From assembly GCA_021811625.1 (NCBI GenBank), contig JAJZNU010000008.1, positions 331 through 64,330 on the forward strand: 64,000 bases of DNA. The letters are read 5' to 3'. Source of the stretch: a bacterium (GTDB lineage Bacteria > Patescibacteriota > Saccharimonadia > Saccharimonadales > UBA4665). Shown here one piece after another: positions 1-64,000 of this stretch. The notes under the pieces were generated by a model that saw only the letters and a list, made by a program, of their open reading frames with translations, had not been told where the DNA came from and made no database searches. The position numbers and the translations under genes are program-made. The first letter of the stretch is position 1. Each line of letters opens with the position of its first letter.

Positions 1-2
1 AC

Positions 3-746
3 ATCCAAGGGGGCTTAAGTGTTGGTGGGAGCGCTAACCTACAAGAGAACGTTGGGGTAGCCGGACAGTTATTGCTAGCTAATACAGCTAATTCAACTAC
101 GGCCTTCCAGATCCAGGATGCTAGCGGGAATGTTATTCTGACGGCTAATACCGTCAACGATAGCATTATTATCGGGTCTGGTTCAAACACGGTGACGCTT
201 AACTCATCCAATGGTATTACTCTAAGTGGCACGGCTCGGCATACCAAACAAATTGTTCTCGTACCGGAATACGCCGGAGCCGTACTTGACAGTGCCGGAG
301 CGCTGAACGACGTTGGTACTATGACATCCGGCTACGATAGTACCCAGAAAGAAAACTATTACCAGTGGACGACGAGTGCTAGCACTAATCAAACATACGA
401 CATCGTAGTACAAATTCCGATCCCGTCGGACTTCAGCGCCTGGGCTTCTTCTGCTCCTCTGACGGTGGATGTTAACACCAGCGATACCACAAACGGCACG
501 GTTGTTGGAACTCTCCTAGACACCTCGGGCGCAGCTGTCACTAACTGGAACACCTGTGCGTTAACTCCTACGGTTACAGGTTGGATCAGATCTGGAGCGG
601 GGGCTATTGACGGGGCTACGTGTGACATTACGTCCGGAACATGGACTCCGGGGTCGCCAAGTACGCTTATGCTTCAATTGCAGGCACCCACCAACGGAAC
701 GACAGAAGTCGGAGACATAATTCTCACTTACCTAACGGCTTACTAA
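3..746 (+). CDS. C-terminal part of a larger secreted/surface protein (5' end outside the window)
   Basis: The frame is open from nt 3 (IQGGLSVGGSANLQENVGVAG...), so the listed TTG at 72 is probably internal. The sequence is Thr/Ser/Asn/Gly-rich with beta-strand-like repeats (SGNVILTANT, SNGITLSG) and has no catalytic motif I recognise. Confidence 0.5.
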   Translation: MQGGLSVGGSANLQENVGVAGQLLLANTANSTTAFQIQDASGNVILTANTVNDSIIIGSGSNTVTLNSSNGITLSGTARHTKQIVLVPEYAGAVLDSAGALNDVGTMTSGYDSTQKENYYQWTTSASTNQTYDIVVQIPIPSDFSAWASSAPLTVDVNTSDTTNGTVVGTLLDTSGAAVTNWNTCALTPTVTGWIRSGAGAIDGATCDITSGTWTPGSPSTLMLQLQAPTNGTTEVGDIILTYLTAY

Positions 747-1029
747 TAGAACCAGAATTAGCTTTGGTCACAAGGCTATCTGTAATACGGACGTAAAACA
801 TGCCCCAATGCCGAAACAAATGCTGGTCGATGCATAGAGTCGGATATGTTTAGACTACAAAAGGCCGCATGGCTGCGCTTCTTAAACGTTCGCTTGCTAA
901 CAAACTGCATCTTTCTAGGACAAGCTTTTGTTGACCAGTGACTTTTCTCGTAACTACTAGAATGGTGTATGGTACTAAGACCATATTAGACTAGCCTTAT
1001 AGTGCTAGTTAAGAATATTTATACCAATG

Positions 1030-1058
1030 TGACAAAGAAGCGTTTGTGCGGGTATAAT
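1030..1058 (+). promoter_or_regulatory. sigma70-like promoter for parAB
   Basis: TGACAA (1030-1035), an exact 17-nt spacer, then a perfect TATAAT (1053-1058). It lies 27 nt upstream of the parA ATG. Confidence 0.45.
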
Positions 1059-1085
1059 GACTAGTGAAGGACAAATGTAATAAAA

Positions 1086-1853
1086 ATGGGTAAAACAATT
1101 GCCGTTATAAACCAAAAGGGTGGGGTTGGTAAAACGACAACCGCCGTCAATGTCGGTACTTATTTAGCCGAGATTGGTCGAACAGTTCTAGTAGTTGACT
1201 TCGACCCGCAAGGAAACGCCACCAGCGGTCTGGGGCTCGATAAGAACGACCTGGGCACATCGGCCTACGAAGTATTATTGGATCCAGCCATACTGGTTGA
1301 TGCTATACATGAGACGAGAACCCCGAATCTTTTTCTGCTACCGGCCAATTCCTCACTGGCGGCCGCCGAGGTAGAGCTCGTTAACTCCCCGATGCGAGAA
1401 TTCAGGTTAAAACAGAGTCTACAGCTAGCCCATTACGATTATATAATCATCGATTGTCCGCCGGCCCTCGGGCTATTGACCATAAACACGCTGGCTGCCG
1501 CTAACTATGCAATTATCCCTGTTCAGGCTGAGTATTACGCCTTAGAAGGTCTTGGACAGCTCCTAAGCGTCATCCAGCGGGTTAGGGAGACGGTAAACCC
1601 AGATCTCGAATTACTTGGTATTATACTAACGATGTACGATAAACGGATAAGTTTAGCGGACCAGGTGATGACTGAGCTGAAAAAACATTTTAAAGATAAA
1701 CTTTTTCAAACGGTGATACCTCGAAATGTTCGCTTAGCGGAGGCGCCGGGTTTTGGTTTGAGCATATTTGATCACGATAAATGGTCGAAGGGGGCCAGGG
1801 CATACAAGCAACTTGCCAAGGAGATAGAAAGTTATGTGCGCAAAACAGATTAA
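1086..1853 (+). CDS. parA: Chromosome partitioning ATPase ParA/Soj
   Basis: Deviant Walker A (MGKTIAVINQKGGVGKTTTAVN) and the DFDPQGNAT motif. It is 255 aa and overlaps the downstream parB by 20 nt. Confidence 0.95.
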   Translation: MGKTIAVINQKGGVGKTTTAVNVGTYLAEIGRTVLVVDFDPQGNATSGLGLDKNDLGTSAYEVLLDPAILVDAIHETRTPNLFLLPANSSLAAAEVELVNSPMREFRLKQSLQLAHYDYIIIDCPPALGLLTINTLAAANYAIIPVQAEYYALEGLGQLLSVIQRVRETVNPDLELLGIILTMYDKRISLADQVMTELKKHFKDKLFQTVIPRNVRLAEAPGFGLSIFDHDKWSKGARAYKQLAKEIESYVRKTD

Positions 1854-2730
1854 ACAAAGAGGATTGGGCAGAGGTTTTGACGTGCTCCTTCCGAAAAACT
1901 TCGATGACTCTTTGCTGCTTGATGCTAGCGAGCGGATTAGGAAAATTAAACTTGACTCGATAATCCCCAATGCTGCTCAACCTAGAAGTCACTTCAATCC
2001 AAAAGATACCGAAGAGCTAGCTGCGTCCATAAAGAGACACGGTGTACTGCAGCCGATAATTGTCACTCCTCAAGAGGAAGGGACGGGTAAATATAAGATA
2101 GTAGCCGGGGAGAGAAGGTGGCGCGCCGCTAAACAAGCCGGTCTAAGCGAGATACCTACTATAGTCCGCTCTCTTAAGGATCTGGAGCGTTTAGAAATTG
2201 CCCTTGTCGAAAATGTCCAACGGGTTGATCTTTCCCCCTTGGAGCAGGCTGATGCCATTGAAATGCTGCATAGACAACTCAGTGTCAGTTATGAAAATAT
2301 AGCTACCAGATTAGGTAAGGCGTCGTCGACAGTTGTAAATACCGCCCGTCTAGTGCATCTACCCGAGGACGCAAAACAAGCCCTTAGGAATGAGCAGATC
2401 ACCGAAGGACATGCCCGGCAAATTCTCTCAGTGAAGGACTATTCCGGCAAACAAAGCGAGCTGTTGAACCTGATTATTAAAAACGGTTGGTCGGTCAGAC
2501 AAGCCGAAAGATTCGTGGCGGCTCTTAAAGACAGTGCTCCCGATACGAAGTCAGAGGTCGTTAGCAGGAAAATAAGGAGCGAGACGCCTGAGACTAAATT
2601 ACTGGGTAAGCGATTAAAAGCACCGGTCGCTATCAGATTTATGGCACATGGAGGGAAGCTTGAGATTAGTTTCAAATCGGCGACTGAATTGGAGCGGTTA
2701 CTCCGGGATCTAAACAAGGGGTTAAGTTAG
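1834..2730 (+). CDS. parB: Chromosome partitioning protein ParB/Spo0J
   Basis: GLGRGFDVLL N-terminal box and the ParB-box KIVAGERRWRAAKQAGL. An HTH region follows, and the gene sits directly after parA. Confidence 0.93.
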   Translation: MCAKQIKQRGLGRGFDVLLPKNFDDSLLLDASERIRKIKLDSIIPNAAQPRSHFNPKDTEELAASIKRHGVLQPIIVTPQEEGTGKYKIVAGERRWRAAKQAGLSEIPTIVRSLKDLERLEIALVENVQRVDLSPLEQADAIEMLHRQLSVSYENIATRLGKASSTVVNTARLVHLPEDAKQALRNEQITEGHARQILSVKDYSGKQSELLNLIIKNGWSVRQAERFVAALKDSAPDTKSEVVSRKIRSETPETKLLGKRLKAPVAIRFMAHGGKLEISFKSATELERLLRDLNKGLS

Positions 2731-2904
2731 GTCGTTTTGCCAATCAGCGTTTGCTGATATGGGGTTTTCAATAGTATTGTGACCTTGCCACGCTGTGGGG
2801 CATTACAAGCCGTAATACACTCAGCATATAAATCCTATCAGTGTTTTATAGTAGAAAAAAAGAGATATGAAGTTAGCTCGCACCAGCCCTAGAGTCAATG
2901 CAAA

Positions 2905-3636
2905 CTAGAACTTCTCAATCTCATTGACGGGTGTAATACGAACCACTAATTGTCCGATTATATCGTTAACAGATACCGGGCCGAATATTCTTGAATCCAA
3001 CGAGTTGGTCCTATTGTCGCCGCAGACAAAAATTTGTCCGGGCTTGATCGTCCAGCTCGCGTCGTCGGGAGTGGTACCAATGGCCTTGCCGTAGGGCAGT
3101 GTCCTATCGGGATCAAAACCGTTGGGATGTTTCTTATTGTAGATGGTTACCACGCCGTTTTTAACGACAACACGATCGCCGGGCAGTCCAATAACGCGTT
3201 TAATAAGTTGTTCTGACGTATTGCTCCCCGCTCCATAGAGATTGTGCTCGGTGAATATTACTATATCTCCTCGCTTGGGGACATATGGATGACCGGTAAT
3301 CCTCGCCCAGGTTCTCGGCAGTTCCCAGACTATTAGACGATTACCGTTTTGGAGTGTAGGCAACATGCTTGATCCATCAACCTGATACTGCTGGAAGACG
3401 AATTGCCGGAACAGATATGCTAAGCCAAAAAGCGCTATGATTACGACCAAAAACAGGTAAACATTTAACCACTCCCGGCGATGACGCTGACTTCTCGTTT
3501 CTCGTTGCGGTGCGTAGCCGGCTTGACCGACATCCTGATTACTCTTCGGTGACAGTTCAGAAGGCATCGATTTTATAGCCTTCGATGGTTTGAGCTCTTT
3601 TAGTCTTCGGCGCATAGTATGAATTAGATTGTACAT
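2905..3636 (-). CDS. lepB: Signal peptidase I (S26)
   Basis: DGSSMLPTL (Ser nucleophile), KRVIGLPGD (Lys) and GDNRTNSLDSR boxes, with one N-terminal TM. The start is set at ATG 3636 (MYNLIH...). The longer 324-aa ORF would run across the divergent gene start at 3676. Confidence 0.88.
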   Translation of the reverse strand: MYNLIHTMRRRLKELKPSKAIKSMPSELSPKSNQDVGQAGYAPQRETRSQRHRREWLNVYLFLVVIIALFGLAYLFRQFVFQQYQVDGSSMLPTLQNGNRLIVWELPRTWARITGHPYVPKRGDIVIFTEHNLYGAGSNTSEQLIKRVIGLPGDRVVVKNGVVTIYNKKHPNGFDPDRTLPYGKAIGTTPDDASWTIKPGQIFVCGDNRTNSLDSRIFGPVSVNDIIGQLVVRITPVNEIEKF

Positions 3637-3675
3637 GTTTACGACGCTAAGCGAAACCGTTATACTAAACTTTAC

Positions 3676-5352
3676 ATGCCCACGGACAATTATAAGCGTC
3701 CGGCTCATAGTGTTCCGCGTCGGTCTATTGATGGTTTTGTACGAAGCAGACCTCCTAGGACAGTCAGATCGGCGCCACACAATGCAGTCAGGATGCCTGA
3801 AAACTACGGACCATACCAGGGGGTTACAAAACCAATCCCGAGTCGTGAAAGCGCCTTGCCGGCATCGGCTATCACGCAAGAGGAGAACGGCCGCCCGGCG
3901 GTTCAGTCTGTTGATCAGCCCTCACTGCTAAATAGGAATCTGGCCTCCAATCGTCCGTTATTGGCATCTAACGACCGAGATCAGAAACGCTTACTCAGGC
4001 ATAAAGGGCATCGATTGAGGAGATGGTCGTTCAGGGCGTCGCTGGCAATAGTGACGGCAGTGGTCGTGATGGGTGGATTCCTGGTCATTAAGGGCTATAT
4101 CAAGCTACACGAGGTGTTTCATGGTGGAGGAACGGCCGCCGCATTGCAGGCCAATGTCAACCCCGACCAACTTAAGACCGAGGGGGATGGGCGGGTTAAT
4201 ATCCTGATCCTGGGAATCGGAGGGGCTGGTCACGATGGTCCGGATTTAACAGACACAATGTTGCTTGCCAGCATCGATCCCGTTAACAACAAGGCTGACT
4301 TATTAAGTGTGCCGCGAGATCTGTGGGTAAAGATGCCCAACAACTATATAGCCAATTACCAGAAAATAAATGCCGCGTATGAGTCGGGAAAGTATAAGTT
4401 CCTGGGGACCGAAGACTCGAGTAACTCTAATCAGCAGGCTGTCGAAGCCGGGTTTAAAGCCGTTGATGGTGTAGTAAGCAATGTACTTGGTATCCCCATT
4501 GATTATAACGTTTTAGTGGACTTTCAGGCCTTTCAGCAAGCAGTCGATACAGTCGGCGGAGTTACCCTAGATGTTCCTACAGAACTCTATGATCCGACCA
4601 TGGCCTGGGAAAATAACTGGAACCCGGTGCTGGCTATGCCCGGCGTCCAAACTATGAACGGCGCTCAAGCTCTGAACTATGCAAGGTCTCGCGAAACTAC
4701 TTCGGATTTTGCGCGTACCCAGCGCCAGAGGGCAATATTACTGGCGCTCAAGCAAAAAGTATTAACTCTCGGAACACTCAGCAATCCCCTAAAAATCTCC
4801 AGTTTGATCAGCGATTTCGGAGATAACGTAAGAACGGATATCAGCTTGAGCGACGCCGAAGCACTTTACGGCCTAATGCAAAAGATATCCAACAGCGATA
4901 TTCAATCCATCGGGTTAGCCGATCCACCGAATAACTATGTAACAACGGGAGCCATAGACGGTTTATCGGTAGTTGAACCGACAGCAGGTGAATTTAATTA
5001 CAGTCAGATCCAGTCTTATGTCCGCAATACTTTAAGAGATGGTTATTTGGCCAAGGAGAACGCCAATATAGAGGTACTTAATGGCACAAACGTCCCCGGT
5101 CTCTCTAACAAGGTGGCGGCAACTTTGAAGTCGTACGGCTACAACGTCGGCTATGTAGGTGATGCACCAACGACCGACTATCAGCAAACTATAATTGTTG
5201 ATTTGACAAATGGCCGCGATAAATACACTAGCAATTATTTACAAAACCGCTTTGGGGTTAAGACGGTATCTTCACTCCCGGACAAGTCTATAACCCCCGG
5301 GAACGCCCAGTTTGTTATAATAGTTGGACAGAATGAGGCAAATACTAACTAA
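3676..5352 (+). CDS. LytR-CpsA-Psr (LCP) family cell-wall glycopolymer ligase with C-terminal LytR_C-like domain
   Basis: One TM, then ILILGIGG...DLTDTMLLASIDP...LLSVPRDLWV...MNGAQALNYARSRE...DFARTQRQRAIL. The C-terminal IEVLNGTNVPGLSNKVAATLKSYGY segment resembles a LytR_C module. Confidence 0.88.
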   Translation: MPTDNYKRPAHSVPRRSIDGFVRSRPPRTVRSAPHNAVRMPENYGPYQGVTKPIPSRESALPASAITQEENGRPAVQSVDQPSLLNRNLASNRPLLASNDRDQKRLLRHKGHRLRRWSFRASLAIVTAVVVMGGFLVIKGYIKLHEVFHGGGTAAALQANVNPDQLKTEGDGRVNILILGIGGAGHDGPDLTDTMLLASIDPVNNKADLLSVPRDLWVKMPNNYIANYQKINAAYESGKYKFLGTEDSSNSNQQAVEAGFKAVDGVVSNVLGIPIDYNVLVDFQAFQQAVDTVGGVTLDVPTELYDPTMAWENNWNPVLAMPGVQTMNGAQALNYARSRETTSDFARTQRQRAILLALKQKVLTLGTLSNPLKISSLISDFGDNVRTDISLSDAEALYGLMQKISNSDIQSIGLADPPNNYVTTGAIDGLSVVEPTAGEFNYSQIQSYVRNTLRDGYLAKENANIEVLNGTNVPGLSNKVAATLKSYGYNVGYVGDAPTTDYQQTIIVDLTNGRDKYTSNYLQNRFGVKTVSSLPDKSITPGNAQFVIIVGQNEANTN

Positions 5353-6088
5353 GCTTAAGCCGACCGGTGGATTTGCTCATGTAGTCCACATTGGTCTTAA
5401 CGCCCTATTGCCAATAGTTGTGTTCATCCTAGTCCGCCTAAACAATGTTTTTATCCAGGTAGCCTTGGCCATAATATTGTTAAGTAAATGGCGTATGTTA
5501 GCGGTAAACTTAAGATACTGGCCAGCAAACATCAGAGCCAATGGTATTGATCTGATGGTTGGTATGTCGACGTTAATCTTTATGATTCATACCACCAGTG
5601 TTACCTGGCAGCTGCTGTGGGTTGTGTTGTACGGGGCCTGGCTTATTGGACTTAAACCGATGGGTAACACGATCGGTGTAGCGGCTCAAGCCGGCATCGG
5701 GCAATTGTTTGGCCTGATGGCTTTATTCATTGAGTGGCCTGCCGCCCCCGCTTACGGATTGGTATTAGGCGGCGGAATAATCTGCTACGTTGCCGCTCGC
5801 CATTTCTTCAATAGCTTTGATGAACCGTACAGCCGTTTACTGTCTTATATATGGGGATATTTTGCCGCTGCTTTAATTTGGATACTAAGTCACTGGCTAT
5901 TATTTTACGGCGTCATCGCTCAGCCGACGTTATTGCTGTCGGTGGTCGGTTATGGTGCCGCGGTCCTTTATTATATCGATCATTTTAATATGTCTTCGAA
6001 ATCTCTACGCCGACAGATCGTTTTTGTTATGATAGCCGTAATAACAGTGGTTCTAACGCTATCTAACTGGCGGGACAGGGTAGTTTAA
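5333..6088 (+). CDS. Polytopic membrane protein, unknown function
   Basis: About 7 hydrophobic helices and no motif I recognise. ATG 5333 is preferred over TTG 5324 because a TATAAT box sits at 5316-5321. Confidence 0.5.
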   Translation: MRQILTKLKPTGGFAHVVHIGLNALLPIVVFILVRLNNVFIQVALAIILLSKWRMLAVNLRYWPANIRANGIDLMVGMSTLIFMIHTTSVTWQLLWVVLYGAWLIGLKPMGNTIGVAAQAGIGQLFGLMALFIEWPAAPAYGLVLGGGIICYVAARHFFNSFDEPYSRLLSYIWGYFAAALIWILSHWLLFYGVIAQPTLLLSVVGYGAAVLYYIDHFNMSSKSLRRQIVFVMIAVITVVLTLSNWRDRVV

Positions 6089-6106
6089 ACAGGGGAGGGA
6101 GGACAT

Positions 6107-7450
6107 ATGTCAGAAGATCAGGAATTAAATAACACACAACCAGAAAAGACCGAAGACCAGAGTACGGTTGATTGGCACCCGACACACGAAGGTCTACTAA
6201 CAACCGGGCATCAAAAGGGAATCAGTTTGCCTCCAGAGCTGAGTGGCTATCGAGGGAAGCATAGCGGGTATCTACGCCCTGAGTTCAAGAGAGTCAAGTT
6301 TCTAGCAGTTGCCGGCATAGTTATAGTTGGACTAGCCTCGGGCTACCTGGGAGGGTGGATTGCAGCCGATCATAATAATAACCAAAGCGACAACACTACG
6401 CCGATTTCTTCTAAACAGACGGTAGTAAGCAGTACTAGTCAGGTTATTAGCCGGATAGCTAAGGTTGTCGGTCAGAGCGTTGTTTCGGTTAACGTTACTT
6501 CGCAAACCCCCACCAGCGGTATCTATAATATTTTCGGTGGAACCGGTGGTGCAACGACCCAGCAAGATGCCGGTACAGGGATAATACTATCGGCGGATGG
6601 GCTAATAATAACTAACCGGCACGTTATTCCTGTCGGCACTACAAATGTTAGTGTGACTTTGTCAGATGGTACCCAGTACAATAACGTTAAAGTTGTCGGA
6701 CGAACCAGCAACAGCGACAGTCTGGACATTGCTTTCCTTCAGATACAAAATCTCAACGGACGTAAATTAGTCCCCGTAACGCTGGGTGACTCCAGTCAGA
6801 TGCAGGTAGGGGATCAGGTCGTGGCCATAGGTAACGCGTTAGGACAATTCCAAAATACTGTCACCAGCGGTATCATTTCGGGTTACGGTCGTAGTGTTCA
6901 AGCCAGCGATAGTACCGGTACTACTTCGGAAAACCTCAGTGATCTGTTCCAGACTGATGCGGCGATAAATCAGGGAAACTCCGGTGGTCCCTTAGTTAAC
7001 CTCAGCGGGCAGGTTATCGGTATTAATACAGCTATTGCCACCAATTCGCAGAACATTGGCTTTGCAATACCGATCAACGACGTTACTGGGCTGATCAAGG
7101 GCGTAGAGCAAACGGGTAAGCTAGAACAGCCTTATCTGGGAGTGATTTATATACCGATAACCAGTGATATCGCCCAACAATACAACTTGAGTGCGACATC
7201 GGGAGCCTGGGTTCCACCGTCGGGTATAGTGGGCCAGACGGCGGTAATATCCGGCGGTCCAGCAGATAAAGCAGGAGTCAAACCCGGGGATATAATAACC
7301 GCTATTAATGGTAAAGCGATCAATCAGACTACCAGTTTAACGTCGATAATCGATCAGCAGTCAGTAGGGAATACCGTTACCCTAACGATCAATCGGAGTG
7401 GTAGCACTATCACACTCAAGGCCGTGCTGGGAACGGCTCCGACGAGCTGA
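6107..7450 (+). CDS. htrA: HtrA/DegP-family serine protease with PDZ domain, membrane anchored
   Basis: Strong SD (GGAGGGAGG) and an N-terminal TM. Triad context is TNRHV / DIAFLQI / GNSGGPLVN. A C-terminal PDZ is present (GGPADKAGVKPGDIITAING). Confidence 0.92.
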   Translation: MSEDQELNNTQPEKTEDQSTVDWHPTHEGLLTTGHQKGISLPPELSGYRGKHSGYLRPEFKRVKFLAVAGIVIVGLASGYLGGWIAADHNNNQSDNTTPISSKQTVVSSTSQVISRIAKVVGQSVVSVNVTSQTPTSGIYNIFGGTGGATTQQDAGTGIILSADGLIITNRHVIPVGTTNVSVTLSDGTQYNNVKVVGRTSNSDSLDIAFLQIQNLNGRKLVPVTLGDSSQMQVGDQVVAIGNALGQFQNTVTSGIISGYGRSVQASDSTGTTSENLSDLFQTDAAINQGNSGGPLVNLSGQVIGINTAIATNSQNIGFAIPINDVTGLIKGVEQTGKLEQPYLGVIYIPITSDIAQQYNLSATSGAWVPPSGIVGQTAVISGGPADKAGVKPGDIITAINGKAINQTTSLTSIIDQQSVGNTVTLTINRSGSTITLKAVLGTAPTS

Positions 7451-8300
7451 AAACCTGAATAAAATCGTCGGTCTCTAGGAGTTTAAATCCGGCAGCGCGA
7501 GCGACGCTGGTCAAGGCTTCATGCTGAGGCGGCAAGGATTCAGTCATAATTAACCGGGGTGTAGGGCTAAAGTCTTTGGCTTGATCAAACAGCTCCCGAT
7601 AAATATCTATCCCATCCGGACCGCCAAAAATGGCGGTTCTGGGTTCCAGAAGTGCGGCGTCGTTGATTTGAAAGTCATCGGGAACGTAGGGAAGATTACA
7701 GAGTAGTATATAGACAGTCTCCGTTGGGCGGGTACCTTGGTCATGTATGGCAGACAAGAGATTACCCTTCAGGACTTCGAGCGATACCCCGTGTTTAGCG
7801 GAATTAATATTTGTAACTTCCAGACATCCCGGATCGATATCAATGGCAATAACATGGCAGTCGGCAATTTCTTTCACCGCGGTGATTCCCAGGGCGCCGC
7901 TGCCGCAGCCAACGTCTACGACCGTCATCTTCCTCTGAAAATTCTTATCGACAGAATTATATTTCTTGAGAAGATCAATCATCGTCTCGCTTTCAGGGCG
8001 TGGCTCTAAGACTCGGCGATCGATATAAAATTCACGTCTATAAAATTCGGATTTACTCCGTATGTACGCGAGAGGTTCATGTTTTGCCCGACGCCGGACC
8101 ATTCGATTTAATCCAGCCAGGTTGGTAAGTCCGCACTGGGCTACTGCATCTTTGAGTTCAAGCTGTGGATTTGCCAGCAACCAACCGCGGTCCTTCCCGG
8201 TTGCGTCTTCTAAAAGGACCAGAAGATCCAGTCGCGAAGTAGGGTCGCCGGCGGTGTCCAGCAATTTGATATTTGACGCTAGCCAGTCACTGAGCTGCAT
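7416..8300 (-). CDS. prmC: Release-factor glutamine N5-methyltransferase PrmC/HemK
   Basis: SAM motif VVDVGCGSGALG. The motif IV variant is NLPYV where NPPY is usual. The gene lies immediately downstream of prfA. Confidence 0.85.
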   Translation of the reverse strand: MQLSDWLASNIKLLDTAGDPTSRLDLLVLLEDATGKDRGWLLANPQLELKDAVAQCGLTNLAGLNRMVRRRAKHEPLAYIRSKSEFYRREFYIDRRVLEPRPESETMIDLLKKYNSVDKNFQRKMTVVDVGCGSGALGITAVKEIADCHVIAIDIDPGCLEVTNINSAKHGVSLEVLKGNLLSAIHDQGTRPTETVYILLCNLPYVPDDFQINDAALLEPRTAIFGGPDGIDIYRELFDQAKDFSPTPRLIMTESLPPQHEALTSVARAAGFKLLETDDFIQVFSSSEPFPARP

Positions 8301-8306
8301 AGAGTC

Positions 8307-9362
8307 CTACTTTTTAACAAGGTCTAGCTCAGCGGTCTGGAGCTTTTCAATAATATCGTCTATGTCTCCGGTAAGTGCTGCCGGAATATTGGATCGACTG
8401 TAACCAATGCGGTGGTCGGTAATACGGTCCTGAGGGAAGTTGTAGGTTCGGATTTTTTCACTACGGTCACCAGAACCGATTAAACTCTTGCGTTGATCGC
8501 TGAGCTGGCTCTGCTCTTCTTCTATCTTTCGAGCCAATAGACGTGATCTAAGAACCGATAAAGCCTTATCTTTGTTCTTGATTTGGGATTTTTCGTCTTG
8601 GCAGGTCACAACGATACCGGTAGGCAAGTGCGTTATTCTTACGGCCGAATCGGTCGTGTTAACACTCTGACCGCCGTGTCCTGATGAACGATAAACATCA
8701 ATGCGAAGGTCCGCCGGGTTGATATCGATATCAGTTTCTTCGGCTTCTGGTAAGACGGCGACCGTTACAGTGGAGGTATGGATGCGACCCTGACTCTCAG
8801 TTGAAGGTATCCGTTGAACCCTATGGACACCACCTTCGAACTTTAGACGTTTGTAAACATCCTGGCCGTGCATTTCGAAAATTATTTCTTTAAAACCGCC
8901 AACTTCTGAGGGGCTTTCGCTAACCAGCTCCAGACTAACGCCGTGGTTTTCGGCCCATTTTGCGTACATTCTGTACAAATCTCCAGCGAATAGACTGGCT
9001 TCATCTCCGCCCGCAGCCGCTCGAATCTCCATAATAACGTCGCGTTTGTCGTTGGGATCTTTCGGAGTCAATGTCTCACTGAGTTGTTCGACGATCTTAT
9101 GCTTTAGTTCAGAAAGTTTTTCGACCTCGTTTTTGGCAAGCGCGGCTATCTCGGGGTCAGAATCGTAGAGTAGTCCCTCGGCTTCCAATAACTTCCTTTC
9201 GACATCATCTTTGTCAGAGAATAACCTGAGAGTTTCTTCTATAAATGATTGGCGCCTAGCAAGCTTGGGATATTCCTTGGAGCTATATATAGCCGGATCT
9301 TGCAGTCGTGTCTGAATCTCGGTTAGTTCGTTTTGCAGTTCTGATTGTTTGCTGTCATCCAT
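8307..9362 (-). CDS. prfA: Peptide chain release factor 1
   Basis: GGQ loop ([24 protein letters not shown]) and a PST tripeptide ([15 protein letters not shown]), which is the RF1-type PxT motif. Confidence 0.95.
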
Positions 9363-9441
9363 AAGGCAATCTAATTATAGCTAATAAACACTAATACCAG
9401 GCAATCTATTGTCGACCCCGCTGAGTGAATATTGGGCTATA

Positions 9442-9783
9442 TTACTTGTTGCCTTGACGGGCGACGGACTTTTCGGATCTATTAACGGCTCGCCTGGTAA
9501 TCTTTTTGGCAGCTGAAGCTCGTTTTTCTCGTGCGGCTTTACCGGCTTCGGCTCGGGCTTTGAATTTATCTACGCGACCCTCGATGTCAAGAACGCGCTC
9601 CTCACCGGTAAAGAAAGGGTGCGAGCTGCTGGATACATGAACCTTGATCAGGGGATACTTTACGCCGTCCAATTCTATTGTCTCATCTGTTTGGGCGGTT
9701 GATCGCGTCAAGAACGTAGCCCCATTATTGAGGTCTTGAAAGACTACTGGGCGGTAGCTGTCAGGGTGGATGGATTGTTTCAT
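9442..9783 (-). CDS. rpmE: 50S ribosomal protein L31, type B (no CxxC zinc motif) with long basic C-terminal tail
   Basis: [17 protein letters not shown]...[24 protein letters not shown]. The start is at ATG 9783. There are no Cys pairs, and the tail is about 35 aa and Lys/Arg/Ala-rich. Confidence 0.88.
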
Positions 9784-9875
9784 GAAGCAAATTGTATCTG
9801 TTTTACGGTGAAAAGTCAAAGCAAAAAACTATATTTTGCTATAATGTAGCTTGGACCCAAAAAATAAAAAATAAA

Positions 9876-11252
9876 ATGCGTCAAAAAAACGGTCGAGTCG
9901 TTAAGTATCTAAAGACTTCGGTATATCTATTATCGATAGCGATTATCGCTGTGCCGAGTGTCTTGACGCCGAGTGTTGGTCTGGCAGCCAGCGGACAAAT
10001 CTACCTTGCTCCGGCGACAGACTCAATACAAATCGGCAATACTTTTACCCTGGCATTAAGAATTAACCCTGGTACAGCAGTGAATGCCGTTCAAGCAACG
10101 GTGTCTTACGACCAAAACGCCTTGGAATTCATCTCGTCATCGATAGGAGTTTTTTCGACTTGTGTGAGTAATAGTGGGGGCGGCGGGAGCGTCACCCTGG
10201 CGTGTGCGATGCTTGGAACCAGCACTTCCAGCGATTCGCTGATTGACAACATAACCTTCAAAGCTCTGAGCGGCAGCGGAAATACGACCTTAAATCTTAT
10301 TAACGCTAACGCCTCTAATGCTGGGTCCTGGACAAACCCGAGCAGCAGCGGGGCCACCATAGATTTAACCTCACCACCCCCGCCGCCGCCATCGAATCCT
10401 GCGCCCGTCGCAACATCAACGCCTTCCAAAACAATAACTCATATATCCGCTCCAGTGACATCAACCTCGTCCGGAGGAACAGTAACTCCTCCGCCTGCTC
10501 CAGTCGTCGTGCCCGAGGCGCCCACCAACGTTAAACTCAATGTCGTCAGTCAAAATGTCAACTATACAAACGCGACCATAGCCATCAAAGCGACGGCAAG
10601 TGTCCAGCTATCACTAAAATACGGTCTATCGCCACAAACACTCGACAAAACTGCTCCGTTAACCGTAACCGGTCAGACGGCTCAACTTAATTTCGGATCG
10701 CTATCTCTAACGCCCGGTACGACGTACTACTATCAAGTGGTAGCCAGTTTTAACGGGTCAACCCTAACCGCTACTCCGGTGAGGACAATAACTACGAAGG
10801 GCTACACCGTGCAAGTAACCGTTTTGGATAGCAATTATCTTCCTTTAGTTGACAAGAAGGTTAGTCTCCACTCGGCGGCGCCAATCTATGCCTATACCAA
10901 TGCAGAAGGTGTAGCAACTTTTTCTAACGTGGCTCCGGGTTCGCATGAGCTCGATTACACATCAGGCGACCATTCTTATGTAAAAGGGGTCTATGTCCCC
11001 GACAATCTTACCGTCATACATGGGTCTGAGGTGGCGCCGATCCAGTCATCGGCTGTTGTGCTATCGGGCTACCGCCAGCCATCGTTTCGGTCTAGTTGGA
11101 CTTATTCAATAATACTAGCTATGGTGGCGGCCTTATGTGGCGGGTTGTTTACTTACTACAGGAAAGCTTTCCGGCGATTATTCGCGTTCATGTGGCGAAA
11201 GATTAAACGACATAGAGGGGTATTGCCGATAATCAACCGTCCTATTGGCTAA
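9876..11252 (+). CDS. Membrane-anchored surface protein: signal peptide, cohesin-like domain, Pro-rich linker, FN3-like domain, CarboxypepD_reg-like domain, C-terminal TM anchor
   Basis: The start is at ATG 9876 (MRQKNG...). The cohesin-like stretch is IYLAPATDSIQIGNTFTLALRINPGTAVNAVQATVSYDQNALEFISS, followed by a PPPPPPSNPAP linker. PGTTYYYQVV marks the FN3-like domain and VTVLDSNYLPLVDKKVSLHS...NAEGVATFSNVAPGSHEL the CarboxypepD_reg-like domain. The C-terminal TM (WTYSIILAMVAALCGGLFTYY) is followed by a basic tail. Confidence 0.7.
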   Translation: MRQKNGRVVKYLKTSVYLLSIAIIAVPSVLTPSVGLAASGQIYLAPATDSIQIGNTFTLALRINPGTAVNAVQATVSYDQNALEFISSSIGVFSTCVSNSGGGGSVTLACAMLGTSTSSDSLIDNITFKALSGSGNTTLNLINANASNAGSWTNPSSSGATIDLTSPPPPPPSNPAPVATSTPSKTITHISAPVTSTSSGGTVTPPPAPVVVPEAPTNVKLNVVSQNVNYTNATIAIKATASVQLSLKYGLSPQTLDKTAPLTVTGQTAQLNFGSLSLTPGTTYYYQVVASFNGSTLTATPVRTITTKGYTVQVTVLDSNYLPLVDKKVSLHSAAPIYAYTNAEGVATFSNVAPGSHELDYTSGDHSYVKGVYVPDNLTVIHGSEVAPIQSSAVVLSGYRQPSFRSSWTYSIILAMVAALCGGLFTYYRKAFRRLFAFMWRKIKRHRGVLPIINRPIG

Positions 11253-11302
11253 ATCTGTTTTTATAAAGTCTTTTACCGCTCGGCTCAGGCGTTTTTCCCG
11301 GG

Positions 11303-13084
11303 TTATTCACTTCCGTAGGCCTGTGCCAAAAGACTCAAGTCCAACAGATTAACGCAACCATCCTGATTTATGTCAGCACGACCCACCGATGGTGAGCATT
11401 GGCCGTAAGATGCTGCTAGCAGACTAAGGTCCAGCAAATCGATATGACCGTCCTCGTTAATATCCGCCGGGTAGGCCGTAAACGCCGAGACGGCAATCGA
11501 CGGCAAAGACGTGTTCCCGCTGGAATCATAGGCAACAACCTGATAATCATATGAGGTATTGGGAATTAGCGACCCATCCGTATAGGTTGTTGTAGAGGTT
11601 GTTGCAATCTGAGTGCCGTCCCGATAGACCATATATCCGCTAGGATTCCCGCTACCGGCTATCCAGCTAAGTTGGATGCTATTTTGGTTAATAGTCTTAG
11701 CGACAACGTCATTTGGCTGCGAGGGCAGGGAGATGAGGCCGGATAGTCCATTCGGGGATCCCAATCCGCTTGGAGTATCAAAGCCTATCGAGGCCGTACA
11801 GTGTGTGGTGTTAAGACTGGTACAGTCGTTGCCGGAAGTTATATCATGGAAAGCCGTCGAACTATATTTAGCGTATGGTACGGATGACCCGATAACCGAT
11901 GGGGGTATACCGCCGGAGAGCGCAAACATTCCGGCTATCAAAGGGGTTGCTAGAGATGTCCCGCCGATTTGATACCAAGTACCGTTTACATTTATCGCCG
12001 CCCCGGTGTTAGGATCTGCATCGGCTGACAGATCACCAAAAGATCGGTTGGCACCACATCCGTTAGAGGCCCAATCGCTTAGCGAGGTTTGCCAGGTAGG
12101 AGCTGGATAGTACGTCGAACAGCCGCCGCCAGAATCGACCCAAACCGTCTCATTCCCCCAGCTATTGTTCACTCCAAGCTGGAGAGTTGTGCCTGCTACC
12201 GAGACTACGTCCGGGTTGTCGCTTGGCCAAGAGGCTCCGTTCGACACCGAGCCCAGATCACCGGTGGCGGCAACAACCGCGATGCCGGGATAATCGAAAT
12301 AATTATCCAACGAAGGGTCGTCGGTATTTCCTCCCCAACTGTTGGATATCGATACCGGTTTAAGAGAAGCGGCTTCAGACTCAGCCGCAGCTAAGTCGGT
12401 GTCGACAGTATCATTTGCCTCCACTAGTGCTATCTTACAGGTCTGGCATACCATGTGAGCAGTTTCAACATCAAGCGCAATCTCGTTGCTCCAGCCGGCA
12501 TTAGCGGGAAGGGGAGAGGTAGCGCCATTTTGGTTGATGACGCTCAGACAGGAGTTGGCTATCGAACAAGTTGGAATGCCGTAGTAGGTATCATAATCAG
12601 CGAGCGACGTCTCGAGTGCGGAGTTCCCGCCTGTAAAACTTCCAGCGTCGACAATGGCAATTGTTTCCGGCCCGAAGGAAGTTGGCGTGGGACAGATCGA
12701 GGCAATAGTTCCACCCGGTGTGCAAGGCAGAGAATAGGCGGTATGGAACTCAGCGGGGCCGTAACTACCGGCATTGGCGGGACTGGCGGTTAAAGGTTGG
12801 TTTCCGTCCGGCATCATACTTATGTCCGACAGACAGCTAACGTTATTAACTGTCGGTGCCCGGCAAACACTCCGAATTGGTCGTGAAGACAGAGGTTGAA
12901 GTGCGCTAGCCCCGAAGCTTATGTGATAAGCAACAGAGTGCATCGTACTACCGTCTCCGGGAGGAGAAGACATCACAAAAAAGACAAAAAGCATTCCCAG
13001 AATAACGGCGTCACCACAGGCGATATATAGCCACTTTCGTCTGTGGGGGCGACAACGATTACTCGATTTGTAAATAATGAACAT
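11303..13084 (-). CDS. Secreted S53 (sedolisin/kumamolisin-type) serine peptidase with FN3 domain and C-terminal type-I dockerin
   Basis: There is an N-terminal signal anchor. S53 hallmarks are NEIALDVETAH (Glu, then Asp four residues later), ISNSWGG and IGGTSLATPLIAGMFAL. The FN3 domain is IQLSWIAGSGNPSGYMVYRDG...NTSYDYQVVAYD. Two EF-hand-like dockerin repeats are DINEDGHIDLLDLSLLAASYG and DINQDGCVNLLDLSLLAQAYG. Confidence 0.8.
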   Translation of the reverse strand: MFIIYKSSNRCRPHRRKWLYIACGDAVILGMLFVFFVMSSPPGDGSTMHSVAYHISFGASALQPLSSRPIRSVCRAPTVNNVSCLSDISMMPDGNQPLTASPANAGSYGPAEFHTAYSLPCTPGGTIASICPTPTSFGPETIAIVDAGSFTGGNSALETSLADYDTYYGIPTCSIANSCLSVINQNGATSPLPANAGWSNEIALDVETAHMVCQTCKIALVEANDTVDTDLAAAESEAASLKPVSISNSWGGNTDDPSLDNYFDYPGIAVVAATGDLGSVSNGASWPSDNPDVVSVAGTTLQLGVNNSWGNETVWVDSGGGCSTYYPAPTWQTSLSDWASNGCGANRSFGDLSADADPNTGAAINVNGTWYQIGGTSLATPLIAGMFALSGGIPPSVIGSSVPYAKYSSTAFHDITSGNDCTSLNTTHCTASIGFDTPSGLGSPNGLSGLISLPSQPNDVVAKTINQNSIQLSWIAGSGNPSGYMVYRDGTQIATTSTTTYTDGSLIPNTSYDYQVVAYDSSGNTSLPSIAVSAFTAYPADINEDGHIDLLDLSLLAASYGQCSPSVGRADINQDGCVNLLDLSLLAQAYGSE

Positions 13085-13190
13085 TTTTGTTTTTGTGGAC
13101 GATAATCCTTACGTATACAATTATATGTCTTGGTTTAGGAAAAATGAAGCTGTGCACCCGTACACTATGTAGGGATTAGGAGCGGGACCA

Positions 13191-13219
13191 TTGTAAATAG
13201 TTGGTTAACTTGGTAAAAT
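13191..13219 (+). promoter_or_regulatory. sigma70-like promoter for rpsB-tsf
   Basis: TTGTAA (13191-13196), a 17-nt spacer, then TAAAAT (13214-13219). It lies about 105 nt upstream of the rpsB ATG. Confidence 0.4.
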
Positions 13220-13324
13220 ACCTCAATCACTATTTTAAGCAGGTCGGAATTTGGGTCCTCCCGCGGATTAGCTGTGTAAGTTACCGTAGGCCATCCGATC
13301 GAAGAGAAAGGATTTCACATTATT

Positions 13325-14062
13325 ATGCCGGTAGTAGAAGTCGATATTAAACAATTATTAGAATGCGGTGCGCATTTTGGACACAAGACCGAGAGGTGGC
13401 ACCCGAAAATGGCGCCATTCATATATGCCAGTCGGGGAGGTAGTCATATTATTGATTTAACCAAAACCGTCGAAAGATTAAATATCGCCTTAGATTTCTT
13501 AAGCAAAACTGCATCTGAGGGGAAACAGGTACTATTTGTTGGTACCAAACGGCAGGCCCAGGAGATAGTTAAGGCGGCGGCCGAAGAAGTCAATATGCCT
13601 TTTGTTACCGAACGGTGGCTTGGCGGGATGCTGACCAACTGGAATACGATCAGTGAGCGGGTAAAGCACTTACAAGACTTGGAAAGACGGATGGATTCCG
13701 GTGAACTGGCTAATAAATACAACAAGCTCGAGGTCCAACGATACCAGGAAGAAATCGACAGTATGAATCAGTTATACGGCGGCATAAAGGAACTTCACGC
13801 TAAGCCTGGAGCGGTTTTTATTGTGGATATAGTTCATGAATCCAACGCTTTAAAGGAGGCTCGGAAACTTGGCGTACCAACAGTAGCCATGGTGGATACA
13901 AATGCCGATCCGAGCTTGGTCAGCTACCCGATACCGATCAATGATGACGCCATAAAGACCATTCAGCTGGTAGTCGATTATGCTAAACGGGCGATTACTG
14001 CGGGTCGCTCAAACGCGAAGTCTAATGATAGCAAAAAAGAGCCCGCAAGCAAGGCCGAGTAA
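13325..14062 (+). CDS. rpsB: 30S ribosomal protein S2
   Basis: LLECGAHFGHKTERWHPKM...FVGTKRQA...WLGGMLTN...DTNADP is canonical S2. Confidence 0.96.
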   Translation: MPVVEVDIKQLLECGAHFGHKTERWHPKMAPFIYASRGGSHIIDLTKTVERLNIALDFLSKTASEGKQVLFVGTKRQAQEIVKAAAEEVNMPFVTERWLGGMLTNWNTISERVKHLQDLERRMDSGELANKYNKLEVQRYQEEIDSMNQLYGGIKELHAKPGAVFIVDIVHESNALKEARKLGVPTVAMVDTNADPSLVSYPIPINDDAIKTIQLVVDYAKRAITAGRSNAKSNDSKKEPASKAE

Positions 14063-14081
14063 AGGAGGCAACAGGAGCAAT

Positions 14082-14678
14082 ATGACCGTCGATATTAGTA
14101 GCATTAAACGTCTCAAGGATCTTACAGGGGTCGGATTAACCGATGCCAAGAAAGCCTTGGAAGAATCTTCCGGTGACTTTGACAAAGCTCTCGAATCCAT
14201 GCGAAAAAAAGGACTTACTAAGGCTGACAAACGTAGCGAACGAGAAGCTCGTGCCGGTCTCATCGGAACCTACAACCATGATGGACGGATTGGAGTCCTG
14301 GTTGAGGTAAACTGCGAAACCGACTTTGTCGCACGAAACGAAATATTTGTAAATCTCGTAAAAGATATATCAATGCACATAGCGGCATCTAATCCAGAAT
14401 TTTTATCAATAACAGACGTCGCAACAGACGTTAAGTTAAAAGTGCGGAATGATTTTTTGGAAAAAAGTCGGGCGGAAGGTAAACCTGAGAATATGTTGGA
14501 TAAAATTGTTGATGGGCAGGTAGATAAGTATTTCAAAGAAAAGTGCCTGCTCGATCAGCCATTTGTTAAAAATCCCGACCAAACTGTCGGCGAGTATATA
14601 AAGGAGCATAATGCCCGCCTTGGGGAGAATATACTCGTGCGTCGATTTAGTCGAATGGTTCTTGGCGAAGTTAACTAA
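14082..14678 (+). CDS. tsf: Elongation factor Ts (short form)
   Basis: The start is at ATG 14082, after the SD AAAGGAGG. The UBA-like N-terminus is IKRLKDLTGVGLTDAKKALEES, followed by VEVNCETDFVARN. Confidence 0.93.
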   Translation: MTVDISSIKRLKDLTGVGLTDAKKALEESSGDFDKALESMRKKGLTKADKRSEREARAGLIGTYNHDGRIGVLVEVNCETDFVARNEIFVNLVKDISMHIAASNPEFLSITDVATDVKLKVRNDFLEKSRAEGKPENMLDKIVDGQVDKYFKEKCLLDQPFVKNPDQTVGEYIKEHNARLGENILVRRFSRMVLGEVN

Positions 14679-14771
14679 ACAAAAGCAACCACTTTTATTA
14701 GTTTGGTGTATGCTTGCCGAGCAAGTTAAGGTTATTTTTCGTAACCAAACAAGTGATGGTAATATCTATAT

Positions 14772-15332
14772 ATGGAAACAATTCAACTAAGCCTGTCCGA
14801 AGAAAAATTTAAGTCCATACTTCAGCACTTCAACGAAGAGCTCAAAAAAGTCCGAACTGGTCGAGCCAACTCTGGCATGCTTGATGACGTTGTGGTTGAG
14901 GTTTACGGGACACGAATGCCTCTAAACCAGGTAGCCAATATTATCGCTCCTGAGGCACAATTGCTTCAGATTACGCCGTTTGATCCTAATAACCTTCAGG
15001 CTATATCGGCCGCAATTCGCAATAATCCTACATTGGGACTAAATCCGGCCGATGATGGGCGGGTGGTGCGAATACCGATTCCTCCGCTAACCGAAGAACG
15101 GCGACGAGAGATAGCTAAAACCCTCAGTGAAAAAATAGAAGAAACTCTAATAAAAATGAGAACAGTTCGCCACGATGCACTGAAGCAAGCGGAACAGACA
15201 AAAAAAGATAAAGAGATGAGCGAAGATGACTACACCCGATTTGAAAAACAGATTGATGATGCTATGAACAGGTATAAGTCTCAAGTAGAGTCCTTAGCAG
15301 CCACGAAAGAGAAAGAGATTCTATCCATATAG
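14772..15332 (+). CDS. frr: Ribosome recycling factor
   Basis: LKKVRTGRANSGMLDDVVVEVYG...IPIPPLTEERRREIAK, 186 aa. Confidence 0.95.
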   Translation: METIQLSLSEEKFKSILQHFNEELKKVRTGRANSGMLDDVVVEVYGTRMPLNQVANIIAPEAQLLQITPFDPNNLQAISAAIRNNPTLGLNPADDGRVVRIPIPPLTEERRREIAKTLSEKIEETLIKMRTVRHDALKQAEQTKKDKEMSEDDYTRFEKQIDDAMNRYKSQVESLAATKEKEILSI

Positions 15333-15377
15333 CTTTTAAACCAGCAGACCTTAAGCAAACTTGTTACAATAGGTAGG

Positions 15378-16505
15378 ATGTCTGTCGGTTTGCTGATTCT
15401 TGGGCTAGTTTTATTCATACTGCTCGTAGTAGTTCACGAGTTTGGCCACTTTATGACGGCGCGAAGAAATGGGGTTGAGGTTGAGGAATTCGGCATATTC
15501 TTTCCGCCTCGGCTTTGGAGCCGAAAAACCAAAAAAGGGTGGGAATTTAGCGTAAATGTTATTCCTCTTGGAGGTTTTGTTCGACTAAAGGGGGAACATG
15601 ATTCCGATACCGGGAAAGGGACTTATGGGGCCTCTTCGCTGTGGGTTAAAACCAAGATATTGTTGGCCGGTGTTGGTATGAACTTGGTAGCGGCGTTTGT
15701 CCTCCTGACAATCCTGGCGTGGGCGGGGATGCCGACACTTGTAAACAATCAGTTTACGGTTCACAGTGACACTAAGATGGTGGAAGATGAGGTGCTGATC
15801 GGATCGGTGCAGCCTAACTCGCCAGCCGCCAGTATTCATCTAGAAACCGGGGATCGGTTGGTCAGTATTGGCCGAATCGGGAGCCCCTTGAAAAATATCC
15901 AGAACGCCGATTCGCTCCCCGGGATCACAAAAAGCCTAGCTGGAGACAAGGTCCGAGTTACTTACGAACGAAATAAACAACAGTATTCCGCAGAGACTAC
16001 GCTATTAAGCAGCAAAGTTGTCGATGCCAGTCAAAAGACCAACAATCCCAAGGGCTATCTTGGAATTTCGCCTACCCAATATACGCTCAGTCGATCGACC
16101 TGGTCTGCGCCGGTGGTTGGCATCGGACTTCTTTGGCAGTTTGTGGCCTTAACCTTCCATGGTATATGGACGGCTTTGGGGGGGTTATTCAGTGGCAATA
16201 CGGCTCAGGCTACAGCGCAGGTTGCCGGGCCGGTGGGCATCTTTGAGATATTGAAAAACGGCAGTCTACTGGGTTACCAGTTCGTGCTGATGATTGTTGC
16301 CGTCATTTCTCTCAGTTTGGCAGTAATGAACGTCCTACCCATACCAGCACTGGACGGGGGTAAGTTATTTGTGACTTTAGTAACCAGGGCCTTTCACCGG
16401 AAGCTATCTGAGAGGGCGGAAGCGCTGATATACGGTGCCGGGTTCATCTTCCTCGTAATACTTATCATATTAATTACTATTGTCGATGTCCGACGTAACC
16501 ACTAA
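15378..16505 (+). CDS. rseP: RIP site-2 metalloprotease RseP (M50) with PDZ domain
   Basis: HEFGHF (HExxH) lies in TM1, with a central PDZ domain. The MNVLPIPALDGG (LDG) motif is near the C-terminus. Confidence 0.9.
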   Translation: MSVGLLILGLVLFILLVVVHEFGHFMTARRNGVEVEEFGIFFPPRLWSRKTKKGWEFSVNVIPLGGFVRLKGEHDSDTGKGTYGASSLWVKTKILLAGVGMNLVAAFVLLTILAWAGMPTLVNNQFTVHSDTKMVEDEVLIGSVQPNSPAASIHLETGDRLVSIGRIGSPLKNIQNADSLPGITKSLAGDKVRVTYERNKQQYSAETTLLSSKVVDASQKTNNPKGYLGISPTQYTLSRSTWSAPVVGIGLLWQFVALTFHGIWTALGGLFSGNTAQATAQVAGPVGIFEILKNGSLLGYQFVLMIVAVISLSLAVMNVLPIPALDGGKLFVTLVTRAFHRKLSERAEALIYGAGFIFLVILIILITIVDVRRNH

Positions 16506-17268
16506 TCCCAAGAGCGAAGACCCCAATCAAGGTGTTACTTGGGGGGCCTTGAGTGCCGTAGCTGTTGTCGTGGCGGTTTTTGTGGCGGCACAGCTTTTCG
16601 CCGGACTGATTATAACCATCTACCCACGCTTAAAGGGGTGGAGCGGCTCAAGAATCAGTGATTGGGTTAACAACTCAATCGGCGCAGAATTTTTCTATGT
16701 CTTACTGGCTGAGGTGATCACTATTGCGCTGGTGGTTTGGTTTATACGTTGGCGCAAGGGCTCGTTGAGGGCGATTGGGCTTAAACGTGCTTCTTGGCAA
16801 GATGTACCTTATGCAGTTTTAGGATATATAAGCTACCTCGTTATTTATATATTTGTAGTCGGTTTTCTCACTGCCTTCCTAAAAGGTCTGAATGTTAACC
16901 AGTCACAACAACTAGGTTATAGCCAGACGACATCAGGATTGGCCTTGGTACCGATTTTTATCAGTCTCGTCATTTTGCCGGCGGTAACGGAAGAGTTCCT
17001 TTTTCGAGGATTCCTGTTTAGTGGTCTGAAAAAAGCTATGCCAAAAGTCTGGGCGATCATTATAACCAGTCTTATTTTTGCCAGCCCGCATCTTTTGGAG
17101 AGTGGTAGTGGTGGACTACTGTGGATAGCCGGAATCGATACGTTCGTGCTATCACTGGTCTTGTGCTGGGTTCGCGAGAAGACCGGTCGACTCTACGCCG
17201 GCATGGGAATCCATGCCTTGAAAAACACCGTAGCTTTTATTAGTCTCTTCCTGCTGCACGTTCACTAA
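16480..17268 (+). CDS. CPBP-family (CAAX-type) intramembrane glutamic protease
   Basis: TEEFLFRGFLF (EExxxR), FASPHL and GIHALKN motifs across about 6-7 TM helices. It overlaps the rseP end by 26 nt. Confidence 0.85.
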   Translation: MSMSDVTTNPKSEDPNQGVTWGALSAVAVVVAVFVAAQLFAGLIITIYPRLKGWSGSRISDWVNNSIGAEFFYVLLAEVITIALVVWFIRWRKGSLRAIGLKRASWQDVPYAVLGYISYLVIYIFVVGFLTAFLKGLNVNQSQQLGYSQTTSGLALVPIFISLVILPAVTEEFLFRGFLFSGLKKAMPKVWAIIITSLIFASPHLLESGSGGLLWIAGIDTFVLSLVLCWVREKTGRLYAGMGIHALKNTVAFISLFLLHVH

Positions 17269-17308
17269 GGTACAATCATATTATATTGAAAGACGGGGTT
17301 GAATAGAC

Positions 17309-19021
17309 ATGAGGTTGTCAAAATTATTGGGGCGTACGAGTAAAACCGAAGGAGCGGATTATAAAATTGCATCACATCGTCTTCTAACGCAGGCGGGATT
17401 TATTCGCGAGTCCACGGCTGGCCGATATTACTTGTTACCTCTGGGTGTAATGGTTCAGGAAAAAATTATTGGCATAGTTAGGAAACACATGAACAATGCA
17501 GGTGCTCAAGAAGTCCTGATGCCCGTGCTGCATCCCATTGAGCTTTGGCAGGAGACCAATCGGACCAATACGACGGGCTTCGAACTAATGAAGGTTAAAG
17601 ACCGCCGGGAGGCTGAATTTGCTCTGGGGGGGACAGCCGAGGAAATGGCGGTAGATTTGGTTCGCAAATTTAATATTAGCTATAAGGATCTACCGTTTAA
17701 TATCTATCAGTTCAGCATGAAATTTCGCGATGAACTCAGGGCGCGGGGCGGATTGCTGCGAGTGAGAGAGTTCATTATGAAGGACGCCTACAGTTTCAGT
17801 ACTGAGGAGCAGTTTGCCGAGTTATATAAGCAGATGTGGGGAGTGTATGATGAGATTTTCCGCGAGGTAGGACTGAAAGTCCAGGCAGTTGCTGCGGATA
17901 ATGGCTATATCGGGGGCGAGTACTGTCATGAATTCATTGCCGAAAGTCCCGCGGGTGAAAGCACCTATTTTGTGACTGAGGATGGAAGCTACGGGGCCCA
18001 TCAAGATATAGCCGTTTTCGCCAAGTACAAAGCACCGACTGATGACGAGAAAGAATTACCCCTAGAGGAAGTCGAAGGGGCGGGTATCATAGGAGTTAGT
18101 GAATTAGCTAAGCACCTCAACATTCCTGTAGAAAAAACGACCAAGACGATTTTGTTTGAAACCGACAAGGGAGAGGTCATTGCTGCTGCCGTCAACGGTC
18201 TTTATGATGTTAATTTGGTAAAACTGCAACACATTATAGGTGCGGCCGATATAAAACTGGCCAGTCCGGAGACGGTCAAACGGGTTACCGGAGCAGATGT
18301 TGGGTATGCCGGCTTTCTAAACTTGCCCTCTGATATTCGAGTCGTTTTGGACGAGTCGGTAGGCGGTCGCAAGAACTTCGAGGTTGGCGCCAATAAAACC
18401 AACTATCATACGATCAACGTAAATTTCGGTCGCGACTATCCAGAGCCGGACCGATATTGGGATATTGCAATGGCCAAGGAAGGTTATTCGGCTGTAGACG
18501 GTCAGCAAAAGCTGATCGAGAAAAAAGGGATCGAGGTAGGTAACATCTTTCAACTAGGCTATCACTATAGCAACCTTATGAGAGACACGGAGTACACCGA
18601 TGAGCAGGGCAGGCGCCAAAAGTATTACATGGGTTGTTATGGCATTGGTATAGGCAGGACATTGGCGGCAACGGTGGAGGTGCATCATGACGACAAAGGT
18701 ATCATTTGGCCGGAGAGCATTGCACCGGCACTCGTTTATCTGGTGCGACTTGGAGATGGTAGTGACGTAATTGCCAAATCCGACGAACTGTATAAAAAAC
18801 TACAGGAGAATGGGGTTGAGGTGTTGTATGATGACCGAGACTTACGTGCTGGAGAAAAATTTGCGGACGCCGATTTGATAGGGGTACCTTACCGTTTAGT
18901 TGTTAGCAAGAACACTCTAATGAACGGAGAATATGAGCTAAAGAAACGGGACGAAGCAGAGGTGAAAAATCTATCCGAAGTCGATTTGCTAAAACTACTG
19001 GCATCCGGCAAGACGAGTTGA
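17309..19021 (+). CDS. proS: Prolyl-tRNA synthetase (bacterial type with editing insertion)
   Basis: Class II motifs (FRDELRARGGLLRVREFIMKDAYSF; GCYGIGIGR) and a C-terminal anticodon-binding domain. It is 570 aa. Confidence 0.95.
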   Translation: MRLSKLLGRTSKTEGADYKIASHRLLTQAGFIRESTAGRYYLLPLGVMVQEKIIGIVRKHMNNAGAQEVLMPVLHPIELWQETNRTNTTGFELMKVKDRREAEFALGGTAEEMAVDLVRKFNISYKDLPFNIYQFSMKFRDELRARGGLLRVREFIMKDAYSFSTEEQFAELYKQMWGVYDEIFREVGLKVQAVAADNGYIGGEYCHEFIAESPAGESTYFVTEDGSYGAHQDIAVFAKYKAPTDDEKELPLEEVEGAGIIGVSELAKHLNIPVEKTTKTILFETDKGEVIAAAVNGLYDVNLVKLQHIIGAADIKLASPETVKRVTGADVGYAGFLNLPSDIRVVLDESVGGRKNFEVGANKTNYHTINVNFGRDYPEPDRYWDIAMAKEGYSAVDGQQKLIEKKGIEVGNIFQLGYHYSNLMRDTEYTDEQGRRQKYYMGCYGIGIGRTLAATVEVHHDDKGIIWPESIAPALVYLVRLGDGSDVIAKSDELYKKLQENGVEVLYDDRDLRAGEKFADADLIGVPYRLVVSKNTLMNGEYELKKRDEAEVKNLSEVDLLKLLASGKTS

Positions 19022-19092
19022 TATAATGAGTCCTCAATTATCGGTGTTTTTCTATACAACATAACCAACGGGTCGGGAAGGAGATATTGCCA

Positions 19093-19554
19093 GTGAAAAA
19101 ATTATTCAGATTGACCAAAGATGGCATCAATGAATTGCAGTCCGAACTCAAGACACTGCTGCAGGAGCGTAAGGCGATCTCTGAACGCATCAAAATAGCT
19201 CGGGAATTCGGGGATATGGCCGAAAATGCCGAATATCAGTCGGCGCGCCATGAGCAGGACAGAAATGAGTCTCGGATAGATGAGATCGAGCACATTTTAC
19301 AGAATGTCGAGATTATCAAATCACCCAGAAATGACGGAAAAGTCCGTCTGGGTTCGGTGGTTAAGCTCAAGAACGGTAATGGTACAGCCAAGGAATATCA
19401 GGTGGTTGGTACCGTTGAGGCAGATCCGCTAAGTGGCAAAATCTCCGACGAATCGCCTATCGGACAAGCTCTGCTTGGCAAAAAAACGGGCGACGAGCTG
19501 GAAATTGTAACTTCCACCGAAAAGCTCACCTATAAGATCACGGCAATATCCTAA
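19093..19554 (+). CDS. greA: Transcription elongation factor GreA
   Basis: GDMAENAEYQSARHEQ coiled-coil tip and a C-terminal FKBP-like domain (ISDESPIGQALLGKKTGDE). GTG 19093 is preferred, being 9 nt after AAGGAG (19078-19083). The ORF track instead starts at TTG 19087. Confidence 0.92.
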   Translation: MKKLFRLTKDGINELQSELKTLLQERKAISERIKIAREFGDMAENAEYQSARHEQDRNESRIDEIEHILQNVEIIKSPRNDGKVRLGSVVKLKNGNGTAKEYQVVGTVEADPLSGKISDESPIGQALLGKKTGDELEIVTSTEKLTYKITAIS

Positions 19555-19604
19555 GAGGTGAATTGCTGGTGCTAACCGGCAAAATCAGCTAAGCTATCTA
19601 GTAT

Positions 19605-21137
19605 ATGCAGTGGTTAAATACCATCGCCGACGAGCTGATCAAACTTCACCCGTCTGGCGACATTATCGTATCGTCAGGCGTATCGCCATCGGGTACTTAT
19701 CATTTGGGGACCTTAAGGGAAGTGCTGACGGCGGAGGTGATTGCCATAGAACTCCGGAGGCGGGGAAGAGTTGCCAGGCACCTACACATTGTTGACGATC
19801 TCGACGTATTTCGGAAGGTCCCGGCTAACGTCTCCGATGAGTACACTCATTATCTGGGCCGACCGCTCTGCGATATCCCGGCCCCGGACGGTAGCGGACG
19901 ATCATACGCCGACTACTTTCTAAGTGACTTATTGATAGCTATCGATAAAATGAAACTTAGTGTCGAAATAGTTCGGGCGAATGAGAAATATCGTCAGGGT
20001 TTTTTCGTTCCAGCTATTGAAAAGTCGCTGGAGAAAGTGCAAGACATCCGAAAAATTCTTGAAACCGTTTCTGGTCGTCAGCTTGATGATCAATGGTCGC
20101 CGGTTCAAGTTCTGGAGGATGGTTACTTAAAAAACCGAGAGTTCGTAAGTATCGATCTTCAGAATAAGACCATAGAATATATAGGTAAGGACGATCAACC
20201 CTCCACGGTCAGTTACGCTCACGGAGAAGTTAAACTGAACTGGCGGATCGACTGGCCGGCGAGGTGGTGGCTTCTTGGTGTCAATGCCGAACCGTTTGGG
20301 CGTGATCATGCCACCAAGGGAGGGTCATACGACACCGGCGAGATAATAGCACGAAAAGTTTTCGACGTCACACCGCCGTTGCCGATACCCTACAATTTTA
20401 TAAACCGTGTGGGTGAGACGAAGAAAATGAGTAAAAGCGCCGGTAATGTTATAACCGCCGCCGCTTTATTAGACATAATGCCGGTGGAGATAATATGGTT
20501 CTTTATCTTGAGATTTCCGCCAGATAAGCAATTGTTTTTTGGTGAAGGGGAGACACTTCTTCGCCTATTCGATGAATTTTCAGCGCTCCTCTCCAAGCCG
20601 GACAAGTCAGAGGGAGAGAAACAGTTGCTTGAGCTCTGTCTGAATAAGGTAGCGCAGCCAACAGTAAGTCAGGTGCCTTTCTCGCATCTCGTAGCCAGCT
20701 ATCAGGCGGCGCTTAAAGATCCGGTAAAAACGTTGGCGGTGATTGCTCGGACAGAATACTCAGCAGTGGTTGCCAATGAGCCCGCGACTATCACTGCAGA
20801 GCTCAAGTTCATTGATATGTGGCTAAAAACATGGGCTCCTGAGCAGATTAAGTTTGATTTAGCGCCATCCTTTGATGAAAAACAATTTAGTGATTCTGAG
20901 AAAGATTTTTTGCAGAAACTCGGAGACAAGATTGACGACGCACCAGCAGATGCCGATGGCGATTGGTTTCATCGAGCTATTTATGAATTTAAAGATCAAG
21001 GACAGACTAACCCAAAGGAAATGTTCTCAGCTCTTTACAGACTCCTTATCGGGCAGTCGTCTGGTCCTCGGGCAGGGTGGTTTTTGAGCATTCTACCTAG
21101 GGATTGGCTAGTAAACCGACTGCACTTTAAGGGATAA
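19605..21137 (+). CDS. lysK: Class I lysyl-tRNA synthetase (archaeal/spirochaete type)
   Basis: SGVSPSGTYHLGTLREV (HIGH-like), DVFRKVP and KKMSKSAGN (KMSKS). The length and order match class I LysRS, not the OB-fold class II enzyme. Confidence 0.88.
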   Translation: MQWLNTIADELIKLHPSGDIIVSSGVSPSGTYHLGTLREVLTAEVIAIELRRRGRVARHLHIVDDLDVFRKVPANVSDEYTHYLGRPLCDIPAPDGSGRSYADYFLSDLLIAIDKMKLSVEIVRANEKYRQGFFVPAIEKSLEKVQDIRKILETVSGRQLDDQWSPVQVLEDGYLKNREFVSIDLQNKTIEYIGKDDQPSTVSYAHGEVKLNWRIDWPARWWLLGVNAEPFGRDHATKGGSYDTGEIIARKVFDVTPPLPIPYNFINRVGETKKMSKSAGNVITAAALLDIMPVEIIWFFILRFPPDKQLFFGEGETLLRLFDEFSALLSKPDKSEGEKQLLELCLNKVAQPTVSQVPFSHLVASYQAALKDPVKTLAVIARTEYSAVVANEPATITAELKFIDMWLKTWAPEQIKFDLAPSFDEKQFSDSEKDFLQKLGDKIDDAPADADGDWFHRAIYEFKDQGQTNPKEMFSALYRLLIGQSSGPRAGWFLSILPRDWLVNRLHFKG

Positions 21138-21150
21138 AGAATAAAATAAG

Positions 21151-21603
21151 ATGAAAACAATCGTGCTGTGCTCCAGCGCCTCTTTTTACAAGCACCTCAA
21201 TGAGATTGCCGACGAGTTGGGAAAAATGGGATACAAAGCAGTAGTTCCTTTAAATGCCCGGCGTATGCGTCTTAGCGGCAATTATGACACGAAAATTTAC
21301 AAAACATGGTATGAAAACCCCGACGATTTTAGTCGTAAGGCGAGGTTTATCAGAGAACATTTCCGTAAGATTACATCCGGCGACATAATTTTAGTTATTA
21401 ACGATGAGAAGAATGGCATGGCTGGTTACATAGGTGCCAATGGCTTAATGGAAATGGGTCTAGCATTTCATTTACATAAGCCCATATATGTTCTTAATGA
21501 CGTTGATAAAAAATTGCCGTTTTACGAAGAAGTTTATGGTATGGGTTCGGTTATTTTACACGGTGACCTCGGCAAAATCGGTAGTCACAAGAAGATCAAC
21601 TGA
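21151..21603 (+). CDS. Nucleoside 2-deoxyribosyltransferase-like protein
   Basis: A Rossmann-like 150-aa protein (MKTIVLCSSASFY...). GANGLMEMGLAFHLHKPIYVL resembles the NDT motif carrying the nucleophilic Glu. Family assignment is by eye only. Confidence 0.5.
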   Translation: MKTIVLCSSASFYKHLNEIADELGKMGYKAVVPLNARRMRLSGNYDTKIYKTWYENPDDFSRKARFIREHFRKITSGDIILVINDEKNGMAGYIGANGLMEMGLAFHLHKPIYVLNDVDKKLPFYEEVYGMGSVILHGDLGKIGSHKKIN

Positions 21604-21624
21604 ACTATATGCTATAGTAAGGCG

Positions 21625-22431
21625 GTGGTAGTGGCTAATAAAAAAGTTGGAAAATCTGTTGATGCCTTTAAACTGCTTAACAGATGGAATTTTGCACTAG
21701 CGGGCCTCCATTTTATACAGGGGGTGCTTATCCTTGTGCTGAGCACTACGCGCACTTTCCCGGTGACAGTTAATTATCTGACGGCCGATCCGCTTCAAAC
21801 AAAAGCTGCCGGTCACACGGTGCTAGCCTTGGCCACTCGACACATTTTTGACATTAATTTAGCCTATTTGGTGGCAGCTACGTTCTTTTTGTCGGCAATT
21901 GCTCACATAGTTTCAGCTACGGTTTATAGGCCGGTTTATGAACAAAATCTCGACCATGGTATGAATAAACTAAGGTGGGTAGAATACAGTCTAAGCGCCA
22001 GTCTGATGATGCTATCAATCGGTCTGCTGGTAGGAGTGGGGGATTTTGCCACGCTACTGACCTTGTTCGGGCTGACGGCTATCATGAATTTGCTTGGATT
22101 AGCGATGGAGGTTTACAACCGTGGCAAGCAATCCGCGAACTGGTTAGCGTACTGGATAGGAGTTCTGGCGGGTGTTGTTCCGTGGGTGGTAATTGCGATT
22201 TATCTTGTTGCCGGCGGGATATACGGTAACCGAGCTCCGGGTTTCGTGTATGGAATTTTTGCTAGTTTGCTTATTTTATTCAGTAGTTTTGCGGTCAATA
22301 TGTACTTGCAATATCGTCGTGTCGGCAAGTGGAAAAACTATTTATACGGTGAACGGGTTTATATGCTATTAAGCCTCATTGCCAAAACGGCATTGGCATG
22401 GCAGATTTTTGCCGGTACCCTTCGCCCTTAA
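21625..22431 (+). CDS. Heliorhodopsin (7-TM retinal protein)
   Basis: It has seven hydrophobic helices. The signature blocks are LRWVEYSLSASLMM (Glu120 counterion) and PGFVYGIFASLLILFSSFAVNMYLQYRRVGKWKNYLYGERVYMLLSLIAKTALAWQIFAGTLRP (Lys254, AAA at 22384-22386). These are near-collinear with my recollection of heliorhodopsin 48C12: FRWVEYSLSSS... and PGFVYGII...YLQYKGKGKWSNYLRGERAYIVLSLVAKSALAWQIFSGTLIP. His29 (LHFIQ) and His94 (AHIVS) match the two conserved HeR histidines. Confidence 0.85.
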   Translation: MVVANKKVGKSVDAFKLLNRWNFALAGLHFIQGVLILVLSTTRTFPVTVNYLTADPLQTKAAGHTVLALATRHIFDINLAYLVAATFFLSAIAHIVSATVYRPVYEQNLDHGMNKLRWVEYSLSASLMMLSIGLLVGVGDFATLLTLFGLTAIMNLLGLAMEVYNRGKQSANWLAYWIGVLAGVVPWVVIAIYLVAGGIYGNRAPGFVYGIFASLLILFSSFAVNMYLQYRRVGKWKNYLYGERVYMLLSLIAKTALAWQIFAGTLRP

Positions 22432-22438
22432 AGAACTT

Positions 22439-23059
22439 ATGGCAAATGTAATCTTTGATTTTGATGGGACAATAGCCGACAGCATTAAGGCGTTTGTTGA
22501 AATACTCGGCAGTTTGATAAACCGACCAATTCCTGACGATACCGAAATCGATAGATTGCGCTCTCTGCCTCTGCTGTCGATCATGCGTGAGCTTAAAATA
22601 CCACTATGGAAGGTGCCTCGTCTTATCAAGAAAGCACGCAAATTATATCCAAAACATATTGAGGAGATTCAGCCGCATCAAGGTATGCCCCAAGTGGTTC
22701 GAGAACTACATTCCGCCGGGCATAGACTATGGATTATGAGTACCAATTCGCCGGTAAGCATCAAGCATTTTTTGTCAACCAATGGGATAGATAAATATTT
22801 CATCCAGATCTACGGTAACGTCGGTGTATTTTCTAAGTCTAGAGCGCTCAGGAAAGTGCTCAGGCAAAACAAACTAAACCCTGAAGACAGCTATTATATC
22901 GGTGATGAGGGTCGAGACATTGAAGCCTCGTACGATAACGGCGTAAAAAGTATTGCCGTCACCTGGGGTTTTGCGGGTACGAAGTTGCTCAGGGAATTAA
23001 AACCTTACGGCTTGGCCAGCGATAGTTCTGATATAACTAAAATAATCGATCAAGCATAA
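22439..23059 (+). CDS. HAD-superfamily phosphatase (phosphoglycolate-phosphatase-like)
   Basis: FDFDGTIADS (DxDGT), IMSTNS (motif II) and YYIGDEGRDIEA (motif IV). The start is at ATG 22439, 7 nt after the heliorhodopsin stop. Confidence 0.85.
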   Translation: MANVIFDFDGTIADSIKAFVEILGSLINRPIPDDTEIDRLRSLPLLSIMRELKIPLWKVPRLIKKARKLYPKHIEEIQPHQGMPQVVRELHSAGHRLWIMSTNSPVSIKHFLSTNGIDKYFIQIYGNVGVFSKSRALRKVLRQNKLNPEDSYYIGDEGRDIEASYDNGVKSIAVTWGFAGTKLLRELKPYGLASDSSDITKIIDQA

Positions 23060-23076
23060 CTGGTAAAATATTTAGA

Positions 23077-23880
23077 ATGGCAAATTATACAAATAATCGA
23101 AATGGACCATACCGTCCGGGTCAGAAGGAAACATTTAACATATCTCGCAGTAAAATCGAGCTCTATATGCAATGTCAACGGTGCTTTTGGTTAGACGCCA
23201 GGTTAAAAATCACTCGGCCCTCTGGCCCTCCGTTTAATATAAACAAGACCATCGACGAATTATTTAAAAAAGAATTCGATAAACATCGGGCCGCTGGGAC
23301 TCCGCATCCGTTAATGATCGACAACAAAATTGATGCTGTGCCGTTTGCGCACCAGGAACTAGATGACTGGCGGTATACCTTTACCGGGGTCTCGACGCTT
23401 CACAAGCCAACTAATTTTCATGTTTACGGCGCGATTGACGATGTCTGGATAAACAGTGCCGGCGAGCTTATTGTGGTGGATTACAAAGCCACTTCCAAAG
23501 CTAAGGAGGTGGATATCAGCTCAGACTGGCAGATAAGCTATAAGCGTCAAATGGAGGTCTACCAATGGCTGCTTAGGGAGAACGGGTTTTCAGTTAGTAA
23601 AACCGGTTACTTTGTGTATACCAATGCACGTCTCGACGTCGAAGAATTTGGTGATAAATTGGAATTCAAAACAAAATTAATACCCTACGACGGAGATGAC
23701 TCTTGGATAGAAGACACGCTCACAAATATGAAAAAATGCTTGGAGGGCGATATTCCGGCAGTTGGAACGGCGGCGATGGGCGGGGCTTGCGAGTTTTGCT
23801 CATACGCCAAGGCTCGAACTGAACTTACCCTAAAATCTTTAGGGGGCAAAGCAACTGCTAAGCGTCCAAAAACGATTTAG
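23077..23880 (+). CDS. PD-(D/E)XK nuclease superfamily protein with Cas4/AddB-like Cys pairs
   Basis: GAIDDVWINSAGELIVVDYKATSK (D...D/ExK core). An N-terminal CQRC and a C-terminal CEFC suggest an Fe-S or Zn cluster. Confidence 0.65.
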   Translation: MANYTNNRNGPYRPGQKETFNISRSKIELYMQCQRCFWLDARLKITRPSGPPFNINKTIDELFKKEFDKHRAAGTPHPLMIDNKIDAVPFAHQELDDWRYTFTGVSTLHKPTNFHVYGAIDDVWINSAGELIVVDYKATSKAKEVDISSDWQISYKRQMEVYQWLLRENGFSVSKTGYFVYTNARLDVEEFGDKLEFKTKLIPYDGDDSWIEDTLTNMKKCLEGDIPAVGTAAMGGACEFCSYAKARTELTLKSLGGKATAKRPKTI

Positions 23881-23949
23881 CCCAGTAAAACTGAACAGAT
23901 CGAAGTTTCTACCTTACGGCAAAAATCGTTATAATGGATAGTCAGAAAT

Positions 23950-25269
23950 ATGTTAGATATCCAATTCATACGAGACAACCCCGAACTTGTTGTTGAGAAA
24001 AGCCGTCAGAAAGGTTACGTAGTCGATATTGAGGAGTTATTGGCTCTTGACCGGGAGCTTCGGGAGAGGCTGCCGAAGCTCGATGAACTGTATCATCAGC
24101 GAAACGAGTGGGCTGCCAAGTTTAAGAGCCAAAAACCGACGAGCGAAGAAATAGAGGCGGGGAAGAAGTTAAAAGAGAACATTAAAGACGCTACCGAAAG
24201 ATATGGTCAGTACGAACGAAACATAGATACCGTTAAAAAACGTTTCGACCAGTTATTGAAATCCGTACCGAATATGCCCATAGACGATGTACCGGTCGGT
24301 ACGAGTGAAGAGCAGAATGTTGTAGCCAAGACGGTCGGCGAGCCCAAAAAATTTGATTTCGGTCCCAAGAACCACTGGGAACTAACAGTAGCCGAAGCGC
24401 TCATCGACAAGCAAAGAGCGGCAAAAGTTGCCGGCAGTCGATTTACGTATTTGAAGGGCGACCTGGTGTTGATGCAATTTGCCCTTGTCCAATTTGCCCT
24501 GCAAACCTTAACAGATACTGTGGTAGTAGAGAAGCTCATAAAGGACAATCAACTAAATCTTGTCCCTAAACCATTTACTCCTGTTCTCCCGCCTGCTCTG
24601 GTCAACACCAAAGCCTATATGGCGACCACGCGGTTGGATGCCGAAAACGTCACCTACAAACTGGCCGACGATGAGCTTTGGCTAAACGCCAGCGCTGAAC
24701 ATAGCCTCTGCAATATGTATATGGATGAAATCGTTTCGGAGTCTGAATTGCCGATTCGTTACTTGGGATATGCCACGTCATTCCGTCGTGAAGCCGGCAC
24801 GTATGGCAAAGATACCGAGGGAACCATTCGTATGCACCAGTTTGATAAGCTGGAAATGGAGGTATTCAGTACACCGGAAACTGGACTTGAAGAGCATAAA
24901 TTATTAATTGCCGTTCAAGAGCATTTAATGGAGAGCTTGGGGCTGCCATACCAGGTGCTGCAAAAGTGTACAGCCGACATTGGTAAACCCAATGCCCGAG
25001 GGGTAGATATCGAGGTCTATTTCCCGGGGCAAAGTAAGTACCGCGAAACCCACACTGCCGATTATATGACTGATTATCAGGCGCGATCGTTACAAACTCG
25101 ACTGCGTAGGACGGATAACCGCGTTGAGCTGGTCCATACCAATGATGCTACAGCCTTAGCTTTTCCGCGTTTAATTGCCGCAATACTCGAGAATTACCAG
25201 ACGAAAGACGGGCATGTTGTTATTCCGGAAGCATTAAGACCGTTTATGGCGGGTCGTAGCATAATTTAA
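23950..25269 (+). CDS. serS: Seryl-tRNA synthetase
   Basis: N-terminal coiled-coil arm and class II motifs (FRREAGTYGKDTEGTIRMHQFDKLEM; TNDATALAFPRLIAAILENYQ). Confidence 0.95.
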   Translation: MLDIQFIRDNPELVVEKSRQKGYVVDIEELLALDRELRERLPKLDELYHQRNEWAAKFKSQKPTSEEIEAGKKLKENIKDATERYGQYERNIDTVKKRFDQLLKSVPNMPIDDVPVGTSEEQNVVAKTVGEPKKFDFGPKNHWELTVAEALIDKQRAAKVAGSRFTYLKGDLVLMQFALVQFALQTLTDTVVVEKLIKDNQLNLVPKPFTPVLPPALVNTKAYMATTRLDAENVTYKLADDELWLNASAEHSLCNMYMDEIVSESELPIRYLGYATSFRREAGTYGKDTEGTIRMHQFDKLEMEVFSTPETGLEEHKLLIAVQEHLMESLGLPYQVLQKCTADIGKPNARGVDIEVYFPGQSKYRETHTADYMTDYQARSLQTRLRRTDNRVELVHTNDATALAFPRLIAAILENYQTKDGHVVIPEALRPFMAGRSII

Positions 25270-25318
25270 GTACGCGAGCTACGTTTAGTTAGCTAGGCGA
25301 AGTTAACAAGGAGGGAAT

Positions 25319-25693
25319 ATGATTAAGCGACTGGAGTTAACCTGGCTGCACGAGTCAAGCGAGAAATCTATAGAAAAATATGTGCAAGCAAAAATAGGCC
25401 AGCTCGATCGTTATGTACCTCGGCGAGACCGACAAGCCGTTCACGCCAAAGTCACACTTAAGAAGTCTAAGGCCCAAGACAAACGTCAATACGGCTGCGA
25501 GGTTATCCTCACTCTGCCGCGCGGTAGAGTATTGAAAGTGGACGAAGCTTCACTTAATACCTATGCCGCGATAGATATATCCGAGGCCAAATTAAAGCAC
25601 CAGTTATTAAAGTACAAAGAACTATACGGTACCCCGAAATTCCATCGTAGAGTCCTTGCGAGATTTAGACGGTCTCCGGTTGACGGCAAATAG
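25319..25693 (+). CDS. hpf: Ribosome hibernation factor (short HPF/RaiA, S30AE family)
   Basis: SD AAGGAGGG. The beta-alpha-beta-beta-beta-alpha pattern carries IEKYVQAKIGQLDRY...EVILTLPRG...DEASLNTYAAIDISEAKLKHQLLKYKE. Confidence 0.78.
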   Translation: MIKRLELTWLHESSEKSIEKYVQAKIGQLDRYVPRRDRQAVHAKVTLKKSKAQDKRQYGCEVILTLPRGRVLKVDEASLNTYAAIDISEAKLKHQLLKYKELYGTPKFHRRVLARFRRSPVDGK

Positions 25694-25773
25694 CGTTAAA
25701 CTGTTTAAATTTAGCTCTGTAACTAGTACAATTACTAGGATAGATTCTAAGATGAAGGAGACTGTTAACTTTC

Positions 25774-28386
25774 GTGGCTAAGTTTAATTTTAAGAAAATG
25801 CTGGGTGACCCCCAAGCTAAGACATTAAAGCGCATCCGCAAACAGGTTAAAGTTATTAATGATCTGGCGGACAAGTATAAGAAAATGTCCGACAACAAAC
25901 TTCGTGAGCAAAGCGAAGTCTTGAGGAAGCGTCTAGGTGATGAATCAGTCGACAAGATTCTACCCGATACCTTTGCTTTGGTTAGAGAGGCGGCGACCCG
26001 TACTCTAAAACAAAGGCACTACGATGTTCAGCTAATAGGAGGAATCGTTCTTCACGAAGGCAGAGTGGCAGAGATGAAAACAGGAGAGGGGAAAACTCTG
26101 GTGGCTACTCTACCGGTCGTGCTAAACGCTTTAAGCGGTAAAGGGGTTCATGTTGTAACGGTTAACGAATACCTTGCTCAGAGAGATGCCGGGTGGATGG
26201 GGCAAGTATACGATTTTCTTGGCCTGAGCGTCGGTGTAATAATCACAGAAAAATCATTTATTTACGACAAGGAGTTTGTTAATAAGAACCACAGCGATGT
26301 CCGTTTCCAGCATCTCAAACCGTGCACGCGCCAAGAAGCTTATGCTGCCGATATCACATATGGTATAAATAACGAATTCGGTTTCGATTACCTGCGCGAC
26401 AATATGGTACGAGAAATGGATCAGCTCCGTCAGCGTAAATTACACTACGCCATTGTCGACGAAGTGGACTCAATTTTGATTGACGAGGCTCGTACGCCAC
26501 TGATTATTTCGGCTCCGTCAGTTACTACCGGCAATGCTTATGCCCAGTTCGCGAAGGTGGTACGACAATTAACTCCCGAACATTACGAGACTGATGAGAA
26601 GCGAAAAACTGTTGTATTAACTGACGAAGGCGTGGAGAAAATTGAGAAAATACTGGGAATCAGCAATCTGTATGCAACCGAAAATATCCGTACAATATAT
26701 CACCTAGAGCAAGCGCTGAGAGCTCAGACACTTTTCCATCGCGATAAAGAGTATGTGGTAACCAAAGAAGGTGAAATAATTATCGTAGATGAGTTCACTG
26801 GGCGTCTGCTGCCGGGACGAAGGTATAATGAGGGGCTTCACCAGGCCATCGAAGCCAAGGAGAACGTTGAAGTCCAGCAAGAGTCTATGACTCTGGCCAC
26901 TATTTCCTTCCAGAATTACTTTAGGCTATACGAGAAATTAGCCGGGATGACCGGTACGGCCGTAACCGAAGCCGAAGAATTTCATCAAATATACAAGCTT
27001 GACGTGGTCGAGATTCCTCCCAACCGCCACATAGTTCGTACTGATCGCAGTGATCGGATATACAAAACTGAAGCCGGTAAATTCCGGGCGATCGTCAGGG
27101 AAGTCAACTTGCTTCATACCAAAGGTCAGCCGGTACTACTAGGAACGGTCTCTATCGAGAAGAATGAATTACTCAGTAAATTATTAACGAATGCAGGTAT
27201 ACCTCACAAAGTTCTCAACGCTAAAAACAATGAAGGTGAGGCAACCATCGTCGCCAAAGCTGGTGAGAAGGGGGCGGTTACTCTGGCGACCAATATTGCT
27301 GGAAGAGGTACGGATATAGTATTAGGCGAAGGTGTTACTGATCTTGGCGGGTTATTTGTCTTAGGAAGCGAGCGTCACGAGTCGCGTCGTATCGACAACC
27401 AGCTACGTGGAAGAGCCGGTAGACAGGGTGATCCAGGTACAACCCAATTCTTTGTTAGTACCGAAGACGATTTGATGCGGGTGTTTGGCGGGGAGAGAAT
27501 AGCTTCGTTGATGGACCGGCTGAAAGTTGACGAAGATACTCCGATTGAAAATCGCCTGATTTCTAAATCGATCGAAGGAGCCCAGAAGAAAGTCGAAGGT
27601 TTCCATTTTGATCAACGAAAAAGTGTCGTCCAGTACGACGACGTAATGAATCGACACCGCAAAGCCACCTATACGATGCGACGTGAGATTTTAGAAGCGG
27701 TTGATATCAAGAAAAGGGTAGTTATTTTCATCGAAGAAGAGGCTAAAGCGCTGGCGGCCTCGCCTCAACTCACATCTGACGAGTTCGAGGATATACTAAA
27801 GGCGACTTTCCCCTTCGACGAGCAAACACTTGACCGGTTGTTTGATACGGAATCGGATAAATTCGAAGCAGTTCTGCTCACCGAAGCCAAGGAATATTAT
27901 GATGCCCGGGAGGCCGCCTTTACCCCTGAAATCATGCGCAAGGTCGAGAGAGACGTATATCTTCAGATACTTGATGAGCTCTGGATGCAGCACCTTGAGA
28001 ACATGGAGCATCTGAGAAATGGTATACACTGGATGAGTGTCGGACAGCGCGACCCACTAGTCGAGTATCGTCGACAAGGTCAACTGCTATTCGAGGAGAT
28101 GCAAGAAACTTTAAGGCACAGTGTGGTCCGGGCTCTACTTAGTGCCGAACCAGTGCCTGCCGAGGATCTGGAGCGTCCCGTTGAAACTGAGCTCACGCGG
28201 GCTGCGCGGCAATCAATCAGCAATGCCGGTCAGATCGTGGACGAAGAGAAGGAGTTTGAAGAAACCGACTTCAAGGCTTCAATTCCGTCGGCGGATAACA
28301 TCGTTAAAAAACAAACTGACCATAACCGCAAAAAGGCTCATAAAGCTGAGCGTCAGCGAAAAGCTAAGGCACGAAAACGTCGGTAG
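25774..28386 (+). CDS. secA: Preprotein translocase ATPase SecA
   Basis: MKTGEGKTLVATLP (Walker A), DEVDSILIDEARTPLIIS, TNIAGRGTDI and ESRRIDNQLRGRAGRQGDPG. It is 870 aa and has no C-terminal zinc finger. Confidence 0.97.
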   Translation: MAKFNFKKMLGDPQAKTLKRIRKQVKVINDLADKYKKMSDNKLREQSEVLRKRLGDESVDKILPDTFALVREAATRTLKQRHYDVQLIGGIVLHEGRVAEMKTGEGKTLVATLPVVLNALSGKGVHVVTVNEYLAQRDAGWMGQVYDFLGLSVGVIITEKSFIYDKEFVNKNHSDVRFQHLKPCTRQEAYAADITYGINNEFGFDYLRDNMVREMDQLRQRKLHYAIVDEVDSILIDEARTPLIISAPSVTTGNAYAQFAKVVRQLTPEHYETDEKRKTVVLTDEGVEKIEKILGISNLYATENIRTIYHLEQALRAQTLFHRDKEYVVTKEGEIIIVDEFTGRLLPGRRYNEGLHQAIEAKENVEVQQESMTLATISFQNYFRLYEKLAGMTGTAVTEAEEFHQIYKLDVVEIPPNRHIVRTDRSDRIYKTEAGKFRAIVREVNLLHTKGQPVLLGTVSIEKNELLSKLLTNAGIPHKVLNAKNNEGEATIVAKAGEKGAVTLATNIAGRGTDIVLGEGVTDLGGLFVLGSERHESRRIDNQLRGRAGRQGDPGTTQFFVSTEDDLMRVFGGERIASLMDRLKVDEDTPIENRLISKSIEGAQKKVEGFHFDQRKSVVQYDDVMNRHRKATYTMRREILEAVDIKKRVVIFIEEEAKALAASPQLTSDEFEDILKATFPFDEQTLDRLFDTESDKFEAVLLTEAKEYYDAREAAFTPEIMRKVERDVYLQILDELWMQHLENMEHLRNGIHWMSVGQRDPLVEYRRQGQLLFEEMQETLRHSVVRALLSAEPVPAEDLERPVETELTRAARQSISNAGQIVDEEKEFEETDFKASIPSADNIVKKQTDHNRKKAHKAERQRKAKARKRR

Positions 28387-28427
28387 ATAAATTTATAGGG
28401 GTGTGGAGAAAGTTCCAAAATAGCTAA

Positions 28428-29720
28428 ATGAAACATACGGTATCGGAAGTTGTTCTAAATAACGGATCACGAGGATTATTAATTCATATCCCTGAAGCCA
28501 GTGTTATGACGTTCGATATAAATTTCCGTGCCGGGGAGTACCTTGTAGCTCCGGAAAAGACCGAGACTCCACACCTGATGGAACATATGGTCTTGGGAGC
28601 GAATAAACTCATACCAAGAGCTCGTGATTTTCAGGCGGAGTTTGAAAAAAATGGCGCCTACAACAACGCCTCGACCAATGTTTACGATATTAGCTACGAA
28701 GCTGAATGTGCTGACTTTGAATGGGAAAGGATCCGAGATCTGCTAATGGTGGCCGTGACTCAGCCATTGTTTTTGGAAGAGGAATTCGCGGCTGAATTCG
28801 GCAACGTTCGAGAAGAGCTGACCGGTAGATCTAACAATCACTTCAGACACTTAAGTCTTGCTCTCCGGGAAAACTTTGGGCTCGTCTCCAAAACAGATAA
28901 AGAAAGACTAAAGTTGATGCGCAATGTCACGGTTGACGATGTCAGAGAGCACTACGAGAGGACCCATACCGCGGCCAATATGCGTTTTATAATAGCCGGC
29001 AACATAACTCCATCCAGGCGCGAGAATATCGAGAATGCCCTAAACCAGATTCAACTGCAGCGCGGACATAACCGAAGGGTCTTGCCAGACGAACGGCCGA
29101 AAAAATTGAAAGAGCCTTTATACATCCGTAACCGAACCGTCGATAACCTATATTTCTATATTGACACCTTTATGCGTCGCCGCATAAGTGATGCCGAAAA
29201 CGATGCCTTGGACATATTGAATATCATGTTAACGGAAACGCTGTACTCGAAGATTTTAGGCACGGCTCGCGAAAGGGGTTTGGTTTATGGCATGAGCTCT
29301 GGCTACAGTCAGCTTAAGGCCTCCAGTAACTGGTGGTTTGGTGCACAGGTTATGCCCGCTAATGCTGGGGCGCTCTTTGCCATAATCGTCGAGGAGCTAA
29401 AGAAGGTTTTTATCGGTAATATTGCCTCGGAAGACATTGAAGCAGCTAAGGCTTATTCCCTGGGACGCTTCCAACGGAGTGCACAAACAGTTGGGGGTAC
29501 GGCCAGTGGTTACGCGGGAAGATACTTTTTCGATGACGTCATTGAAGACTACTATCTAGTCCCTAAGCGCATACAAAGCGTTACTAAATCAGGAATTATC
29601 GATATTGCTACTCAAATGTTTGCTGAAAAAGTATGGGGTTTTGGCGTCCTTGGTAACTGCGGCATAGATTTTGTCCGCGAATTAGGAGAACAACTCGAAC
29701 CACTCTGGAGCGGTTTGTAA
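28428..29720 (+). CDS. M16-family (pitrilysin/insulinase-like) zinc peptidase
   Basis: Inverted zinc motif HLMEH (HxxEH) near the N-terminus, in a two-lobed 430-aa architecture. Confidence 0.82.
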   Translation: MKHTVSEVVLNNGSRGLLIHIPEASVMTFDINFRAGEYLVAPEKTETPHLMEHMVLGANKLIPRARDFQAEFEKNGAYNNASTNVYDISYEAECADFEWERIRDLLMVAVTQPLFLEEEFAAEFGNVREELTGRSNNHFRHLSLALRENFGLVSKTDKERLKLMRNVTVDDVREHYERTHTAANMRFIIAGNITPSRRENIENALNQIQLQRGHNRRVLPDERPKKLKEPLYIRNRTVDNLYFYIDTFMRRRISDAENDALDILNIMLTETLYSKILGTARERGLVYGMSSGYSQLKASSNWWFGAQVMPANAGALFAIIVEELKKVFIGNIASEDIEAAKAYSLGRFQRSAQTVGGTASGYAGRYFFDDVIEDYYLVPKRIQSVTKSGIIDIATQMFAEKVWGFGVLGNCGIDFVRELGEQLEPLWSGL

Positions 29721-29766
29721 TTCTAAAAACAAGCTAAAAATATGGCCTCAAGCTATAATAGTTCCT

Positions 29767-30855
29767 ATGCAGGATGTAATTGAGCAAGCCAATAAACTAA
29801 ATATCGACCTTAAAACCGCTCTAGATCACATCAGTTTTGACGAGCTTATGCGCAAGAAAGAGCAACTCGACAAAGAGACGACAGCGCCGGATTTTTGGCA
29901 AGACAACCTCAAAGCTCAAGAGATAATGAAAACCCAGAACAAGTTAAGGGCCCGGTTAATGCCTTGGGTGGATTTGAAAAAAAGCATCGAAGAGTTAGTG
30001 GAATTAAGTATGTCGAATGATCAGAGCCTGAAAGCCGAACTAGAGACGCAGCTAAAAACGGCCGCCAGAAATCTTGAATCGGCCAAGGAGGAACTTAAGT
30101 TCAACGGTCCCTACGACGAGCGTGATGCCATAATTAGTCTGTATGCAGGTGCCGGTGGAACAGACGCGCAAGATTGGACACAAATTTTACTCAGAATGTA
30201 CATGCGTTGGGCCGAGAAATCCGGCTACAGCGTGAAGACAATTGATGAGTCGCCCGGAGATGAAGCGGGACTTAAAAGTGTTACCGTCGAAGTATCCGGG
30301 CCCTTTGTTTATGGTCGGCTTAGAGGCGAGCATGGAGTGCATCGCCTGGTTAGGTTAAGTCCCTTTAATTCGGCTGCTTCTCGCGAAACGAGTTTTGCAA
30401 AGGTGGACGTACTGCCCAAAATCGATGAGCCTGATGAGATAAAGATTGACGAAAAAGACCTAAGGATTGATGTATATCGGAGCGGTGGTCATGGCGGACA
30501 GAGCGTTAACACAACCGACTCCGCGGTGAGGGTGACACATATACCGACGGGGATCAGTGTGGCTATTCAAAACGAGCGCTCTCAGCTTCAGAATAGAGAG
30601 ACGGCCATGACTGTTTTGAGGTCGCGGTTGGCTAGACTAGAAATGGAGCAACACGCCGAGAGACTTTCCGAACTAAAGGGACCAAACACCTCGGCGGAAT
30701 GGGGAAATCAGATTCGAAGTTATGTCCTTCACCCCTACAAGCAAGTCAAAGATCTTCGTACCAAGTACGAAACGTCTGATCCGGAATCAGTGCTCGACGG
30801 CAATCTCGATGGGCTTATCAATGCCTATTTGGAGTACAGTATTTCATTGCAGTAG
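29767..30855 (+). CDS. prfB: Peptide chain release factor 2 (single ORF, no programmed frameshift)
   Basis: SPF tripeptide (VRLSPFNSAASRETSFA) and GGQ loop ([24 protein letters not shown]). The whole N-terminus is in one frame. Confidence 0.95.
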   Translation: MQDVIEQANKLNIDLKTALDHISFDELMRKKEQLDKETTAPDFWQDNLKAQEIMKTQNKLRARLMPWVDLKKSIEELVELSMSNDQSLKAELETQLKTAARNLESAKEELKFNGPYDERDAIISLYAGAGGTDAQDWTQILLRMYMRWAEKSGYSVKTIDESPGDEAGLKSVTVEVSGPFVYGRLRGEHGVHRLVRLSPFNSAASRETSFAKVDVLPKIDEPDEIKIDEKDLRIDVYRSGGHGGQSVNTTDSAVRVTHIPTGISVAIQNERSQLQNRETAMTVLRSRLARLEMEQHAERLSELKGPNTSAEWGNQIRSYVLHPYKQVKDLRTKYETSDPESVLDGNLDGLINAYLEYSISLQ

Positions 30856-30929
30856 TGATCGCTAGCTTATAGGGCCTTATCGTTTATGCTCTTCTAGCGC
30901 AGCATAGACCCTATGCTATAGTATGAGGC

Positions 30930-31253
30930 GTGCACTACCTAGGCTTACGACATAAGTATGAACGGAGAGTTGGACTAAAGCAGCAACAGCGCTCAAGCTA
31001 TATAATCTTTCTCGATAAACTAACGTTCATTGTAGGTATTATCGGTCCGTTTACTGTCTTACCGCAGATTTACAGTATATTTTCCTCCCACTCCGCCAGC
31101 GGAGTGTCGCTGACTACCTGGGTTTTAATATTTGTCGTCACATTCCCGTGGATACTTTACGGGATTGTTCACAAAGAGGTCAGTATTATTGTCAGTTTTA
31201 TTCTCTGGGAAGTTATGAATCTGGCGGTGGTTATTGGAGTGCTAATTTACTAA
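30930..31253 (+). CDS. SemiSWEET / PQ-loop 3-TM sugar transporter-like protein
   Basis: It has three TM helices. IIGPFTVLPQIYSIFSSHSASGVSLTTWVLIFVVTFPWILYG matches the PQ-loop pattern (LPQ...S..G.S...W....W..YG). The only in-frame start is GTG 30930. Confidence 0.6.
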   Translation: MHYLGLRHKYERRVGLKQQQRSSYIIFLDKLTFIVGIIGPFTVLPQIYSIFSSHSASGVSLTTWVLIFVVTFPWILYGIVHKEVSIIVSFILWEVMNLAVVIGVLIY

Positions 31254-31280
31254 AGCTAAGGATATACTAATGACTGTATT

Positions 31281-32006
31281 ATGAGTACTACCAATAAAAA
31301 CGCGGTGGAAATCAGGAAGCTAAAAGTGATGTTGGGCGGACAAGTTATGCTCAAGAACTTGTCCGCGGATATACCAAGCGGGAAGATTGTTGGTTTGTTA
31401 GGACCGTCTGGGGCCGGTAAGACAACCTTGATACGCACTATCGTCGGGCGACAAAAAATAGCCAGCGGGCGAGTAACGGTTCTTGATCAAGATGCTGGAG
31501 CGGCCGAACTTCGCAAAGATATAGGCTACATGACTCAATCTCCGGCGGTTTACTACGATTTAACCGTTAGAGAAAATGTCCGTTACTTTGCCTCCATGAG
31601 GGGTCTGGGTAAACTAGAGGCCGAAGAAGCTATCGGCTACGTCAAGTTGACCACTAATGTCAAACAGTTATTTAGAACTCTTTCGGGGGGTCAAAAATCC
31701 CGCGTATCGTTAGCGATAGCATTACTTGGACGTCCGAAATTGCTGGTTCTGGACGAACCGACCGTTGGAGTTGATCCAGTGCTACGCAAACAGCTGTGGC
31801 AGTTATTTGGCGAGTTGTCTTTGCGCGGTACAACCTTGATCATCTCTAGTCATGTGATGGATGAGGCCAGTCACTGTCAGGAACTGTTGCTTATCCGCGA
31901 TGGTGAACTCCTGGCCAGCGGTTCCCCGAAAGGTTTATGCGAGAGAACCGGGACTAGAACGGTAGAAGACTGTTTTTTGAAACTTGTAGAAGGGAAGAAG
32001 CTGTAA
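31281..32006 (+). CDS. ABC transporter ATP-binding protein (ABC-2/DrrA-like)
   Basis: Walker A GPSGAGKTT, signature LSGGQKSRVSLA and Walker B LLVLDEPT. Confidence 0.92.
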   Translation: MSTTNKNAVEIRKLKVMLGGQVMLKNLSADIPSGKIVGLLGPSGAGKTTLIRTIVGRQKIASGRVTVLDQDAGAAELRKDIGYMTQSPAVYYDLTVRENVRYFASMRGLGKLEAEEAIGYVKLTTNVKQLFRTLSGGQKSRVSLAIALLGRPKLLVLDEPTVGVDPVLRKQLWQLFGELSLRGTTLIISSHVMDEASHCQELLLIRDGELLASGSPKGLCERTGTRTVEDCFLKLVEGKKL

Positions 32007-32007
32007 G

Positions 32008-32745
32008 ATGAATTTACGTCGAACCATGGCCACGGCGTTGAGAGTCCTTCGGCAACTCGGCCACGATCCTCGAACTCTGATCATGATATTTTTGGTGCCA
32101 TGCGCGCTGATTACCATCTTAAAATATGTTTTCCAGGGAGATGGGCACACGTTTAACTCTATCGCACCTATGATCCTGGGCATTTTCCCTCTGATAATTA
32201 TGTTTATCGTAACCTCGATTGCCACCTTAAGAGAAAGAACAATCGGAACACTCGATCGCTTAATGACCATGCCGATGTCCAAGCTGGACCTTATATTCGG
32301 TTACGCTATAGCCTTCTCGCTATTGGCTGTCGTTCAAGCCTGTATCGCCAGTGCAGTCGTCTTGGGGCTACTCGGCGTAACCGTTCTCGGTGGTACAATT
32401 CCTGTGCTGATCGGTGCGGTCTCCGCGGCCTTCCTGGGAACCGCCTTGGGACTATTTTTAAGTGCTTTCGCGACCAGCGAATTTCAAGCGGTTCAATTTA
32501 TGCCTGCCTTTATCTTGCCTCAACTGTTAACCTGCGGGTTGTTTATCGCCAGAGACCACATGGCTAAGGTCGTCCAATGGTTTGCCGACGTGATGCCACT
32601 AACTTACAGCGTCGATGCCATGAAACAGGTTACCTTGCACGCCAACTGGAGCGCCTTGCTAAGCAGAGATATAGCGATAGTGCTGGCTTGCGGGATAGCT
32701 GCATTAATTCTTGGATCAGCAACAATTCGTCGGCAGGATGGTTAA
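32008..32745 (+). CDS. ABC-2 type transporter permease
   Basis: A six-TM protein that starts 1 nt after the ATPase stop, which is typical ABC-2 pairing. Confidence 0.8.
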   Translation: MNLRRTMATALRVLRQLGHDPRTLIMIFLVPCALITILKYVFQGDGHTFNSIAPMILGIFPLIIMFIVTSIATLRERTIGTLDRLMTMPMSKLDLIFGYAIAFSLLAVVQACIASAVVLGLLGVTVLGGTIPVLIGAVSAAFLGTALGLFLSAFATSEFQAVQFMPAFILPQLLTCGLFIARDHMAKVVQWFADVMPLTYSVDAMKQVTLHANWSALLSRDIAIVLACGIAALILGSATIRRQDG

Positions 32746-32772
32746 CTACCGTCGTTTGGTATAATAAAGCTA

Positions 32773-33456
32773 ATGATTCTTTTGGACAGGGTAACGAAAA
32801 TCTATAACCGCGATATGGCACCGGCGCTTGATCGCATCAGTCTTCGGGTAGAGCCGAAGGAGTTTGTAATCGTGGTCGGTCAAAGCGGTGCCGGTAAAAC
32901 TACGCTGTTGCGCTTGCTAACACGCGAAGAAAGACAGACCAGCGGAAAGATAATCGTCGGCGGAGTAGACTACGATAAACTCCAGGACAAAAACATCCCG
33001 CTTCTCAGGCGTAAAATCGGGGTCGTATTCCAGGACTTTAAGTTACTTCCAAACCGGAATGTTTTTGAGAATGTGGCTTTTGCTCTCGAGATAGTCGGTA
33101 TGAGTCGTCACGAGATTGAACGAACCGTTCCCAAAGTACTCGAAATAGTTAATCTGAAGGGGAAAGAGAAAAACATGCCACTGGAACTGTCCGGAGGAGA
33201 GCGTCAGCGTGTGGCAATAGCTAGGGCGGTTGTTCGTCAGCCCAAGATCCTGATCGCCGACGAGCCGACAGGTAACCTTGATCCGAAGCATGCCTGGGAT
33301 GTTATAAGGGTCTTAGAGAAGATTAATCGTTTCGGGACTACCGTACTGCTCACTACCCACAACAAGGATATCGTAGATAAGCTAAAACGGCGGGTCGTGA
33401 CCATTCAAAACGGCAAAATTGTTCGCGACAAAGCCAACGCTGCTTACAAAATATGA
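32773..33456 (+). CDS. ftsE: Cell-division ABC ATPase FtsE
   Basis: GQSGAGKTTLLRLL, LSGGERQRVAIARA and ILIADEPTGNLD. It overlaps the downstream ftsX by 4 nt. Confidence 0.9.
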   Translation: MILLDRVTKIYNRDMAPALDRISLRVEPKEFVIVVGQSGAGKTTLLRLLTREERQTSGKIIVGGVDYDKLQDKNIPLLRRKIGVVFQDFKLLPNRNVFENVAFALEIVGMSRHEIERTVPKVLEIVNLKGKEKNMPLELSGGERQRVAIARAVVRQPKILIADEPTGNLDPKHAWDVIRVLEKINRFGTTVLLTTHNKDIVDKLKRRVVTIQNGKIVRDKANAAYKI

Positions 33457-34400
33457 AACATAGAATAGTAACCATATTACGTATTATCCGTACGGGAGCC
33501 ATTAATTTTACCCGTAACCTTTCTTTGGCGGCGGCGGCGATGGCTGTCATGGGCGTCACCTTAACTATTATCCTGTTTTCGGTCGTTGCCGGATCAGCTT
33601 TTAATCATTCCATAACGCAGTTAACTAACAAATTGAATGTCTCCGTTTACCTCAGTGATTCCGTCACCCAACCGCAACTCGATAGCTTTCTTAAGCAGCT
33701 ACGGTCTCAGCCGAATGTCAAAAAAGCCACATACTATTCCAAGGCGCAAGATCTGGCGCAGGCAAAAGCCCAGAATGCCGGCAACCAGACATTGCTTCAG
33801 GGGCTGAGCGAGACAGGGAATGTTATTCCGGCCAAAATCCAGATCCAGCCGGTCGACCCCAACAAAATCCAAGATATAAAGAACTTTCTTGATAAACCTG
33901 CCAATCTAGCGCTGGAAGATTCACAAACTCCGACATCTTATTCTGGCGATGAAAAAGCAGCAATCGATAAAATCGCTCACGCTACCAACGTTATTCGGGA
34001 AGCTGGCGTTGTAGCGGTGATAGTCTTCGCGATGATATCAATGCTTATAATCTTCAATACCATCCGTATGGCTATATTCAACCGGAGAGACGAAATCAGC
34101 ATAATGCGGCTGCTAGGAGCCAGTACCTGGTTTATACGCGGTCCCTTTGTGGTAGAGAGCGTTATCTACGGCATAATATCCGCCTTGGCTTCTATCGCTC
34201 TCATAGACGTCCTATTTGCCGGTACCGCCAATGGTTTACAGGCAAGCAGCCTAGGGCTTTTAGATATTAATTACGCAAACCTATTCTTTAAATCCCACTT
34301 ATGGCTTCTTTTGCTATTGCAGTTGATGATTGGTATACTAATTGGTGCCGTATCGTCCGTAATTGCCACGCGGCGTTATCTCAAATTCAAATCCAAGTAA
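33453..34400 (+). CDS. ftsX: Cell-division permease-like protein FtsX
   Basis: TM1, a large extracytoplasmic loop, then three C-terminal TM helices. It is coupled to ftsE. Confidence 0.87.
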   Translation: MKHRIVTILRIIRTGAINFTRNLSLAAAAMAVMGVTLTIILFSVVAGSAFNHSITQLTNKLNVSVYLSDSVTQPQLDSFLKQLRSQPNVKKATYYSKAQDLAQAKAQNAGNQTLLQGLSETGNVIPAKIQIQPVDPNKIQDIKNFLDKPANLALEDSQTPTSYSGDEKAAIDKIAHATNVIREAGVVAVIVFAMISMLIIFNTIRMAIFNRRDEISIMRLLGASTWFIRGPFVVESVIYGIISALASIALIDVLFAGTANGLQASSLGLLDINYANLFFKSHLWLLLLLQLMIGILIGAVSSVIATRRYLKFKSK

Positions 34401-34540
34401 AACAACTACTAATATCGTTCTAAAAAAATAGTCGATTAATTTTCAACTAATTGACGCTGGGACGTATCTTAGTATCGTATCAGCAGCGGGTCACAGATAA
34501 GTAAATAAGAGGGTAATTTAATAAACTTGTAGGGTGTGGT

Positions 34541-35842
34541 ATGATGAAACTGCTAATAAATCAAACAAAAAAAATGCTTCAAAAAATTAGACTATTTCGG
34601 CATCTTCCGATAATTCGACGACTATCGAATATGCAGTTTATAGTAGTTATTAGTTGTTTTCTAGCTGGAAGCGTTGCCGCTCCTATGGTATATGCTTCAA
34701 CCCTGCAAGACCAAATTAATTCTCTGCAGGCTCAAAACTCTCAAACCGAATCAAACCTCAATTCTCTACAGCTTCAGGCGGCGAGTTACCAGGATGCTGT
34801 CAATCAACTCCAATCGCAGATTTATTCTCTCCGGCTGGCTATACAGGCCAATGAAGCAAAACAAGTAGACCTACAACAGCAGATACAATCAAGTGACCAA
34901 CAAATAGCTCAACAAAAACAGATACTAGGATCTTATATAAAGGCAATCTATGTCGGCGGCCAGATGAGCACAGTTGAGGAGTTAGCTACAAGCAAGAGTC
35001 TAAGTGACTTTGTTGACTCCCAGACCTATCGTAACGCGGTTCAGAGTCAGATTCAGACAACGCTAGCACAGATCACAGCGCTAGAAGCACAGCTCAAGAC
35101 CCAGCAGGTTCAGGTTACTCAGTTGTTGCAAACGCAGAACACGCAGCAGGCACAACTAGATGCCGAGGAAAGTCAGCAAGCTCAACTATTGTCCTACAAC
35201 CAAAGTCAGCAAGCGCAGTATAATCAACAAATCGCTGCAAACCAATCTGAGATTGCGACGCTTAAAGCCGAACAAGTTGCTGCTGACGCTGCTATTGCTA
35301 AAACTGTGCAGTACCAGCCACCTAGCAACCAAAACGCTCAAGCTGCGTGCAATAACGGAGAGGGGACTGGTGGATATCCGTTAGCCTGGTGCAACGCTTA
35401 TCAAGATGCGATTCCTACCATTCCGAACGACGGCGGGAGTGGCGATAACCGTGAATGCACTTCGTATGCGTACTGGTATTTTACGTCGATAGAACACCAG
35501 TCGGGATTTAATGTAAGTGGTAATGCCGGTTGGTGGTGGGAAACAAGTAATTATCCGGTAACAACCTGGAATTCCAGCGTAAAGGACGGGGCGATTGGCA
35601 TTGAACCTTCAAGCTCTTTGAGTGCGCCGGTTAGAACTTACCATACTTCTATAGATGGCGGATACTACGGCCATGTCATGATTGTTCAGGCTTTACCTGG
35701 CGAGAGCTACCCGGGCTTCAATAACGGGCAAGCGGTGCCGTCTGGTGACGTACTTGTTAGCAGCATGAATGAAGATGGGCAGGGACACTTTCAGCTAAAT
35801 CTTTGGCCAGTTAACTACTTACTATTTATCAACCCCCAGTAA
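34541..35842 (+). CDS. Secreted coiled-coil + CHAP-domain peptidoglycan hydrolase (PcsB-like architecture)
   Basis: It has a signal/TM segment and about 200 aa of Gln-rich heptad coiled coil. The C-terminal CHAP domain carries the catalytic Cys (NRECTSYAYWYF) and His (YYGHVMIVQ). The start is uncertain (34541 or the internal MQFIVV). Confidence 0.78.
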   Translation: MMKLLINQTKKMLQKIRLFRHLPIIRRLSNMQFIVVISCFLAGSVAAPMVYASTLQDQINSLQAQNSQTESNLNSLQLQAASYQDAVNQLQSQIYSLRLAIQANEAKQVDLQQQIQSSDQQIAQQKQILGSYIKAIYVGGQMSTVEELATSKSLSDFVDSQTYRNAVQSQIQTTLAQITALEAQLKTQQVQVTQLLQTQNTQQAQLDAEESQQAQLLSYNQSQQAQYNQQIAANQSEIATLKAEQVAADAAIAKTVQYQPPSNQNAQAACNNGEGTGGYPLAWCNAYQDAIPTIPNDGGSGDNRECTSYAYWYFTSIEHQSGFNVSGNAGWWWETSNYPVTTWNSSVKDGAIGIEPSSSLSAPVRTYHTSIDGGYYGHVMIVQALPGESYPGFNNGQAVPSGDVLVSSMNEDGQGHFQLNLWPVNYLLFINPQ

Positions 35843-35885
35843 TCCTTGAGGTTTGCGCGGTCTGTGTGCTGTATAATTAAAACTT

Positions 35886-37076
35886 ATGCTGAAAGGTTGG
35901 GTTAAGATGCACAAACGTCTAATCTTCCGTGCCGGAGTGCTGTTAATTGGAGTAGCATTGTTTGTGCTCGGGATATTTGTTGGTGATGGGAGGATTAGCT
36001 GGTCGACTTCTCGCAACGGATTGCCAGCTCAGCTGGATTACTCCAGCGTGAATCAGGTTTACCAGGACCTCAAAAGCCAATACTACGGAACTTTGACGAC
36101 GACCCAGCTGCTTAATGGTATGAAAACGGGTATGGTGAATGCTGTGGGCGATCCTTACACCGAGTATTTCACGCCTTCACAAGCAAAAGCCTTCAATAAC
36201 GATCTTAATGGTAGCTTCGGGGGTATAGGCGCCGAACTGGGCGAGAACGCCAGTAACCAATTGGAGATAATTGCTCCCCTGGCCGGCACTCCTGCCGATA
36301 AAGCGGGATTAAAGCCGAACGACCTAATAACATCTATTAACGGTACAAACACCACCGGAATGTCTATTGATGCAGCTGTGGCCAAAATCCGTGGTCCGGT
36401 AAATAGCAAAGTAACTCTGGGCATTACGCGCGGTGGAGCACAATTGACCTTTACTATCGTTCGAGCCAACATTACGCCACCCAGCGTCACCTACAAGACA
36501 CTTAGTGGCAATATCGGGTATATGCAGATTAGCCAGTTCTCCAATGACACTTCTGGTCTCGCCGAGAAAGCCGCGCAGTCCTTCCAGCAAGCCCACGTTA
36601 AGGGGGTTATTCTCGATCTTCGGAACGATCCCGGCGGGCTAGTAGATGCGGCCGTGAATGTATCCAGCCTGTGGCTTCCGAGTGGCCAGGAAATAATGCA
36701 GGAAAGAGCAGGCAGCTCAGTTCTGCAAACCTACTACTCTACGGGTAATGACCTACTAAAGGGAATTCCAACGGTCGTCCTGATAAATTCCGGTTCAGCC
36801 AGCGCTGCCGAGATAACAACCGGCGCGCTCCACGATAATCACGCCGCCTACGTTATAGGGGAGAAAAGTTACGGAAAGGGCGTTGTCCAACAGCTGGATA
36901 ATCTAAGCGACGGTTCCGAATTAAAGGTAACGATTGCCAGCTGGTATCGGCCCGACGGACAGAATATCAACCACAAAGGTATTCAACCCGACCAAACGGT
37001 CGGACTCACCGATGCTCAAGCCGCTGCCGGTCAGGATCCTCAGCTACAAGCTGCGGAAGCTTACCTGCAAAAGTAA
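35886..37076 (+). CDS. ctp: Carboxy-terminal processing protease (S41) with PDZ domain
   Basis: PDZ domain (PLAGTPADKAGLKPNDLITSING), catalytic Ser (NSGSASAAEI) and Lys (GEKSYGKGVVQ). Confidence 0.9.
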   Translation: MLKGWVKMHKRLIFRAGVLLIGVALFVLGIFVGDGRISWSTSRNGLPAQLDYSSVNQVYQDLKSQYYGTLTTTQLLNGMKTGMVNAVGDPYTEYFTPSQAKAFNNDLNGSFGGIGAELGENASNQLEIIAPLAGTPADKAGLKPNDLITSINGTNTTGMSIDAAVAKIRGPVNSKVTLGITRGGAQLTFTIVRANITPPSVTYKTLSGNIGYMQISQFSNDTSGLAEKAAQSFQQAHVKGVILDLRNDPGGLVDAAVNVSSLWLPSGQEIMQERAGSSVLQTYYSTGNDLLKGIPTVVLINSGSASAAEITTGALHDNHAAYVIGEKSYGKGVVQQLDNLSDGSELKVTIASWYRPDGQNINHKGIQPDQTVGLTDAQAAAGQDPQLQAAEAYLQK

Positions 37077-37299
37077 TCAAGTGGCTATATTAAAGCACAC
37101 AACCTAGCTTGGATGGTCTTTGATAACACTGACAAAAGTTAAGTTTAGAGCCTCAAAGTCCGGTCACAAAAATTTAAGACTTTTAATAAAATAATCCGAA
37201 GAAAAAATTAATAATTTCGAGTAACCGGCAAAAACGTGGAGGTTTTTTGACCGTTTAGCCCCTGTTATTTGTGTATACGTTAGGGTTACAGTACCCTAA

Positions 37300-37668
37300 G
37301 TTCGTGAAAAAACTGTATACCGACGATGGTGTCCTGCTTGCCATCAACAAATGCAAAAGCGGGGCAAGACAGCAGCTGGTAGGCAGCGTTGGCTATGCAT
37401 TCAGTGCAGTCGTAGTCATAGCTTGGGCCATGAGACTCAAGCCCGTGGCCGGCTGCTAGACCGCTTTGTTAAGTGGCTGCTTGGCAAGCAAGCTCAGTCA
37501 GAACTGGGGGTTTCAGAACGCACCTGGCGAGCTCAAACCAACTGGTGTTGGCAGATTGTACCCAAGCCAACACTAACCGGTGAAATTTACCCCATCATCC
37601 TGCTAGATGGCATACGAATCGGCTCCATGGTTAATCTCATTGCCCGGACTACTAAAGCTGAAAATTAG
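37300..37668 (+). pseudogene. IS1-family-like transposase remnant (zinc-ribbon N-terminus, truncated)
   Basis: The frame opens after the stop at 37297-37299 and reads ...CPACHQQMQKRGKTAAGRQRWLCIQCSRSH. This resembles the IS1 InsA ribbon (CPxC...NGKSTAGHQRYLCxxC, from memory). No ATG or GTG precedes the first Cys pair. The ORF ends after about 120 codons, with only about 100 nt left before pyrG, so there is no DDE domain. Confidence 0.45.
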
Positions 37669-37768
37669 TCCAGGGTACCGGGGAAAGAATAGAGCATAAT
37701 CGTGGTTAGAGCTTGCCAAAGGATAGAACCACAGGTATATTAAAAAGTAACATCAAGAGGGAGAAGGC

Positions 37769-39382
37769 GTGGCGGAGCGGGCGACAAAGTACATTTTTGT
37801 GACCGGGGGGGTACTCTCTGGTCTCGGTAAGGGGATAACCGCTGCGTCGTTAGGTAACCTTCTTAAATCTCGAGGTCTTCATGTCAATCTTCAAAAATGT
37901 GATCCATATCTAAATGTTGATGCCGGTCTGCTAAACCCCAGGGAGCACGGAGAATGTTTTGTTACCAAAGATGGAGCCGAAACTGATCTTGACCTTGGGC
38001 ATTATGAACGGTTTACCGATGAGGAAATGACCAGCACGAGTTCGTTGATGAGCGGTAGAGTACTCCTAAAACTTATTCAAGACGAACGATCTGGTAAATT
38101 TGATGGGGATGACGTTCAGATAATCCCTCATCTTACAGGCGCAATACAGGACTGGATAAAAAAAGCCTCCGAGGGCTTCGATGTCCACATTGTCGAAATT
38201 GGCGGAACAGTCGGCGATTACGAATCGTTAAGCTTTATTGAGGCAATCCGCGAGCTTGGAGTTAGGGTCGGTTTAGATAACTGTCTTTATATCCACGTAG
38301 TTTATCTGCCTTATCTAAATGCTTCCCACGAGACCAAGACCAAGCCGGCTCAGAATTCAGTTCGGGAGTTACGTGGTCTGGGAATCGCTCCCGACGTTTT
38401 AGTTGGTCGGAGCGAATTACCAGCTAACCATGATATTAAGAAAAAACTTAGTTTATTCAGCGGGGTGCCGGAAGAAGCCATAGCTCTGCTGCCGAATGCA
38501 TCAACAATTTATGACGTGCCATTAACAATAGAAGATAGCGGGATAGCGGATTTTGTTGTCAAAAAACTTGGTCTTCCGGCGTCGAAACCGGATCTTACGC
38601 AGTGGCGGGATGTCGTAGAAAGAGCAAGTAAACACTACGATAGGCAATTGAATATTGGATTCGTTGCTAAATACATGGACAACACTGATACTTACATGTC
38701 CGTGTTCGAAGCCCTGCAGGCTGCTGCCTGGCATAACGATGTGTCAATAGATATATCTTGGGTTAATGCTGCCAAATATGATGAGCCGGGAACCGATATT
38801 GCGTCGGTACTAAGTGAGTTTGAGGGCATTGTTGTTCCTGGCGGATTTGGGCAACGCGGTTTGGAGGGCAAGATAAAGGCGGCACAATATGCCCTCAGTG
38901 CCAAAAAACCCTATCTAGGGCTTTGTTTAGGCCTACAAATGGCAGTCATAGCCGCCGCGCGCAATTTTGGTATAGAAGACGCCACTACGTTTGAATTGGA
39001 TCCAGACAGTCCGCACTTGCTGATCGACACTATGAATGATCAAAAGGATAAATTGCAGACCGGTGGCACAATGCGGCTGGGTAACTATAACTGTAAACTG
39101 GATGACGGTAGTTTAGCTGCAAAAATATATGGTACGACGGACATCGTCGAACGACATCGTCACCGTGGAGAATGTAATAACGCCTACCGGGATCAGTACG
39201 AAAAATGGGGAATCCGCGCTACGGGTATAAATCCCGACAACAACTTGGTTGAAATGATTGAAGGCATAGACCACCCATTTCTCTTGGCGTCCCAGTTTCA
39301 TCCGGAATTTAAGTCTCGACCAAATCGTCCCCACCCAATGTTTGTTGGTTTTATCCAAGCAATGATTGCAAATGCCGGCTAA
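37769..39382 (+). CDS. pyrG: CTP synthase
   Basis: KYIFVTGGVLSGLGKGI N-terminus and a C-terminal glutamine amidotransferase domain (GLCLGLQ, HRHRGECN, FHPEF). The start codon is GTG. Confidence 0.96.
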   Translation: MAERATKYIFVTGGVLSGLGKGITAASLGNLLKSRGLHVNLQKCDPYLNVDAGLLNPREHGECFVTKDGAETDLDLGHYERFTDEEMTSTSSLMSGRVLLKLIQDERSGKFDGDDVQIIPHLTGAIQDWIKKASEGFDVHIVEIGGTVGDYESLSFIEAIRELGVRVGLDNCLYIHVVYLPYLNASHETKTKPAQNSVRELRGLGIAPDVLVGRSELPANHDIKKKLSLFSGVPEEAIALLPNASTIYDVPLTIEDSGIADFVVKKLGLPASKPDLTQWRDVVERASKHYDRQLNIGFVAKYMDNTDTYMSVFEALQAAAWHNDVSIDISWVNAAKYDEPGTDIASVLSEFEGIVVPGGFGQRGLEGKIKAAQYALSAKKPYLGLCLGLQMAVIAAARNFGIEDATTFELDPDSPHLLIDTMNDQKDKLQTGGTMRLGNYNCKLDDGSLAAKIYGTTDIVERHRHRGECNNAYRDQYEKWGIRATGINPDNNLVEMIEGIDHPFLLASQFHPEFKSRPNRPHPMFVGFIQAMIANAG

Positions 39383-39401
39383 TTAATATAGGGTAAGCAG
39401 T

Positions 39402-39842
39402 ATGGATCCTCAATCTCAGACACCCGCTCCACAGGCCTCGCCCCCACCTAGTTTCACCGTTCCGGTACACAAAAAACGGATACTTATGGTCGAGGATGAT
39501 GAGGCGTTAGCCAGCGTTTATTTAACCAGGCTTGAAGCTGAAGGTTTCGAAGTCCGAAGGGTAAACAACGGTGAAGACGCCTTGGCTACCGCAGAGGAGT
39601 ACCGACCTGATTTAGTGCTGCTCGATGTAATGATGCCGAAAGTCAACGGCTTCGATGTGTTGGATATTTTGCGCAATACCCCCGAAACGGCGAATATGAA
39701 GATAATAATCCTTACAGCCTTGAGTCAAGAGAGCGATAAAGCTAGAGCCGAGGCCTTGGGAGCTGATGATTACCTGGTCAAATCACAGGTCGTAATTACC
39801 GATGTGGTTAATCGCATTAGACACCACCTCGGAATGCAATAA
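39402..39842 (+). CDS. Stand-alone response-regulator receiver (CheY-like), canonical phospho-acceptor
   Basis: ILMVEDDE, DLVLLDVMMPKVNG (Asp75), IIILTA and DDYLVKS. A Pro-rich 25-aa N-terminal extension is present, with no output domain. Confidence 0.88.
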   Translation: MDPQSQTPAPQASPPPSFTVPVHKKRILMVEDDEALASVYLTRLEAEGFEVRRVNNGEDALATAEEYRPDLVLLDVMMPKVNGFDVLDILRNTPETANMKIIILTALSQESDKARAEALGADDYLVKSQVVITDVVNRIRHHLGMQ

Positions 39843-39853
39843 GCCGTAAAAAT

Positions 39854-40126
39854 CTACTCTACAACAACTTCGGTTCGTCGAACGGTTTTACCAGTGAAGC
39901 GACGAATCTTTCGAGTGCGGTAGCCCACAACGCCGTCTTTCACGGCATGGATAGTGAAGTTACGGCTTAGTGTGGTTCCTTTACCGGCGCGTTTAGTTAG
40001 TCCTACCTGGCGGACGATGACCTGTCCGGTTTTAACGCTCTGTCCACCGAACAACTTAACTCCCAGGCGCTGACCAGGGGAGTCATGGACATTTTTGGCG
40101 GTACCGCCGGCTTTTACATGTGACAT
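39854..40126 (-). CDS. rpmA: 50S ribosomal protein L27
   Basis: MSHVKAGGTAKNVHDSPGQRLGVKLFGGQSVKTGQVIVRQ... is typical of L27. No rplU is adjacent. Confidence 0.92.
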   Translation of the reverse strand: MSHVKAGGTAKNVHDSPGQRLGVKLFGGQSVKTGQVIVRQVGLTKRAGKGTTLSRNFTIHAVKDGVVGYRTRKIRRFTGKTVRRTEVVVE

Positions 40127-40193
40127 TTACTTAGCTCCTGTTAATGATGATAAGCTTCAAACCGAAAATTACATGCTTTGTCGGTTTTTGGGA

Positions 40194-41384
40194 TTAACGT
40201 TTCCTGAGAACCAACAGCTCGCGAGCAACCGATTGTTCTTTGCGAAAATAGATCAAATCAGTCGCTAATACATGCTCGAAACTGACTCTAATATAACCCA
40301 AATCGTTGATCTGGTCAATAAGGGGGAGATGTTTGAATCTATCGGGAGCCACTTGCCAGGCCGGCACAGCTAAACACAATCGGGTGCCAGATTTTAACTG
40401 TCCGGCTATATTTTGCAGGAACTTTTTAATTATATGGTTACAGTCTGAAACTCCCTGTGCGATAACCTCTGGAGTGGAAGAGGGTGAAAAGTGTCTCCCG
40501 AGATAGGTTTCGCTGGCAATAAAATCCAGATCGGTTTTCCAAACAAAAGAAGTGGCATCGGCTATGGCTAGGTGGCAGAGGTCCTTATCGAGACGGTAGG
40601 CGTCTACTAACCAGCTAACGTTAGTCTCGGCCTCGTTGACCATGCGCTCGTCTATATCGCTACCGAATACCTTATACCCCATCAGCAAAGCTTCTTGTAG
40701 AAGTACTCCTCCGCCACAAAAAGGGTCCAAAACGGTTCGTGATAAATTGTTTTCCGGCCCGCCGCCGAGATTAATGATTATCTGTGCCAATTTAGGGGGA
40801 AGTAGGCCAACCCTAAGATCTCTTTTGGGACGGCCATAATCGCGGCGGCTATAGTCGGCAATGTCTTGCTCCTTCACCGTTTGGGCACAGATGGTTTTAT
40901 TGCCCGCTTTGACCAGGATCAGCTCTAGGCCTCCGGCATGCGTGAGCCGGTTATGCAACACCTGAGCGCTGTTAAGTCGTAAGGAGGTGTTCGGTACAAA
41001 CCGCAGACTTTGTCCGGCATCTTTTAAGACCCGCTTCATCGACAGGCCAGTGGCCATCAACTGCTTAGGCGTGACCTGTATATCTATGGCGCTGATGCCC
41101 AGCCGTAATTTGCCGCTGGCTTTAGCAAAGGGGAGGCTAGCTGATTTGCTGACAAGCGTAGAATGAATTCCGGCCCAGTCTGTCGTATCTTGCTCATAAA
41201 GCACCTCGGCCAACTTTACTGATCCGCCCAGACGCTTGAAGTCTATATCCTCAGTATCTAAGTCAGATATTAATACCTGATTACCGATTAATTTAAAATG
41301 ATTGGCGCCATAAAGGCTTTCCAACTCCGCAATGCCTAAGGCTGGTTGCCGCCCGAGTATCAATAAAGCGTTTTCTTTATTCAT
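40194..41384 (-). CDS. SAM-dependent methyltransferase, UPF0020/Trm11-RlmL-like (putative RNA methylase)
   Basis: VLDPFCGGGVLLQEALLMGYKVFGSDID (motif I / post-I) follows an N-terminal domain of about 190 aa. Motif IV is divergent (SETYLG). Confidence 0.55.
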   Translation of the reverse strand: MNKENALLILGRQPALGIAELESLYGANHFKLIGNQVLISDLDTEDIDFKRLGGSVKLAEVLYEQDTTDWAGIHSTLVSKSASLPFAKASGKLRLGISAIDIQVTPKQLMATGLSMKRVLKDAGQSLRFVPNTSLRLNSAQVLHNRLTHAGGLELILVKAGNKTICAQTVKEQDIADYSRRDYGRPKRDLRVGLLPPKLAQIIINLGGGPENNLSRTVLDPFCGGGVLLQEALLMGYKVFGSDIDERMVNEAETNVSWLVDAYRLDKDLCHLAIADATSFVWKTDLDFIASETYLGRHFSPSSTPEVIAQGVSDCNHIIKKFLQNIAGQLKSGTRLCLAVPAWQVAPDRFKHLPLIDQINDLGYIRVSFEHVLATDLIYFRKEQSVARELLVLRKR

Positions 41385-41432
41385 CTTCTTTACGTTTAAG
41401 TATATCGCGCTTTTACGTATAATAAGCTCAAT

Positions 41433-42491
41433 ATGTCCGAGAATTCGTTCCTGAAACGACGCTGGAAGGTGCTTTTAAATATCGGAACGTTTGTAGCGCT
41501 GGCAATACTTCTTTACGCGCTCCGGAAAGATATCGGCAGCACTATAGACAACCTTGGTCGGGTTTATGCGGCAGCTCTTCTACTGCTTATCCCGATCGAA
41601 ATTTGGAACTACGATGCCCAGACCCGTCTTTATCGGGAGCTCTTTCGGCTGGTAGGAAACAAGTTGGGTTACAGATTTCTTTACGAAGCATCGCTCGAGC
41701 TCAATTTTATAAATAACGTTTTTCCCAGTATCGGACTGACAGGTATCTCGTATTTTGGTGTGAGAATGCGCTCGGAAAGCATCACCGCCGGAAAAGCCGC
41801 GGTGGTGCAACTACTTAAGATTGTTATGATCTATGTGTCGTTTGAGATTATGCTGCTGTTTGGAGTAGTTTGTATGGCATTATTCGGTCATGTCAATGGC
41901 CTCATAATTTTAGTGGCGAGTTCAATAACTACGTTAATGGTCGTCGGTACTTTAGCTTTTGTATCGATAATCGGTAGCGAGAAACGAATTAACGCATCTT
42001 ATGATTTTCTGGCCAAGGTCATTTCCAAAACTATTCATTTAATCAACCCTCGACACACCGGTGCGGTCAAGCTTCAGGCTGGACGCCAATTGGTTGAGGA
42101 GTTGCATAAAAATTACCGACTGATTCAAGACAACTATAAACAACTGAAATGGTCGTTGTTATGGGCGGGCTTGGCGAACTTGAGTGAGGTATTAGCAATC
42201 TACGTGGTGTTTATTGCTTTTGGTCATTGGGTCAACATCGGCGCAATCATCCTGGCCTATGCCGTGGCCAATTTCGCCGGAACGATATCGGTGCTTCCAG
42301 GGGGGGTAGGCATATATGAAGCGTTAATGACCGGCGTATTGGCGGTTGCCGGAGTGCCGGTGGCTCTAACTCTTCCGGTGACTATCATGTATCGAGTTGT
42401 GAACTCTATAATCCAATTGCCGCCAGGCTATTATTTCTATCGTCGGGCGCTCCGGGCGACACCGAGCGAGTCTAGTAGTGGAAGAGCTTGA
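41433..42491 (+). CDS. Flippase-like / LPG-synthase-TM (UPF0104) family membrane protein
   Basis: About 8 TM helices, with ANFAGTISVLPGGVGIYEALMTGVL resembling the conserved PGG.G..E block of this family. Confidence 0.5.
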   Translation: MSENSFLKRRWKVLLNIGTFVALAILLYALRKDIGSTIDNLGRVYAAALLLLIPIEIWNYDAQTRLYRELFRLVGNKLGYRFLYEASLELNFINNVFPSIGLTGISYFGVRMRSESITAGKAAVVQLLKIVMIYVSFEIMLLFGVVCMALFGHVNGLIILVASSITTLMVVGTLAFVSIIGSEKRINASYDFLAKVISKTIHLINPRHTGAVKLQAGRQLVEELHKNYRLIQDNYKQLKWSLLWAGLANLSEVLAIYVVFIAFGHWVNIGAIILAYAVANFAGTISVLPGGVGIYEALMTGVLAVAGVPVALTLPVTIMYRVVNSIIQLPPGYYFYRRALRATPSESSSGRA

Positions 42492-43635
42492 ACTTAGCGT
42501 TGTTGAATTTGTCGCGTTGGTTAACCAAACGCTGGAGTTTGCGTATTCCAGCGTCACGATCACCGGCGAGCTAGCTAATTATCGCGTCAGTAAAAATCGA
42601 TGGGTGTACTTCGATCTCAAGGACGACGAAGCGATAGTTCACTTTTTTGGAACAATCTACCAACTACCTGGTCCGCTAGAGGAGGGGATGCTACTAAAAG
42701 TTAAGGCGTCGCCTCGCTTGCATCCCAGGTACGGCTTCACTCTAAACGTCCAAAGAATAACACCGAGCGGAGCAGGATCAATTAAAAAGGCAGCTAGCCT
42801 GCTACAAGCTAAACTTGCCAGCGAAGGGCTGTTCGATGTCTCGAGGAAGCGGCCGTTGCCATATCCTCCACAAAAGATTGGTTTAATTACCTCGTCGGAG
42901 GCGGCGGCCTATACGGACTTCATGAAAATACTAAGAACCAGGTGGGCGGGTACCCATATTCAACTCAGTGATATCACTGTTCAGGGTGAACAAGCAATCT
43001 CACAAATTGTTGCCGCAATCGAGACACAAAATGCTCTGCCAACTCCGTGTGAAGTATTGGTTATTATTAGAGGTGGCGGAAGTGCCGAGGACCTCCAGGC
43101 TTTTAATAGCGAGCCGGTAACCAGGGCGGTAGCTACCAGCCGAATACCGACCATGGTAGCCATAGGCCATGAACGCGATATTAGTTTGGCGGAACTGGCT
43201 GCTGACCAGCGGGCAAGCACCCCTAGTAATGCGGCGGAGCTGCTGGTGCCGGATAAAAATCAAGTAGTGAAGGCCCTGATTGCGCAACGAGCTACGATGC
43301 GCCAAAAGCTGATAACTGTGATTAATAATAATCGGGAAAGTTTAACTGAACGAATCAATCAACTGAAGCGGCGTTTACAAGATTGGGTAAATCATGAGAA
43401 GGGTTGGCTGAATTCTCAGCAGGCAATATTACAGGTCTTAAGTCCGGAGGCCGCCCTCGCTCACGGTTATGCCTTGATTCTCCAAAGCGGCAAGCTCGTC
43501 GGCAAAGATAGACGTTTTAAGGTCGGGGAGGATATTTCGGTGCTGTTGCACGCCAGCCGGCTATATGCCAAGATTACAGCGGTAGAGAAAAGAACAAACG
43601 TTTCTTTGGAAGATAAGGAGAAAATCAATGGCTAA
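42478..43635 (+). CDS. xseA: Exodeoxyribonuclease VII large subunit
   Basis: N-terminal OB fold (ITGELANYRVSKNRWVYFDLKDDEAIVHFF), then GLITSSEAAAYTDF, IRGGGSAEDL and GHERD. The start codon is GTG. Confidence 0.9.
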   Translation: MEELELSVVEFVALVNQTLEFAYSSVTITGELANYRVSKNRWVYFDLKDDEAIVHFFGTIYQLPGPLEEGMLLKVKASPRLHPRYGFTLNVQRITPSGAGSIKKAASLLQAKLASEGLFDVSRKRPLPYPPQKIGLITSSEAAAYTDFMKILRTRWAGTHIQLSDITVQGEQAISQIVAAIETQNALPTPCEVLVIIRGGGSAEDLQAFNSEPVTRAVATSRIPTMVAIGHERDISLAELAADQRASTPSNAAELLVPDKNQVVKALIAQRATMRQKLITVINNNRESLTERINQLKRRLQDWVNHEKGWLNSQQAILQVLSPEAALAHGYALILQSGKLVGKDRRFKVGEDISVLLHASRLYAKITAVEKRTNVSLEDKEKING

Positions 43636-43834
43636 AAAATCACGAACATATTCTCAGATGCAAAATGAGCTGGGAGAAATCATTAATTGGTTTGAATCGG
43701 ACAGTTTTGATCTTGAAGAGGCGCTAAATAAATATAACGAAGCCAACAAATTGGTTAATGAAATAAAACAATACTTAACCGAAGCCGAGAATAAAGTCTC
43801 TAAACTGAAGCCGGTTTCCAAGATAGAAAAATGA
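43628..43834 (+). CDS. xseB: Exodeoxyribonuclease VII small subunit
   Basis: A 68-aa helical protein (LGEIINWFESDSFDLEEALNKYNEANKLVNEIKQYL). It overlaps xseA by 8 nt. Confidence 0.85.
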   Translation: MAKKSRTYSQMQNELGEIINWFESDSFDLEEALNKYNEANKLVNEIKQYLTEAENKVSKLKPVSKIEK

Positions 43835-44340
43835 TCTGGTTATTAGTAATCGTGACGGCAATCCTAGTACTCTTTAGCTCTGTTTTATTTTTCGGTGCTC
43901 CGTTCTTACCGACGCTAAGCCCGAGAATAGAAGATGCCTTGGACTTATTAGATCTTGAACCGGGGCAGAAACTATACGAATTAGGTAGCGGCGATGGAAG
44001 AGTGCTCAAAGCCGCCGCTAAAAGAGGAATTCGAGCCATAGGGTACGAAATAAATCCGATACTGGTACTTTTCAGTAAGATCTATACTTGGCCGGAGCGG
44101 CGACTGGTTAGTATTCACTGGAAGAATTATTGGCATACTTCGCTGGCGCCGGCAGACGGACTTTACGTATTTTTACTTGACCGATACATGGCTAAATTGT
44201 GGTCTAAGATTGAAATTGATCTCGACCACCCCCTAAAAATGGTCAGTTACGCTTTTGCGGTCCCCGATGTCGTACCAAAAATGGTTCGAAATGGCGTTAA
44301 ATTATACGAATTTAGACCATCCAAGCGATCGAAGGGGTGA
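43831..44340 (+). CDS. Small class I SAM-dependent methyltransferase with N-terminal TM helix
   Basis: LYELGSGDGRVLKAAAKRGIRAIGYEINP (motif I and the acidic post-I residue). Confidence 0.65.
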   Translation: MIWLLVIVTAILVLFSSVLFFGAPFLPTLSPRIEDALDLLDLEPGQKLYELGSGDGRVLKAAAKRGIRAIGYEINPILVLFSKIYTWPERRLVSIHWKNYWHTSLAPADGLYVFLLDRYMAKLWSKIEIDLDHPLKMVSYAFAVPDVVPKMVRNGVKLYEFRPSKRSKG

Positions 44341-44403
44341 ATCGATAGCAAGCTGCCAATTGAGCTCTTTACGCTTAAGGTAAAATCAGCTACCATAAAT
44401 CCT

Positions 44404-45060
44404 ATGCAGCCCACGAAAAATAATGGCGCATTGGCCGTCAGCCTAGTAGTCGTAATCCTTTTTTTGATAGGCGCCGTAATTTTCGGATTATGGGCATTTA
44501 ACAGTCGTCAGGATTACAAGAATAACACCGATAAAAAAATAAATGTGGCTGTAGCTGCCGCCAAGGCTCAGACGCAGGCTGCCGATGCTAAAACATTTGC
44601 CCAGGAGTCTGAAAACCCTCTTAAAACATACACCGGTCCTGAGGCCTTCGGCACTTTGATAGTCAAGTATCCTAAAACTTGGAGCGCTTACGTCAGTGAA
44701 GACGATTCTGGTTCCACTCCAATTGACGCTTACTTCCAACCGGATTATGTGCCTAATATTACCGGCACTTCTATTAGTATTGCTTTAAGAGTCCAAGTGC
44801 TTCAACAAGCCTATAGCGACGTCGTGTCTCAATATACCAATAACTCACAGCAAGGCTCGGTAACTATTACCCCTTATTCACTACCCAAGGTTCCTGGGGT
44901 AACGGGCGTTAGAATTGATGGTCAGATCTTTCCAAATGTTCAGGGCAGCCTAATAGTACTGCCATTGCGAAATGAGACCTTGCAGATATGGACGGAATCT
45001 CAACAATATGAAGCCGATTTCAATAATACAATTTTGCCCAACTTTAGCTTTAGTCCCTGA
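44404..45060 (+). CDS. Membrane-anchored extracytoplasmic protein, unknown function
   Basis: One N-terminal TM (ALAVSLVVVILFLIGAVIFGLWAF), then a globular domain of about 170 aa. I recognise no motif. Confidence 0.45.
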   Translation: MQPTKNNGALAVSLVVVILFLIGAVIFGLWAFNSRQDYKNNTDKKINVAVAAAKAQTQAADAKTFAQESENPLKTYTGPEAFGTLIVKYPKTWSAYVSEDDSGSTPIDAYFQPDYVPNITGTSISIALRVQVLQQAYSDVVSQYTNNSQQGSVTITPYSLPKVPGVTGVRIDGQIFPNVQGSLIVLPLRNETLQIWTESQQYEADFNNTILPNFSFSP

Positions 45061-45166
45061 TTGCCTCAGGAACCCCGTTTAGGTAATAAAAGTACCCACC
45101 TTATTGCCGACCTACATTCTCCAGGTCTATACTGAAGTAGGTAGATAAATTGAGGGTAGGTTAAAA

Positions 45167-45892
45167 GTGTTGCAACCATCCATTTCAGGGGACGAATTAA
45201 GTATTTCAGCTTTAGTGGGTTCGGTTGCTGAGGATCTTAAGTTACCTCTCATGCAAATTGCTCGCAAGGTTGAATTGGGATATTTAGAGGGAAAATCTGC
45301 CGAAGAGACGCTAAGCGATCTCGATGGAATTGCCAGTGATGCGCTAAAACTCATGGACAGTTATAGTCTTGGACTCGAATTGGGGGAAAGGCAGCAACTA
45401 TTAGAACTTGAGCCGTTATCTATTCAGGCGGTACTTTACGATACGGCACAGGAGATGGATTCAATGGCGAAGCGATACGGTGTTGAGTTGGAACTCAATA
45501 CTACCGGTGCCAGACATCAACTTATCATGGCCAATAAGACGGGATTGAGAGCGGCTCTGTTGAGTCTCGGTAGTGTTTTCATTGAATCGACGGCTACTAC
45601 TAGCCCACGCCCCACCATAACGCTGGCAGCCTATAAAACGGCACAAGGAATTGCCAGCGGAATTTACAGTCAGACCGCCGATATTTCACCAGGCGCCCTG
45701 GCGTTGGCGTGTAGACTCAGCGGTAGGGCAAGGCAACCCCTCAGTAACTACTCTACGGGCAGCGCGATGGGCATATATGTTGCCAACAATATCCTTCAAG
45801 CGATGTCGGCTAAGCTCCGGACCTCAAGATTTCGCCATCAAGGCGGATTGGGTATGGTGCTACTGCCCAGCAGACAGTTACAACTGGTTTAG
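45167..45892 (+). CDS. Soluble histidine-kinase-like protein lacking the phospho-acceptor His and the N-box Asn (pseudokinase)
   Basis: The H-box-like VAEDLKLPLMQI aligns with sHELRTPLtsI, placing Glu22 (GAG 45230-45232) where His should be. The HATPase-like C-terminus has degenerate boxes: LRAALLSLGSVFIEST has no Asn, and STGSAMGIYVANNILQAM is G2-like. There is no TM or sensor domain. Confidence 0.55.
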   Translation: MLQPSISGDELSISALVGSVAEDLKLPLMQIARKVELGYLEGKSAEETLSDLDGIASDALKLMDSYSLGLELGERQQLLELEPLSIQAVLYDTAQEMDSMAKRYGVELELNTTGARHQLIMANKTGLRAALLSLGSVFIESTATTSPRPTITLAAYKTAQGIASGIYSQTADISPGALALACRLSGRARQPLSNYSTGSAMGIYVANNILQAMSAKLRTSRFRHQGGLGMVLLPSRQLQLV

Positions 45893-45895
45893 AGA

Positions 45896-46345
45896 ATGAA
45901 AAGGATTCTACTGGTCGAACCGGATAAAATATTAGCTCAAGTTTACAAGGCGTCGTTAAAGCGGGCTGGCTACGAAGTGACCCAGGTATCCGGAGCCCAG
46001 GAAGCAATAATCTCGGCCAATGATTTCCATCCTGATATCGTGGTGCTAGAGTTGAAACTTGTTGGCCATAACGGTGTCGAATTTCTATACGAGTTTAGAT
46101 CCTATCCTGACTGGCAAGAAATACCGGTAATCATTAATAGCCTGATTCACCCCCGGGAATTCGCCAGTAGTGCAATACTCTGGCGGGAGATTAAAGTTGC
46201 CGGATATCTGTATAAACCCCAATCTTCCTTAAAACAGCTCAGTTCGGCCATTCGTTTCATATTGGACAAAGAAGCTCAGAGTAGCGTTCCGGCAAGTCTC
46301 AAACGTATCGAAAACTTTTATACAGCAAGGGACTTTGGGTTTTGA
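45896..46345 (+). CDS. Receiver-domain-like protein with Glu at the phospho-acceptor position (atypical/pseudo-receiver)
   Basis: RILLVEPD replaces the usual DD pair. DIVVLELKLVGHNG has Glu52 (GAG 46049-46051) where Asp57(CheY) would be. PVIINS (Thr/Ser) and YLYKP (Lys-Pro) are retained. It starts 3 nt after the kinase-like gene. Confidence 0.68.
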   Translation: MKRILLVEPDKILAQVYKASLKRAGYEVTQVSGAQEAIISANDFHPDIVVLELKLVGHNGVEFLYEFRSYPDWQEIPVIINSLIHPREFASSAILWREIKVAGYLYKPQSSLKQLSSAIRFILDKEAQSSVPASLKRIENFYTARDFGF

Positions 46346-47043
46346 AAACACTCCGCACCGATGGAATAATTCTGGCGAGGACTAACTACGGCGAGGCTGA
46401 CCGGATCCTTACGATGCTAACACCGCGCTACGGGAAATTACGCTTGATTGCTAAGGGAGTTCGCCGGCAAAATTCCAAACTGGCTGGCGGAATTGAACTC
46501 TTCTGTATCAGTGAAATCATGTTTATACAGGGTAGGGGTGATATCGGTACAATCATTTCATCCAGATTATCCAAGCATTTTGCAATGATTGCTAAGGACC
46601 TGGAGCGCACCATGAGCGCCTACGTGCTAATTAAGAGAATAGATAAAGCTACCGAGGACGAATCGGAAGCTGACTATTTCTTCCTCCTGGAACAGGCCTT
46701 AACGGCCCTGAATGATGCTTCCGTTGAGACATCAATGGCCGTTGGGGTAACTGAGCTGTGGTTTTCGGCTCAACTGTTAACATTAGCCGGTTATTCACCA
46801 AACCTACACTCAGATAAAGAGGGTCGAGAACTCGAGCTGTCCGCTAGCTATGAGTTCAATCTCGATAGTATGTCCTTTAGGGCCGTAGAAGGGGGGGATA
46901 TAACCGATAAACATATCAAGCTTTTGCGCCTGGCATTTGCTAAAAATACACCGCAGGTACTTCTAAGAGTGGCCGGTATTGAGAATCTGCTGCCAAAAAT
47001 TAATCCTTTAATTCAGGATATGTTTGAAGCTCATATTGCATAA
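46342..47043 (+). CDS. recO: DNA repair protein RecO
   Basis: N-terminal OB fold (TDGIILARTNYGEADRILTMLTPRYGKLRLIAKGVRR), 233 aa, TTG start. Confidence 0.85.
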   Translation: MKTLRTDGIILARTNYGEADRILTMLTPRYGKLRLIAKGVRRQNSKLAGGIELFCISEIMFIQGRGDIGTIISSRLSKHFAMIAKDLERTMSAYVLIKRIDKATEDESEADYFFLLEQALTALNDASVETSMAVGVTELWFSAQLLTLAGYSPNLHSDKEGRELELSASYEFNLDSMSFRAVEGGDITDKHIKLLRLAFAKNTPQVLLRVAGIENLLPKINPLIQDMFEAHIA

Positions 47044-47100
47044 GTGTTTTGTAGTTTAAGGGGGCAAAATCCCCACAAATAGGTATAATGGTATTAAAAT

Positions 47101-48480
<1,380 letters not shown>

Positions 48481-48500
48481 TTTAGTAACTATACCGATAA

Positions 48501-48941
48501 ATGAATACATACTATACAGACGGGAGTGCTAGTCCCAACCCCGGACCAGGAGGGTACGCGGTAATCTTAAACGGGAAACCGTTAGTGCTGGGCGGAGAAC
48601 CGGACGGTAAAATTACCACCAATATCCGGATGGAAGGGTATGCCATCATGGCCGCACTAAAACATTCTAACGGCCAGCCTTGCGAAATATACACCGACAG
48701 TGAATTTTGGATTAACGTTATCACAAAGTGGTCGTTGGGCTGGGAAGCAAACGGTTGGAAGAAGAAAGGCGGGCAGATTATGAACTTAGATATAGTCAAA
48801 GAGGTCTGCGAACTCTATCGCCGTAGTCAAGCAACTCTAAAATGGGTACGTGGCCATAATGATGACCCGGGCAACGAGCTGGCCGATCATTGGGCGAATG
48901 AAGCTCGGCTTAGGAAAGACAAAAGCGGACCCGTGTTATGA
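48501..48941 (+). CDS. rnhA: Ribonuclease HI
   Basis: YTDGSASPNPGPGGYAVIL (Asp), RMEGYAI (Glu), IYTDSEF (Asp) and WVRGHNDDPGNELADHWAN (His/Asp). Confidence 0.92.
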   Translation: MNTYYTDGSASPNPGPGGYAVILNGKPLVLGGEPDGKITTNIRMEGYAIMAALKHSNGQPCEIYTDSEFWINVITKWSLGWEANGWKKKGGQIMNLDIVKEVCELYRRSQATLKWVRGHNDDPGNELADHWANEARLRKDKSGPVL

Positions 48942-49033
48942 TAAGTATGTCAGCGAAGCCCGTTTAGCTCGCCGAGTACCCTTTGTTATTAACAGGCCTA
49001 TATCCTTATAAAATTCAGAACCGGAGAACTACC

Positions 49034-49579
49034 ATGCAAGAAGAAAACAAGATCAAGACGTACGCTTTTATTGATAGTCAAAATTTAAATGTTAGCGTCC
49101 AAAAGTTCGGCTGGAAAATGGACTGGCGTAAATTCCGCCGCTTCCTCGCCGATAAATATGGTGTCGATAAGGCATTTATGTTTATTGGTTATCTTCCGGA
49201 GAACGAAAGTTTATACGAACAGATGCACGAATCAGGCTATATGGTGGTTCTTAAACCGACTTTCGATATCACTAGGCCCCGCCAAGAGGCGTCATCCGAA
49301 GCAGGAGAGGAAAAGAAGCCGGTAAAGGGAAACATCGATGCCGATCTAGTGCTTTGGGCGATGAAAGAGATGAGCAATTACCAAAAAGCCATCATTGTGT
49401 CGGGTGATGGGGATTTTTACAGTTTGGTCGAATATCTCGAAGGCAAGGGGAGGCTGGCTAACATTTTAGTTCCCAGCGGTCATTATTCTCAGCTCTATAA
49501 CGCTTACGAGAAATATATTATCAGGCTGGATAACTTCAAGAGACAGTTGGCCTATCACGACCGCAAAAAACGTTCGTAA
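49034..49579 (+). CDS. NYN-domain (LabA-like) putative ribonuclease
   Basis: The start is at ATG 49034, after GGAGA. Motifs are TYAFIDSQNLNVS, GNIDADLV and AIIVSGDGDFYSLVEYLEGKG. Confidence 0.78.
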   Translation: MQEENKIKTYAFIDSQNLNVSVQKFGWKMDWRKFRRFLADKYGVDKAFMFIGYLPENESLYEQMHESGYMVVLKPTFDITRPRQEASSEAGEEKKPVKGNIDADLVLWAMKEMSNYQKAIIVSGDGDFYSLVEYLEGKGRLANILVPSGHYSQLYNAYEKYIIRLDNFKRQLAYHDRKKRS

Positions 49580-49663
49580 CTGTCAGCCAGGGTAAAATTG
49601 ATATAAACGAGGCATAACTATCTGGCTTTGCGTATTCAGATGGCTATGGAATAATGGGGTTCA

Positions 49664-51421
49664 ATGAGACAGAGACAAGCTTTGAGGGTTATGCTAGACG
49701 GCGATTCGGTGTTTTTGACGGGACCGCCCGGTTCGGGGAAGACATACGTTCTGAATGAATACATCAGGTTGGCCGGTGGTCGCAAGAATATCGCTATTAC
49801 TGCTTCTACCGGCATTGCTGCGACGAATATTGGGGGTACGACAATACATTCCTGGTCAGGATTAGGAATTCGCGACCAGCTGACTTCCAGAGATCGGGAG
49901 TATCTCCTAAATGCGGAACATCTTGAAGCTCGGTACAAGGGCGCTGACGTGTTGGTTATAGATGAGGTATCGATGCTGCATGGGCACCGGCTCAATATGG
50001 TAAATGAAATGTGCAAACTAATGCGGGAAAATGATGCTCCCTTCGGAGGATTACAAGTGATCCTGGTTGGTGACTTGTTCCAGTTACCACCAGTCAGTCG
50101 CGGGACAGATGAAATGGACTTTGTACACAACTCCGATTCCTGGGCGGAGCTTAAACCAAAAATCTGTTATCTAAGCGAACAACATCGACAGGTGGGTGAC
50201 AGCTTACTGGACCTTTTGCAAGCCATGCGCGACGGGGAGATAAGTGATGAACAGGCCGCCGCGCTGGAAGCCAGACTACATACTAAACCCGACCCGACGA
50301 AAATCATCACCAGACTTTATGCGCACAACGTCGACGTCGATACCATTAACTATGAGAAGTTGTCTAAAGTTAGTGGTGAGGCTAAGGATTTTATAATGCA
50401 AACGAACGGTCGCCCGGCTAAGGTCAAGCAGCTCATCTCCAGTGTGCTCGCGCCGGAAACCCTGACTCTCAAAGTCGGTGCCGAGGTGATGTTTGTAGCG
50501 AATAATTATTCAAAGGGTTTTGTTAATGGTACCAGAGGCAAAGTAAGCGGTTTTCGGGATAACTTGCCGATCGTAACCCTGCAAGATGGTCGGCATTTAC
50601 GGGTCGACCCTCATAGCTGGACTATGCGTGAGGACGATGTAGTACTAGCGGAAGTAATCCAATTGCCACTTAGGTTAGCATGGGCCATAACGATTCATAA
50701 AAGCCAGGGAATGAGTCTGGATGCTGCTGAAATTGATCTAAGCAAAACGTTTACGAGTGGTATGGGATACGTGGCTCTAAGTCGAGTCCGTAGCATGGAC
50801 GGTGTGTATCTGGCTGGAATTAACCGTCTCGCTTTAACAATGCACGCTGACATATATGAATTTGATAGGTATTTGCAAAAAGAATCGGCAGTGTTGGAGC
50901 GGATCGTCATAGACGAACCGGAGGAGGAAGTGAAGACCATTAAATCTCCCAACGTCGAGAGCTCGGTTGACGACGATCTTCTTCAAAAACTTATAGCATG
51001 GCGCAAGCAACGATCTGTAACCGATCATGTTCCGGCATATATCGTCGCCCATAACAGTCTGCTGAAGGCCATTGCAAGCCATAGACCAACGAGCGCCATT
51101 GAACTTTTGGGCATAAAAGGTATATCTGATAAAAAATTTTCCAAATACGGTCCTGAACTGATGCAAATTTTGGGCATAAAGGACGAGGAAGAGATTACCT
51201 CCGCTGATAAATTATCTGCCAAGGGTCGTCAGTGGCGATACGGAGGAGACGACAAAGCTTGGAAAAGGGAAGATGAACGGAAGCTCCGGGATATGTTAGA
51301 GAAGCATGTCCCTCTGGAAGAAGTAGCTGAAGCCATGGGACGCCGACCAGAAGATTTGTGGTGGCATTTGAGCACTCAACTGTATCCGCTTGAAGAGAGT
51401 AGTAAAATAAAAAGAAGTTAA
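49664..51421 (+). CDS. PIF1/RecD-like SF1 helicase with C-terminal HRDC domain and extra helical tail
   Basis: Walker A LTGPPGSGKTY, VLVIDEVSML and ILVGDLFQLPPV (PIF1 signature region). These are followed by TIHKSQGMSLD, YVALSRVRS and an HRDC-like LIAWRKQRSVTDHVPAYIVAHNSLLKAIASHRP...GIKGISDKKFSKYGPELMQIL. Confidence 0.82.
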   Translation: MRQRQALRVMLDGDSVFLTGPPGSGKTYVLNEYIRLAGGRKNIAITASTGIAATNIGGTTIHSWSGLGIRDQLTSRDREYLLNAEHLEARYKGADVLVIDEVSMLHGHRLNMVNEMCKLMRENDAPFGGLQVILVGDLFQLPPVSRGTDEMDFVHNSDSWAELKPKICYLSEQHRQVGDSLLDLLQAMRDGEISDEQAAALEARLHTKPDPTKIITRLYAHNVDVDTINYEKLSKVSGEAKDFIMQTNGRPAKVKQLISSVLAPETLTLKVGAEVMFVANNYSKGFVNGTRGKVSGFRDNLPIVTLQDGRHLRVDPHSWTMREDDVVLAEVIQLPLRLAWAITIHKSQGMSLDAAEIDLSKTFTSGMGYVALSRVRSMDGVYLAGINRLALTMHADIYEFDRYLQKESAVLERIVIDEPEEEVKTIKSPNVESSVDDDLLQKLIAWRKQRSVTDHVPAYIVAHNSLLKAIASHRPTSAIELLGIKGISDKKFSKYGPELMQILGIKDEEEITSADKLSAKGRQWRYGGDDKAWKREDERKLRDMLEKHVPLEEVAEAMGRRPEDLWWHLSTQLYPLEESSKIKRS

Positions 51422-51437
51422 ACGGGAGGGAAGAGAT

Positions 51438-52070
51438 ATGAAGGTAACGAAATATCCGCAAAGCTGCTTACTTATAGAGGAAGAAGGAAGGCGGTTGTTG
51501 ATCGATCCGGGTTCATTTGTCTCCAAGCAGTTTACGGCCAATGATCTTCTGCCTGTTGACGCGATTTTAATAACTCACGAACATGCCGATCATCTGGACA
51601 GCTCACTTCTTAAATCTCTGACCGCACAGGGTAATATACCGGTTGTAGGTAATGCTTCTACTGCTGAAGCGCATGCCGGTGTGATAACAAAAGTCGTTAG
51701 TGACAGGGATAGTTTCGACGTTGCCGGATTTCATGTAACCGTCAGGGAGTTACCGCATTGTCTAATGCTGGACGGTTCGCCAGGACCCCAGAACAGCGGT
51801 TATGTTATTGATGGTGTTTTCTTTCATCCAGGAGACGGCATAAGCATAGATGATCTTCGCGTTGAGAACGCCGCGGTGCCAATTGCCGGTCCGGATGTTA
51901 GCCCTAAGGATATCTACGGATTTATTCGACAGCTAGGATGCAAGGCAGTAGTTCCTATTCACTACGATTATTTCCCTAATGATCCAAAATTCGTAGCGCA
52001 ATTACTACAAAGCATGAACGACGACGTCAAGGTGGTGGTTCTCGATAATGGACAGTCTACCGACATCTGA
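51438..52070 (+). CDS. Metallo-beta-lactamase-fold hydrolase
   Basis: ILITHEHADHLD (HxHxDH), 210 aa. The start lies 16 nt after the helicase stop. Confidence 0.83.
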   Translation: MKVTKYPQSCLLIEEEGRRLLIDPGSFVSKQFTANDLLPVDAILITHEHADHLDSSLLKSLTAQGNIPVVGNASTAEAHAGVITKVVSDRDSFDVAGFHVTVRELPHCLMLDGSPGPQNSGYVIDGVFFHPGDGISIDDLRVENAAVPIAGPDVSPKDIYGFIRQLGCKAVVPIHYDYFPNDPKFVAQLLQSMNDDVKVVVLDNGQSTDI

Positions 52071-52106
52071 TTCCTGTACCCGTGCCCCAAAACGATAGCT
52101 AGAGGC

Positions 52107-53732
52107 TTATTTAATGTATGGTAAGGTCGTGGTTGTCCCGGCTGGCGCTGAGGGTGTCGTAGAAGGGGATGTGGTCGTAGAGGTCGGCGAGGGCCCTTCA
52201 TTAAAAATAAATTGTCCATTATTGACGCTAACCGTCCAAGGCGTTTCGTTGCTGAACTGATATGCCTGCTCCTGGGTCGTCGCGTTACCAAATTCCAACC
52301 CATTGCGATCTTTTATGAATGCATTTTGAATAATACCATTAACATCTGTGGGTGGATAGATCAGTGCACCGCTTGAGACCTCGGTATCAACCGACTTGGA
52401 CGAGCTGAGAGGATAGAAATCTACAACGGTGCCTTCATCGGATGCATCGATTGCCGACACCATACCTGTGTTATTGTAGTATCCAAGCATCAGATCACCA
52501 TTTTGACCAACTGAGATAAGCGGGTTATCAATGACCAATGCATTATTAATACCCGGGCCGCCACCCTTACCTTGGTAAGTAACCACGGCCGTACCGCGGA
52601 CGATTGTCCGATTCAGATTGGGATTACTAAACTGAAGACCCGCCTGATAAACTGATTCGTAAACAGCTGTCCCCTCGCCAGGGATAGCTTGACTATTGGG
52701 GACTAAATTAATTACATCTGTAGATTTTGGCGCTTTAAAGTTAAATCCGCAAGCTGCCGCATATTTACTCCAGTCTACGCCAGGAAAATTAAGTCTCATC
52801 TCAGCAAGATAACCTTTAGGATCATAGTCAGGGAATGTAGTTCCTCCATACAGGTTACTGAAGCCCCAGAAGCCCGACAGCGTCCCAATTATTTTTGGCT
52901 TGCCATCCTCGATAACATAACCGCTTGAACCGCTGGCTCCAAAACTACACACCGAATCATCGATTTTAGATTCACGTTTTGGTATGGCAGTTACTACCAC
53001 ATCAATTGTTTCGCCATTGGTCATCGTGGTTGTCGTCTGACCTATGTAAGGCATAGCAAACTGCTGGGCGGTCAGGGAGTCTGGAGTGTTTTCTTCTTGG
53101 TTGATTGGCCATCCGCGCATGTAAACCATAGATTTCTCGGGTACTAGTTTATTAATCTCATCATCAGATAATCTTTCAGCCCGATAACTATTCACTACTT
53201 CTTGTTCGGTGGCTCCCACCAAAACACCTAAAGCGTGATCGCTATTAAGACCATTACCGACTATAACCTCTGTAAGCTGTCCGATTGGTGTCATATTTGT
53301 TTGAGAGGTCCCTGTTTCGGCGATTGGAGGTTGAACAAAATCGTAGGTTTGTCCATTAACAGTAGTTAAGGGCTCATTTACTCCTATACAGTGTTTAGCG
53401 AACGCCACCCCAACCGGAGGAGCAGTGAGATTGCCGTTCTTATGAATTAGAGTTCCCGAACAGCCGATGCCCTGCAGATAAACCGTATTCTCGTTGGCAA
53501 ACGTTTGAGCTACTGCGGGCAAGGGAAATTCCGAGGTCTGATTACCTATCTCGTTGCCCACTGCATATGGAGTCACTGTCGGTGATTCACCTAAGGCGGT
53601 AGCCGAGGCGGGGGCAGCGGACAGTTGCTCGGTAATGGATGTTGCACCGCCATTCAACGCTGCAATAGCGAGACCAACTCGCAGTGCTGCGTTGGCGACA
53701 GGATGTTGATGGTTTTGATAATTTTCAGACAT
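52107..53732 (-). CDS. Secreted chymotrypsin-fold (S1-like) serine peptidase with unknown C-terminal domain and Thr/Pro/Ser-rich tail
   Basis: Triad-like contexts are GCSGTLIHKNG...VAFAKHCIG (His), NSDHALGVLVG (Asp) and CSFGASGSSGYVI (Ser). The C-terminal ~240 aa has no motif I recognise, and the tail is SPTSTTTSPSTTPSAPAGTTTT. The N-terminal signal is weak. Confidence 0.55.
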   Translation of the reverse strand: MSENYQNHQHPVANAALRVGLAIAALNGGATSITEQLSAAPASATALGESPTVTPYAVGNEIGNQTSEFPLPAVAQTFANENTVYLQGIGCSGTLIHKNGNLTAPPVGVAFAKHCIGVNEPLTTVNGQTYDFVQPPIAETGTSQTNMTPIGQLTEVIVGNGLNSDHALGVLVGATEQEVVNSYRAERLSDDEINKLVPEKSMVYMRGWPINQEENTPDSLTAQQFAMPYIGQTTTTMTNGETIDVVVTAIPKRESKIDDSVCSFGASGSSGYVIEDGKPKIIGTLSGFWGFSNLYGGTTFPDYDPKGYLAEMRLNFPGVDWSKYAAACGFNFKAPKSTDVINLVPNSQAIPGEGTAVYESVYQAGLQFSNPNLNRTIVRGTAVVTYQGKGGGPGINNALVIDNPLISVGQNGDLMLGYYNNTGMVSAIDASDEGTVVDFYPLSSSKSVDTEVSSGALIYPPTDVNGIIQNAFIKDRNGLEFGNATTQEQAYQFSNETPWTVSVNNGQFIFNEGPSPTSTTTSPSTTPSAPAGTTTTLPYIK

Positions 53733-54182
53733 GGTTTTGTTTTATAGAATGAACGATATATATGATTAATGTAGCATACATTCGACAACCAGTCAATGCT
53801 ACAGTCTTATGCTCTCTCATAATTTTCGTTAATGCGCGAGGGACATTACATAAATAATTACGCTATGATATACGTCGCAGAATTCATCACGCCGGATTTA
53901 TCAAGAAACCATTTATCGAGTTAAGGCCTAAAAGAGTTCTATAGCTTAATCCACAATTTTGTCGATAAAAGTAATCTCGCTGTCGTATCGCGAGACTGTA
54001 AAAAAGACATATGTCTTGAATACAGATGTAATGGCAATTTTAGTAGCTTGGCAACCAAGGTCCATAAATAAATAGGTTCTTGCCCAGCAATTCTCCTAAT
54101 AGGATAATGAGACAGCAGTATAAACAACCTCACTATGGTCGTGGACAGGAGAGCAGCTACAGGGGTGATGATAAACATAAGC

Positions 54183-54211
54183 TTGACATAGCAGCCATAA
54201 TTTGCTAATGT
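54183..54211 (+). promoter_or_regulatory. sigma70-like promoter, probably giving a leaderless transcript of the 54219 gene
   Basis: Perfect TTGACA (54183-54188), a 17-nt spacer, then TAATGT (54206-54211). The ATG lies 7 nt after the -10 box, and there is no SD. Confidence 0.45.
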
Positions 54212-54218
54212 ATATGTC

Positions 54219-54680
54219 ATGACAAATGAAAAGCCACACGACAACCGCGAACACGAACGACGCAATCGCCTTAAACGAGTTGTTGCGTCAGCCGCTGGTT
54301 TGGTAGCACTTTCAGGAATTGGTCTTTACGTATCACGTCCATCCTTACCAGAAAAAAACCAAGTAGTTAATGTTGCCGAACTTCCACAAAATAATCAGAA
54401 GGCGAACGTTGAAGTGACCCTAAAAAATGGAGAAGGAATAAGTAACGCTATATTTGACTTGGCTGTAGCGGAAGGTTTGAATGCCTATAAAGGGAACGTT
54501 ATAAACGCGATTAACCATGATTCTCATGAAATAGCTAGTGCTGTTTCGCAGGCTCCTGGAGGTGAAGTAGAGGCTGGAACAAAAATAGATCTAAGAACCG
54601 ATCATCCTATAATTCCTAAAGACTTAGAAATTGCTACACGACAGGATCCGAACATCTCGATCCAACAACTCGATTCTTAG
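54219..54680 (+). CDS. Small membrane-anchored protein, unknown function
   Basis: Basic N-terminus, one TM (VVASAAGLVALSGIGLYV) and an extracytoplasmic part of about 110 aa. It is divergent from the S1-like peptidase gene. Confidence 0.45.
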   Translation: MTNEKPHDNREHERRNRLKRVVASAAGLVALSGIGLYVSRPSLPEKNQVVNVAELPQNNQKANVEVTLKNGEGISNAIFDLAVAEGLNAYKGNVINAINHDSHEIASAVSQAPGGEVEAGTKIDLRTDHPIIPKDLEIATRQDPNISIQQLDS

Positions 54681-54715
54681 TAGCGCCTCGAACTGTCTAG
54701 TGAACACCACATATT

Positions 54716-54832
54716 GTGGGTCTGTGGATTAAATTATATAACTGTGGATAAGTGGTGTGCATAACACCACCTATTTTATTAAAATACACTTGTATGTGGG
54801 TGGCAGTGGGTAGTATATTCATGGTAGTGGGT
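54716..54832 (+). promoter_or_regulatory. Array of direct GTGG(G/A/T) repeats upstream of mraZ (candidate MraZ operator over the dcw promoter)
   Basis: GTGGGT occurs at 54716, 54796, 54806 and 54827. The last three are spaced by 10 and 21 nt, which is helical phasing. GTGGA occurs at 54724 and 54744, and GTGGT at 54752. A candidate promoter is TTGTAT (54790-54795) with TATATT (54814-54819), and two GTGGGT boxes lie in its spacer. Confidence 0.45.
54738..54753 (+). repeat. 16-mer ATAACTGTGGATAAGT (contains a perfect DnaA-box complement TGTGGATAA), copy 1
   Basis: Identical at 15 of 16 positions to 63543-63558 (ATAACTGTGGAAAAGT). Confidence 0.6.
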
Positions 54833-54903
54833 AAATGTAGGTAGCCCAAAATAGACTGCCTATCACAAAAACAAAAATCCACTAGTAAATTTAAATAAAC
54901 CAT

Positions 54904-55269
54904 ATGACACAGGTGGACTACTTTCAGCGAAAGCTCGATGACAAACGGCGGTTAACAATACCGACTGAGCTTCGAGATAAATTCGCCAGCGGAGCGGTTA
55001 TCACCCGTGGTTTTGGTAAATACCTCCATCTTTACCCGAAGGATGTCTGGGATAACCTCGTTGAGCCAAGACTTGACGGCGATATCCTGGATGAACGGAT
55101 TGCCGATCTGAATGTCCAGTTTAGGACAGGCAAGAGCGAGCAAGCCCCCGACGGGAAGCAAGGACGCATTATGCTGGAACAACATTTGTTGGACTATGCG
55201 GGCATCGATCGTCAGGTGACCGCGGTCAGCGTCGGTAGGTATTGGCGACTTTCATCCACCGAGCCCTAA
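54904..55269 (+). CDS. mraZ: Transcriptional regulator MraZ
   Basis: Two SpoVT/AbrB-like halves carry the DxxxR motif (LDDKRRLTIP and PDGKQGRIML). It is the first gene of the dcw cluster. Confidence 0.9.
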   Translation: MTQVDYFQRKLDDKRRLTIPTELRDKFASGAVITRGFGKYLHLYPKDVWDNLVEPRLDGDILDERIADLNVQFRTGKSEQAPDGKQGRIMLEQHLLDYAGIDRQVTAVSVGRYWRLSSTEP

Positions 55270-55672
55270 AAGGCTGTTGCTCGGCTAGGAAGCTCTTTAA
55301 CAATCCGGGGACCAATTAGCAAAAACGACAAACGACTCGAGATTAGCTAATCGGCAGTCAACAAGTGGATCCAAGGATAACCACTTCTAAAAACCTTCGC
55401 TCTTTACTCAAAAAACACCTCCCAAAACTCCACCTCACACATAAGTCTCTCAAATCTTTGGTTTTGGCCAGTGTGGAAGATTCAAGATTTTCTTAAAAAC
55501 AAATCTAACCGTAAATCTTCAACACATCCACGGCAAAAACCATACACAAAAACAAAAATTTTTTAAAAACAAAAAGTTGGCTGCTGATTAGGTGACCTTG
55601 TACAGCGAGGATCGAGTTGTAATTAAAAAAGTTATATATTCGATCTAAACAAAAAATAAAAACAAGATAGAC

Positions 55673-56569
55673 ATGGATCGAAAAAACCAAAACAAAGACA
55701 AACATACGCCGGTTCTACTAACAAAAGTCCTCCAAGTGCTTGATCCTAAGAAAGGGGAAACATATCTCGATCTGACGGCAGGCTATGGAGGGCATGCAAT
55801 GGCGGTAACTCAACTAACGCGTAACTATAAAGGTTGCGTTCTAGTTGACCGCGACATTGAAGCCGTAAAATCGCTTCAAACACTCTTCCAAGACAAGGGC
55901 GCCAGAATCATACATAGTGATTTTTTAAGCGCCAGTGAATCCTTGCAAGGAGAAGGGCAGCAGTTTGATCTTGTATTGGCGGATTTGGGCGTGTCGTCAC
56001 CGCACCTTGATAAAGCGAGTCGTGGTTTTAGTTTTGCTAAAGACGGACCCCTTGACATGCGCATGGATCAGACGCAGGCTCTTAGCGCCCATACTATAGT
56101 TAATAGCTATAGCGAAGCACTATTGAGCGATCTGATTCTACGGTATGGTGAGGAACCAAAAGCCAGGCAAATTGCCCGGCGGATCGTGGTGTCTCGTCCC
56201 ATCGAAACTACTGCCCAGCTTGCAACAATTGTCGCCAAAGCTTGGCCGGGACACAGTAAGGTCCACCCGGCAACCCGAACGTTCCAAGCGCTTAGGATTG
56301 CCGTCAATAACGAACTGGAATTACTGCGACTAAGTTTGCCGATCTGGAAAGATCTGCTAAAACCAGGCGGACGAATGGTAATAATTAGTTTTCATAGTTT
56401 AGAGGATCGTCTGGTTAAGCAATTTCTCAAAGAGCATAGTGGCAACAACTACGATGCCGAGTTGAGACTAATCGGTAAACAACCGGCCATTGGCGACAGC
56501 CAAGAGATTGCATTAAATCCGCGCGCTCGAAGTGCAAAGCTTAGAGCCGCCGTGAAAATAAAAACATAA
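55673..56569 (+). CDS. rsmH: 16S rRNA (cytosine1402-N4)-methyltransferase RsmH/MraW
   Basis: HTPVLLTKVL...YLDLTAGYGGHA, ADLGVSSPHLD, GPLDMRMD and ISFHSLEDRLVK. Confidence 0.95.
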   Translation: MDRKNQNKDKHTPVLLTKVLQVLDPKKGETYLDLTAGYGGHAMAVTQLTRNYKGCVLVDRDIEAVKSLQTLFQDKGARIIHSDFLSASESLQGEGQQFDLVLADLGVSSPHLDKASRGFSFAKDGPLDMRMDQTQALSAHTIVNSYSEALLSDLILRYGEEPKARQIARRIVVSRPIETTAQLATIVAKAWPGHSKVHPATRTFQALRIAVNNELELLRLSLPIWKDLLKPGGRMVIISFHSLEDRLVKQFLKEHSGNNYDAELRLIGKQPAIGDSQEIALNPRARSAKLRAAVKIKT

Positions 56570-56664
56570 AAAGAAAGGGAACCGCTCATGCCAATCAAGG
56601 TAAGAAGCAGCTCCCAAACCTATAGAGTTCGCGTCCGAGTGACGTGACCCTATAGCAATGGTGG

Positions 56665-56712
56665 TTCAGGCGACGCTTAAGCTCCAGAGCTTTAAGCGTC
56701 CCCGGACCTGAA
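56665..56712 (+). other. Extended stem-loop in the rsmH-ftsL spacer
   Basis: GACGCTTAA (56672-56680) pairs with TTAAGCGTC (56692-56700), and GCT pairs with AGC around a CCAG loop. The outer pairing is TTCAGG (56665-56670) with CCTGAA (56707-56712). No U-tract follows on either strand. Confidence 0.45.
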
Positions 56713-56744
56713 AATAAATACAAATATAAAAAGACAAGGACAAA

Positions 56745-57095
56745 ATGACATACTCAAGCTCACTAGCTATTGGACGTCGCCAGGCTTTTTCGGGACGTCA
56801 TCAAAATGCGGTCAGCTTCCAGAGAACAGATCGTCGTCTGGGGCCGATCAGCAATACAATTATTCTCGTGGTTTTGGCCTGCCTTCTAGGCTTGCTTTAC
56901 CTGACCCAAGTTACCAAAACTAACGCCTACGGTTATCAGATAAATAATCTGCAACAACAACAGACCTCTCTGCAACAGCAAAATGATAGCCTAGAAGTAA
57001 CTTCGGCTAATCTACAATCGACCTCTCGAATTCAGAACAGTACGGTTGCCAAATCCATGGTAGCTGTAACCCCCAGCGGCACCGTTACTCAGTAG
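56745..57095 (+). CDS. ftsL: Cell-division protein FtsL-like (bitopic, coiled coil)
   Basis: 116 aa with a single TM (IILVVLACLLGLLYL), then a Gln/Leu-rich coiled coil. It sits between rsmH and ftsI. Confidence 0.6.
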   Translation: MTYSSSLAIGRRQAFSGRHQNAVSFQRTDRRLGPISNTIILVVLACLLGLLYLTQVTKTNAYGYQINNLQQQQTSLQQQNDSLEVTSANLQSTSRIQNSTVAKSMVAVTPSGTVTQ

Positions 57096-57116
57096 AAGAG
57101 TTATAATGTAGTACTA

Positions 57117-58901
57117 ATGATACCGTCTGTTAAAAAAGCGGCGTCTACGTCGGATCCGGCCCGAAGGACGCATATGTTGTATCTCGCTCTAATGGCGGTA
57201 ATGGCGGTGTTTGCCCTCAGATTGTTTTATGTTCAGATCATACGCTATGGGTATTATCATGCTCAGGCACTAAGTGATCAGCAGAAGGAATATGAGATTC
57301 CGGCAACAAGGGGTATTATCGAGGCACATTTGGGCAACTCCATTGTCCCTATCGTACTCAATCAGGAGCTATATACGCTCTATGCCGATCCGACTCTTAT
57401 CAAAGACCCAGCTCAGGATGCCTCTAATATCGCTAAAGTCATAGGCGGGTCGGCCAACACCTACAAACAACTGCTTCTAACCAAAGGCACTCGTTACGTC
57501 ATTCTGGCTAGGCAGCTTACAAAAAGCCAATCGTCACAGATTTTAGGGTTTAAATATCCTGGTATCGGTACACAGGGTCAAGACTATCGAACATATCCGG
57601 ACGGTAGTTTAGCTTCGCAGACCCTGGGTTTTGTTAACGCTAGCGGGCAAGGGGAATATGGACTAGAGCAGGCACTTAATACTGAACTATCAGGTACTCC
57701 GGGTAAACTTAAGGCCATAACCGATGCTAACGGTGTGCCATTGGCTGCTGTGCCTGGCAACATTGACAGGGCTCCAATACCCGGCGACAACATTGTGACG
57801 ACTCTCAATATGGGAATTCAAGCTCAGATGGAACAAATTCTCCAGGCTGAATACAAAAAAACTAATTCGCAAGGTCTGAGCGCTATTATTATGAATCCGG
57901 ATAACGGCCAAATCGACGCTATGGCCAATTACCCGACTTACAATCCGGCGAATTATTCAGCGGTCACTAACCCCATGCTATTTCAGAACGCTGCTGTTGA
58001 TGATCCTATTGAGCCCGGATCTACTATGAAGACCCTGACTACATCCGCGGCTCTAAATATGGGGGCTATACAACCGAACGAATCATTCTATGATCCAGCC
58101 CATTGGGTTATTGATGGGTTTAACATTACCGATATTAAACAGGACGGCGGTGCAAGGGTCCAAAATATTGCCAGTATCTTGGCTTTGTCGCTTAACACTG
58201 GTGCTACTTGGATGCTGATGCAGATGAGCAATCCTGGAGGGACCACTATTAACGGGAAAGGGATTACTGCCTGGCATAATTACATGGTTAACCATTTTCG
58301 GCTGGGCCAGCTCACCGGTATACAACAGGGCTATGAATCACCGGGATACGTCCCACCAGCTAATCTCGCCGATCCAAGTATTGATCTACGCTACGCAAAC
58401 ACGGCCTTTGGTCAAGGAGTTCAGATTACCGCCTTGCAGCTAGCGACAGCTCTATCCAGTGTTCTGAATGGCGGCACCTACTATCAGCCTACTTTAGTGG
58501 ACGAAACTATTAAACCGGATGGTACGGTGGTTAAGTTTCAACCAAAGGTGCTCGAGAGGAACGTAGTTAAACCCAACATCGGGCAGGAGCTGATCCCGCT
58601 CATGCAAAATGTCGTCTTAGCTTACTTACATGGAGGCTTCTACTTTATGAACTTTCCCTCTAATTACCTAGTTGGAGGAAAAACGGGGACGGCGCAAGTT
58701 GCACGACCTACCGGTGGCTACTACTCGAATATTTTTAATGGTACATATATCGGTTTTGTCGGCCAGAAAACACCCCAGTACGTTATAATCGTTTACAATA
58801 TTAAGCCCAATGTGCCGGGTTATGCCGGTTCGCTAGGAGGGCAACCGGTATTTGCCGATCTAGCTCACATGTTGATCAATGAAGGCTACGTAACCCACTG
58901 A
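57117..58901 (+). CDS. ftsI: Class B penicillin-binding protein (FtsI-type transpeptidase)
   Basis: N-terminal TM and PBP dimer domain. The motifs are STMK (EPGSTMKTLT), SLN (ALSLNTGA) and KTG (GGKTGTAQ). Confidence 0.92.
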   Translation: MIPSVKKAASTSDPARRTHMLYLALMAVMAVFALRLFYVQIIRYGYYHAQALSDQQKEYEIPATRGIIEAHLGNSIVPIVLNQELYTLYADPTLIKDPAQDASNIAKVIGGSANTYKQLLLTKGTRYVILARQLTKSQSSQILGFKYPGIGTQGQDYRTYPDGSLASQTLGFVNASGQGEYGLEQALNTELSGTPGKLKAITDANGVPLAAVPGNIDRAPIPGDNIVTTLNMGIQAQMEQILQAEYKKTNSQGLSAIIMNPDNGQIDAMANYPTYNPANYSAVTNPMLFQNAAVDDPIEPGSTMKTLTTSAALNMGAIQPNESFYDPAHWVIDGFNITDIKQDGGARVQNIASILALSLNTGATWMLMQMSNPGGTTINGKGITAWHNYMVNHFRLGQLTGIQQGYESPGYVPPANLADPSIDLRYANTAFGQGVQITALQLATALSSVLNGGTYYQPTLVDETIKPDGTVVKFQPKVLERNVVKPNIGQELIPLMQNVVLAYLHGGFYFMNFPSNYLVGGKTGTAQVARPTGGYYSNIFNGTYIGFVGQKTPQYVIIVYNIKPNVPGYAGSLGGQPVFADLAHMLINEGYVTH

Positions 58902-58934
58902 TCCTAAGATGTTATAATATAAGGAAATCTTCTC

Positions 58935-59978
58935 ATGAAACACACACTAAGTTTTGCCGTCCAAACAAGCACCTTAATTCATATATTCGCTCTAGGTTTT
59001 TTGGGCTTCTTATTGGCCATGGCCCTGACGCCTATATTCACCACTATGGCCTACAGGCATCAGTGGTGGAAAAAAGCCAGAAGTGACGCTTGGTCGGGAG
59101 GTAAAGCAACAGTCTATAACAAACTGCATGCCGCTAAACACCGCAGCAACATCCCGAACATGGCTGGTCTTATATTTGTAGTTTCGATTGTCATTGTTAC
59201 CGCTGTCACCAATCTGTCTAGGGGTGAGACGTGGCTACCGTTGGCGGGTATGGTTGGTGCCGGGCTCGTCGGGCTAGCCGATGATGTGATGAATATCCGC
59301 GGCGTAAATGCTGCGATCGCCGGTATGAAGGCCAAGGTCAAGTTTTTGCTCTATAGCGTGGTCGCTTTAGTGGGGGGCTGGTGGTTCTGGGAAAAACTCG
59401 GTGTTCATACCATCTATCTCCCGGGGTTGCATGACATAAACATCGGGGCGGCGGTCATTCCGTTATTCTGGTTCGTGGTTGTCGCTACCGCTAATTCGGT
59501 GAATATTACCGATGGACTGGACGGGCTGGCGGGCGGTCTTTTGTCTTCTTCTTTCGGCACCTACGCCATCATTGCCGGCATTGAGGGGAAATATGCCTTG
59601 GCGGCCTTCTGTCTGACGGTAGTTGGAGCGCTACTCAGCTATACCTGGTTTAATATATATCCGGCTCGTTTCTTTATGGGTGATGTTGGTTCGTTCGCGC
59701 TTGGTACGGCTCTAGGTATTATTGCTATGCAGACTAATACCATTTATGTGTTGCCGATTATTGGGGCGGTCTACGTAGTTGAGACCGGCTCTGTTATTAT
59801 CAACCGGGCTTCGCGGAAGCTTCGTCATGGCAAAAAAGTCTTCCTTTCTTCGCCCATACATCATCATTTCGAAGCAATCGGCTGGCCGGAAACCAAAGTC
59901 ACCATGCGCTTTTGGATTCTGGGACAAGTAGCGGCCGTTTTGGGGCTGATACTATTCCTAATCGGGAGATATAACTAG
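58935..59978 (+). CDS. mraY: Phospho-N-acetylmuramoyl-pentapeptide transferase MraY
   Basis: NSVNITDGLDGLAGG, FMGDVGS and SPIHHHFE, with about 10 TM helices. Confidence 0.96.
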   Translation: MKHTLSFAVQTSTLIHIFALGFLGFLLAMALTPIFTTMAYRHQWWKKARSDAWSGGKATVYNKLHAAKHRSNIPNMAGLIFVVSIVIVTAVTNLSRGETWLPLAGMVGAGLVGLADDVMNIRGVNAAIAGMKAKVKFLLYSVVALVGGWWFWEKLGVHTIYLPGLHDINIGAAVIPLFWFVVVATANSVNITDGLDGLAGGLLSSSFGTYAIIAGIEGKYALAAFCLTVVGALLSYTWFNIYPARFFMGDVGSFALGTALGIIAMQTNTIYVLPIIGAVYVVETGSVIINRASRKLRHGKKVFLSSPIHHHFEAIGWPETKVTMRFWILGQVAAVLGLILFLIGRYN

Positions 59979-59982
59979 GTCT

Positions 59983-61263
59983 ATGAATCCTGGATTTCAG
60001 CCTTGGCGGCAACTGTTGAAACAGCGGGCTGAAGTACCAGAACAGCCTTTACCGAGACGTCACCGTCCGGACTACTGGTTGGCGATTATCGTGATCAGCT
60101 TACTGGTTATCGGTCTAGTAGTCATTTATTCAATTGGGACAGCCCTGGGGCTCGCCAACAACGTCAGTAGCAACTACTATATCGATAGACAGATGCTGGC
60201 GATCGGTCTAAGCGCCATAGCCTTCGCAATTGCATCTAGTATACCGCTGGAGTGGTGGCGGAGGTATTATAAGCTGCTCTTGGCTGCTGGAGCGCTAGCG
60301 ACTTTAATGGCCGTCCTAATGCCGGTTAATCCTCAATATCCTGCTCACCGATGGGTTAGACTTGGCAGCTTGTCATTTCAATCCGTAGAATTGGTGACAT
60401 TTGCCGTCGTTATCTGGTTGGCGAAATTTTTGGCTGATCGGATGAGGAAAAATCAATTGAGTGACACCAGAAAGACCTTGTGGCCATTAATTGCCGCCTT
60501 AGTAATTCTGGGGGTGGCGATTGCCGGGGTCCAAAGCGACCTAGGTTCAATAGGTGTAATTTTGGCGGTAATGAGTGTGATGATATTTGTAGCCGGTATG
60601 CCTTTAAAGAAAATAGTAATGGTAACTCTTCTAATTTTGGTGGTTGGTGGACTGGCCATATCGACGACCCCTTACCGCCGAGAACGATTGGCGACGTTTT
60701 TACACCCGACATCTAATTGCTTAGGCAACGGCTATCAATCATGTCAGGCACTTATTGCGGTAGGATCGGGGGGAGCCGTGGGACTGGGTTTGGGGCGAAG
60801 CGTTCAGGCCTATGGATATTTGCCCGAATCAGCGAATGACTCCATTTTTGCTATCTACAGTGAGAAATTTGGTTTTATCGGTGACCTTGTATTGTTGGGG
60901 CTGTTTGCGGCGTTATTTACGCGAATTAAGAAAATAGCCATGCAGGCTCCCAACAACTTTACGAGACTACTAGCCATCGGGATTCTGGCCTGGCTTAGTA
61001 CTCAGGCATTGATAAACATTGGTGCTATGATCGGGTTATTGCCGCTTAAAGGGATCACGCTGCCATTAATTAGCTACGGGGGGACCAGTATCCTGTTTAT
61101 AATGCTGGCGATCGGCATATTATTCCAGATTTCACGGTATACTAGCTACGTGGCCCTAAACCGCGATCTTGGCGGACGGCAGAAAGAAGGCAATAATGAC
61201 AATCATTCTGACAGGAGGCGGCTCGGGCGGGCATATAACACCTCTCCTGGCGGTCGCTCGTGA
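59983..61263 (+). CDS. ftsW: SEDS-family peptidoglycan polymerase FtsW
   Basis: About 10 TM helices, LPESANDSIFAIYSEKFGF and LPLISYGGTS motifs. The hydrophilic tail overlaps the murG start. Confidence 0.9.
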   Translation: MNPGFQPWRQLLKQRAEVPEQPLPRRHRPDYWLAIIVISLLVIGLVVIYSIGTALGLANNVSSNYYIDRQMLAIGLSAIAFAIASSIPLEWWRRYYKLLLAAGALATLMAVLMPVNPQYPAHRWVRLGSLSFQSVELVTFAVVIWLAKFLADRMRKNQLSDTRKTLWPLIAALVILGVAIAGVQSDLGSIGVILAVMSVMIFVAGMPLKKIVMVTLLILVVGGLAISTTPYRRERLATFLHPTSNCLGNGYQSCQALIAVGSGGAVGLGLGRSVQAYGYLPESANDSIFAIYSEKFGFIGDLVLLGLFAALFTRIKKIAMQAPNNFTRLLAIGILAWLSTQALINIGAMIGLLPLKGITLPLISYGGTSILFIMLAIGILFQISRYTSYVALNRDLGGRQKEGNNDNHSDRRRLGRAYNTSPGGRS

Positions 61264-62359
61264 ATTAAAACAACTCGATCCTAAAGTACGCCTCATCTAT
61301 ATCGGTCAACGTAACGACAAACTCGGGGATATTCCTAAAAATGATCCGGATATTGACGAAACCTATGTCATCAGAGCCGGAAAACTGCGTCGCTACCACG
61401 GGCAAAATATACTACGTCAATTAGCCGATCTACCGACGATGGCAAAGAACGTTCGCGATGGCTTCAGAGTTGCGGTAGGTTTAATCGAGGCTAGACTGCT
61501 ATTAAAGAAGTTGAAACCGGACATTATCTTCATCAAGGGCGGATTCGTGGGGGTTCCCGTCGGTTTGGCGGCAGCTTGGTGTAAGATCCCCTTTATAACC
61601 CATGATTCCGATGCCGTACCTGGCTTAGCAAACAGAATAATTGGTCGGTGGGCTAAAGTCCATGCTGTAGCTCTGCCCAAAGAGGTATACTCTTATCCGC
61701 CAGATAAAACAACAACCGTTGGCGTACCTGTCCAGGGGTATTTTAAACGCGTCGATGATAAATTGAAGCGTCAATACCGTCGCGAGTTAAAACTCGACAA
61801 ATACAAGGAGATCATCTTTGTTACGGGCGGAGGGCAGGGTGCTAAGAAACTAAATTCGATGGTTAGCGACAGCGTCTCGACATGGCTGAAGCGCTACGAG
61901 GACCTGGTGGTTATCCATGTAGCGGGACGAACCCACGAAAAACAAATAGCCGACGATTATGCCAAAGCACTACCTCCTTCGAACGTTGCCAGAGTTTTAG
62001 TAAAGGGTTACGTAGAAGATTTGTACCGATATAGCGGTGCGGCGGATTTAGTAATCGCCAGAGCAGGGGCCACGAATATTGCTGAATTCGCTGTCCAGGC
62101 AAAGGCCTGCATTATCGTCCCCAACCCCCTCTTGACCGGTGGTCATCAGCTTAAAAATGCCGAAATCTTAGAGAAGAGTGGGGCAGTGAAGGTCGTCAAA
62201 GAACCAAAAACAGGGGCGGGGGAGTTAATAGCAGCTACTATAGAACTACTGGATAATGCGACGGAGCGGGAGCGATTAGAACAAAATATTTATTCATTTG
62301 CGAAGCCAGACTCTGCACGACAATTGTCTGAACTCATTAGGCGAAATGCCCAGAAGTAA
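61196..62359 (+). CDS. murG: Lipid II synthase MurG (UDP-GlcNAc transferase)
   Basis: MTIILTGGGSGGHITPLLAVAREL (G-loop 1), ARAGATNIAEF and GGHQLKNAE. ATG 61196, after AGAAAGAAGG, is preferred over TTG 61169. Confidence 0.93.
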   Translation: MTIILTGGGSGGHITPLLAVARELKQLDPKVRLIYIGQRNDKLGDIPKNDPDIDETYVIRAGKLRRYHGQNILRQLADLPTMAKNVRDGFRVAVGLIEARLLLKKLKPDIIFIKGGFVGVPVGLAAAWCKIPFITHDSDAVPGLANRIIGRWAKVHAVALPKEVYSYPPDKTTTVGVPVQGYFKRVDDKLKRQYRRELKLDKYKEIIFVTGGGQGAKKLNSMVSDSVSTWLKRYEDLVVIHVAGRTHEKQIADDYAKALPPSNVARVLVKGYVEDLYRYSGAADLVIARAGATNIAEFAVQAKACIIVPNPLLTGGHQLKNAEILEKSGAVKVVKEPKTGAGELIAATIELLDNATERERLEQNIYSFAKPDSARQLSELIRRNAQK

Positions 62360-62373
62360 ACTAAAATGTAGTT

Positions 62374-63309
62374 ATGTTTAGAAAACAAAAATCGTTGCCT
62401 GCCCGAGAACGACGGCAGAGCATTTCCCAAGATCTGCCAAGAGCAAAAAGTTTTTCTTATTATGACGCCCGATCCTCACGAGCAACAGATAGTATTCGCC
62501 GAATACCGATCAAAGAAACTAAAAGCCCTACTGAGCCGGTGTACCATCGACTTCGGGTCCGGACGGTCTTACTTATGATAGTTATTCTATTCTCGGCACT
62601 CTATGAATCAACTCTCAGTAGCAATCCCAAGGTGGTTATATTAAATCCGAAAAAAGCGGACAATATGCTTTTGAAACCTGTTTCGGTCTATCAGGCTGCG
62701 GCATCTAAGCTTATCAGTGCTTCGATAAGCAATCAAAATAAGTTGAGTATAAATACCTCAAAACTGGATAGTGAGTTGCAGCAACAGTTTCCGGAATTAG
62801 TAAGTGTGAGCTTTAATGTACCGCTACTTGGCCGACAGCTGGATTTGGATATTGTCGTCGCAAAACCGGAACTTATTCTAAATACCTCGGCATCGGGTAA
62901 ATTCATAATAGACGATGCCGGCAAAGCCGTTGCAAGCGATATTGGTCCGGCGGCACAGAAACTTAGCGGAATAACGCTACCGGTCGTAACCTATCAATCT
63001 ATTACGACCGTGAAACCTGGAGATACGGTACTCGCCTCATCTGACGTAAGTTTTATTAATATGGTCGAATATCAGCTCAGCGCCCATCATATATCCGTTC
63101 AATCGATGCAAGTCCCATCGGGGTCAAGAGAATTAGATGTTTATATATCCGGTGTACCATATTTTGTAAAATTTAACTTAAACGACAGCAACAGTACAGG
63201 GCAGCAGATCGGCACGTATTTAGCTACCGCACAGTATCTGGCAGGGAACCATATCACTCCATCGACCTATATAGATAGTCGGATACCGGGAAGAGTTTAC
63301 TATAAATAG
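62374..63309 (+). CDS. ftsQ: Cell-division protein FtsQ/DivIB-like
   Basis: Basic N-terminus, one TM (TVLLMIVILFSALY) and an extracytoplasmic POTRA-like/beta domain. It sits after murG. Confidence 0.6.
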   Translation: MFRKQKSLPARERRQSISQDLPRAKSFSYYDARSSRATDSIRRIPIKETKSPTEPVYHRLRVRTVLLMIVILFSALYESTLSSNPKVVILNPKKADNMLLKPVSVYQAAASKLISASISNQNKLSINTSKLDSELQQQFPELVSVSFNVPLLGRQLDLDIVVAKPELILNTSASGKFIIDDAGKAVASDIGPAAQKLSGITLPVVTYQSITTVKPGDTVLASSDVSFINMVEYQLSAHHISVQSMQVPSGSRELDVYISGVPYFVKFNLNDSNSTGQQIGTYLATAQYLAGNHITPSTYIDSRIPGRVYYK

Positions 63310-63542
63310 CCAACGTTAGTATCGTTCATAAAAATAAACAATTTCACTCAATTAACCCCACTCTACCCCGACAGTTCGTACTTTGTTCACATTATGTTAT
63401 TTATCCGTATGCCGCCTAAAAAATATATATCACTATCACAAAAGGGGGAAGTCAAATTTTAGCAAAATTCTGCAGGTGAGTAGGGCGCGTGAAAAAAACA
63501 TATAAAGCAACACCAATATTACAAAAAGCAAGTTTTCACGAC

Positions 63543-63558
63543 ATAACTGTGGAAAAGT
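63543..63558 (+). repeat. 16-mer ATAACTGTGGAAAAGT (relaxed DnaA-box complement TGTGGAAAA), copy 2
   Basis: 15 of 16 positions match 54738-54753. It lies in the ORF-free tract after ftsQ. Confidence 0.6.
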
Positions 63559-64000
63559 CAAACTAGCGTCACGATGTCGCTTAGATACGCTATAGGGTCT
63601 AAGGTATTCTCAAGCGTACCGGACGAATAGATAGTAAATGATGGTACTTGAGGGAGTTTGAAATACACTAAGCACATTAAAATATTAAACATTATGACGT
63701 GGAGCTCCGACCCGTCCCCTGCAGGGGTTGTATTGTTTACCGTTTATTTCAATTAATACTATGTCGCAAAAGATACATTGTGCGACATCACGTGTATGCT
63801 TCAAAAAGACTTCACTCTCCCGCTAGTTTGTGCTTCGCTCTTTCCTATTTTGCATGTTAGTAATTATTTTCTACTGCTCTTCCAGTCTCTCTTCATTAAA
63901 TCGTAATTTTTTATTTTTGTACCTTCTGCTTTACCGCAGTAGCAATATTTATGTTAGTTCGTAATATGTTCAGGCTGTCATTCTTTTATCGCTAATGAAT

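What the first reader, a model, noticed from the sequence alone, without database searches (positions are those of the whole stretch)
9876..13084. Convergent cohesin / dockerin gene pair predicted to tether an S53 protease to a membrane-anchored scaffold
Seen in sequence:
- The plus-strand gene (9876-11252) encodes a signal peptide, a cohesin-like module (roughly nt 9990-10390), a poly-Pro linker, FN3-like and CarboxypepD_reg-like domains, and a C-terminal TM anchor with a basic tail.
- Its stop lies 50 nt from the stop of a minus-strand gene (11303-13084).
- That gene encodes a sedolisin-type (S53) peptidase ending in an FN3 domain and two canonical Ca-binding dockerin repeats (roughly nt 11303-11470).

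Established knowledge: cohesin-dockerin pairs assemble enzymes on scaffoldins in cellulosomes, and non-cellulosomal pairs exist in many lineages. Most of those have unknown cargo logic.

Inference: the two genes form a minimal one-scaffold, one-enzyme surface display module for a protease. In a reduced, probably host-dependent cell, this could serve peptide scavenging or host-surface remodelling.
Basis: partly seen in the sequence, partly recalled or inferred. Interest (0 to 1): 0.7.

Follow-up and report, generated by a model that had tools for sequence, protein, structure and literature searches.

The report
Cohesin–dockerin tether for a surface protease
Two back-to-back genes in a tiny, probably host-dependent soil bacterium (Saccharimonadales) encode a membrane-anchored stalk tipped with a cohesin and a secreted S53 protease ending in a dockerin; the two genes stay together across many distant relatives, so the cell very probably plugs the protease onto its own surface with the connector system best known from cellulosomes.

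Summary
Gene A (9876-11252, +) has a signal peptide, a cohesin (Pfam above cutoff; predicted fold matches solved cohesins), a Pro/Thr linker, two beta-sandwich domains, a TM helix and a basic tail. Gene B (11303-13084, -) has an N-terminal hydrophobic segment, an S53 sedolisin-type peptidase with all four catalytic residues invariant but no prodomain, an FN3 domain and a canonical two-repeat dockerin. The stop codons are 50 nt apart.

Comparative evidence ties the genes together:
- In 13 of 14 loci with an S53-FN3-dockerin gene, a cohesin-scaffold gene lies convergently next to it. The flanking genes differ in all but the closest relative.
- Three S53 relatives without a dockerin have no cohesin gene nearby.
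- One relative appears to fuse cohesin, S53 and dockerin in one protein.
- More distant scaffold homologues sit beside other dockerin proteins: Big_7, a metallopeptidase, a giant protein.

"One scaffold, one enzyme" holds locally but is not established, since the same dockerin subtype occurs on another cargo class. This is a new variant of a known kind (non-cellulosomal cohesin-dockerin surface display). I found no description of it in the searchable literature.

The parts
9876..11252 (+). Gene A: type I membrane scaffold protein, 458 aa (signal peptide, cohesin, linker, two beta-sandwiches, TM helix, basic tail)
   Evidence: ORF; identical 458-aa gene called in ENA contigs; 35 full-length homologues, those with a source name labelled Candidatus Saccharimonadales, with the same architecture; AF2 mean pLDDT 81.6
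9876..9986 (+). Signal peptide, aa 1-37 (basic n-region, hydrophobic core, conserved xLA|A(T/S)G site)
   Evidence: Hydropathy peak at aa 8-40; helix 9-30 in the model; conserved 'LAATG' junction in the alignment. Cleavage is inferred; no signal-peptide predictor was available
9987..10370 (+). Cohesin module, aa 38-165, at the mature N-terminus (tip of the stalk)
   Evidence: Pfam Cohesin 32.2 bits > GA 24.1; Foldseek PDB hits are cohesins, with TM 0.74-0.77 and rmsd 1.9-3.1 A to CaCohA2 in complex with a dockerin, plus 2w1n, 2xdh, 3ul4 and 4dh2; most conserved domain of the protein
10371..10520 (+). Pro/Thr/Ser-rich disordered linker, aa 166-215
   Evidence: Sequence SPPPPPPSNPAPVA...TPPPAPVVVPEAP; pLDDT <50 for aa 180-205; length and sequence vary among homologues
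10521..10793 (+). FN3-like beta-sandwich, aa 216-306
   Evidence: Weak Pur_ac_phosph_N hit, 18.8 bits, below cutoff; 5 of 33 homologues hit at E<=1e-3; confident beta-sandwich in the model; invariant LxPGTxYYY motif
10794..11063 (+). CarboxypepD_reg/prealbumin-like beta-sandwich, aa 307-396, with invariant L331-H332-S333, G345, F349, P354-G355, H357
   Evidence: Weak in this protein (18.6 bits) but 21 of 33 homologues hit PF13620; pLDDT >90; invariant columns
11094..11249 (+). C-terminal TM helix (aa 407-427) and basic cytoplasmic tail (aa 428-458); no LPXTG motif
   Evidence: Hydropathy peak from aa 407; helices 407-427 and 429-448; tail YYRKAFRRLFAFMWRKIKRHRG
11253..11302 (.). 50-nt convergent intergenic spacer; no convincing intrinsic terminator
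   Evidence: In relatives the spacer ranges from about 0-10 nt to about 320 nt, from ORF and called-gene coordinates
11303..13084 (-). Gene B: secreted S53 (sedolisin-type) peptidase with C-terminal FN3 and dockerin, 593 aa
   Evidence: ORF; most of the top 75 cluster representatives share the length and carry dockerin and/or fn3; AF2 mean pLDDT 88.8, pTM 0.79
12968..13084 (-). N-terminal basic region plus 21-residue hydrophobic helix (aa 1-39): signal peptide or signal anchor
   Evidence: Hydropathy peak at aa 17-41; helix 18-38; a hydrophobic segment at the same place in orthologues. Whether it is cleaved is not determined
11723..12907 (-). S53 catalytic domain, aa 60-454. Catalytic E201 (12482-12484), D205 (12470-12472), oxyanion D276 (12257-12259), nucleophile S377 (11954-11956). 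No prodomain
   Evidence: Kumamolisin E=1.6e-23 with aligned E-x-x-L-D, GD-G and GGTS motifs; Foldseek top 17 hits are S53 structures, TM 0.72-0.78 for mature-enzyme chains; E201, D205, D276 and S377 plus 11 Cys invariant in 58 relatives; codons checked
11477..11722 (-). FN3 spacer domain, aa 455-536
   Evidence: Pfam fn3 33.3 bits > GA 25; PDB FN3 hits
11306..11467 (-). Type I-like dockerin, aa 540-593: two 22-residue repeats (DINEDGHIDLLDLSLLAASYGQ / DINQDGCVNLLDLSLLAQAYGS)
   Evidence: Pfam Dockerin_1 30.5 bits > GA 22.9; PDB dockerin 2y3n_B at 9.5e-6; three helices 550-558, 565-570, 580-589; the two repeats are 68% identical here and 73% on average in orthologues, with parallel substitutions; least divergent module of both proteins

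Best explanation
A and B form a two-gene surface-display module of a Saccharimonadales (CPR/Patescibacteria) cell.

A is exported and its signal peptide removed. It stays in the membrane through its C-terminal TM helix with a basic cytoplasmic tail. It projects, from the membrane outwards, two rigid beta-sandwich domains, a roughly 50-residue Pro/Thr linker and a single cohesin at the tip.

B is exported separately from its own promoter. It folds into a disulfide-rich, catalytically competent S53 serine-carboxyl peptidase. Its C-terminal Ca-binding dockerin plugs into the cohesin of A, probably in either of two symmetric orientations. This keeps the protease on the cell's outer surface instead of letting it diffuse away.

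The tethered protease then cuts extracellular or host-surface proteins into peptides for a cell that cannot make most of its own building blocks.

Shown here: the domain identities, the folds, the intact active site, and the conserved, dockerin-dependent gene linkage.

Inferred: physical cohesin-dockerin binding, cleavage of B's N-terminal segment, the substrates and the physiological role.
For: 1. Bona fide modules. Cohesin and dockerin both score above their Pfam gathering cutoffs. The cohesin fold matches solved cohesins at TM 0.74-0.77. The dockerin has canonical D-x-N-x-D-G-x5-D loops and three helices.
2. Active enzyme. B is homologous to kumamolisin at E=1.6e-23, has the sedolisin fold, and E201, D205, D276 and S377 are invariant in 58 relatives.
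3. Linkage. The S53-FN3-dockerin gene has a convergent cohesin-scaffold neighbour in 13 of 14 loci examined: the window, L003-L009, L015, L020-L022 and L024. The flanking genes are shared only with the closest relative, L003.
4. Natural experiment. S53 relatives whose C-terminus is a lectin, a Big_7 domain or nothing (L016-L018) have no cohesin within 6 kb.
5. Fusion. P0119 combines a probable cohesin, the S53 core and a dockerin in one polypeptide (family HMM 27 bits; hhalign E=7e-5; Pfam dockerin).
6. Distant scaffold homologues are always next to a dockerin gene whatever the cargo. L025 has a Big_7 x3-dockerin protein. L010 has NHL-, metallopeptidase- and adaptor-dockerin proteins. L031 has a giant dockerin protein.
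7. The dockerin and the cohesin are the most conserved modules of their proteins. Their pairwise divergences correlate at r=0.49 (partial r 0.29-0.41), more than the dockerin correlates with its own adjacent FN3 domain at r=0.21.
8. The two dockerin repeats stay symmetric, at 73% mean identity with parallel substitutions. That is expected if both faces must fit one cohesin.
9. Precedent. The single-cohesin, surface-anchored Sca2 of Ruminococcus bromii binds peptidase-borne dockerins in vitro (PMC4611034).
Against: - No direct or modelled evidence of binding.
- The genes are convergent, so they are not co-transcribed.
- One S53-dockerin locus (L023) has no scaffold within 5 kb.
- The same dockerin subtype occurs on a non-protease cargo (L025, P0266, P0279), so the cohesin may not be dedicated to B.
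- If B's N-terminal helix is an uncleaved anchor, a dockerin would not be needed for retention.
- Conservation is not enriched on the putative dockerin-binding 8-3-6-5 sheet (0.62 vs 0.68). The strand assignment was crude, so this test is inconclusive.
- The mirror-tree correlation is moderate and confounded by phylogeny.
- Classical S53 enzymes need a prodomain and acidic pH. Neither could be assessed here.
Confidence: 0.75

Rival explanations
1. General docking post, not a dedicated pair. The single cohesin of A is a shared socket for several dockerin-bearing proteins encoded elsewhere in the genome (S53 peptidase, Big_7/unknown-domain proteins and others). B is only one of several alternating cargos, and the adjacency reflects the ancestral or most frequent client.
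For: In L025 the scaffold homologue is followed co-directionally by a Big_7 x3 protein. Its dockerin (DINQDGHVDLLDFSLLASKFNQ...) is nearly identical to that of S53 orthologues of the same clade. Fragments P0266 and P0279 carry the same subtype on Big_7 proteins. The Woykebacteria locus L010 has three dockerin cargos beside one scaffold. R. bromii Sca2 is such a general anchor (PMC4611034).
Against: In about 230 kb of Saccharimonadales DNA examined around the pair (the 64-kb window plus 13 loci) no second dockerin or cohesin gene was found. Thirteen of 14 S53-dockerin genes keep the scaffold as immediate neighbour. This rival refines the main explanation rather than contradicting it.
Confidence: 0.35
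2. Doubly anchored cis complex. B's N-terminal helix is an uncleaved signal anchor, so both proteins sit in the same membrane. The cohesin-dockerin contact then positions, orients or regulates the protease (for example by lifting it through the wall, or holding it until autoprocessing releases it from its own anchor) rather than serving retention.
For: The hydrophobic segment of B is 21 residues long and modelled as a helix (aa 18-38), followed by a disordered 15-residue tether. There is no prodomain, so another control over activity would make sense. An N-terminal hydrophobic segment is present in all orthologues.
Against: Small-residue sites compatible with signal peptidase I follow the hydrophobic core in every orthologue I inspected in the alignment (my reading, not a predictor). 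Gram-positive-type signal peptides are long. A dockerin is costly if retention is already ensured.
Confidence: 0.15
3. Independent surface proteins. The cohesin-like module binds something else (host surface, cell-wall polymer) and the dockerin acts as a Ca-dependent stabilising or glycan/adhesin module, as was speculated for the essential dockerin protein of Southlakia. On this reading the adjacency reflects shared regulation or common descent only.
For: Non-cellulosomal dockerins have been proposed as adhesins or glycan binders (PMC10633639; PMC10066038). The genes are convergent and have separate promoter-like sites. No interface was computed.
Against: The link follows the dockerin, not the protease. 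Dockerin-less S53 paralogues lack a cohesin neighbour, and scaffold homologues neighbour dockerin genes with unrelated cargos. The flanks are not conserved, so shared descent of a region does not explain the pairing. A probable fusion protein exists.
Confidence: 0.08
4. Trans (cell-to-cell) connector. The dockerin of B on one cell binds the cohesin of A on a neighbouring Saccharimonadales cell, or a cohesin-like receptor on the host, and so mediates adhesion.
For: Both partners may be membrane-linked. The fusion protein P0119 could polymerise head to tail, like R. bromii Amy4.
Against: There is no evidence for host cohesins. A catalytically intact, highly conserved protease is unnecessary for an adhesin.
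Confidence: 0.04

Closest known systems
Single-cohesin cell-surface anchoring proteins of Firmicutes (Clostridium thermocellum OlpA/OlpC; Ruminococcus bromii Sca2 / R. flavefaciens ScaE)
   Same: One cohesin on a cell-bound protein tethers individual dockerin-bearing enzymes directly to the surface. The OlpA and OlpC cohesins are among the structural matches (3ul4, 4dh2). R. bromii Sca2 was shown to bind dockerins of peptidases (PMC4611034).
   Different: Those proteins are anchored by SLH modules or sortase (my knowledge for OlpA/OlpC; sortase for Sca2 is), not by a C-terminal TM helix. They sit in genomes with tens to hundreds of dockerins. They are not kept as a conserved two-gene pair with one client. 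The lineage here is CPR/Saccharimonadales and the client is an S53 peptidase.
Non-cellulosomal cohesin-dockerin modules of Clostridium perfringens glycosidases and toxins (e.g. GH84C cohesin-FN3, PDB 2w1n) and of Archaeoglobus fulgidus (PDB 2xdh)
   Same: Cohesin or dockerin used outside plant-cell-wall degradation, in a host-associated organism. The cohesin is followed by an FN3-type domain. 2w1n is the top structural hit (E=7e-11) and 2xdh is also a hit.
   Different: There the cohesins sit on the secreted enzymes themselves and build enzyme-enzyme complexes (my knowledge of that literature). There is no membrane scaffold and no protease cargo.
Cellulosome / amylosome scaffoldin systems
   Same: The same connector logic (cohesin socket, duplicated Ca-binding dockerin plug, probable dual binding mode). 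Dockerin-bearing peptidases are known in R. flavefaciens (16 peptidase modules among 222 dockerin proteins; PMC2930009). An enzyme carrying both cohesin and dockerin (Amy4) self-associates, as the P0119 fusion might.
   Different: There is no multi-cohesin scaffoldin, no CBM and no carbohydrate-active cargo in the pair. Stoichiometry is 1:1. The genome is about 1 Mb and housekeeping-dominated.
Sedolisin/kumamolisin (MEROPS S53) peptidases
   Same: The same fold and the same Glu-Asp-Ser triad plus oxyanion Asp. The C-terminal Ca-site motif D-x-P-x-G-L-G-x-P is present.
   Different: There is no roughly 180-residue activation prodomain. About 45 extra N-terminal residues with two invariant Cys are present instead, together with many disulfide Cys and C-terminal FN3 and dockerin modules.
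SEML1_0315, the essential dockerin-domain envelope protein of the cultured saccharibacterium Southlakia epibionticum
   Same: A dockerin-bearing cell-envelope protein in Saccharibacteria, found essential by Tn-seq (PMC10633639).
   Different: It is a 927-aa protein with three Ig/FN3-like domains and no peptidase. Its neighbours are an alpha/beta hydrolase and a tRNA gene, not a cohesin gene. No S53, subtilase or cohesin term appears in that paper's supplementary tables.

Membership tests
Cohesin (Pfam PF00963) | Sequence matches the family HMM above the curated gathering score | tested here: met
   32.2 bits vs GA 24.1, E=1.4e-7, aa 48-151 covering profile positions 8-123 of 139. 10 of 33 family members also hit at E<=1e-3
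Cohesin (Pfam PF00963) | Nine-stranded beta-sandwich fold superimposable on solved cohesins | tested here: met
   AF2 model with nine strands in aa 41-165, mostly pLDDT about 90. Foldseek hits: CaCohA2 at TM 0.74-0.77 and rmsd 1.9-3.1 A, plus ScaB Coh7, OlpA, OlpC, and the A. fulgidus and C. perfringens cohesins
Cohesin (Pfam PF00963) | Binds a dockerin with high affinity in a Ca-dependent way | not testable with these tools
Only indirect comparative evidence is available
Dockerin type I (Pfam PF00404) | Sequence matches the family HMM above the gathering score | tested here: met
   30.5 bits vs GA 22.9, aa 540-588; phmmer hit to the dockerin of PDB 2y3n_B at 9.5e-6
Dockerin type I (Pfam PF00404) | Two duplicated segments of about 22 residues, each an EF-hand-like loop D-x-N-x-D-G-x5-D followed by a helix | tested here: met
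   DINEDGHIDLLD-LSLLAASYGQ and DINQDGCVNLLD-LSLLAQAYGS; helices 550-558 and 580-589 with a short middle helix 565-570
Dockerin type I (Pfam PF00404) | Internal symmetry of the recognition positions (dual binding mode) | tested here: inconclusive
   The repeats are 68% identical here and 73% on average in 18 orthologues, with Leu-Leu at positions 10/11 in both and parallel L13F changes. This is compatible with dual binding, but binding was not measured
Peptidase family S53 (sedolisins) | Homology to sedolisin/kumamolisin catalytic domain rather than S8 subtilisins | tested here: met
   Kumamolisin-As E=1.6e-23 and sedolisin 6e-13 by sequence. The 17 best structural hits are all S53, with S8 enzymes far behind
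Peptidase family S53 (sedolisins) | Catalytic Glu-Asp-Ser triad plus oxyanion-hole Asp | tested here: met
   E201 and D205 (NEIALDVE), D276 (ATGDLGS) and S377 (GGTSLA) align to the corresponding kumamolisin motifs and are invariant in 58 relatives
Peptidase family S53 (sedolisins) | N-terminal pro-kumamolisin-type activation domain (PF09286) in the precursor | tested here: not met
   No Pfam hit even at E<=1. The match to pro-kumamolisin 1t1e starts at its residue 216, after the prodomain. Only aa 60-107 precede the mature-domain start, and they are modelled as part of the catalytic domain. This is a feature of the precursors, not of the catalytic unit
Peptidase family S53 (sedolisins) | Proteolytic activity with an acidic optimum | not testable with these tools
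   Requires enzymology
Cellulosome (scaffoldin-based multi-enzyme complex) | Scaffoldin with several cohesins and a carbohydrate-binding module | tested here: not met
   A has one cohesin and no CBM hit
Cellulosome (scaffoldin-based multi-enzyme complex) | Dockerin-bearing carbohydrate-active enzymes as cargo | tested here: not met
   The cargo is an S53 peptidase. No other dockerin gene is in the 64-kb window
Cellulosome (scaffoldin-based multi-enzyme complex) | Attachment to the cell by SLH modules or sortase (LPXTG) | tested here: not met
   No SLH hit and no LPXTG in the sequence. Instead there is a C-terminal TM helix and a basic tail
Non-cellulosomal cohesin-dockerin pair (functional class) | Cohesin and dockerin encoded in the same genome on proteins unrelated to plant cell-wall breakdown, with evidence that they are partners | tested here: met
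   Conserved adjacency in 13 of 14 loci with unrelated flanks. The link depends on the dockerin. A probable fusion protein exists. Partnership is supported genomically, not biochemically

The most novel reading that the evidence does not exclude
The pair may be the simplest form of a CPR-wide, so far undescribed 'plug-in' surface system. A family of TM-anchored single-cohesin stalks is found in Saccharimonadales and at least Woykebacteria. Interchangeable dockerin cargos clip onto them: S53 peptidase, metallopeptidase, NHL or Big_7 proteins, giant proteins, and adaptor proteins carrying both modules. Ultra-small epibiotic bacteria would use this system to digest or grip the surface of their hosts, and it could be required for the episymbiotic lifestyle, as the essential dockerin protein of Southlakia hints.
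Probability: 0.25. Interest if true: 0.75.

Novelty: new variant of a known kind. Interest (0 to 1): 0.55.

Why it matters
CPR/Patescibacteria are abundant and mostly uncultured, and they depend on other cells. How they equip their surface to feed on or hold on to hosts is largely unknown.

Here a well-understood, experimentally tractable protein connector appears in its most reduced form: one socket and one plug. It is attached to a protease and conserved as a gene pair across deeply diverged Saccharimonadales.

That gives a directly testable hypothesis for surface proteolysis in these organisms, using two small recombinant modules, Ca-dependent binding and localisation of one enzyme. It also offers a compact orthogonal cohesin-dockerin pair for protein engineering, and a natural clade of prodomain-less sedolisins.

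It is not a new principle. Non-cellulosomal cohesin-dockerin pairs and dockerin-bearing peptidases are already known in Firmicutes.

Tried and rejected
1. Complex prediction.
2. A dockerin-only (63 aa) search in the word-indexed protein database returned only the query itself, which wasted one search.
3. An exhaustive phmmer search with the dockerin against 1.8 billion representatives gave 6862 hits. The top of the list was dominated by multi-dockerin proteins, so it was of little use for counting clients. It did reveal Big_7 fragments with the same subtype.
4. The first search for related loci attempt with the 33-sequence alignment failed for lack of a conserved stretch.
5. Conservation of the putative dockerin-binding sheet (strands 8-3-6-5) against the other sheet showed no enrichment (0.62 vs 0.68). 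This is inconclusive without coordinates.
6. The mirror-tree test gave a moderate signal only (r=0.49, partial r 0.29-0.41), so I treat it as suggestive.
7. No convincing intrinsic terminator lies between the genes.
8. Sequence search of the N-terminal domain of the L025 cargo against PDB was uninformative.
10. Rejected: S8 subtilase identity (the S53 motifs and fold are decisive), cellulosome membership (three defining features not met), and sortase anchoring (no LPXTG).
11. The Peer et al. 2009 review could not be read.

Full report
**1. What is there**

The two ORFs are exactly as described. Gene A runs 9876-11252 on the plus strand and encodes 458 aa. The mechanical ORF begins at a TTG at 9792. 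The ATG at 9876 is supported by the ENA gene call on two independent contigs and by the N-termini of 33 aligned homologues. Gene B runs 11303-13084 on the minus strand and encodes 593 aa. The two stop codons are 50 nt apart. Base composition around the pair is unremarkable.

**2. Domains of A**

- Pfam finds a cohesin at aa 48-151: 32.2 bits against a gathering score of 24.1.
- An AlphaFold2 model built on the 33-sequence family alignment has mean pLDDT 81.6. It shows an N-terminal helix (the signal peptide), nine beta-strands in aa 41-165, a disordered Pro/Thr/Ser linker (aa 166-215, pLDDT <50 for 180-205), two further beta-sandwiches (aa 216-306 and 307-396), a TM helix (407-427) and a basic helix (429-448).
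- Foldseek against the PDB returns cohesins. The top hit is the C. perfringens GH84C cohesin-FN3 double module 2w1n (E=7e-11). C. acetobutylicum CohA2, solved in complex with a dockerin, matches at TM 0.74-0.77 and rmsd 1.9-3.1 A. Type I cohesins of ScaB, OlpA and OlpC and the non-cellulosomal A. fulgidus cohesin also match.
Across the family, 21 of 33 members hit CarboxypepD_reg and 5 of 33 hit the FN3-like Pur_ac_phosph_N domain.
- There is no LPXTG motif, so anchoring is by the TM helix and the basic tail.

**3. Domains of B**

- Pfam finds fn3 (33.3 bits), Dockerin_1 (30.5 bits) and the S8/S53 clan model (23.1 bits), all above their cutoffs.
- The peptidase is S53, not S8. Sequence search of the PDB gives kumamolisin-As at E=1.6e-23 and sedolisin at 6e-13, with the E-x-x-L-D, GD-G and GGTS motifs aligned.
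- The AF2 model has mean pLDDT 88.8 and pTM 0.79. Its 17 best structural matches are all sedolisin, kumamolisin or TPP1.
- E201, D205, D276 and S377 are invariant in 58 relatives, as are eleven cysteines.
- The match to pro-kumamolisin begins after its prodomain, and Pfam finds no activation domain even at E<=1. Only about 45 residues (aa 60-107) precede the mature-domain start, and they are modelled confidently as part of the catalytic domain.
- The N-terminus has a basic stretch and a 21-residue hydrophobic helix (aa 18-38), followed by a disordered tether. I could not decide whether it is a cleaved signal peptide or a signal anchor.
- The dockerin (aa 540-593) has two canonical loops, DINEDGHIDLLD and DINQDGCVNLLD, and three helices.

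**4. Organism and context**

Homologues of both proteins that carry a source name are labelled Candidatus Saccharimonadales or Saccharibacteria. Several come from soil metagenomes or MAGs. The window is dominated by housekeeping genes: L31, RF1, PrmC and HtrA upstream; S2, EF-Ts, RRF, ProRS, class I LysRS, SecA, SerRS, CTP synthase and PBP2 downstream. It holds no other cohesin or dockerin.

**5. Is the pairing more than chance?**

I collected loci around homologues from species-representative genomes, metagenome assemblies and long contigs.

| Class of locus | Loci | Cohesin-scaffold or dockerin neighbour? |
|---|---|---|
| S53-FN3-dockerin gene | window, L003-L009, L015, L020-L022, L024 | Convergent cohesin-scaffold neighbour in all 13 (in L024 a 97-aa ORF lies between) |
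| S53-FN3-dockerin gene | L023 | No scaffold within 5 kb; its dockerin is divergent |
| S53 without a dockerin | L016 (B_lectin), L017 (Big_7), L018 (no extra module) | No cohesin within 6 kb in any of the 3 |
| Scaffold homologue, other cargo | L025, L010, L031 | A dockerin gene is adjacent in all 3 |

- The scaffold proteins in these loci are only 37-50% identical to A.
- The neighbouring genes of the window are shared only with the closest relative, L003. In the others nothing but the pair is common. In the 1.12-Mb contig L015, for example, the pair lies between a glucokinase gene and hypothetical genes, with type IV secretion pilin genes and a cellulase gene further out.
- With roughly a thousand genes per genome and one gene of each kind, chance adjacency would be of the order of 0.2% per genome (my estimate). 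Repeated in more than ten rearranged genomes, it is negligible.

**6. The link follows the dockerin, not the protease**

- The S53 core family is large: 2194 hits at E<=1e-5. Some relatives replace FN3-dockerin by a B_lectin domain, a Big_7 domain or nothing. None of the three examined has a cohesin nearby.
- Distant homologues of the scaffold sit beside dockerin genes with other cargos.
  - In L025 a co-directional gene, 1 nt downstream, encodes a signal peptide, an unassigned N-domain of about 130 aa, three Big_7 domains and a dockerin of the same subtype.
  - In the Woykebacteria locus L010 three dockerin proteins precede the scaffold: NHL/Big_7, an M11/M12-like metallopeptidase, and a protein with both a cohesin and a dockerin.
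  - In L031 a protein of more than 1988 aa ending in a dockerin directly precedes a 379-aa cohesin protein.
- One relative, P0119 (L019), appears to unite all three parts in one chain. Its N-terminal module matches the family cohesin HMM at 27 bits over 123 of 128 positions and by hhalign at E=7e-5, probability 63%. It is followed by the S53 core, a Pro-rich linker and a Pfam-significant dockerin. The generic Pfam cohesin model does not detect this module, so I call it probable. It resembles R. bromii Amy4, whose cohesin binds its own dockerin (PMC4611034).

**7. Module evolution**

- Across 20 orthologous pairs the dockerin is the least divergent module (mean distance 0.29). The cohesin (0.44) diverges less than the rest of the scaffold (0.56).
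- Cohesin and dockerin distances correlate at r=0.49. The partial r is 0.29-0.41 after removing the S53, scaffold-rest and FN3 distances. The dockerin correlates only at r=0.21 with the FN3 domain next to it. This is suggestive, not decisive.
- The two dockerin repeats remain 73% identical on average and change in parallel. L13F occurs in both repeats of one clade, and P0026 has 95% identical repeats. That is what a dual-binding-mode dockerin facing a single cohesin would show.
- A crude test for extra conservation on the expected binding sheet of the cohesin was negative or inconclusive.

**8. Mechanism proposed**

- A is a type I membrane protein. Its cohesin is held at the end of a stalk made of two beta-sandwiches and a 50-residue extended linker. 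By my estimate from residue counts, that is long enough to cross a Gram-positive-type wall.
- B is secreted. It folds as a disulfide-rich active sedolisin and is captured by its dockerin.
- The shown parts are the module identities, the intact active site and the dockerin-dependent gene linkage.
- The inferred parts are binding, processing of B's N-terminus, substrates and benefit. The benefit could be peptide supply for an auxotrophic epibiont, or remodelling of a host surface.
- I put 0.75 on the tethering model. Whether the socket is dedicated to B or shared with other dockerin proteins is open. The second cargo class in L025, P0266 and P0279 argues that, at least in some lineages, it is shared.

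**9. Comparison with what is known**

- The system works like the single-cohesin anchoring proteins of Firmicutes. It is closest to R. bromii Sca2, which binds peptidase-borne dockerins, and to OlpA and OlpC, which are structural hits.
- Dockerin-bearing peptidases are documented in R. flavefaciens.
- It is not a cellulosome. There is one cohesin, no CBM, no CAZyme cargo and no SLH or sortase anchor.
- NCBI's pipeline already labels individual homologues 'cohesin domain-containing protein', 'dockerin type I domain-containing protein' or 'S53 family peptidase', so the parts are annotated.
- Full-text searches for cohesin or dockerin together with Saccharibacteria, Patescibacteria or CPR, and for sedolisin/S53 with dockerin or Saccharibacteria, found no description of the pair.
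- The one related statement concerns a different, essential dockerin protein of Southlakia, interpreted as glycan-targeting.

**10. Verdict**

This is a new variant of a known kind of system and moderately interesting. It would not shock a specialist, but it provides a clean, minimal and testable handle on the surface biology of CPR bacteria.

Noticed in passing
window 11723-12907 (-), B aa 60-454; relatives P0037-P0156: The whole S53 clade lacks the pro-kumamolisin activation domain that sedolisins normally use as an intramolecular chaperone and inhibitor. About 45 N-terminal residues with two invariant Cys (C74, C84) are present instead, and 11 Cys are invariant overall. How these enzymes fold and stay inactive before export is unexplained.
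   Followed up: partly
window 10794-11063 (+), A aa 307-396: The membrane-proximal CarboxypepD_reg-like domain of the scaffold is as conserved as the cohesin (mean column identity 0.64 vs 0.66). Its invariant residues are L331-H332-S333, T341, G345, F349, P354-G355 and H357. That suggests a second binding or functional site (wall polymer? metal?).
   Followed up: no
L019 6001-7992 (+), protein P0119 (GCA_040384245.1): A single 663-aa protein with a probable N-terminal cohesin, the S53 core, a poly-Pro linker and a C-terminal dockerin. It could self-polymerise head to tail, like R. bromii Amy4.
   Followed up: partly
L010 2017-11191 (+) (Candidatus Woykebacteria; same region as L027): An expanded version of the system. 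Three tandem dockerin proteins (NHL/Big_7; M11/M12-like metallopeptidase/Big_7/NEW3; and an adaptor with cohesin, Big_7 x3, FN3 and dockerin) lie directly upstream of a scaffold homologue.
   Followed up: partly
L025 5001-7979 (+); fragments P0266, P0279: The most distant Saccharimonadales-type scaffold homologue is followed co-directionally (1-nt gap) by a protein with a signal peptide, an unassigned domain of about 130 aa, three Big_7 domains and a dockerin of the same subtype as the S53 enzymes. This is a second cargo class.
   Followed up: partly
L031 1-7104 (+): A giant protein (more than 1988 aa, cut by the contig end) ending in a dockerin lies directly upstream of a 379-aa protein with a cohesin related to this family.
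   Followed up: no
L023 5001-6818 (+) (soil metagenome contig, 118 kb): This is the only S53-FN3-dockerin gene found without a neighbouring scaffold; a TetR gene follows instead. Its dockerin is divergent (NVTDLSILL / NVFDLSILL). A weak dockerin-like remnant ORF lies at 7115-7429 (-).
   Followed up: no
window 11306-11467 (-); also L003, L006, P0042, P0215: A sub-clade-specific pair of cysteines in the dockerin (GQC...DGC) could form a disulfide between the inter-repeat linker and the second Ca-binding loop.
   Followed up: no
window 19605-21137 (+): The lysyl-tRNA synthetase is of class I type (PF01921, E=1e-94), the form typical of archaea and a minority of bacteria.
   Followed up: no
window 52107-53732 (-) and 34541-35842 (+): Two long ORFs (541 and 433 aa) have no Pfam match at E<=1e-5. 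The first is one of the few minus-strand genes in a largely plus-strand stretch.
   Followed up: no

Follow-up and report, generated by a model that had tools for sequence, protein, structure and literature searches.

The window analysed here, a stretch of 64 kb of DNA, contains a gene encoding a genuine heliorhodopsin (HeR), an identification which is fully supported (Table 1). The joint reading that we favour, with a probability of about three in four, is that this protein acts as a slow-cycling, non-pumping light sensor, which would use scavenged retinal and signal through a partner protein.

The gene was found exactly as originally proposed, as a GTG-initiated frame of 268 aa on the forward strand. 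Its product matches the whole Pfam heliorhodopsin profile (PF18761, positions 1-242 of 242) with 290.8 bits against a cut-off of 26.7, and the corresponding E-value, 9e-87, excludes a chance match. The NCBIfam HeR equivalog model (NF038020) scored 290.6 bits against a cut-off of 100; no competing family scored in the Pfam and NCBIfam searches, and the Pfam run, suggested in the original prediction as a check, revealed no 7-TM family with a better score. Matches obtained by phmmer among PDB sequences were exclusively heliorhodopsins, such as TaHeR, from a Thermoplasmatales archaeon (E = 4e-67), and 48C12, the founding actinobacterial member (E = 2.5e-52). The closest relatives are bacterial and archaeal, none being viral; the protein forms its own 90% cluster, and the nearest other cluster is 64% identical. 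At the DNA level, the window is 100% identical to one JGI and two ENA records: the sequence is thus reproducible across assembly records, which may, however, share reads and do not represent independent strains.

Table 1. Features of the heliorhodopsin locus (positions in the window; residues numbered from GTG 21625)
Feature	Coordinates	Strand	Remarks
Upstream 150-aa ORF	21151..21603	+	21-27 nt before HeR; nucleoside 2-deoxyribosyltransferase-like family; occupies the MsrA slot of relatives
Shine-Dalgarno-like AAGGCGG	21619..21625	+	5 nt upstream of GTG 21631; read from the sequence
HeR gene	21625..22431	+	268 aa from GTG 21625; likelier start GTG 21631 (266 aa)
His29 codon (CAT)	21709..21711	+	48C12 H23; lines the Schiff-base cavity
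Long AB loop, beta-hairpin (residues 44-78)	21754..21858	+	Strands 44-54 and 67-78; pLDDT >90; hallmark of the HeR fold
Thr86 codon (ACG)	21880..21882	+	At 48C12 Phe72 / TaHeR Phe74; lineage-private
His94 codon	21904..21906	+	48C12 H80
Glu120 codon (GAA), Schiff-base counterion	21982..21984	+	48C12 E107, TaHeR E108
SLIAK motif, helix 7	22372..22386	+	Ser250 = 48C12 S237; retinal-binding Lys254 = K241
HAD-superfamily hydrolase (HAD_2, COG0546/phosphoglycolate-phosphatase-like)	22439..23059	+	7 nt after the HeR stop
PD-(D/E)XK (Cas4/RecB-like) nuclease	23077..23880	+	17 nt after HAD; same packed string; kept in relatives

Residues expected around the chromophore are conserved almost without exception. 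H29, H94, E120 and K254, the four positions highlighted in the original prediction, lie precisely at the nucleotides indicated for them (the Lys254 codon is AAA, nt 22384-22386), and alignments obtained by phmmer to PDB chains and by MAFFT pair them with H23, H80, E107 and K241 of 48C12 (PDB 6su3, 6su4, 6uh3), whose S237 is also matched. The 48C12 C-terminal string given in the original prediction agrees with the PDB sequence, and the C-terminal third is indeed nearly collinear. E120 aligns with the TaHeR residue changed in PDB 7clj ("E108D mutant"), and the serine partners of this counterion, S90 and S124, align with 48C12 S76 and S111. Cavity residues N22, Y105, N114, R117, W118, Y121, E162, Q229, Y239 and E243 are all kept, as are the dimer contacts of 48C12, D127 and Y179, here D140 and Y193. 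From the list of conserved Schiff-base and cavity residues compiled by Kovalev et al., the only one missing is Q213, replaced by Met226, a frequent variant according to the same authors (PMC7049168). The presence of SxxxK on helix 7, used as a HeR criterion in PMC8612252 and PMC9166423, is seen here as S250-L-I-A-K254.

Photocycle kinetics in the family have been related to two positions in TM3 and TM4, Ser/Asn, as in 48C12 (Ser112/Asn138), going with a fast cycle, and Ala/Thr, as in TaHeR, with a slow one (PMC12873467). The aligned residues of the window protein are A125/T151, a sequence proxy which suggests a slow photocycle of the TaHeR type. TaHeR is also the closest solved structure (PDB 6is6, 7clj, 7u55), sharing with the window protein the counterion Glu, the SxxxK motif, both His residues, the Met at the position of 48C12 Q213 and the Ala/Thr pair. 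The two proteins differ in the length of the AB and EF loops, several residues longer in the window protein as judged from alignment gaps, in the residue found at position 86, Phe74 in TaHeR, and in their gene context and host, an archaeon in one case and a CPR bacterium in the other.

The AlphaFold model of the protein (pLDDT 90.4, pTM 0.88) features the seven helices that had been anticipated, at residues 12-39, 79-98, 115-135, 141-164, 174-199, 206-231 and 239-262, along with the expected long loop between the first and the second. When the model was compared by Foldseek to solved structures, TaHeR (6is6) gave TM scores of 0.87/0.93, with an rmsd of 1.9 A and 47% identity, and 48C12 (6su3) gave 0.85/0.88, with 40-41% identity. 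Lysine and arginine residues are unevenly distributed between the loops on the two sides of the membrane, 15 on the N-terminal side and 5 on the opposite one; this charge distribution predicts a cytoplasmic N-terminus, i.e. the inverted topology.

One residue next to the Schiff base departs from close relatives. Thr86 takes the place of F72 of 48C12, listed among the residues surrounding the Schiff base by Kovalev et al. (PMC7049168) and among those of TM2 that occlude the tunnel by Lu et al. (PMC6951262). Phenylalanine was found at this site in 86 out of 86, 119 out of 119 and 165 out of 167 sequences sampled from the subfamily of the window protein. The notion of a change at a family-invariant residue was nevertheless discarded, as only 37 of 51 diverse representatives (those of 50% clusters that retain K, E and S) carry Phe, the remainder having V, M, Y, A, G, I and, in one case, S. 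As the first samples were all drawn from the protein's own subfamily and the diverse set is varied, Thr86 is best described as private to the lineage, at a site which is not invariant. Being adjacent to the Schiff base, it could alter the behaviour of the protein beyond what homology predicts.

The start codon is probably GTG 21631, rather than the GTG at 21625, which is overlapped by the Shine-Dalgarno-like sequence. JGI, ENA and NCBI gene calls all begin the protein at 21631. With this start, residue numbers would probably be lower by two (H27, H92, E118, K252).

By its ribosomal protein S2 and gene order, the host is assigned to the Saccharimonadales, within the CPR. Proteins sharing 71-84% identity with S2 carry, for the most part, the name Candidatus Saccharimonadales, and the order of genes matches that of Saccharibacteria MAG contigs. 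Coding density is 90%, nearly all genes lie on one strand, and no tRNA or Rfam family was detected in the 64 kb. The description of the host as streamlined and probably epibiotic is supported by S2, synteny and coding density, and the assignment agrees with the reported range of HeRs, which comprises monoderm-type hosts including CPR (PMC8612252, PMC9166423).

The scan of the 64 kb covered 59 ORFs with a length of 120 aa or more, and revealed no crtE, crtB, crtI, crtY, blh or type-1 rhodopsin gene. Rhodopsin-bearing Saccharibacteria lack blh, and HeR apoproteins are known to take up external retinal rapidly (PMC9296517). TaHeR offers a parallel, its host likewise having no retinal pathway and the protein itself taking up external retinal (PMC9296517). 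Retinal synthesis is thus probably beyond the cell, which would have to scavenge the compound from host or environment, the absence of genes referring to the 64 kb of the window.

On these grounds the favoured light-sensor reading can be laid out as a series of steps. All-trans retinal, obtained by scavenging from the host or the environment, would be bound at Lys254, as in characterised homologues. By the same analogy, green light would isomerise the retinal and generate a long-lived intermediate, with no net ion transport. The long-lived state may then modulate a partner protein, as has been shown for HeRs that act on glutamine synthetase, on photolyase and on the ABC transporter OmrDE (PMC11109279); these belong to the same family, and we adopt their scheme as working model, the product of a neighbouring gene being modulated by the HeR in its long-lived photointermediate state. 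A function of this type is also supported by PMC12873467. Gene order points to the HAD phosphatase downstream as the best candidate partner and, in relatives, to MsrA, located directly upstream. Either candidate would be consistent with the proposal, made in the literature, that HeRs trigger protection from oxidative damage caused by light (PMC8612252, PMC9166423).

The gene lies in a compact neighbourhood. Intergenic gaps around it measure 13, 21-27, 7 and 17 nt, and no terminator-like site separates the genes of the string; promoter and terminator scans yielded no more sites than expected from shuffled sequences, and add only this lack of a terminator between genes. The HAD gene is probably co-transcribed with the HeR gene, as judged from this arrangement. 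The short gaps, however, carry little information, because the whole region between 19 and 31 kb is a single tightly packed string of housekeeping genes. The 150-aa ORF upstream has no Pfam, NCBIfam or PDB match; its homologues are nucleoside 2-deoxyribosyltransferase-like, a few of them carrying PF05014. It adjoins a HeR gene in no other locus examined, and was discarded as a conserved partner. Two-component genes adjoining the HeR gene, the pattern described by Bulzu et al., were similarly dismissed: two stand-alone receiver-domain proteins are encoded in the window, the nearest 17 kb away, and no histidine kinase was found in it. [quoted passage not shown]

A more specific version of the partner model holds that the HeR and the downstream HAD phosphatase form a dedicated light-regulated pair, the photoactivated HeR binding HAD and changing its activity, within a photo-oxidative repair module including MsrA and the PD-(D/E)XK nuclease. 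Besides the 7-nt gap with no terminator, the pair is suggested by the finding that HAD immediately follows the HeR gene in all of the seven closest relatives on long contigs, while the genes 5' of HeR and 3' of HAD vary, and that this position is kept despite the drift of the HAD sequences, which show 36-41% identity, against 57-65% for the HeRs. The best NCBIfam and PDB matches of HAD are phosphoglycolate-phosphatase-like, but scores against the NCBIfam phosphoglycolate-phosphatase models are all far under cut-off (85.6 bits vs 368). Furthermore, HAD is directly downstream of HeR in 10 of 140 loci, corresponding to 6 of 45 clusters at 70% identity, all from Saccharimonadales; other members of the clade feature NUDIX, RsmE or RlmD in the same slot, so that the adjacency may reflect inherited gene order, rather than functional coupling. 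Adjacency is in any case weak evidence in CPR genomes, which are packed wall to wall. Our literature search retrieved no published report of a HeR-HAD or HeR-MsrA link, an absence which is not proof of novelty. We consider the dedicated pair unlikely in this strict form.

The idea may be extended further, by viewing the HeR as the light switch of a photo-oxidative repair module made up of MsrA, HeR, HAD, an RlmD-like methyltransferase and the PD-(D/E)XK nuclease. This would apply to Saccharimonadales and also, as an independent case, to some Dehalococcoidales. The HeR would contact directly the co-transcribed soluble enzymes, HAD in the present case, and Thr86 would retune the colour or the lifetime of the signalling state. 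Some linkage to MsrA does exist: in 14 of 142 loci (8 of 47 clusters), its gene precedes that of the HeR in the same orientation, at a distance below 1 kb, two Dehalococcoidales genomes being among them. Saccharimonadales relatives share with the window the downstream order HAD, PD-(D/E)XK, SerRS and HPF; they differ in having MsrA and an RlmD-like gene next to HeR, both missing from the window, and Phe instead of Thr at site 86. The full module is a shade less probable than the pair itself, and we mention it as a speculative proposal; if true, it would provide a concrete, testable partner for CPR heliorhodopsins.

A different possibility starts from the inability of the cell to synthesise retinal: the protein would then function largely or entirely as an apoprotein, with a role in the membrane that does not depend on light. 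In addition to the lack of retinal and carotenoid genes in the window and of blh in rhodopsin-bearing Saccharibacteria, the Schiff-base lysine has been lost from about half of the closest HeR-like cluster representatives (74 out of 150), which indicates that some members of the family at large act without retinal; a literature search for Lys-less HeRs found nothing relevant. In the protein's own subfamily, however, K254, S250, E120 and the surroundings of retinal and Schiff base are strictly kept in all of the 167 loci sampled, which argues for selection on chromophore binding, and external retinal is rapidly taken up by HeR apoproteins. We consider a chromophore-free role very improbable.

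Equally hard to sustain, and if anything slightly more so, is the view of the protein as a proton transporter or channel gated by light, similar to the viral V2HeR3, with the polar Thr86 opening the otherwise hydrophobic tunnel between TM1, 2, 3 and 7 near the Schiff base. Thr86 does replace a tunnel-occluding Phe, the residue found in nearly all sampled members of the subfamily, and proton transport is known in one HeR branch (PMC12873467). A single hydroxyl, though, does not make a pathway: the remaining tunnel residues are hydrophobic, the core conserved in the family is otherwise unaltered, and the site tolerates change, being V, I, M, A, G or S in diverse bona fide HeRs. Moreover, transport by V2HeR3, whose branch is marked by a fast photocycle dominated by M, depends on a carboxylate, E191, described as unique to that branch, and most HeRs tested show no transport (PMC12873467).

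Finally, a misread type-1 (proton-pumping, SacR-like) rhodopsin, conceivable since some Saccharibacteria carry type-1 pumps (PMC9296517) and the two families have a seven-helix architecture and retinal binding in common, is refuted to the point of being negligible by the lack of any Bac_rhodopsin (PF01036) match even at E <= 1, by the SxxxK, rather than DxxxK, of helix 7, by Foldseek comparisons (TM about 0.5-0.67 and 10-17% identity to type-1 structures, vs 0.87 and 47% to TaHeR) and by a charge bias predicting a topology opposite to that of type-1 proteins, whose N-terminus is extracellular.

The preferred reading, a retinal-scavenging light sensor acting through a partner, concerns a correct but fairly ordinary find, as heliorhodopsins are well documented in the Saccharimonadales group. 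The surprise implied by the original prediction at meeting one in such a host was not warranted: 80 CPR heliorhodopsins, chiefly from Saccharimonadia, were published by Chiriac et al. in 2022, SLIAK ranking as one of their most frequent motifs (PMC9166423), and the published Saccharimonadia and CPR proteins (see also PMC8612252) share family, host class and this motif with the present one. Relatives 57-65% identical are named "heliorhodopsin HeR [Candidatus Saccharimonadales bacterium]" at NCBI. With the group already catalogued in the literature, the locus by itself changes little.

Only a few partners of heliorhodopsins have been described, namely glutamine synthetase, photolyase and a single ABC transporter, and we know of no demonstrated partner for any CPR heliorhodopsin. 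A CPR cell with about 1000 genes and no retinal pathway offers a simple setting in which to find the signalling target of the protein. Of practical value are the short, testable lists of candidates derived from conserved gene order, HAD in the window and MsrA and RlmD in its relatives, as well as a natural Phe-to-Thr variant near the Schiff base, which can be compared with Phe-bearing relatives for colour and kinetics.

The protein encoded just upstream of the HAD_2 hydrolase gene had been predicted from the DNA alone to be a heliorhodopsin (HeR), an identification borne out by profile searches, PDB matches and model superposition. It matches the Pfam family Heliorhodopsin (PF18761) along the whole profile (1-242 of 242; 290.8 bits, E = 9e-87), no other Pfam family being matched even at E <= 1, and scores 290.6 bits with the NCBIfam equivalog model NF038020, "heliorhodopsin HeR", whose cut-off is 100. 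PDB sequence matches are heliorhodopsins without exception, including the Thermoplasmatales archaeon protein TaHeR (E = 4e-67) and the founding actinobacterial member, 48C12 (E = 2.5e-52). A confident AlphaFold2 model, built on 62 homologues (pLDDT 90.4, pTM 0.88), superimposes on TaHeR (6is6) with TM scores of 0.87/0.93, an rmsd of 1.9 A and 47% identity, and on 48C12 with 0.85/0.88 and 40-41% identity, while the best type-1 rhodopsins reach only about 0.5-0.67, at 10-17% identity. The seven helices of the original prediction, and the long loop joining helix 1 to helix 2, are seen both in a hydropathy scan and in the model, where this loop folds into the characteristic HeR beta-hairpin (strands 44-54 and 67-78). 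Lys and Arg residues in loops number 15 on the N-terminal side versus 5 on the opposite side; an inverted topology, with the N-terminus inside, is therefore predicted.

The gene is real as first described, and the codons assigned to its key residues are exact. The native protein is probably two residues shorter (266 aa), because the spacing of a Shine-Dalgarno-like sequence favours the in-frame GTG at 21631, where the gene calls in JGI, ENA and NCBI records all begin. Residues are numbered here from the GTG at 21625.

Coordinates of the HeR gene, its key codons and other features of the window
Feature	Position	Strand	Remarks
Cohesin-domain protein	9792-11252	+	adjoins the next, convergent gene
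Subtilase-like gene	11303-13084	-	fn3 and dockerin type I domains
Lysyl-tRNA synthetase	19605-21137	+	class I (archaeal-type); TIGR00467 lysS_arch, 354 bits
150-aa ORF	21151-21603	+	no Pfam, NCBIfam or PDB sequence match
Shine-Dalgarno-like AAGGCGG	21619-21625	+	overlaps first GTG; 5 nt before GTG 21631
HeR ORF	21625-22431	+	GTG start, 268 codons, stop TAA
H29 codon	21709-21711	+
Thr86 codon	21880-21882	+	ACG; aligns with 48C12 Phe72
H94 codon	21904-21906	+
E120 codon	21982-21984	+
K254 codon	22384-22386	+
HAD_2 hydrolase	22439-23059	+	COG0546-like
Receiver-domain protein	39402-39842	+	stand-alone, no output domain
Receiver-domain protein	45896-46345	+	stand-alone, no output domain

As anticipated, K254, E120, H29 and H94 align with characterised HeRs, corresponding to K241, E107, H23 and H80 of 48C12; S250 aligns with S237, and E120 with the TaHeR residue altered in PDB entry 7clj ("E108D mutant"). 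The conserved Schiff-base and water-cavity set listed for 48C12 by Kovalev et al. (PMC7049168), namely N16, H23, S76, H80, Y92, N101, R104, W105, E107, Y108, S111, E149, Q216, Y226, E230 and S237, together with Q213, is found whole, with the sole exception of Q213, replaced by Met226, a variant which the same authors call frequent. Model and alignment, taken together, show a HeR fold with predicted inverted topology and the full complement of residues for chromophore binding and for the cavity.

Across the wider family, the Schiff-base lysine is replaced (by Q, S, A, L, T or Y) in 74 of 150 representatives of 50%-identity clusters, those with the greatest similarity to the HeR of the window (P0363-P0511). 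These lysine-less proteins, the first of which stands at rank 9 (P0370), still keep W259, R117, E243 and Y105, which points to the existence of many lysine-less HeR-like lineages; no published description of such proteins was found in the literature searched.

By analogy with characterised homologues, all-trans retinal would be bound at K254, with E120 as counterion, and would isomerise upon illumination; a long-lived late intermediate would follow, with no ion movement across the membrane, and this state may modulate another protein. Partners reported for HeRs are glutamine synthetase, photolyase and the ABC transporter OmrDE (PMC11109279, PMC12873467). A hydrogen bond between a Ser in TM3 and an Asn in TM4 makes the 48C12 cycle faster, whereas TaHeR, with Ala/Thr, is slow (PMC12873467). 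The protein described here is of the TaHeR type, carrying Ala125/Thr151 unlike the Ser/Asn of 48C12, and this marker supports the prediction of a slow photocycle.

One residue near the chromophore is unusual. Thr86 corresponds to Phe72 of 48C12 and, allowing for a 6-residue offset of the PDB chain, to Phe74 of TaHeR. The "bulky Phe72" is counted among the residues around the Schiff base by Kovalev et al. (PMC7049168), and among the TM2 residues plugging the TM1-2-3-7 tunnel by Lu et al. (PMC6951262). Among the 120 closest protein clusters, the other 119 members all have Phe at this position, as do 165 of 167 fetched related HeR loci, and the passage from TTY to ACG takes three base changes. 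Such apparent invariance is, however, partly due to a sample drawn from within the subfamily: in a set of 51 diverse representatives of 50%-identity clusters, all keeping K, E and S, Phe is found in 37, the others having V, M, Y, A, G, I or S. Since Phe is present in only these 37 of 51 bona fide HeRs, Thr86 as the break of a family-invariant residue was ruled out; given this variation, the alignments thus indicate a substitution private to this lineage, at a site tolerating change. It might alter colour or kinetics; as evidence of ion conduction it is weak.

The description of the host as streamlined and probably epibiotic is a fair one, resting on a compact window of housekeeping genes, ribosomal protein S2 and synteny with Saccharibacteria. 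ORFs of at least 120 aa make up 90% of the window, nearly all on one strand, and include ParAB, RF1, RF2, ribosomal proteins S2 and L31, EF-Ts, RRF, ProRS, class-I LysRS, SerRS, GlyRS, SecA, FtsEX, CTP synthase, RecO, MraZ/RsmH, PBP, MraY, FtsW and MurG. The nearest neighbours of S2 share 71-84% identity with it and, where named, are mostly "Candidatus Saccharimonadales bacterium"; genes around HeR are syntenic, at 50-69% identity, with Saccharibacteria MAG contigs including GCA_035758825.1. Two S2 homologues, P0133 and P0195 (75-76% identity), are labelled Nevskiaceae and Verrucomicrobiae by NCBI; the contigs in question are probably of Saccharimonadales origin, mis-binned into MAGs of other organisms. 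In fetched stretches of 18631-27431 the DNA is 100% identical to ENA ERZ27237454 k141_979879 (124,487 bp), ENA ERZ27236985 k141_218893 and JGI 3300033990 Ga0373184_0013421; several assemblies have thus captured one and the same population. The 64-kb window encodes two receiver-domain proteins, with no histidine kinase detected in it, and the adjoining cohesin and dockerin proteins (9792-13084) could be a surface pair in a CPR bacterium.

No crtE/B/I/Y, blh or type-1 rhodopsin gene lies within the 64 kb. This agrees with Jaffe et al., in whose rhodopsin-bearing Saccharibacteria blh was likewise not found and who suggested hosts as the source of the retinal (PMC9296517). As argued for TaHeR-type proteins and these rhodopsins, retinal would probably be scavenged here too.

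The HeR gene stands in a same-strand string without terminator-like sites between its genes: class-I LysRS, the 150-aa ORF (after 13 nt), HeR (after 21-27 nt), the HAD_2 hydrolase (after 7 nt) and a PD-(D/E)XK nuclease (after 17 nt), then SerRS, HPF and SecA. The 150-aa ORF has about 150 homologues, mostly in Saccharimonadales, a few of which match PF05014 (nucleoside 2-deoxyribosyltransferase), suggesting a nucleoside-salvage enzyme; it is linked to HeR in none of the other loci.

Among the seven closest relatives found on long contigs, whose HeRs are 57-65% identical, the HAD gene lies directly 3' of HeR in all seven, as PD-(D/E)XK lies downstream in all, the methionine sulfoxide reductase MsrA directly upstream in five and an RlmD-like TRAM/U5-methyltransferase downstream in six. 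A broader sample comprised 167 other HeR loci, with clusters dereplicated at 70% HeR identity. HAD is directly downstream at 10 of 140 loci, which represent 6 of 45 clusters. Of 142 loci, 14 (8 of 47 clusters) have MsrA upstream, within 1 kb and in the same orientation, a linkage spanning Saccharimonadales and Dehalococcoidales (loci L082, L083, L085, L086, L088, L091, L102, L111, L132, L134, L158 and L167; two Dehalococcoidales genomes, L007 and L009). An RlmD/RumA-like TRAM and U5-methyltransferase gene occurs within 2 kb, across phyla, in 14 of 93 loci (8 of 34 clusters), in Bacillota/Izemoplasmatales (L021, L023, L032, L041, L050) and Saccharimonadales (L082-L088, L093, L102, L111).

In the window and in L082-L088, L094, L095 and L102, 2-160 nt separate the HeR stop from the start of the HAD gene, a position kept in the Saccharimonadales clade despite HAD sequences only 36-41% identical. 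HAD, MsrA and RlmD are absent from the ten HeR neighbour classes of PMC11109279, and the papers searched do not pair heliorhodopsin with methionine sulfoxide reductase. Their linkages are consistent with the hypothesis, already in the literature, that HeRs set off protection against oxidative stress caused by light (PMC8612252, PMC9166423). HAD is nevertheless a candidate partner, not a result, because both MsrA and an RlmD-like gene are missing from the whole 64 kb, the HAD slot is variable (a NUDIX hydrolase in L092 and L093, an RsmE-like gene in L099, RlmD in some clade members), synteny kept by descent in compact genomes can look like functional linkage, and every score with NCBIfam phosphoglycolate-phosphatase models is far under cut-off.

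The novelty implied by the original prediction was overstated. Patescibacteria are among the HeR-bearing monoderm lineages of Bulzu et al. 2021 (PMC8612252), and Chiriac et al. 2022 (PMC9166423), screening 1,326 CPR genomes, found HeRs chiefly in Saccharimonadia (80 occurrences), the commonest helix-7 motifs being SLVAK, SLIAK, which is that of the present protein, and SFVAK. A search of 5.8 billion proteins returned 2,548 relatives at E <= 1e-10, the nearest, identical sequence aside, at 57-65% identity, several under the NCBI name "heliorhodopsin HeR [Candidatus Saccharimonadales bacterium]". With Saccharimonadia HeRs published and relatives so named, the protein thus adds a new member to a known, already catalogued group, and its interest lies mainly in the candidate partners proposed by gene order and in its natural Phe-to-Thr variant.
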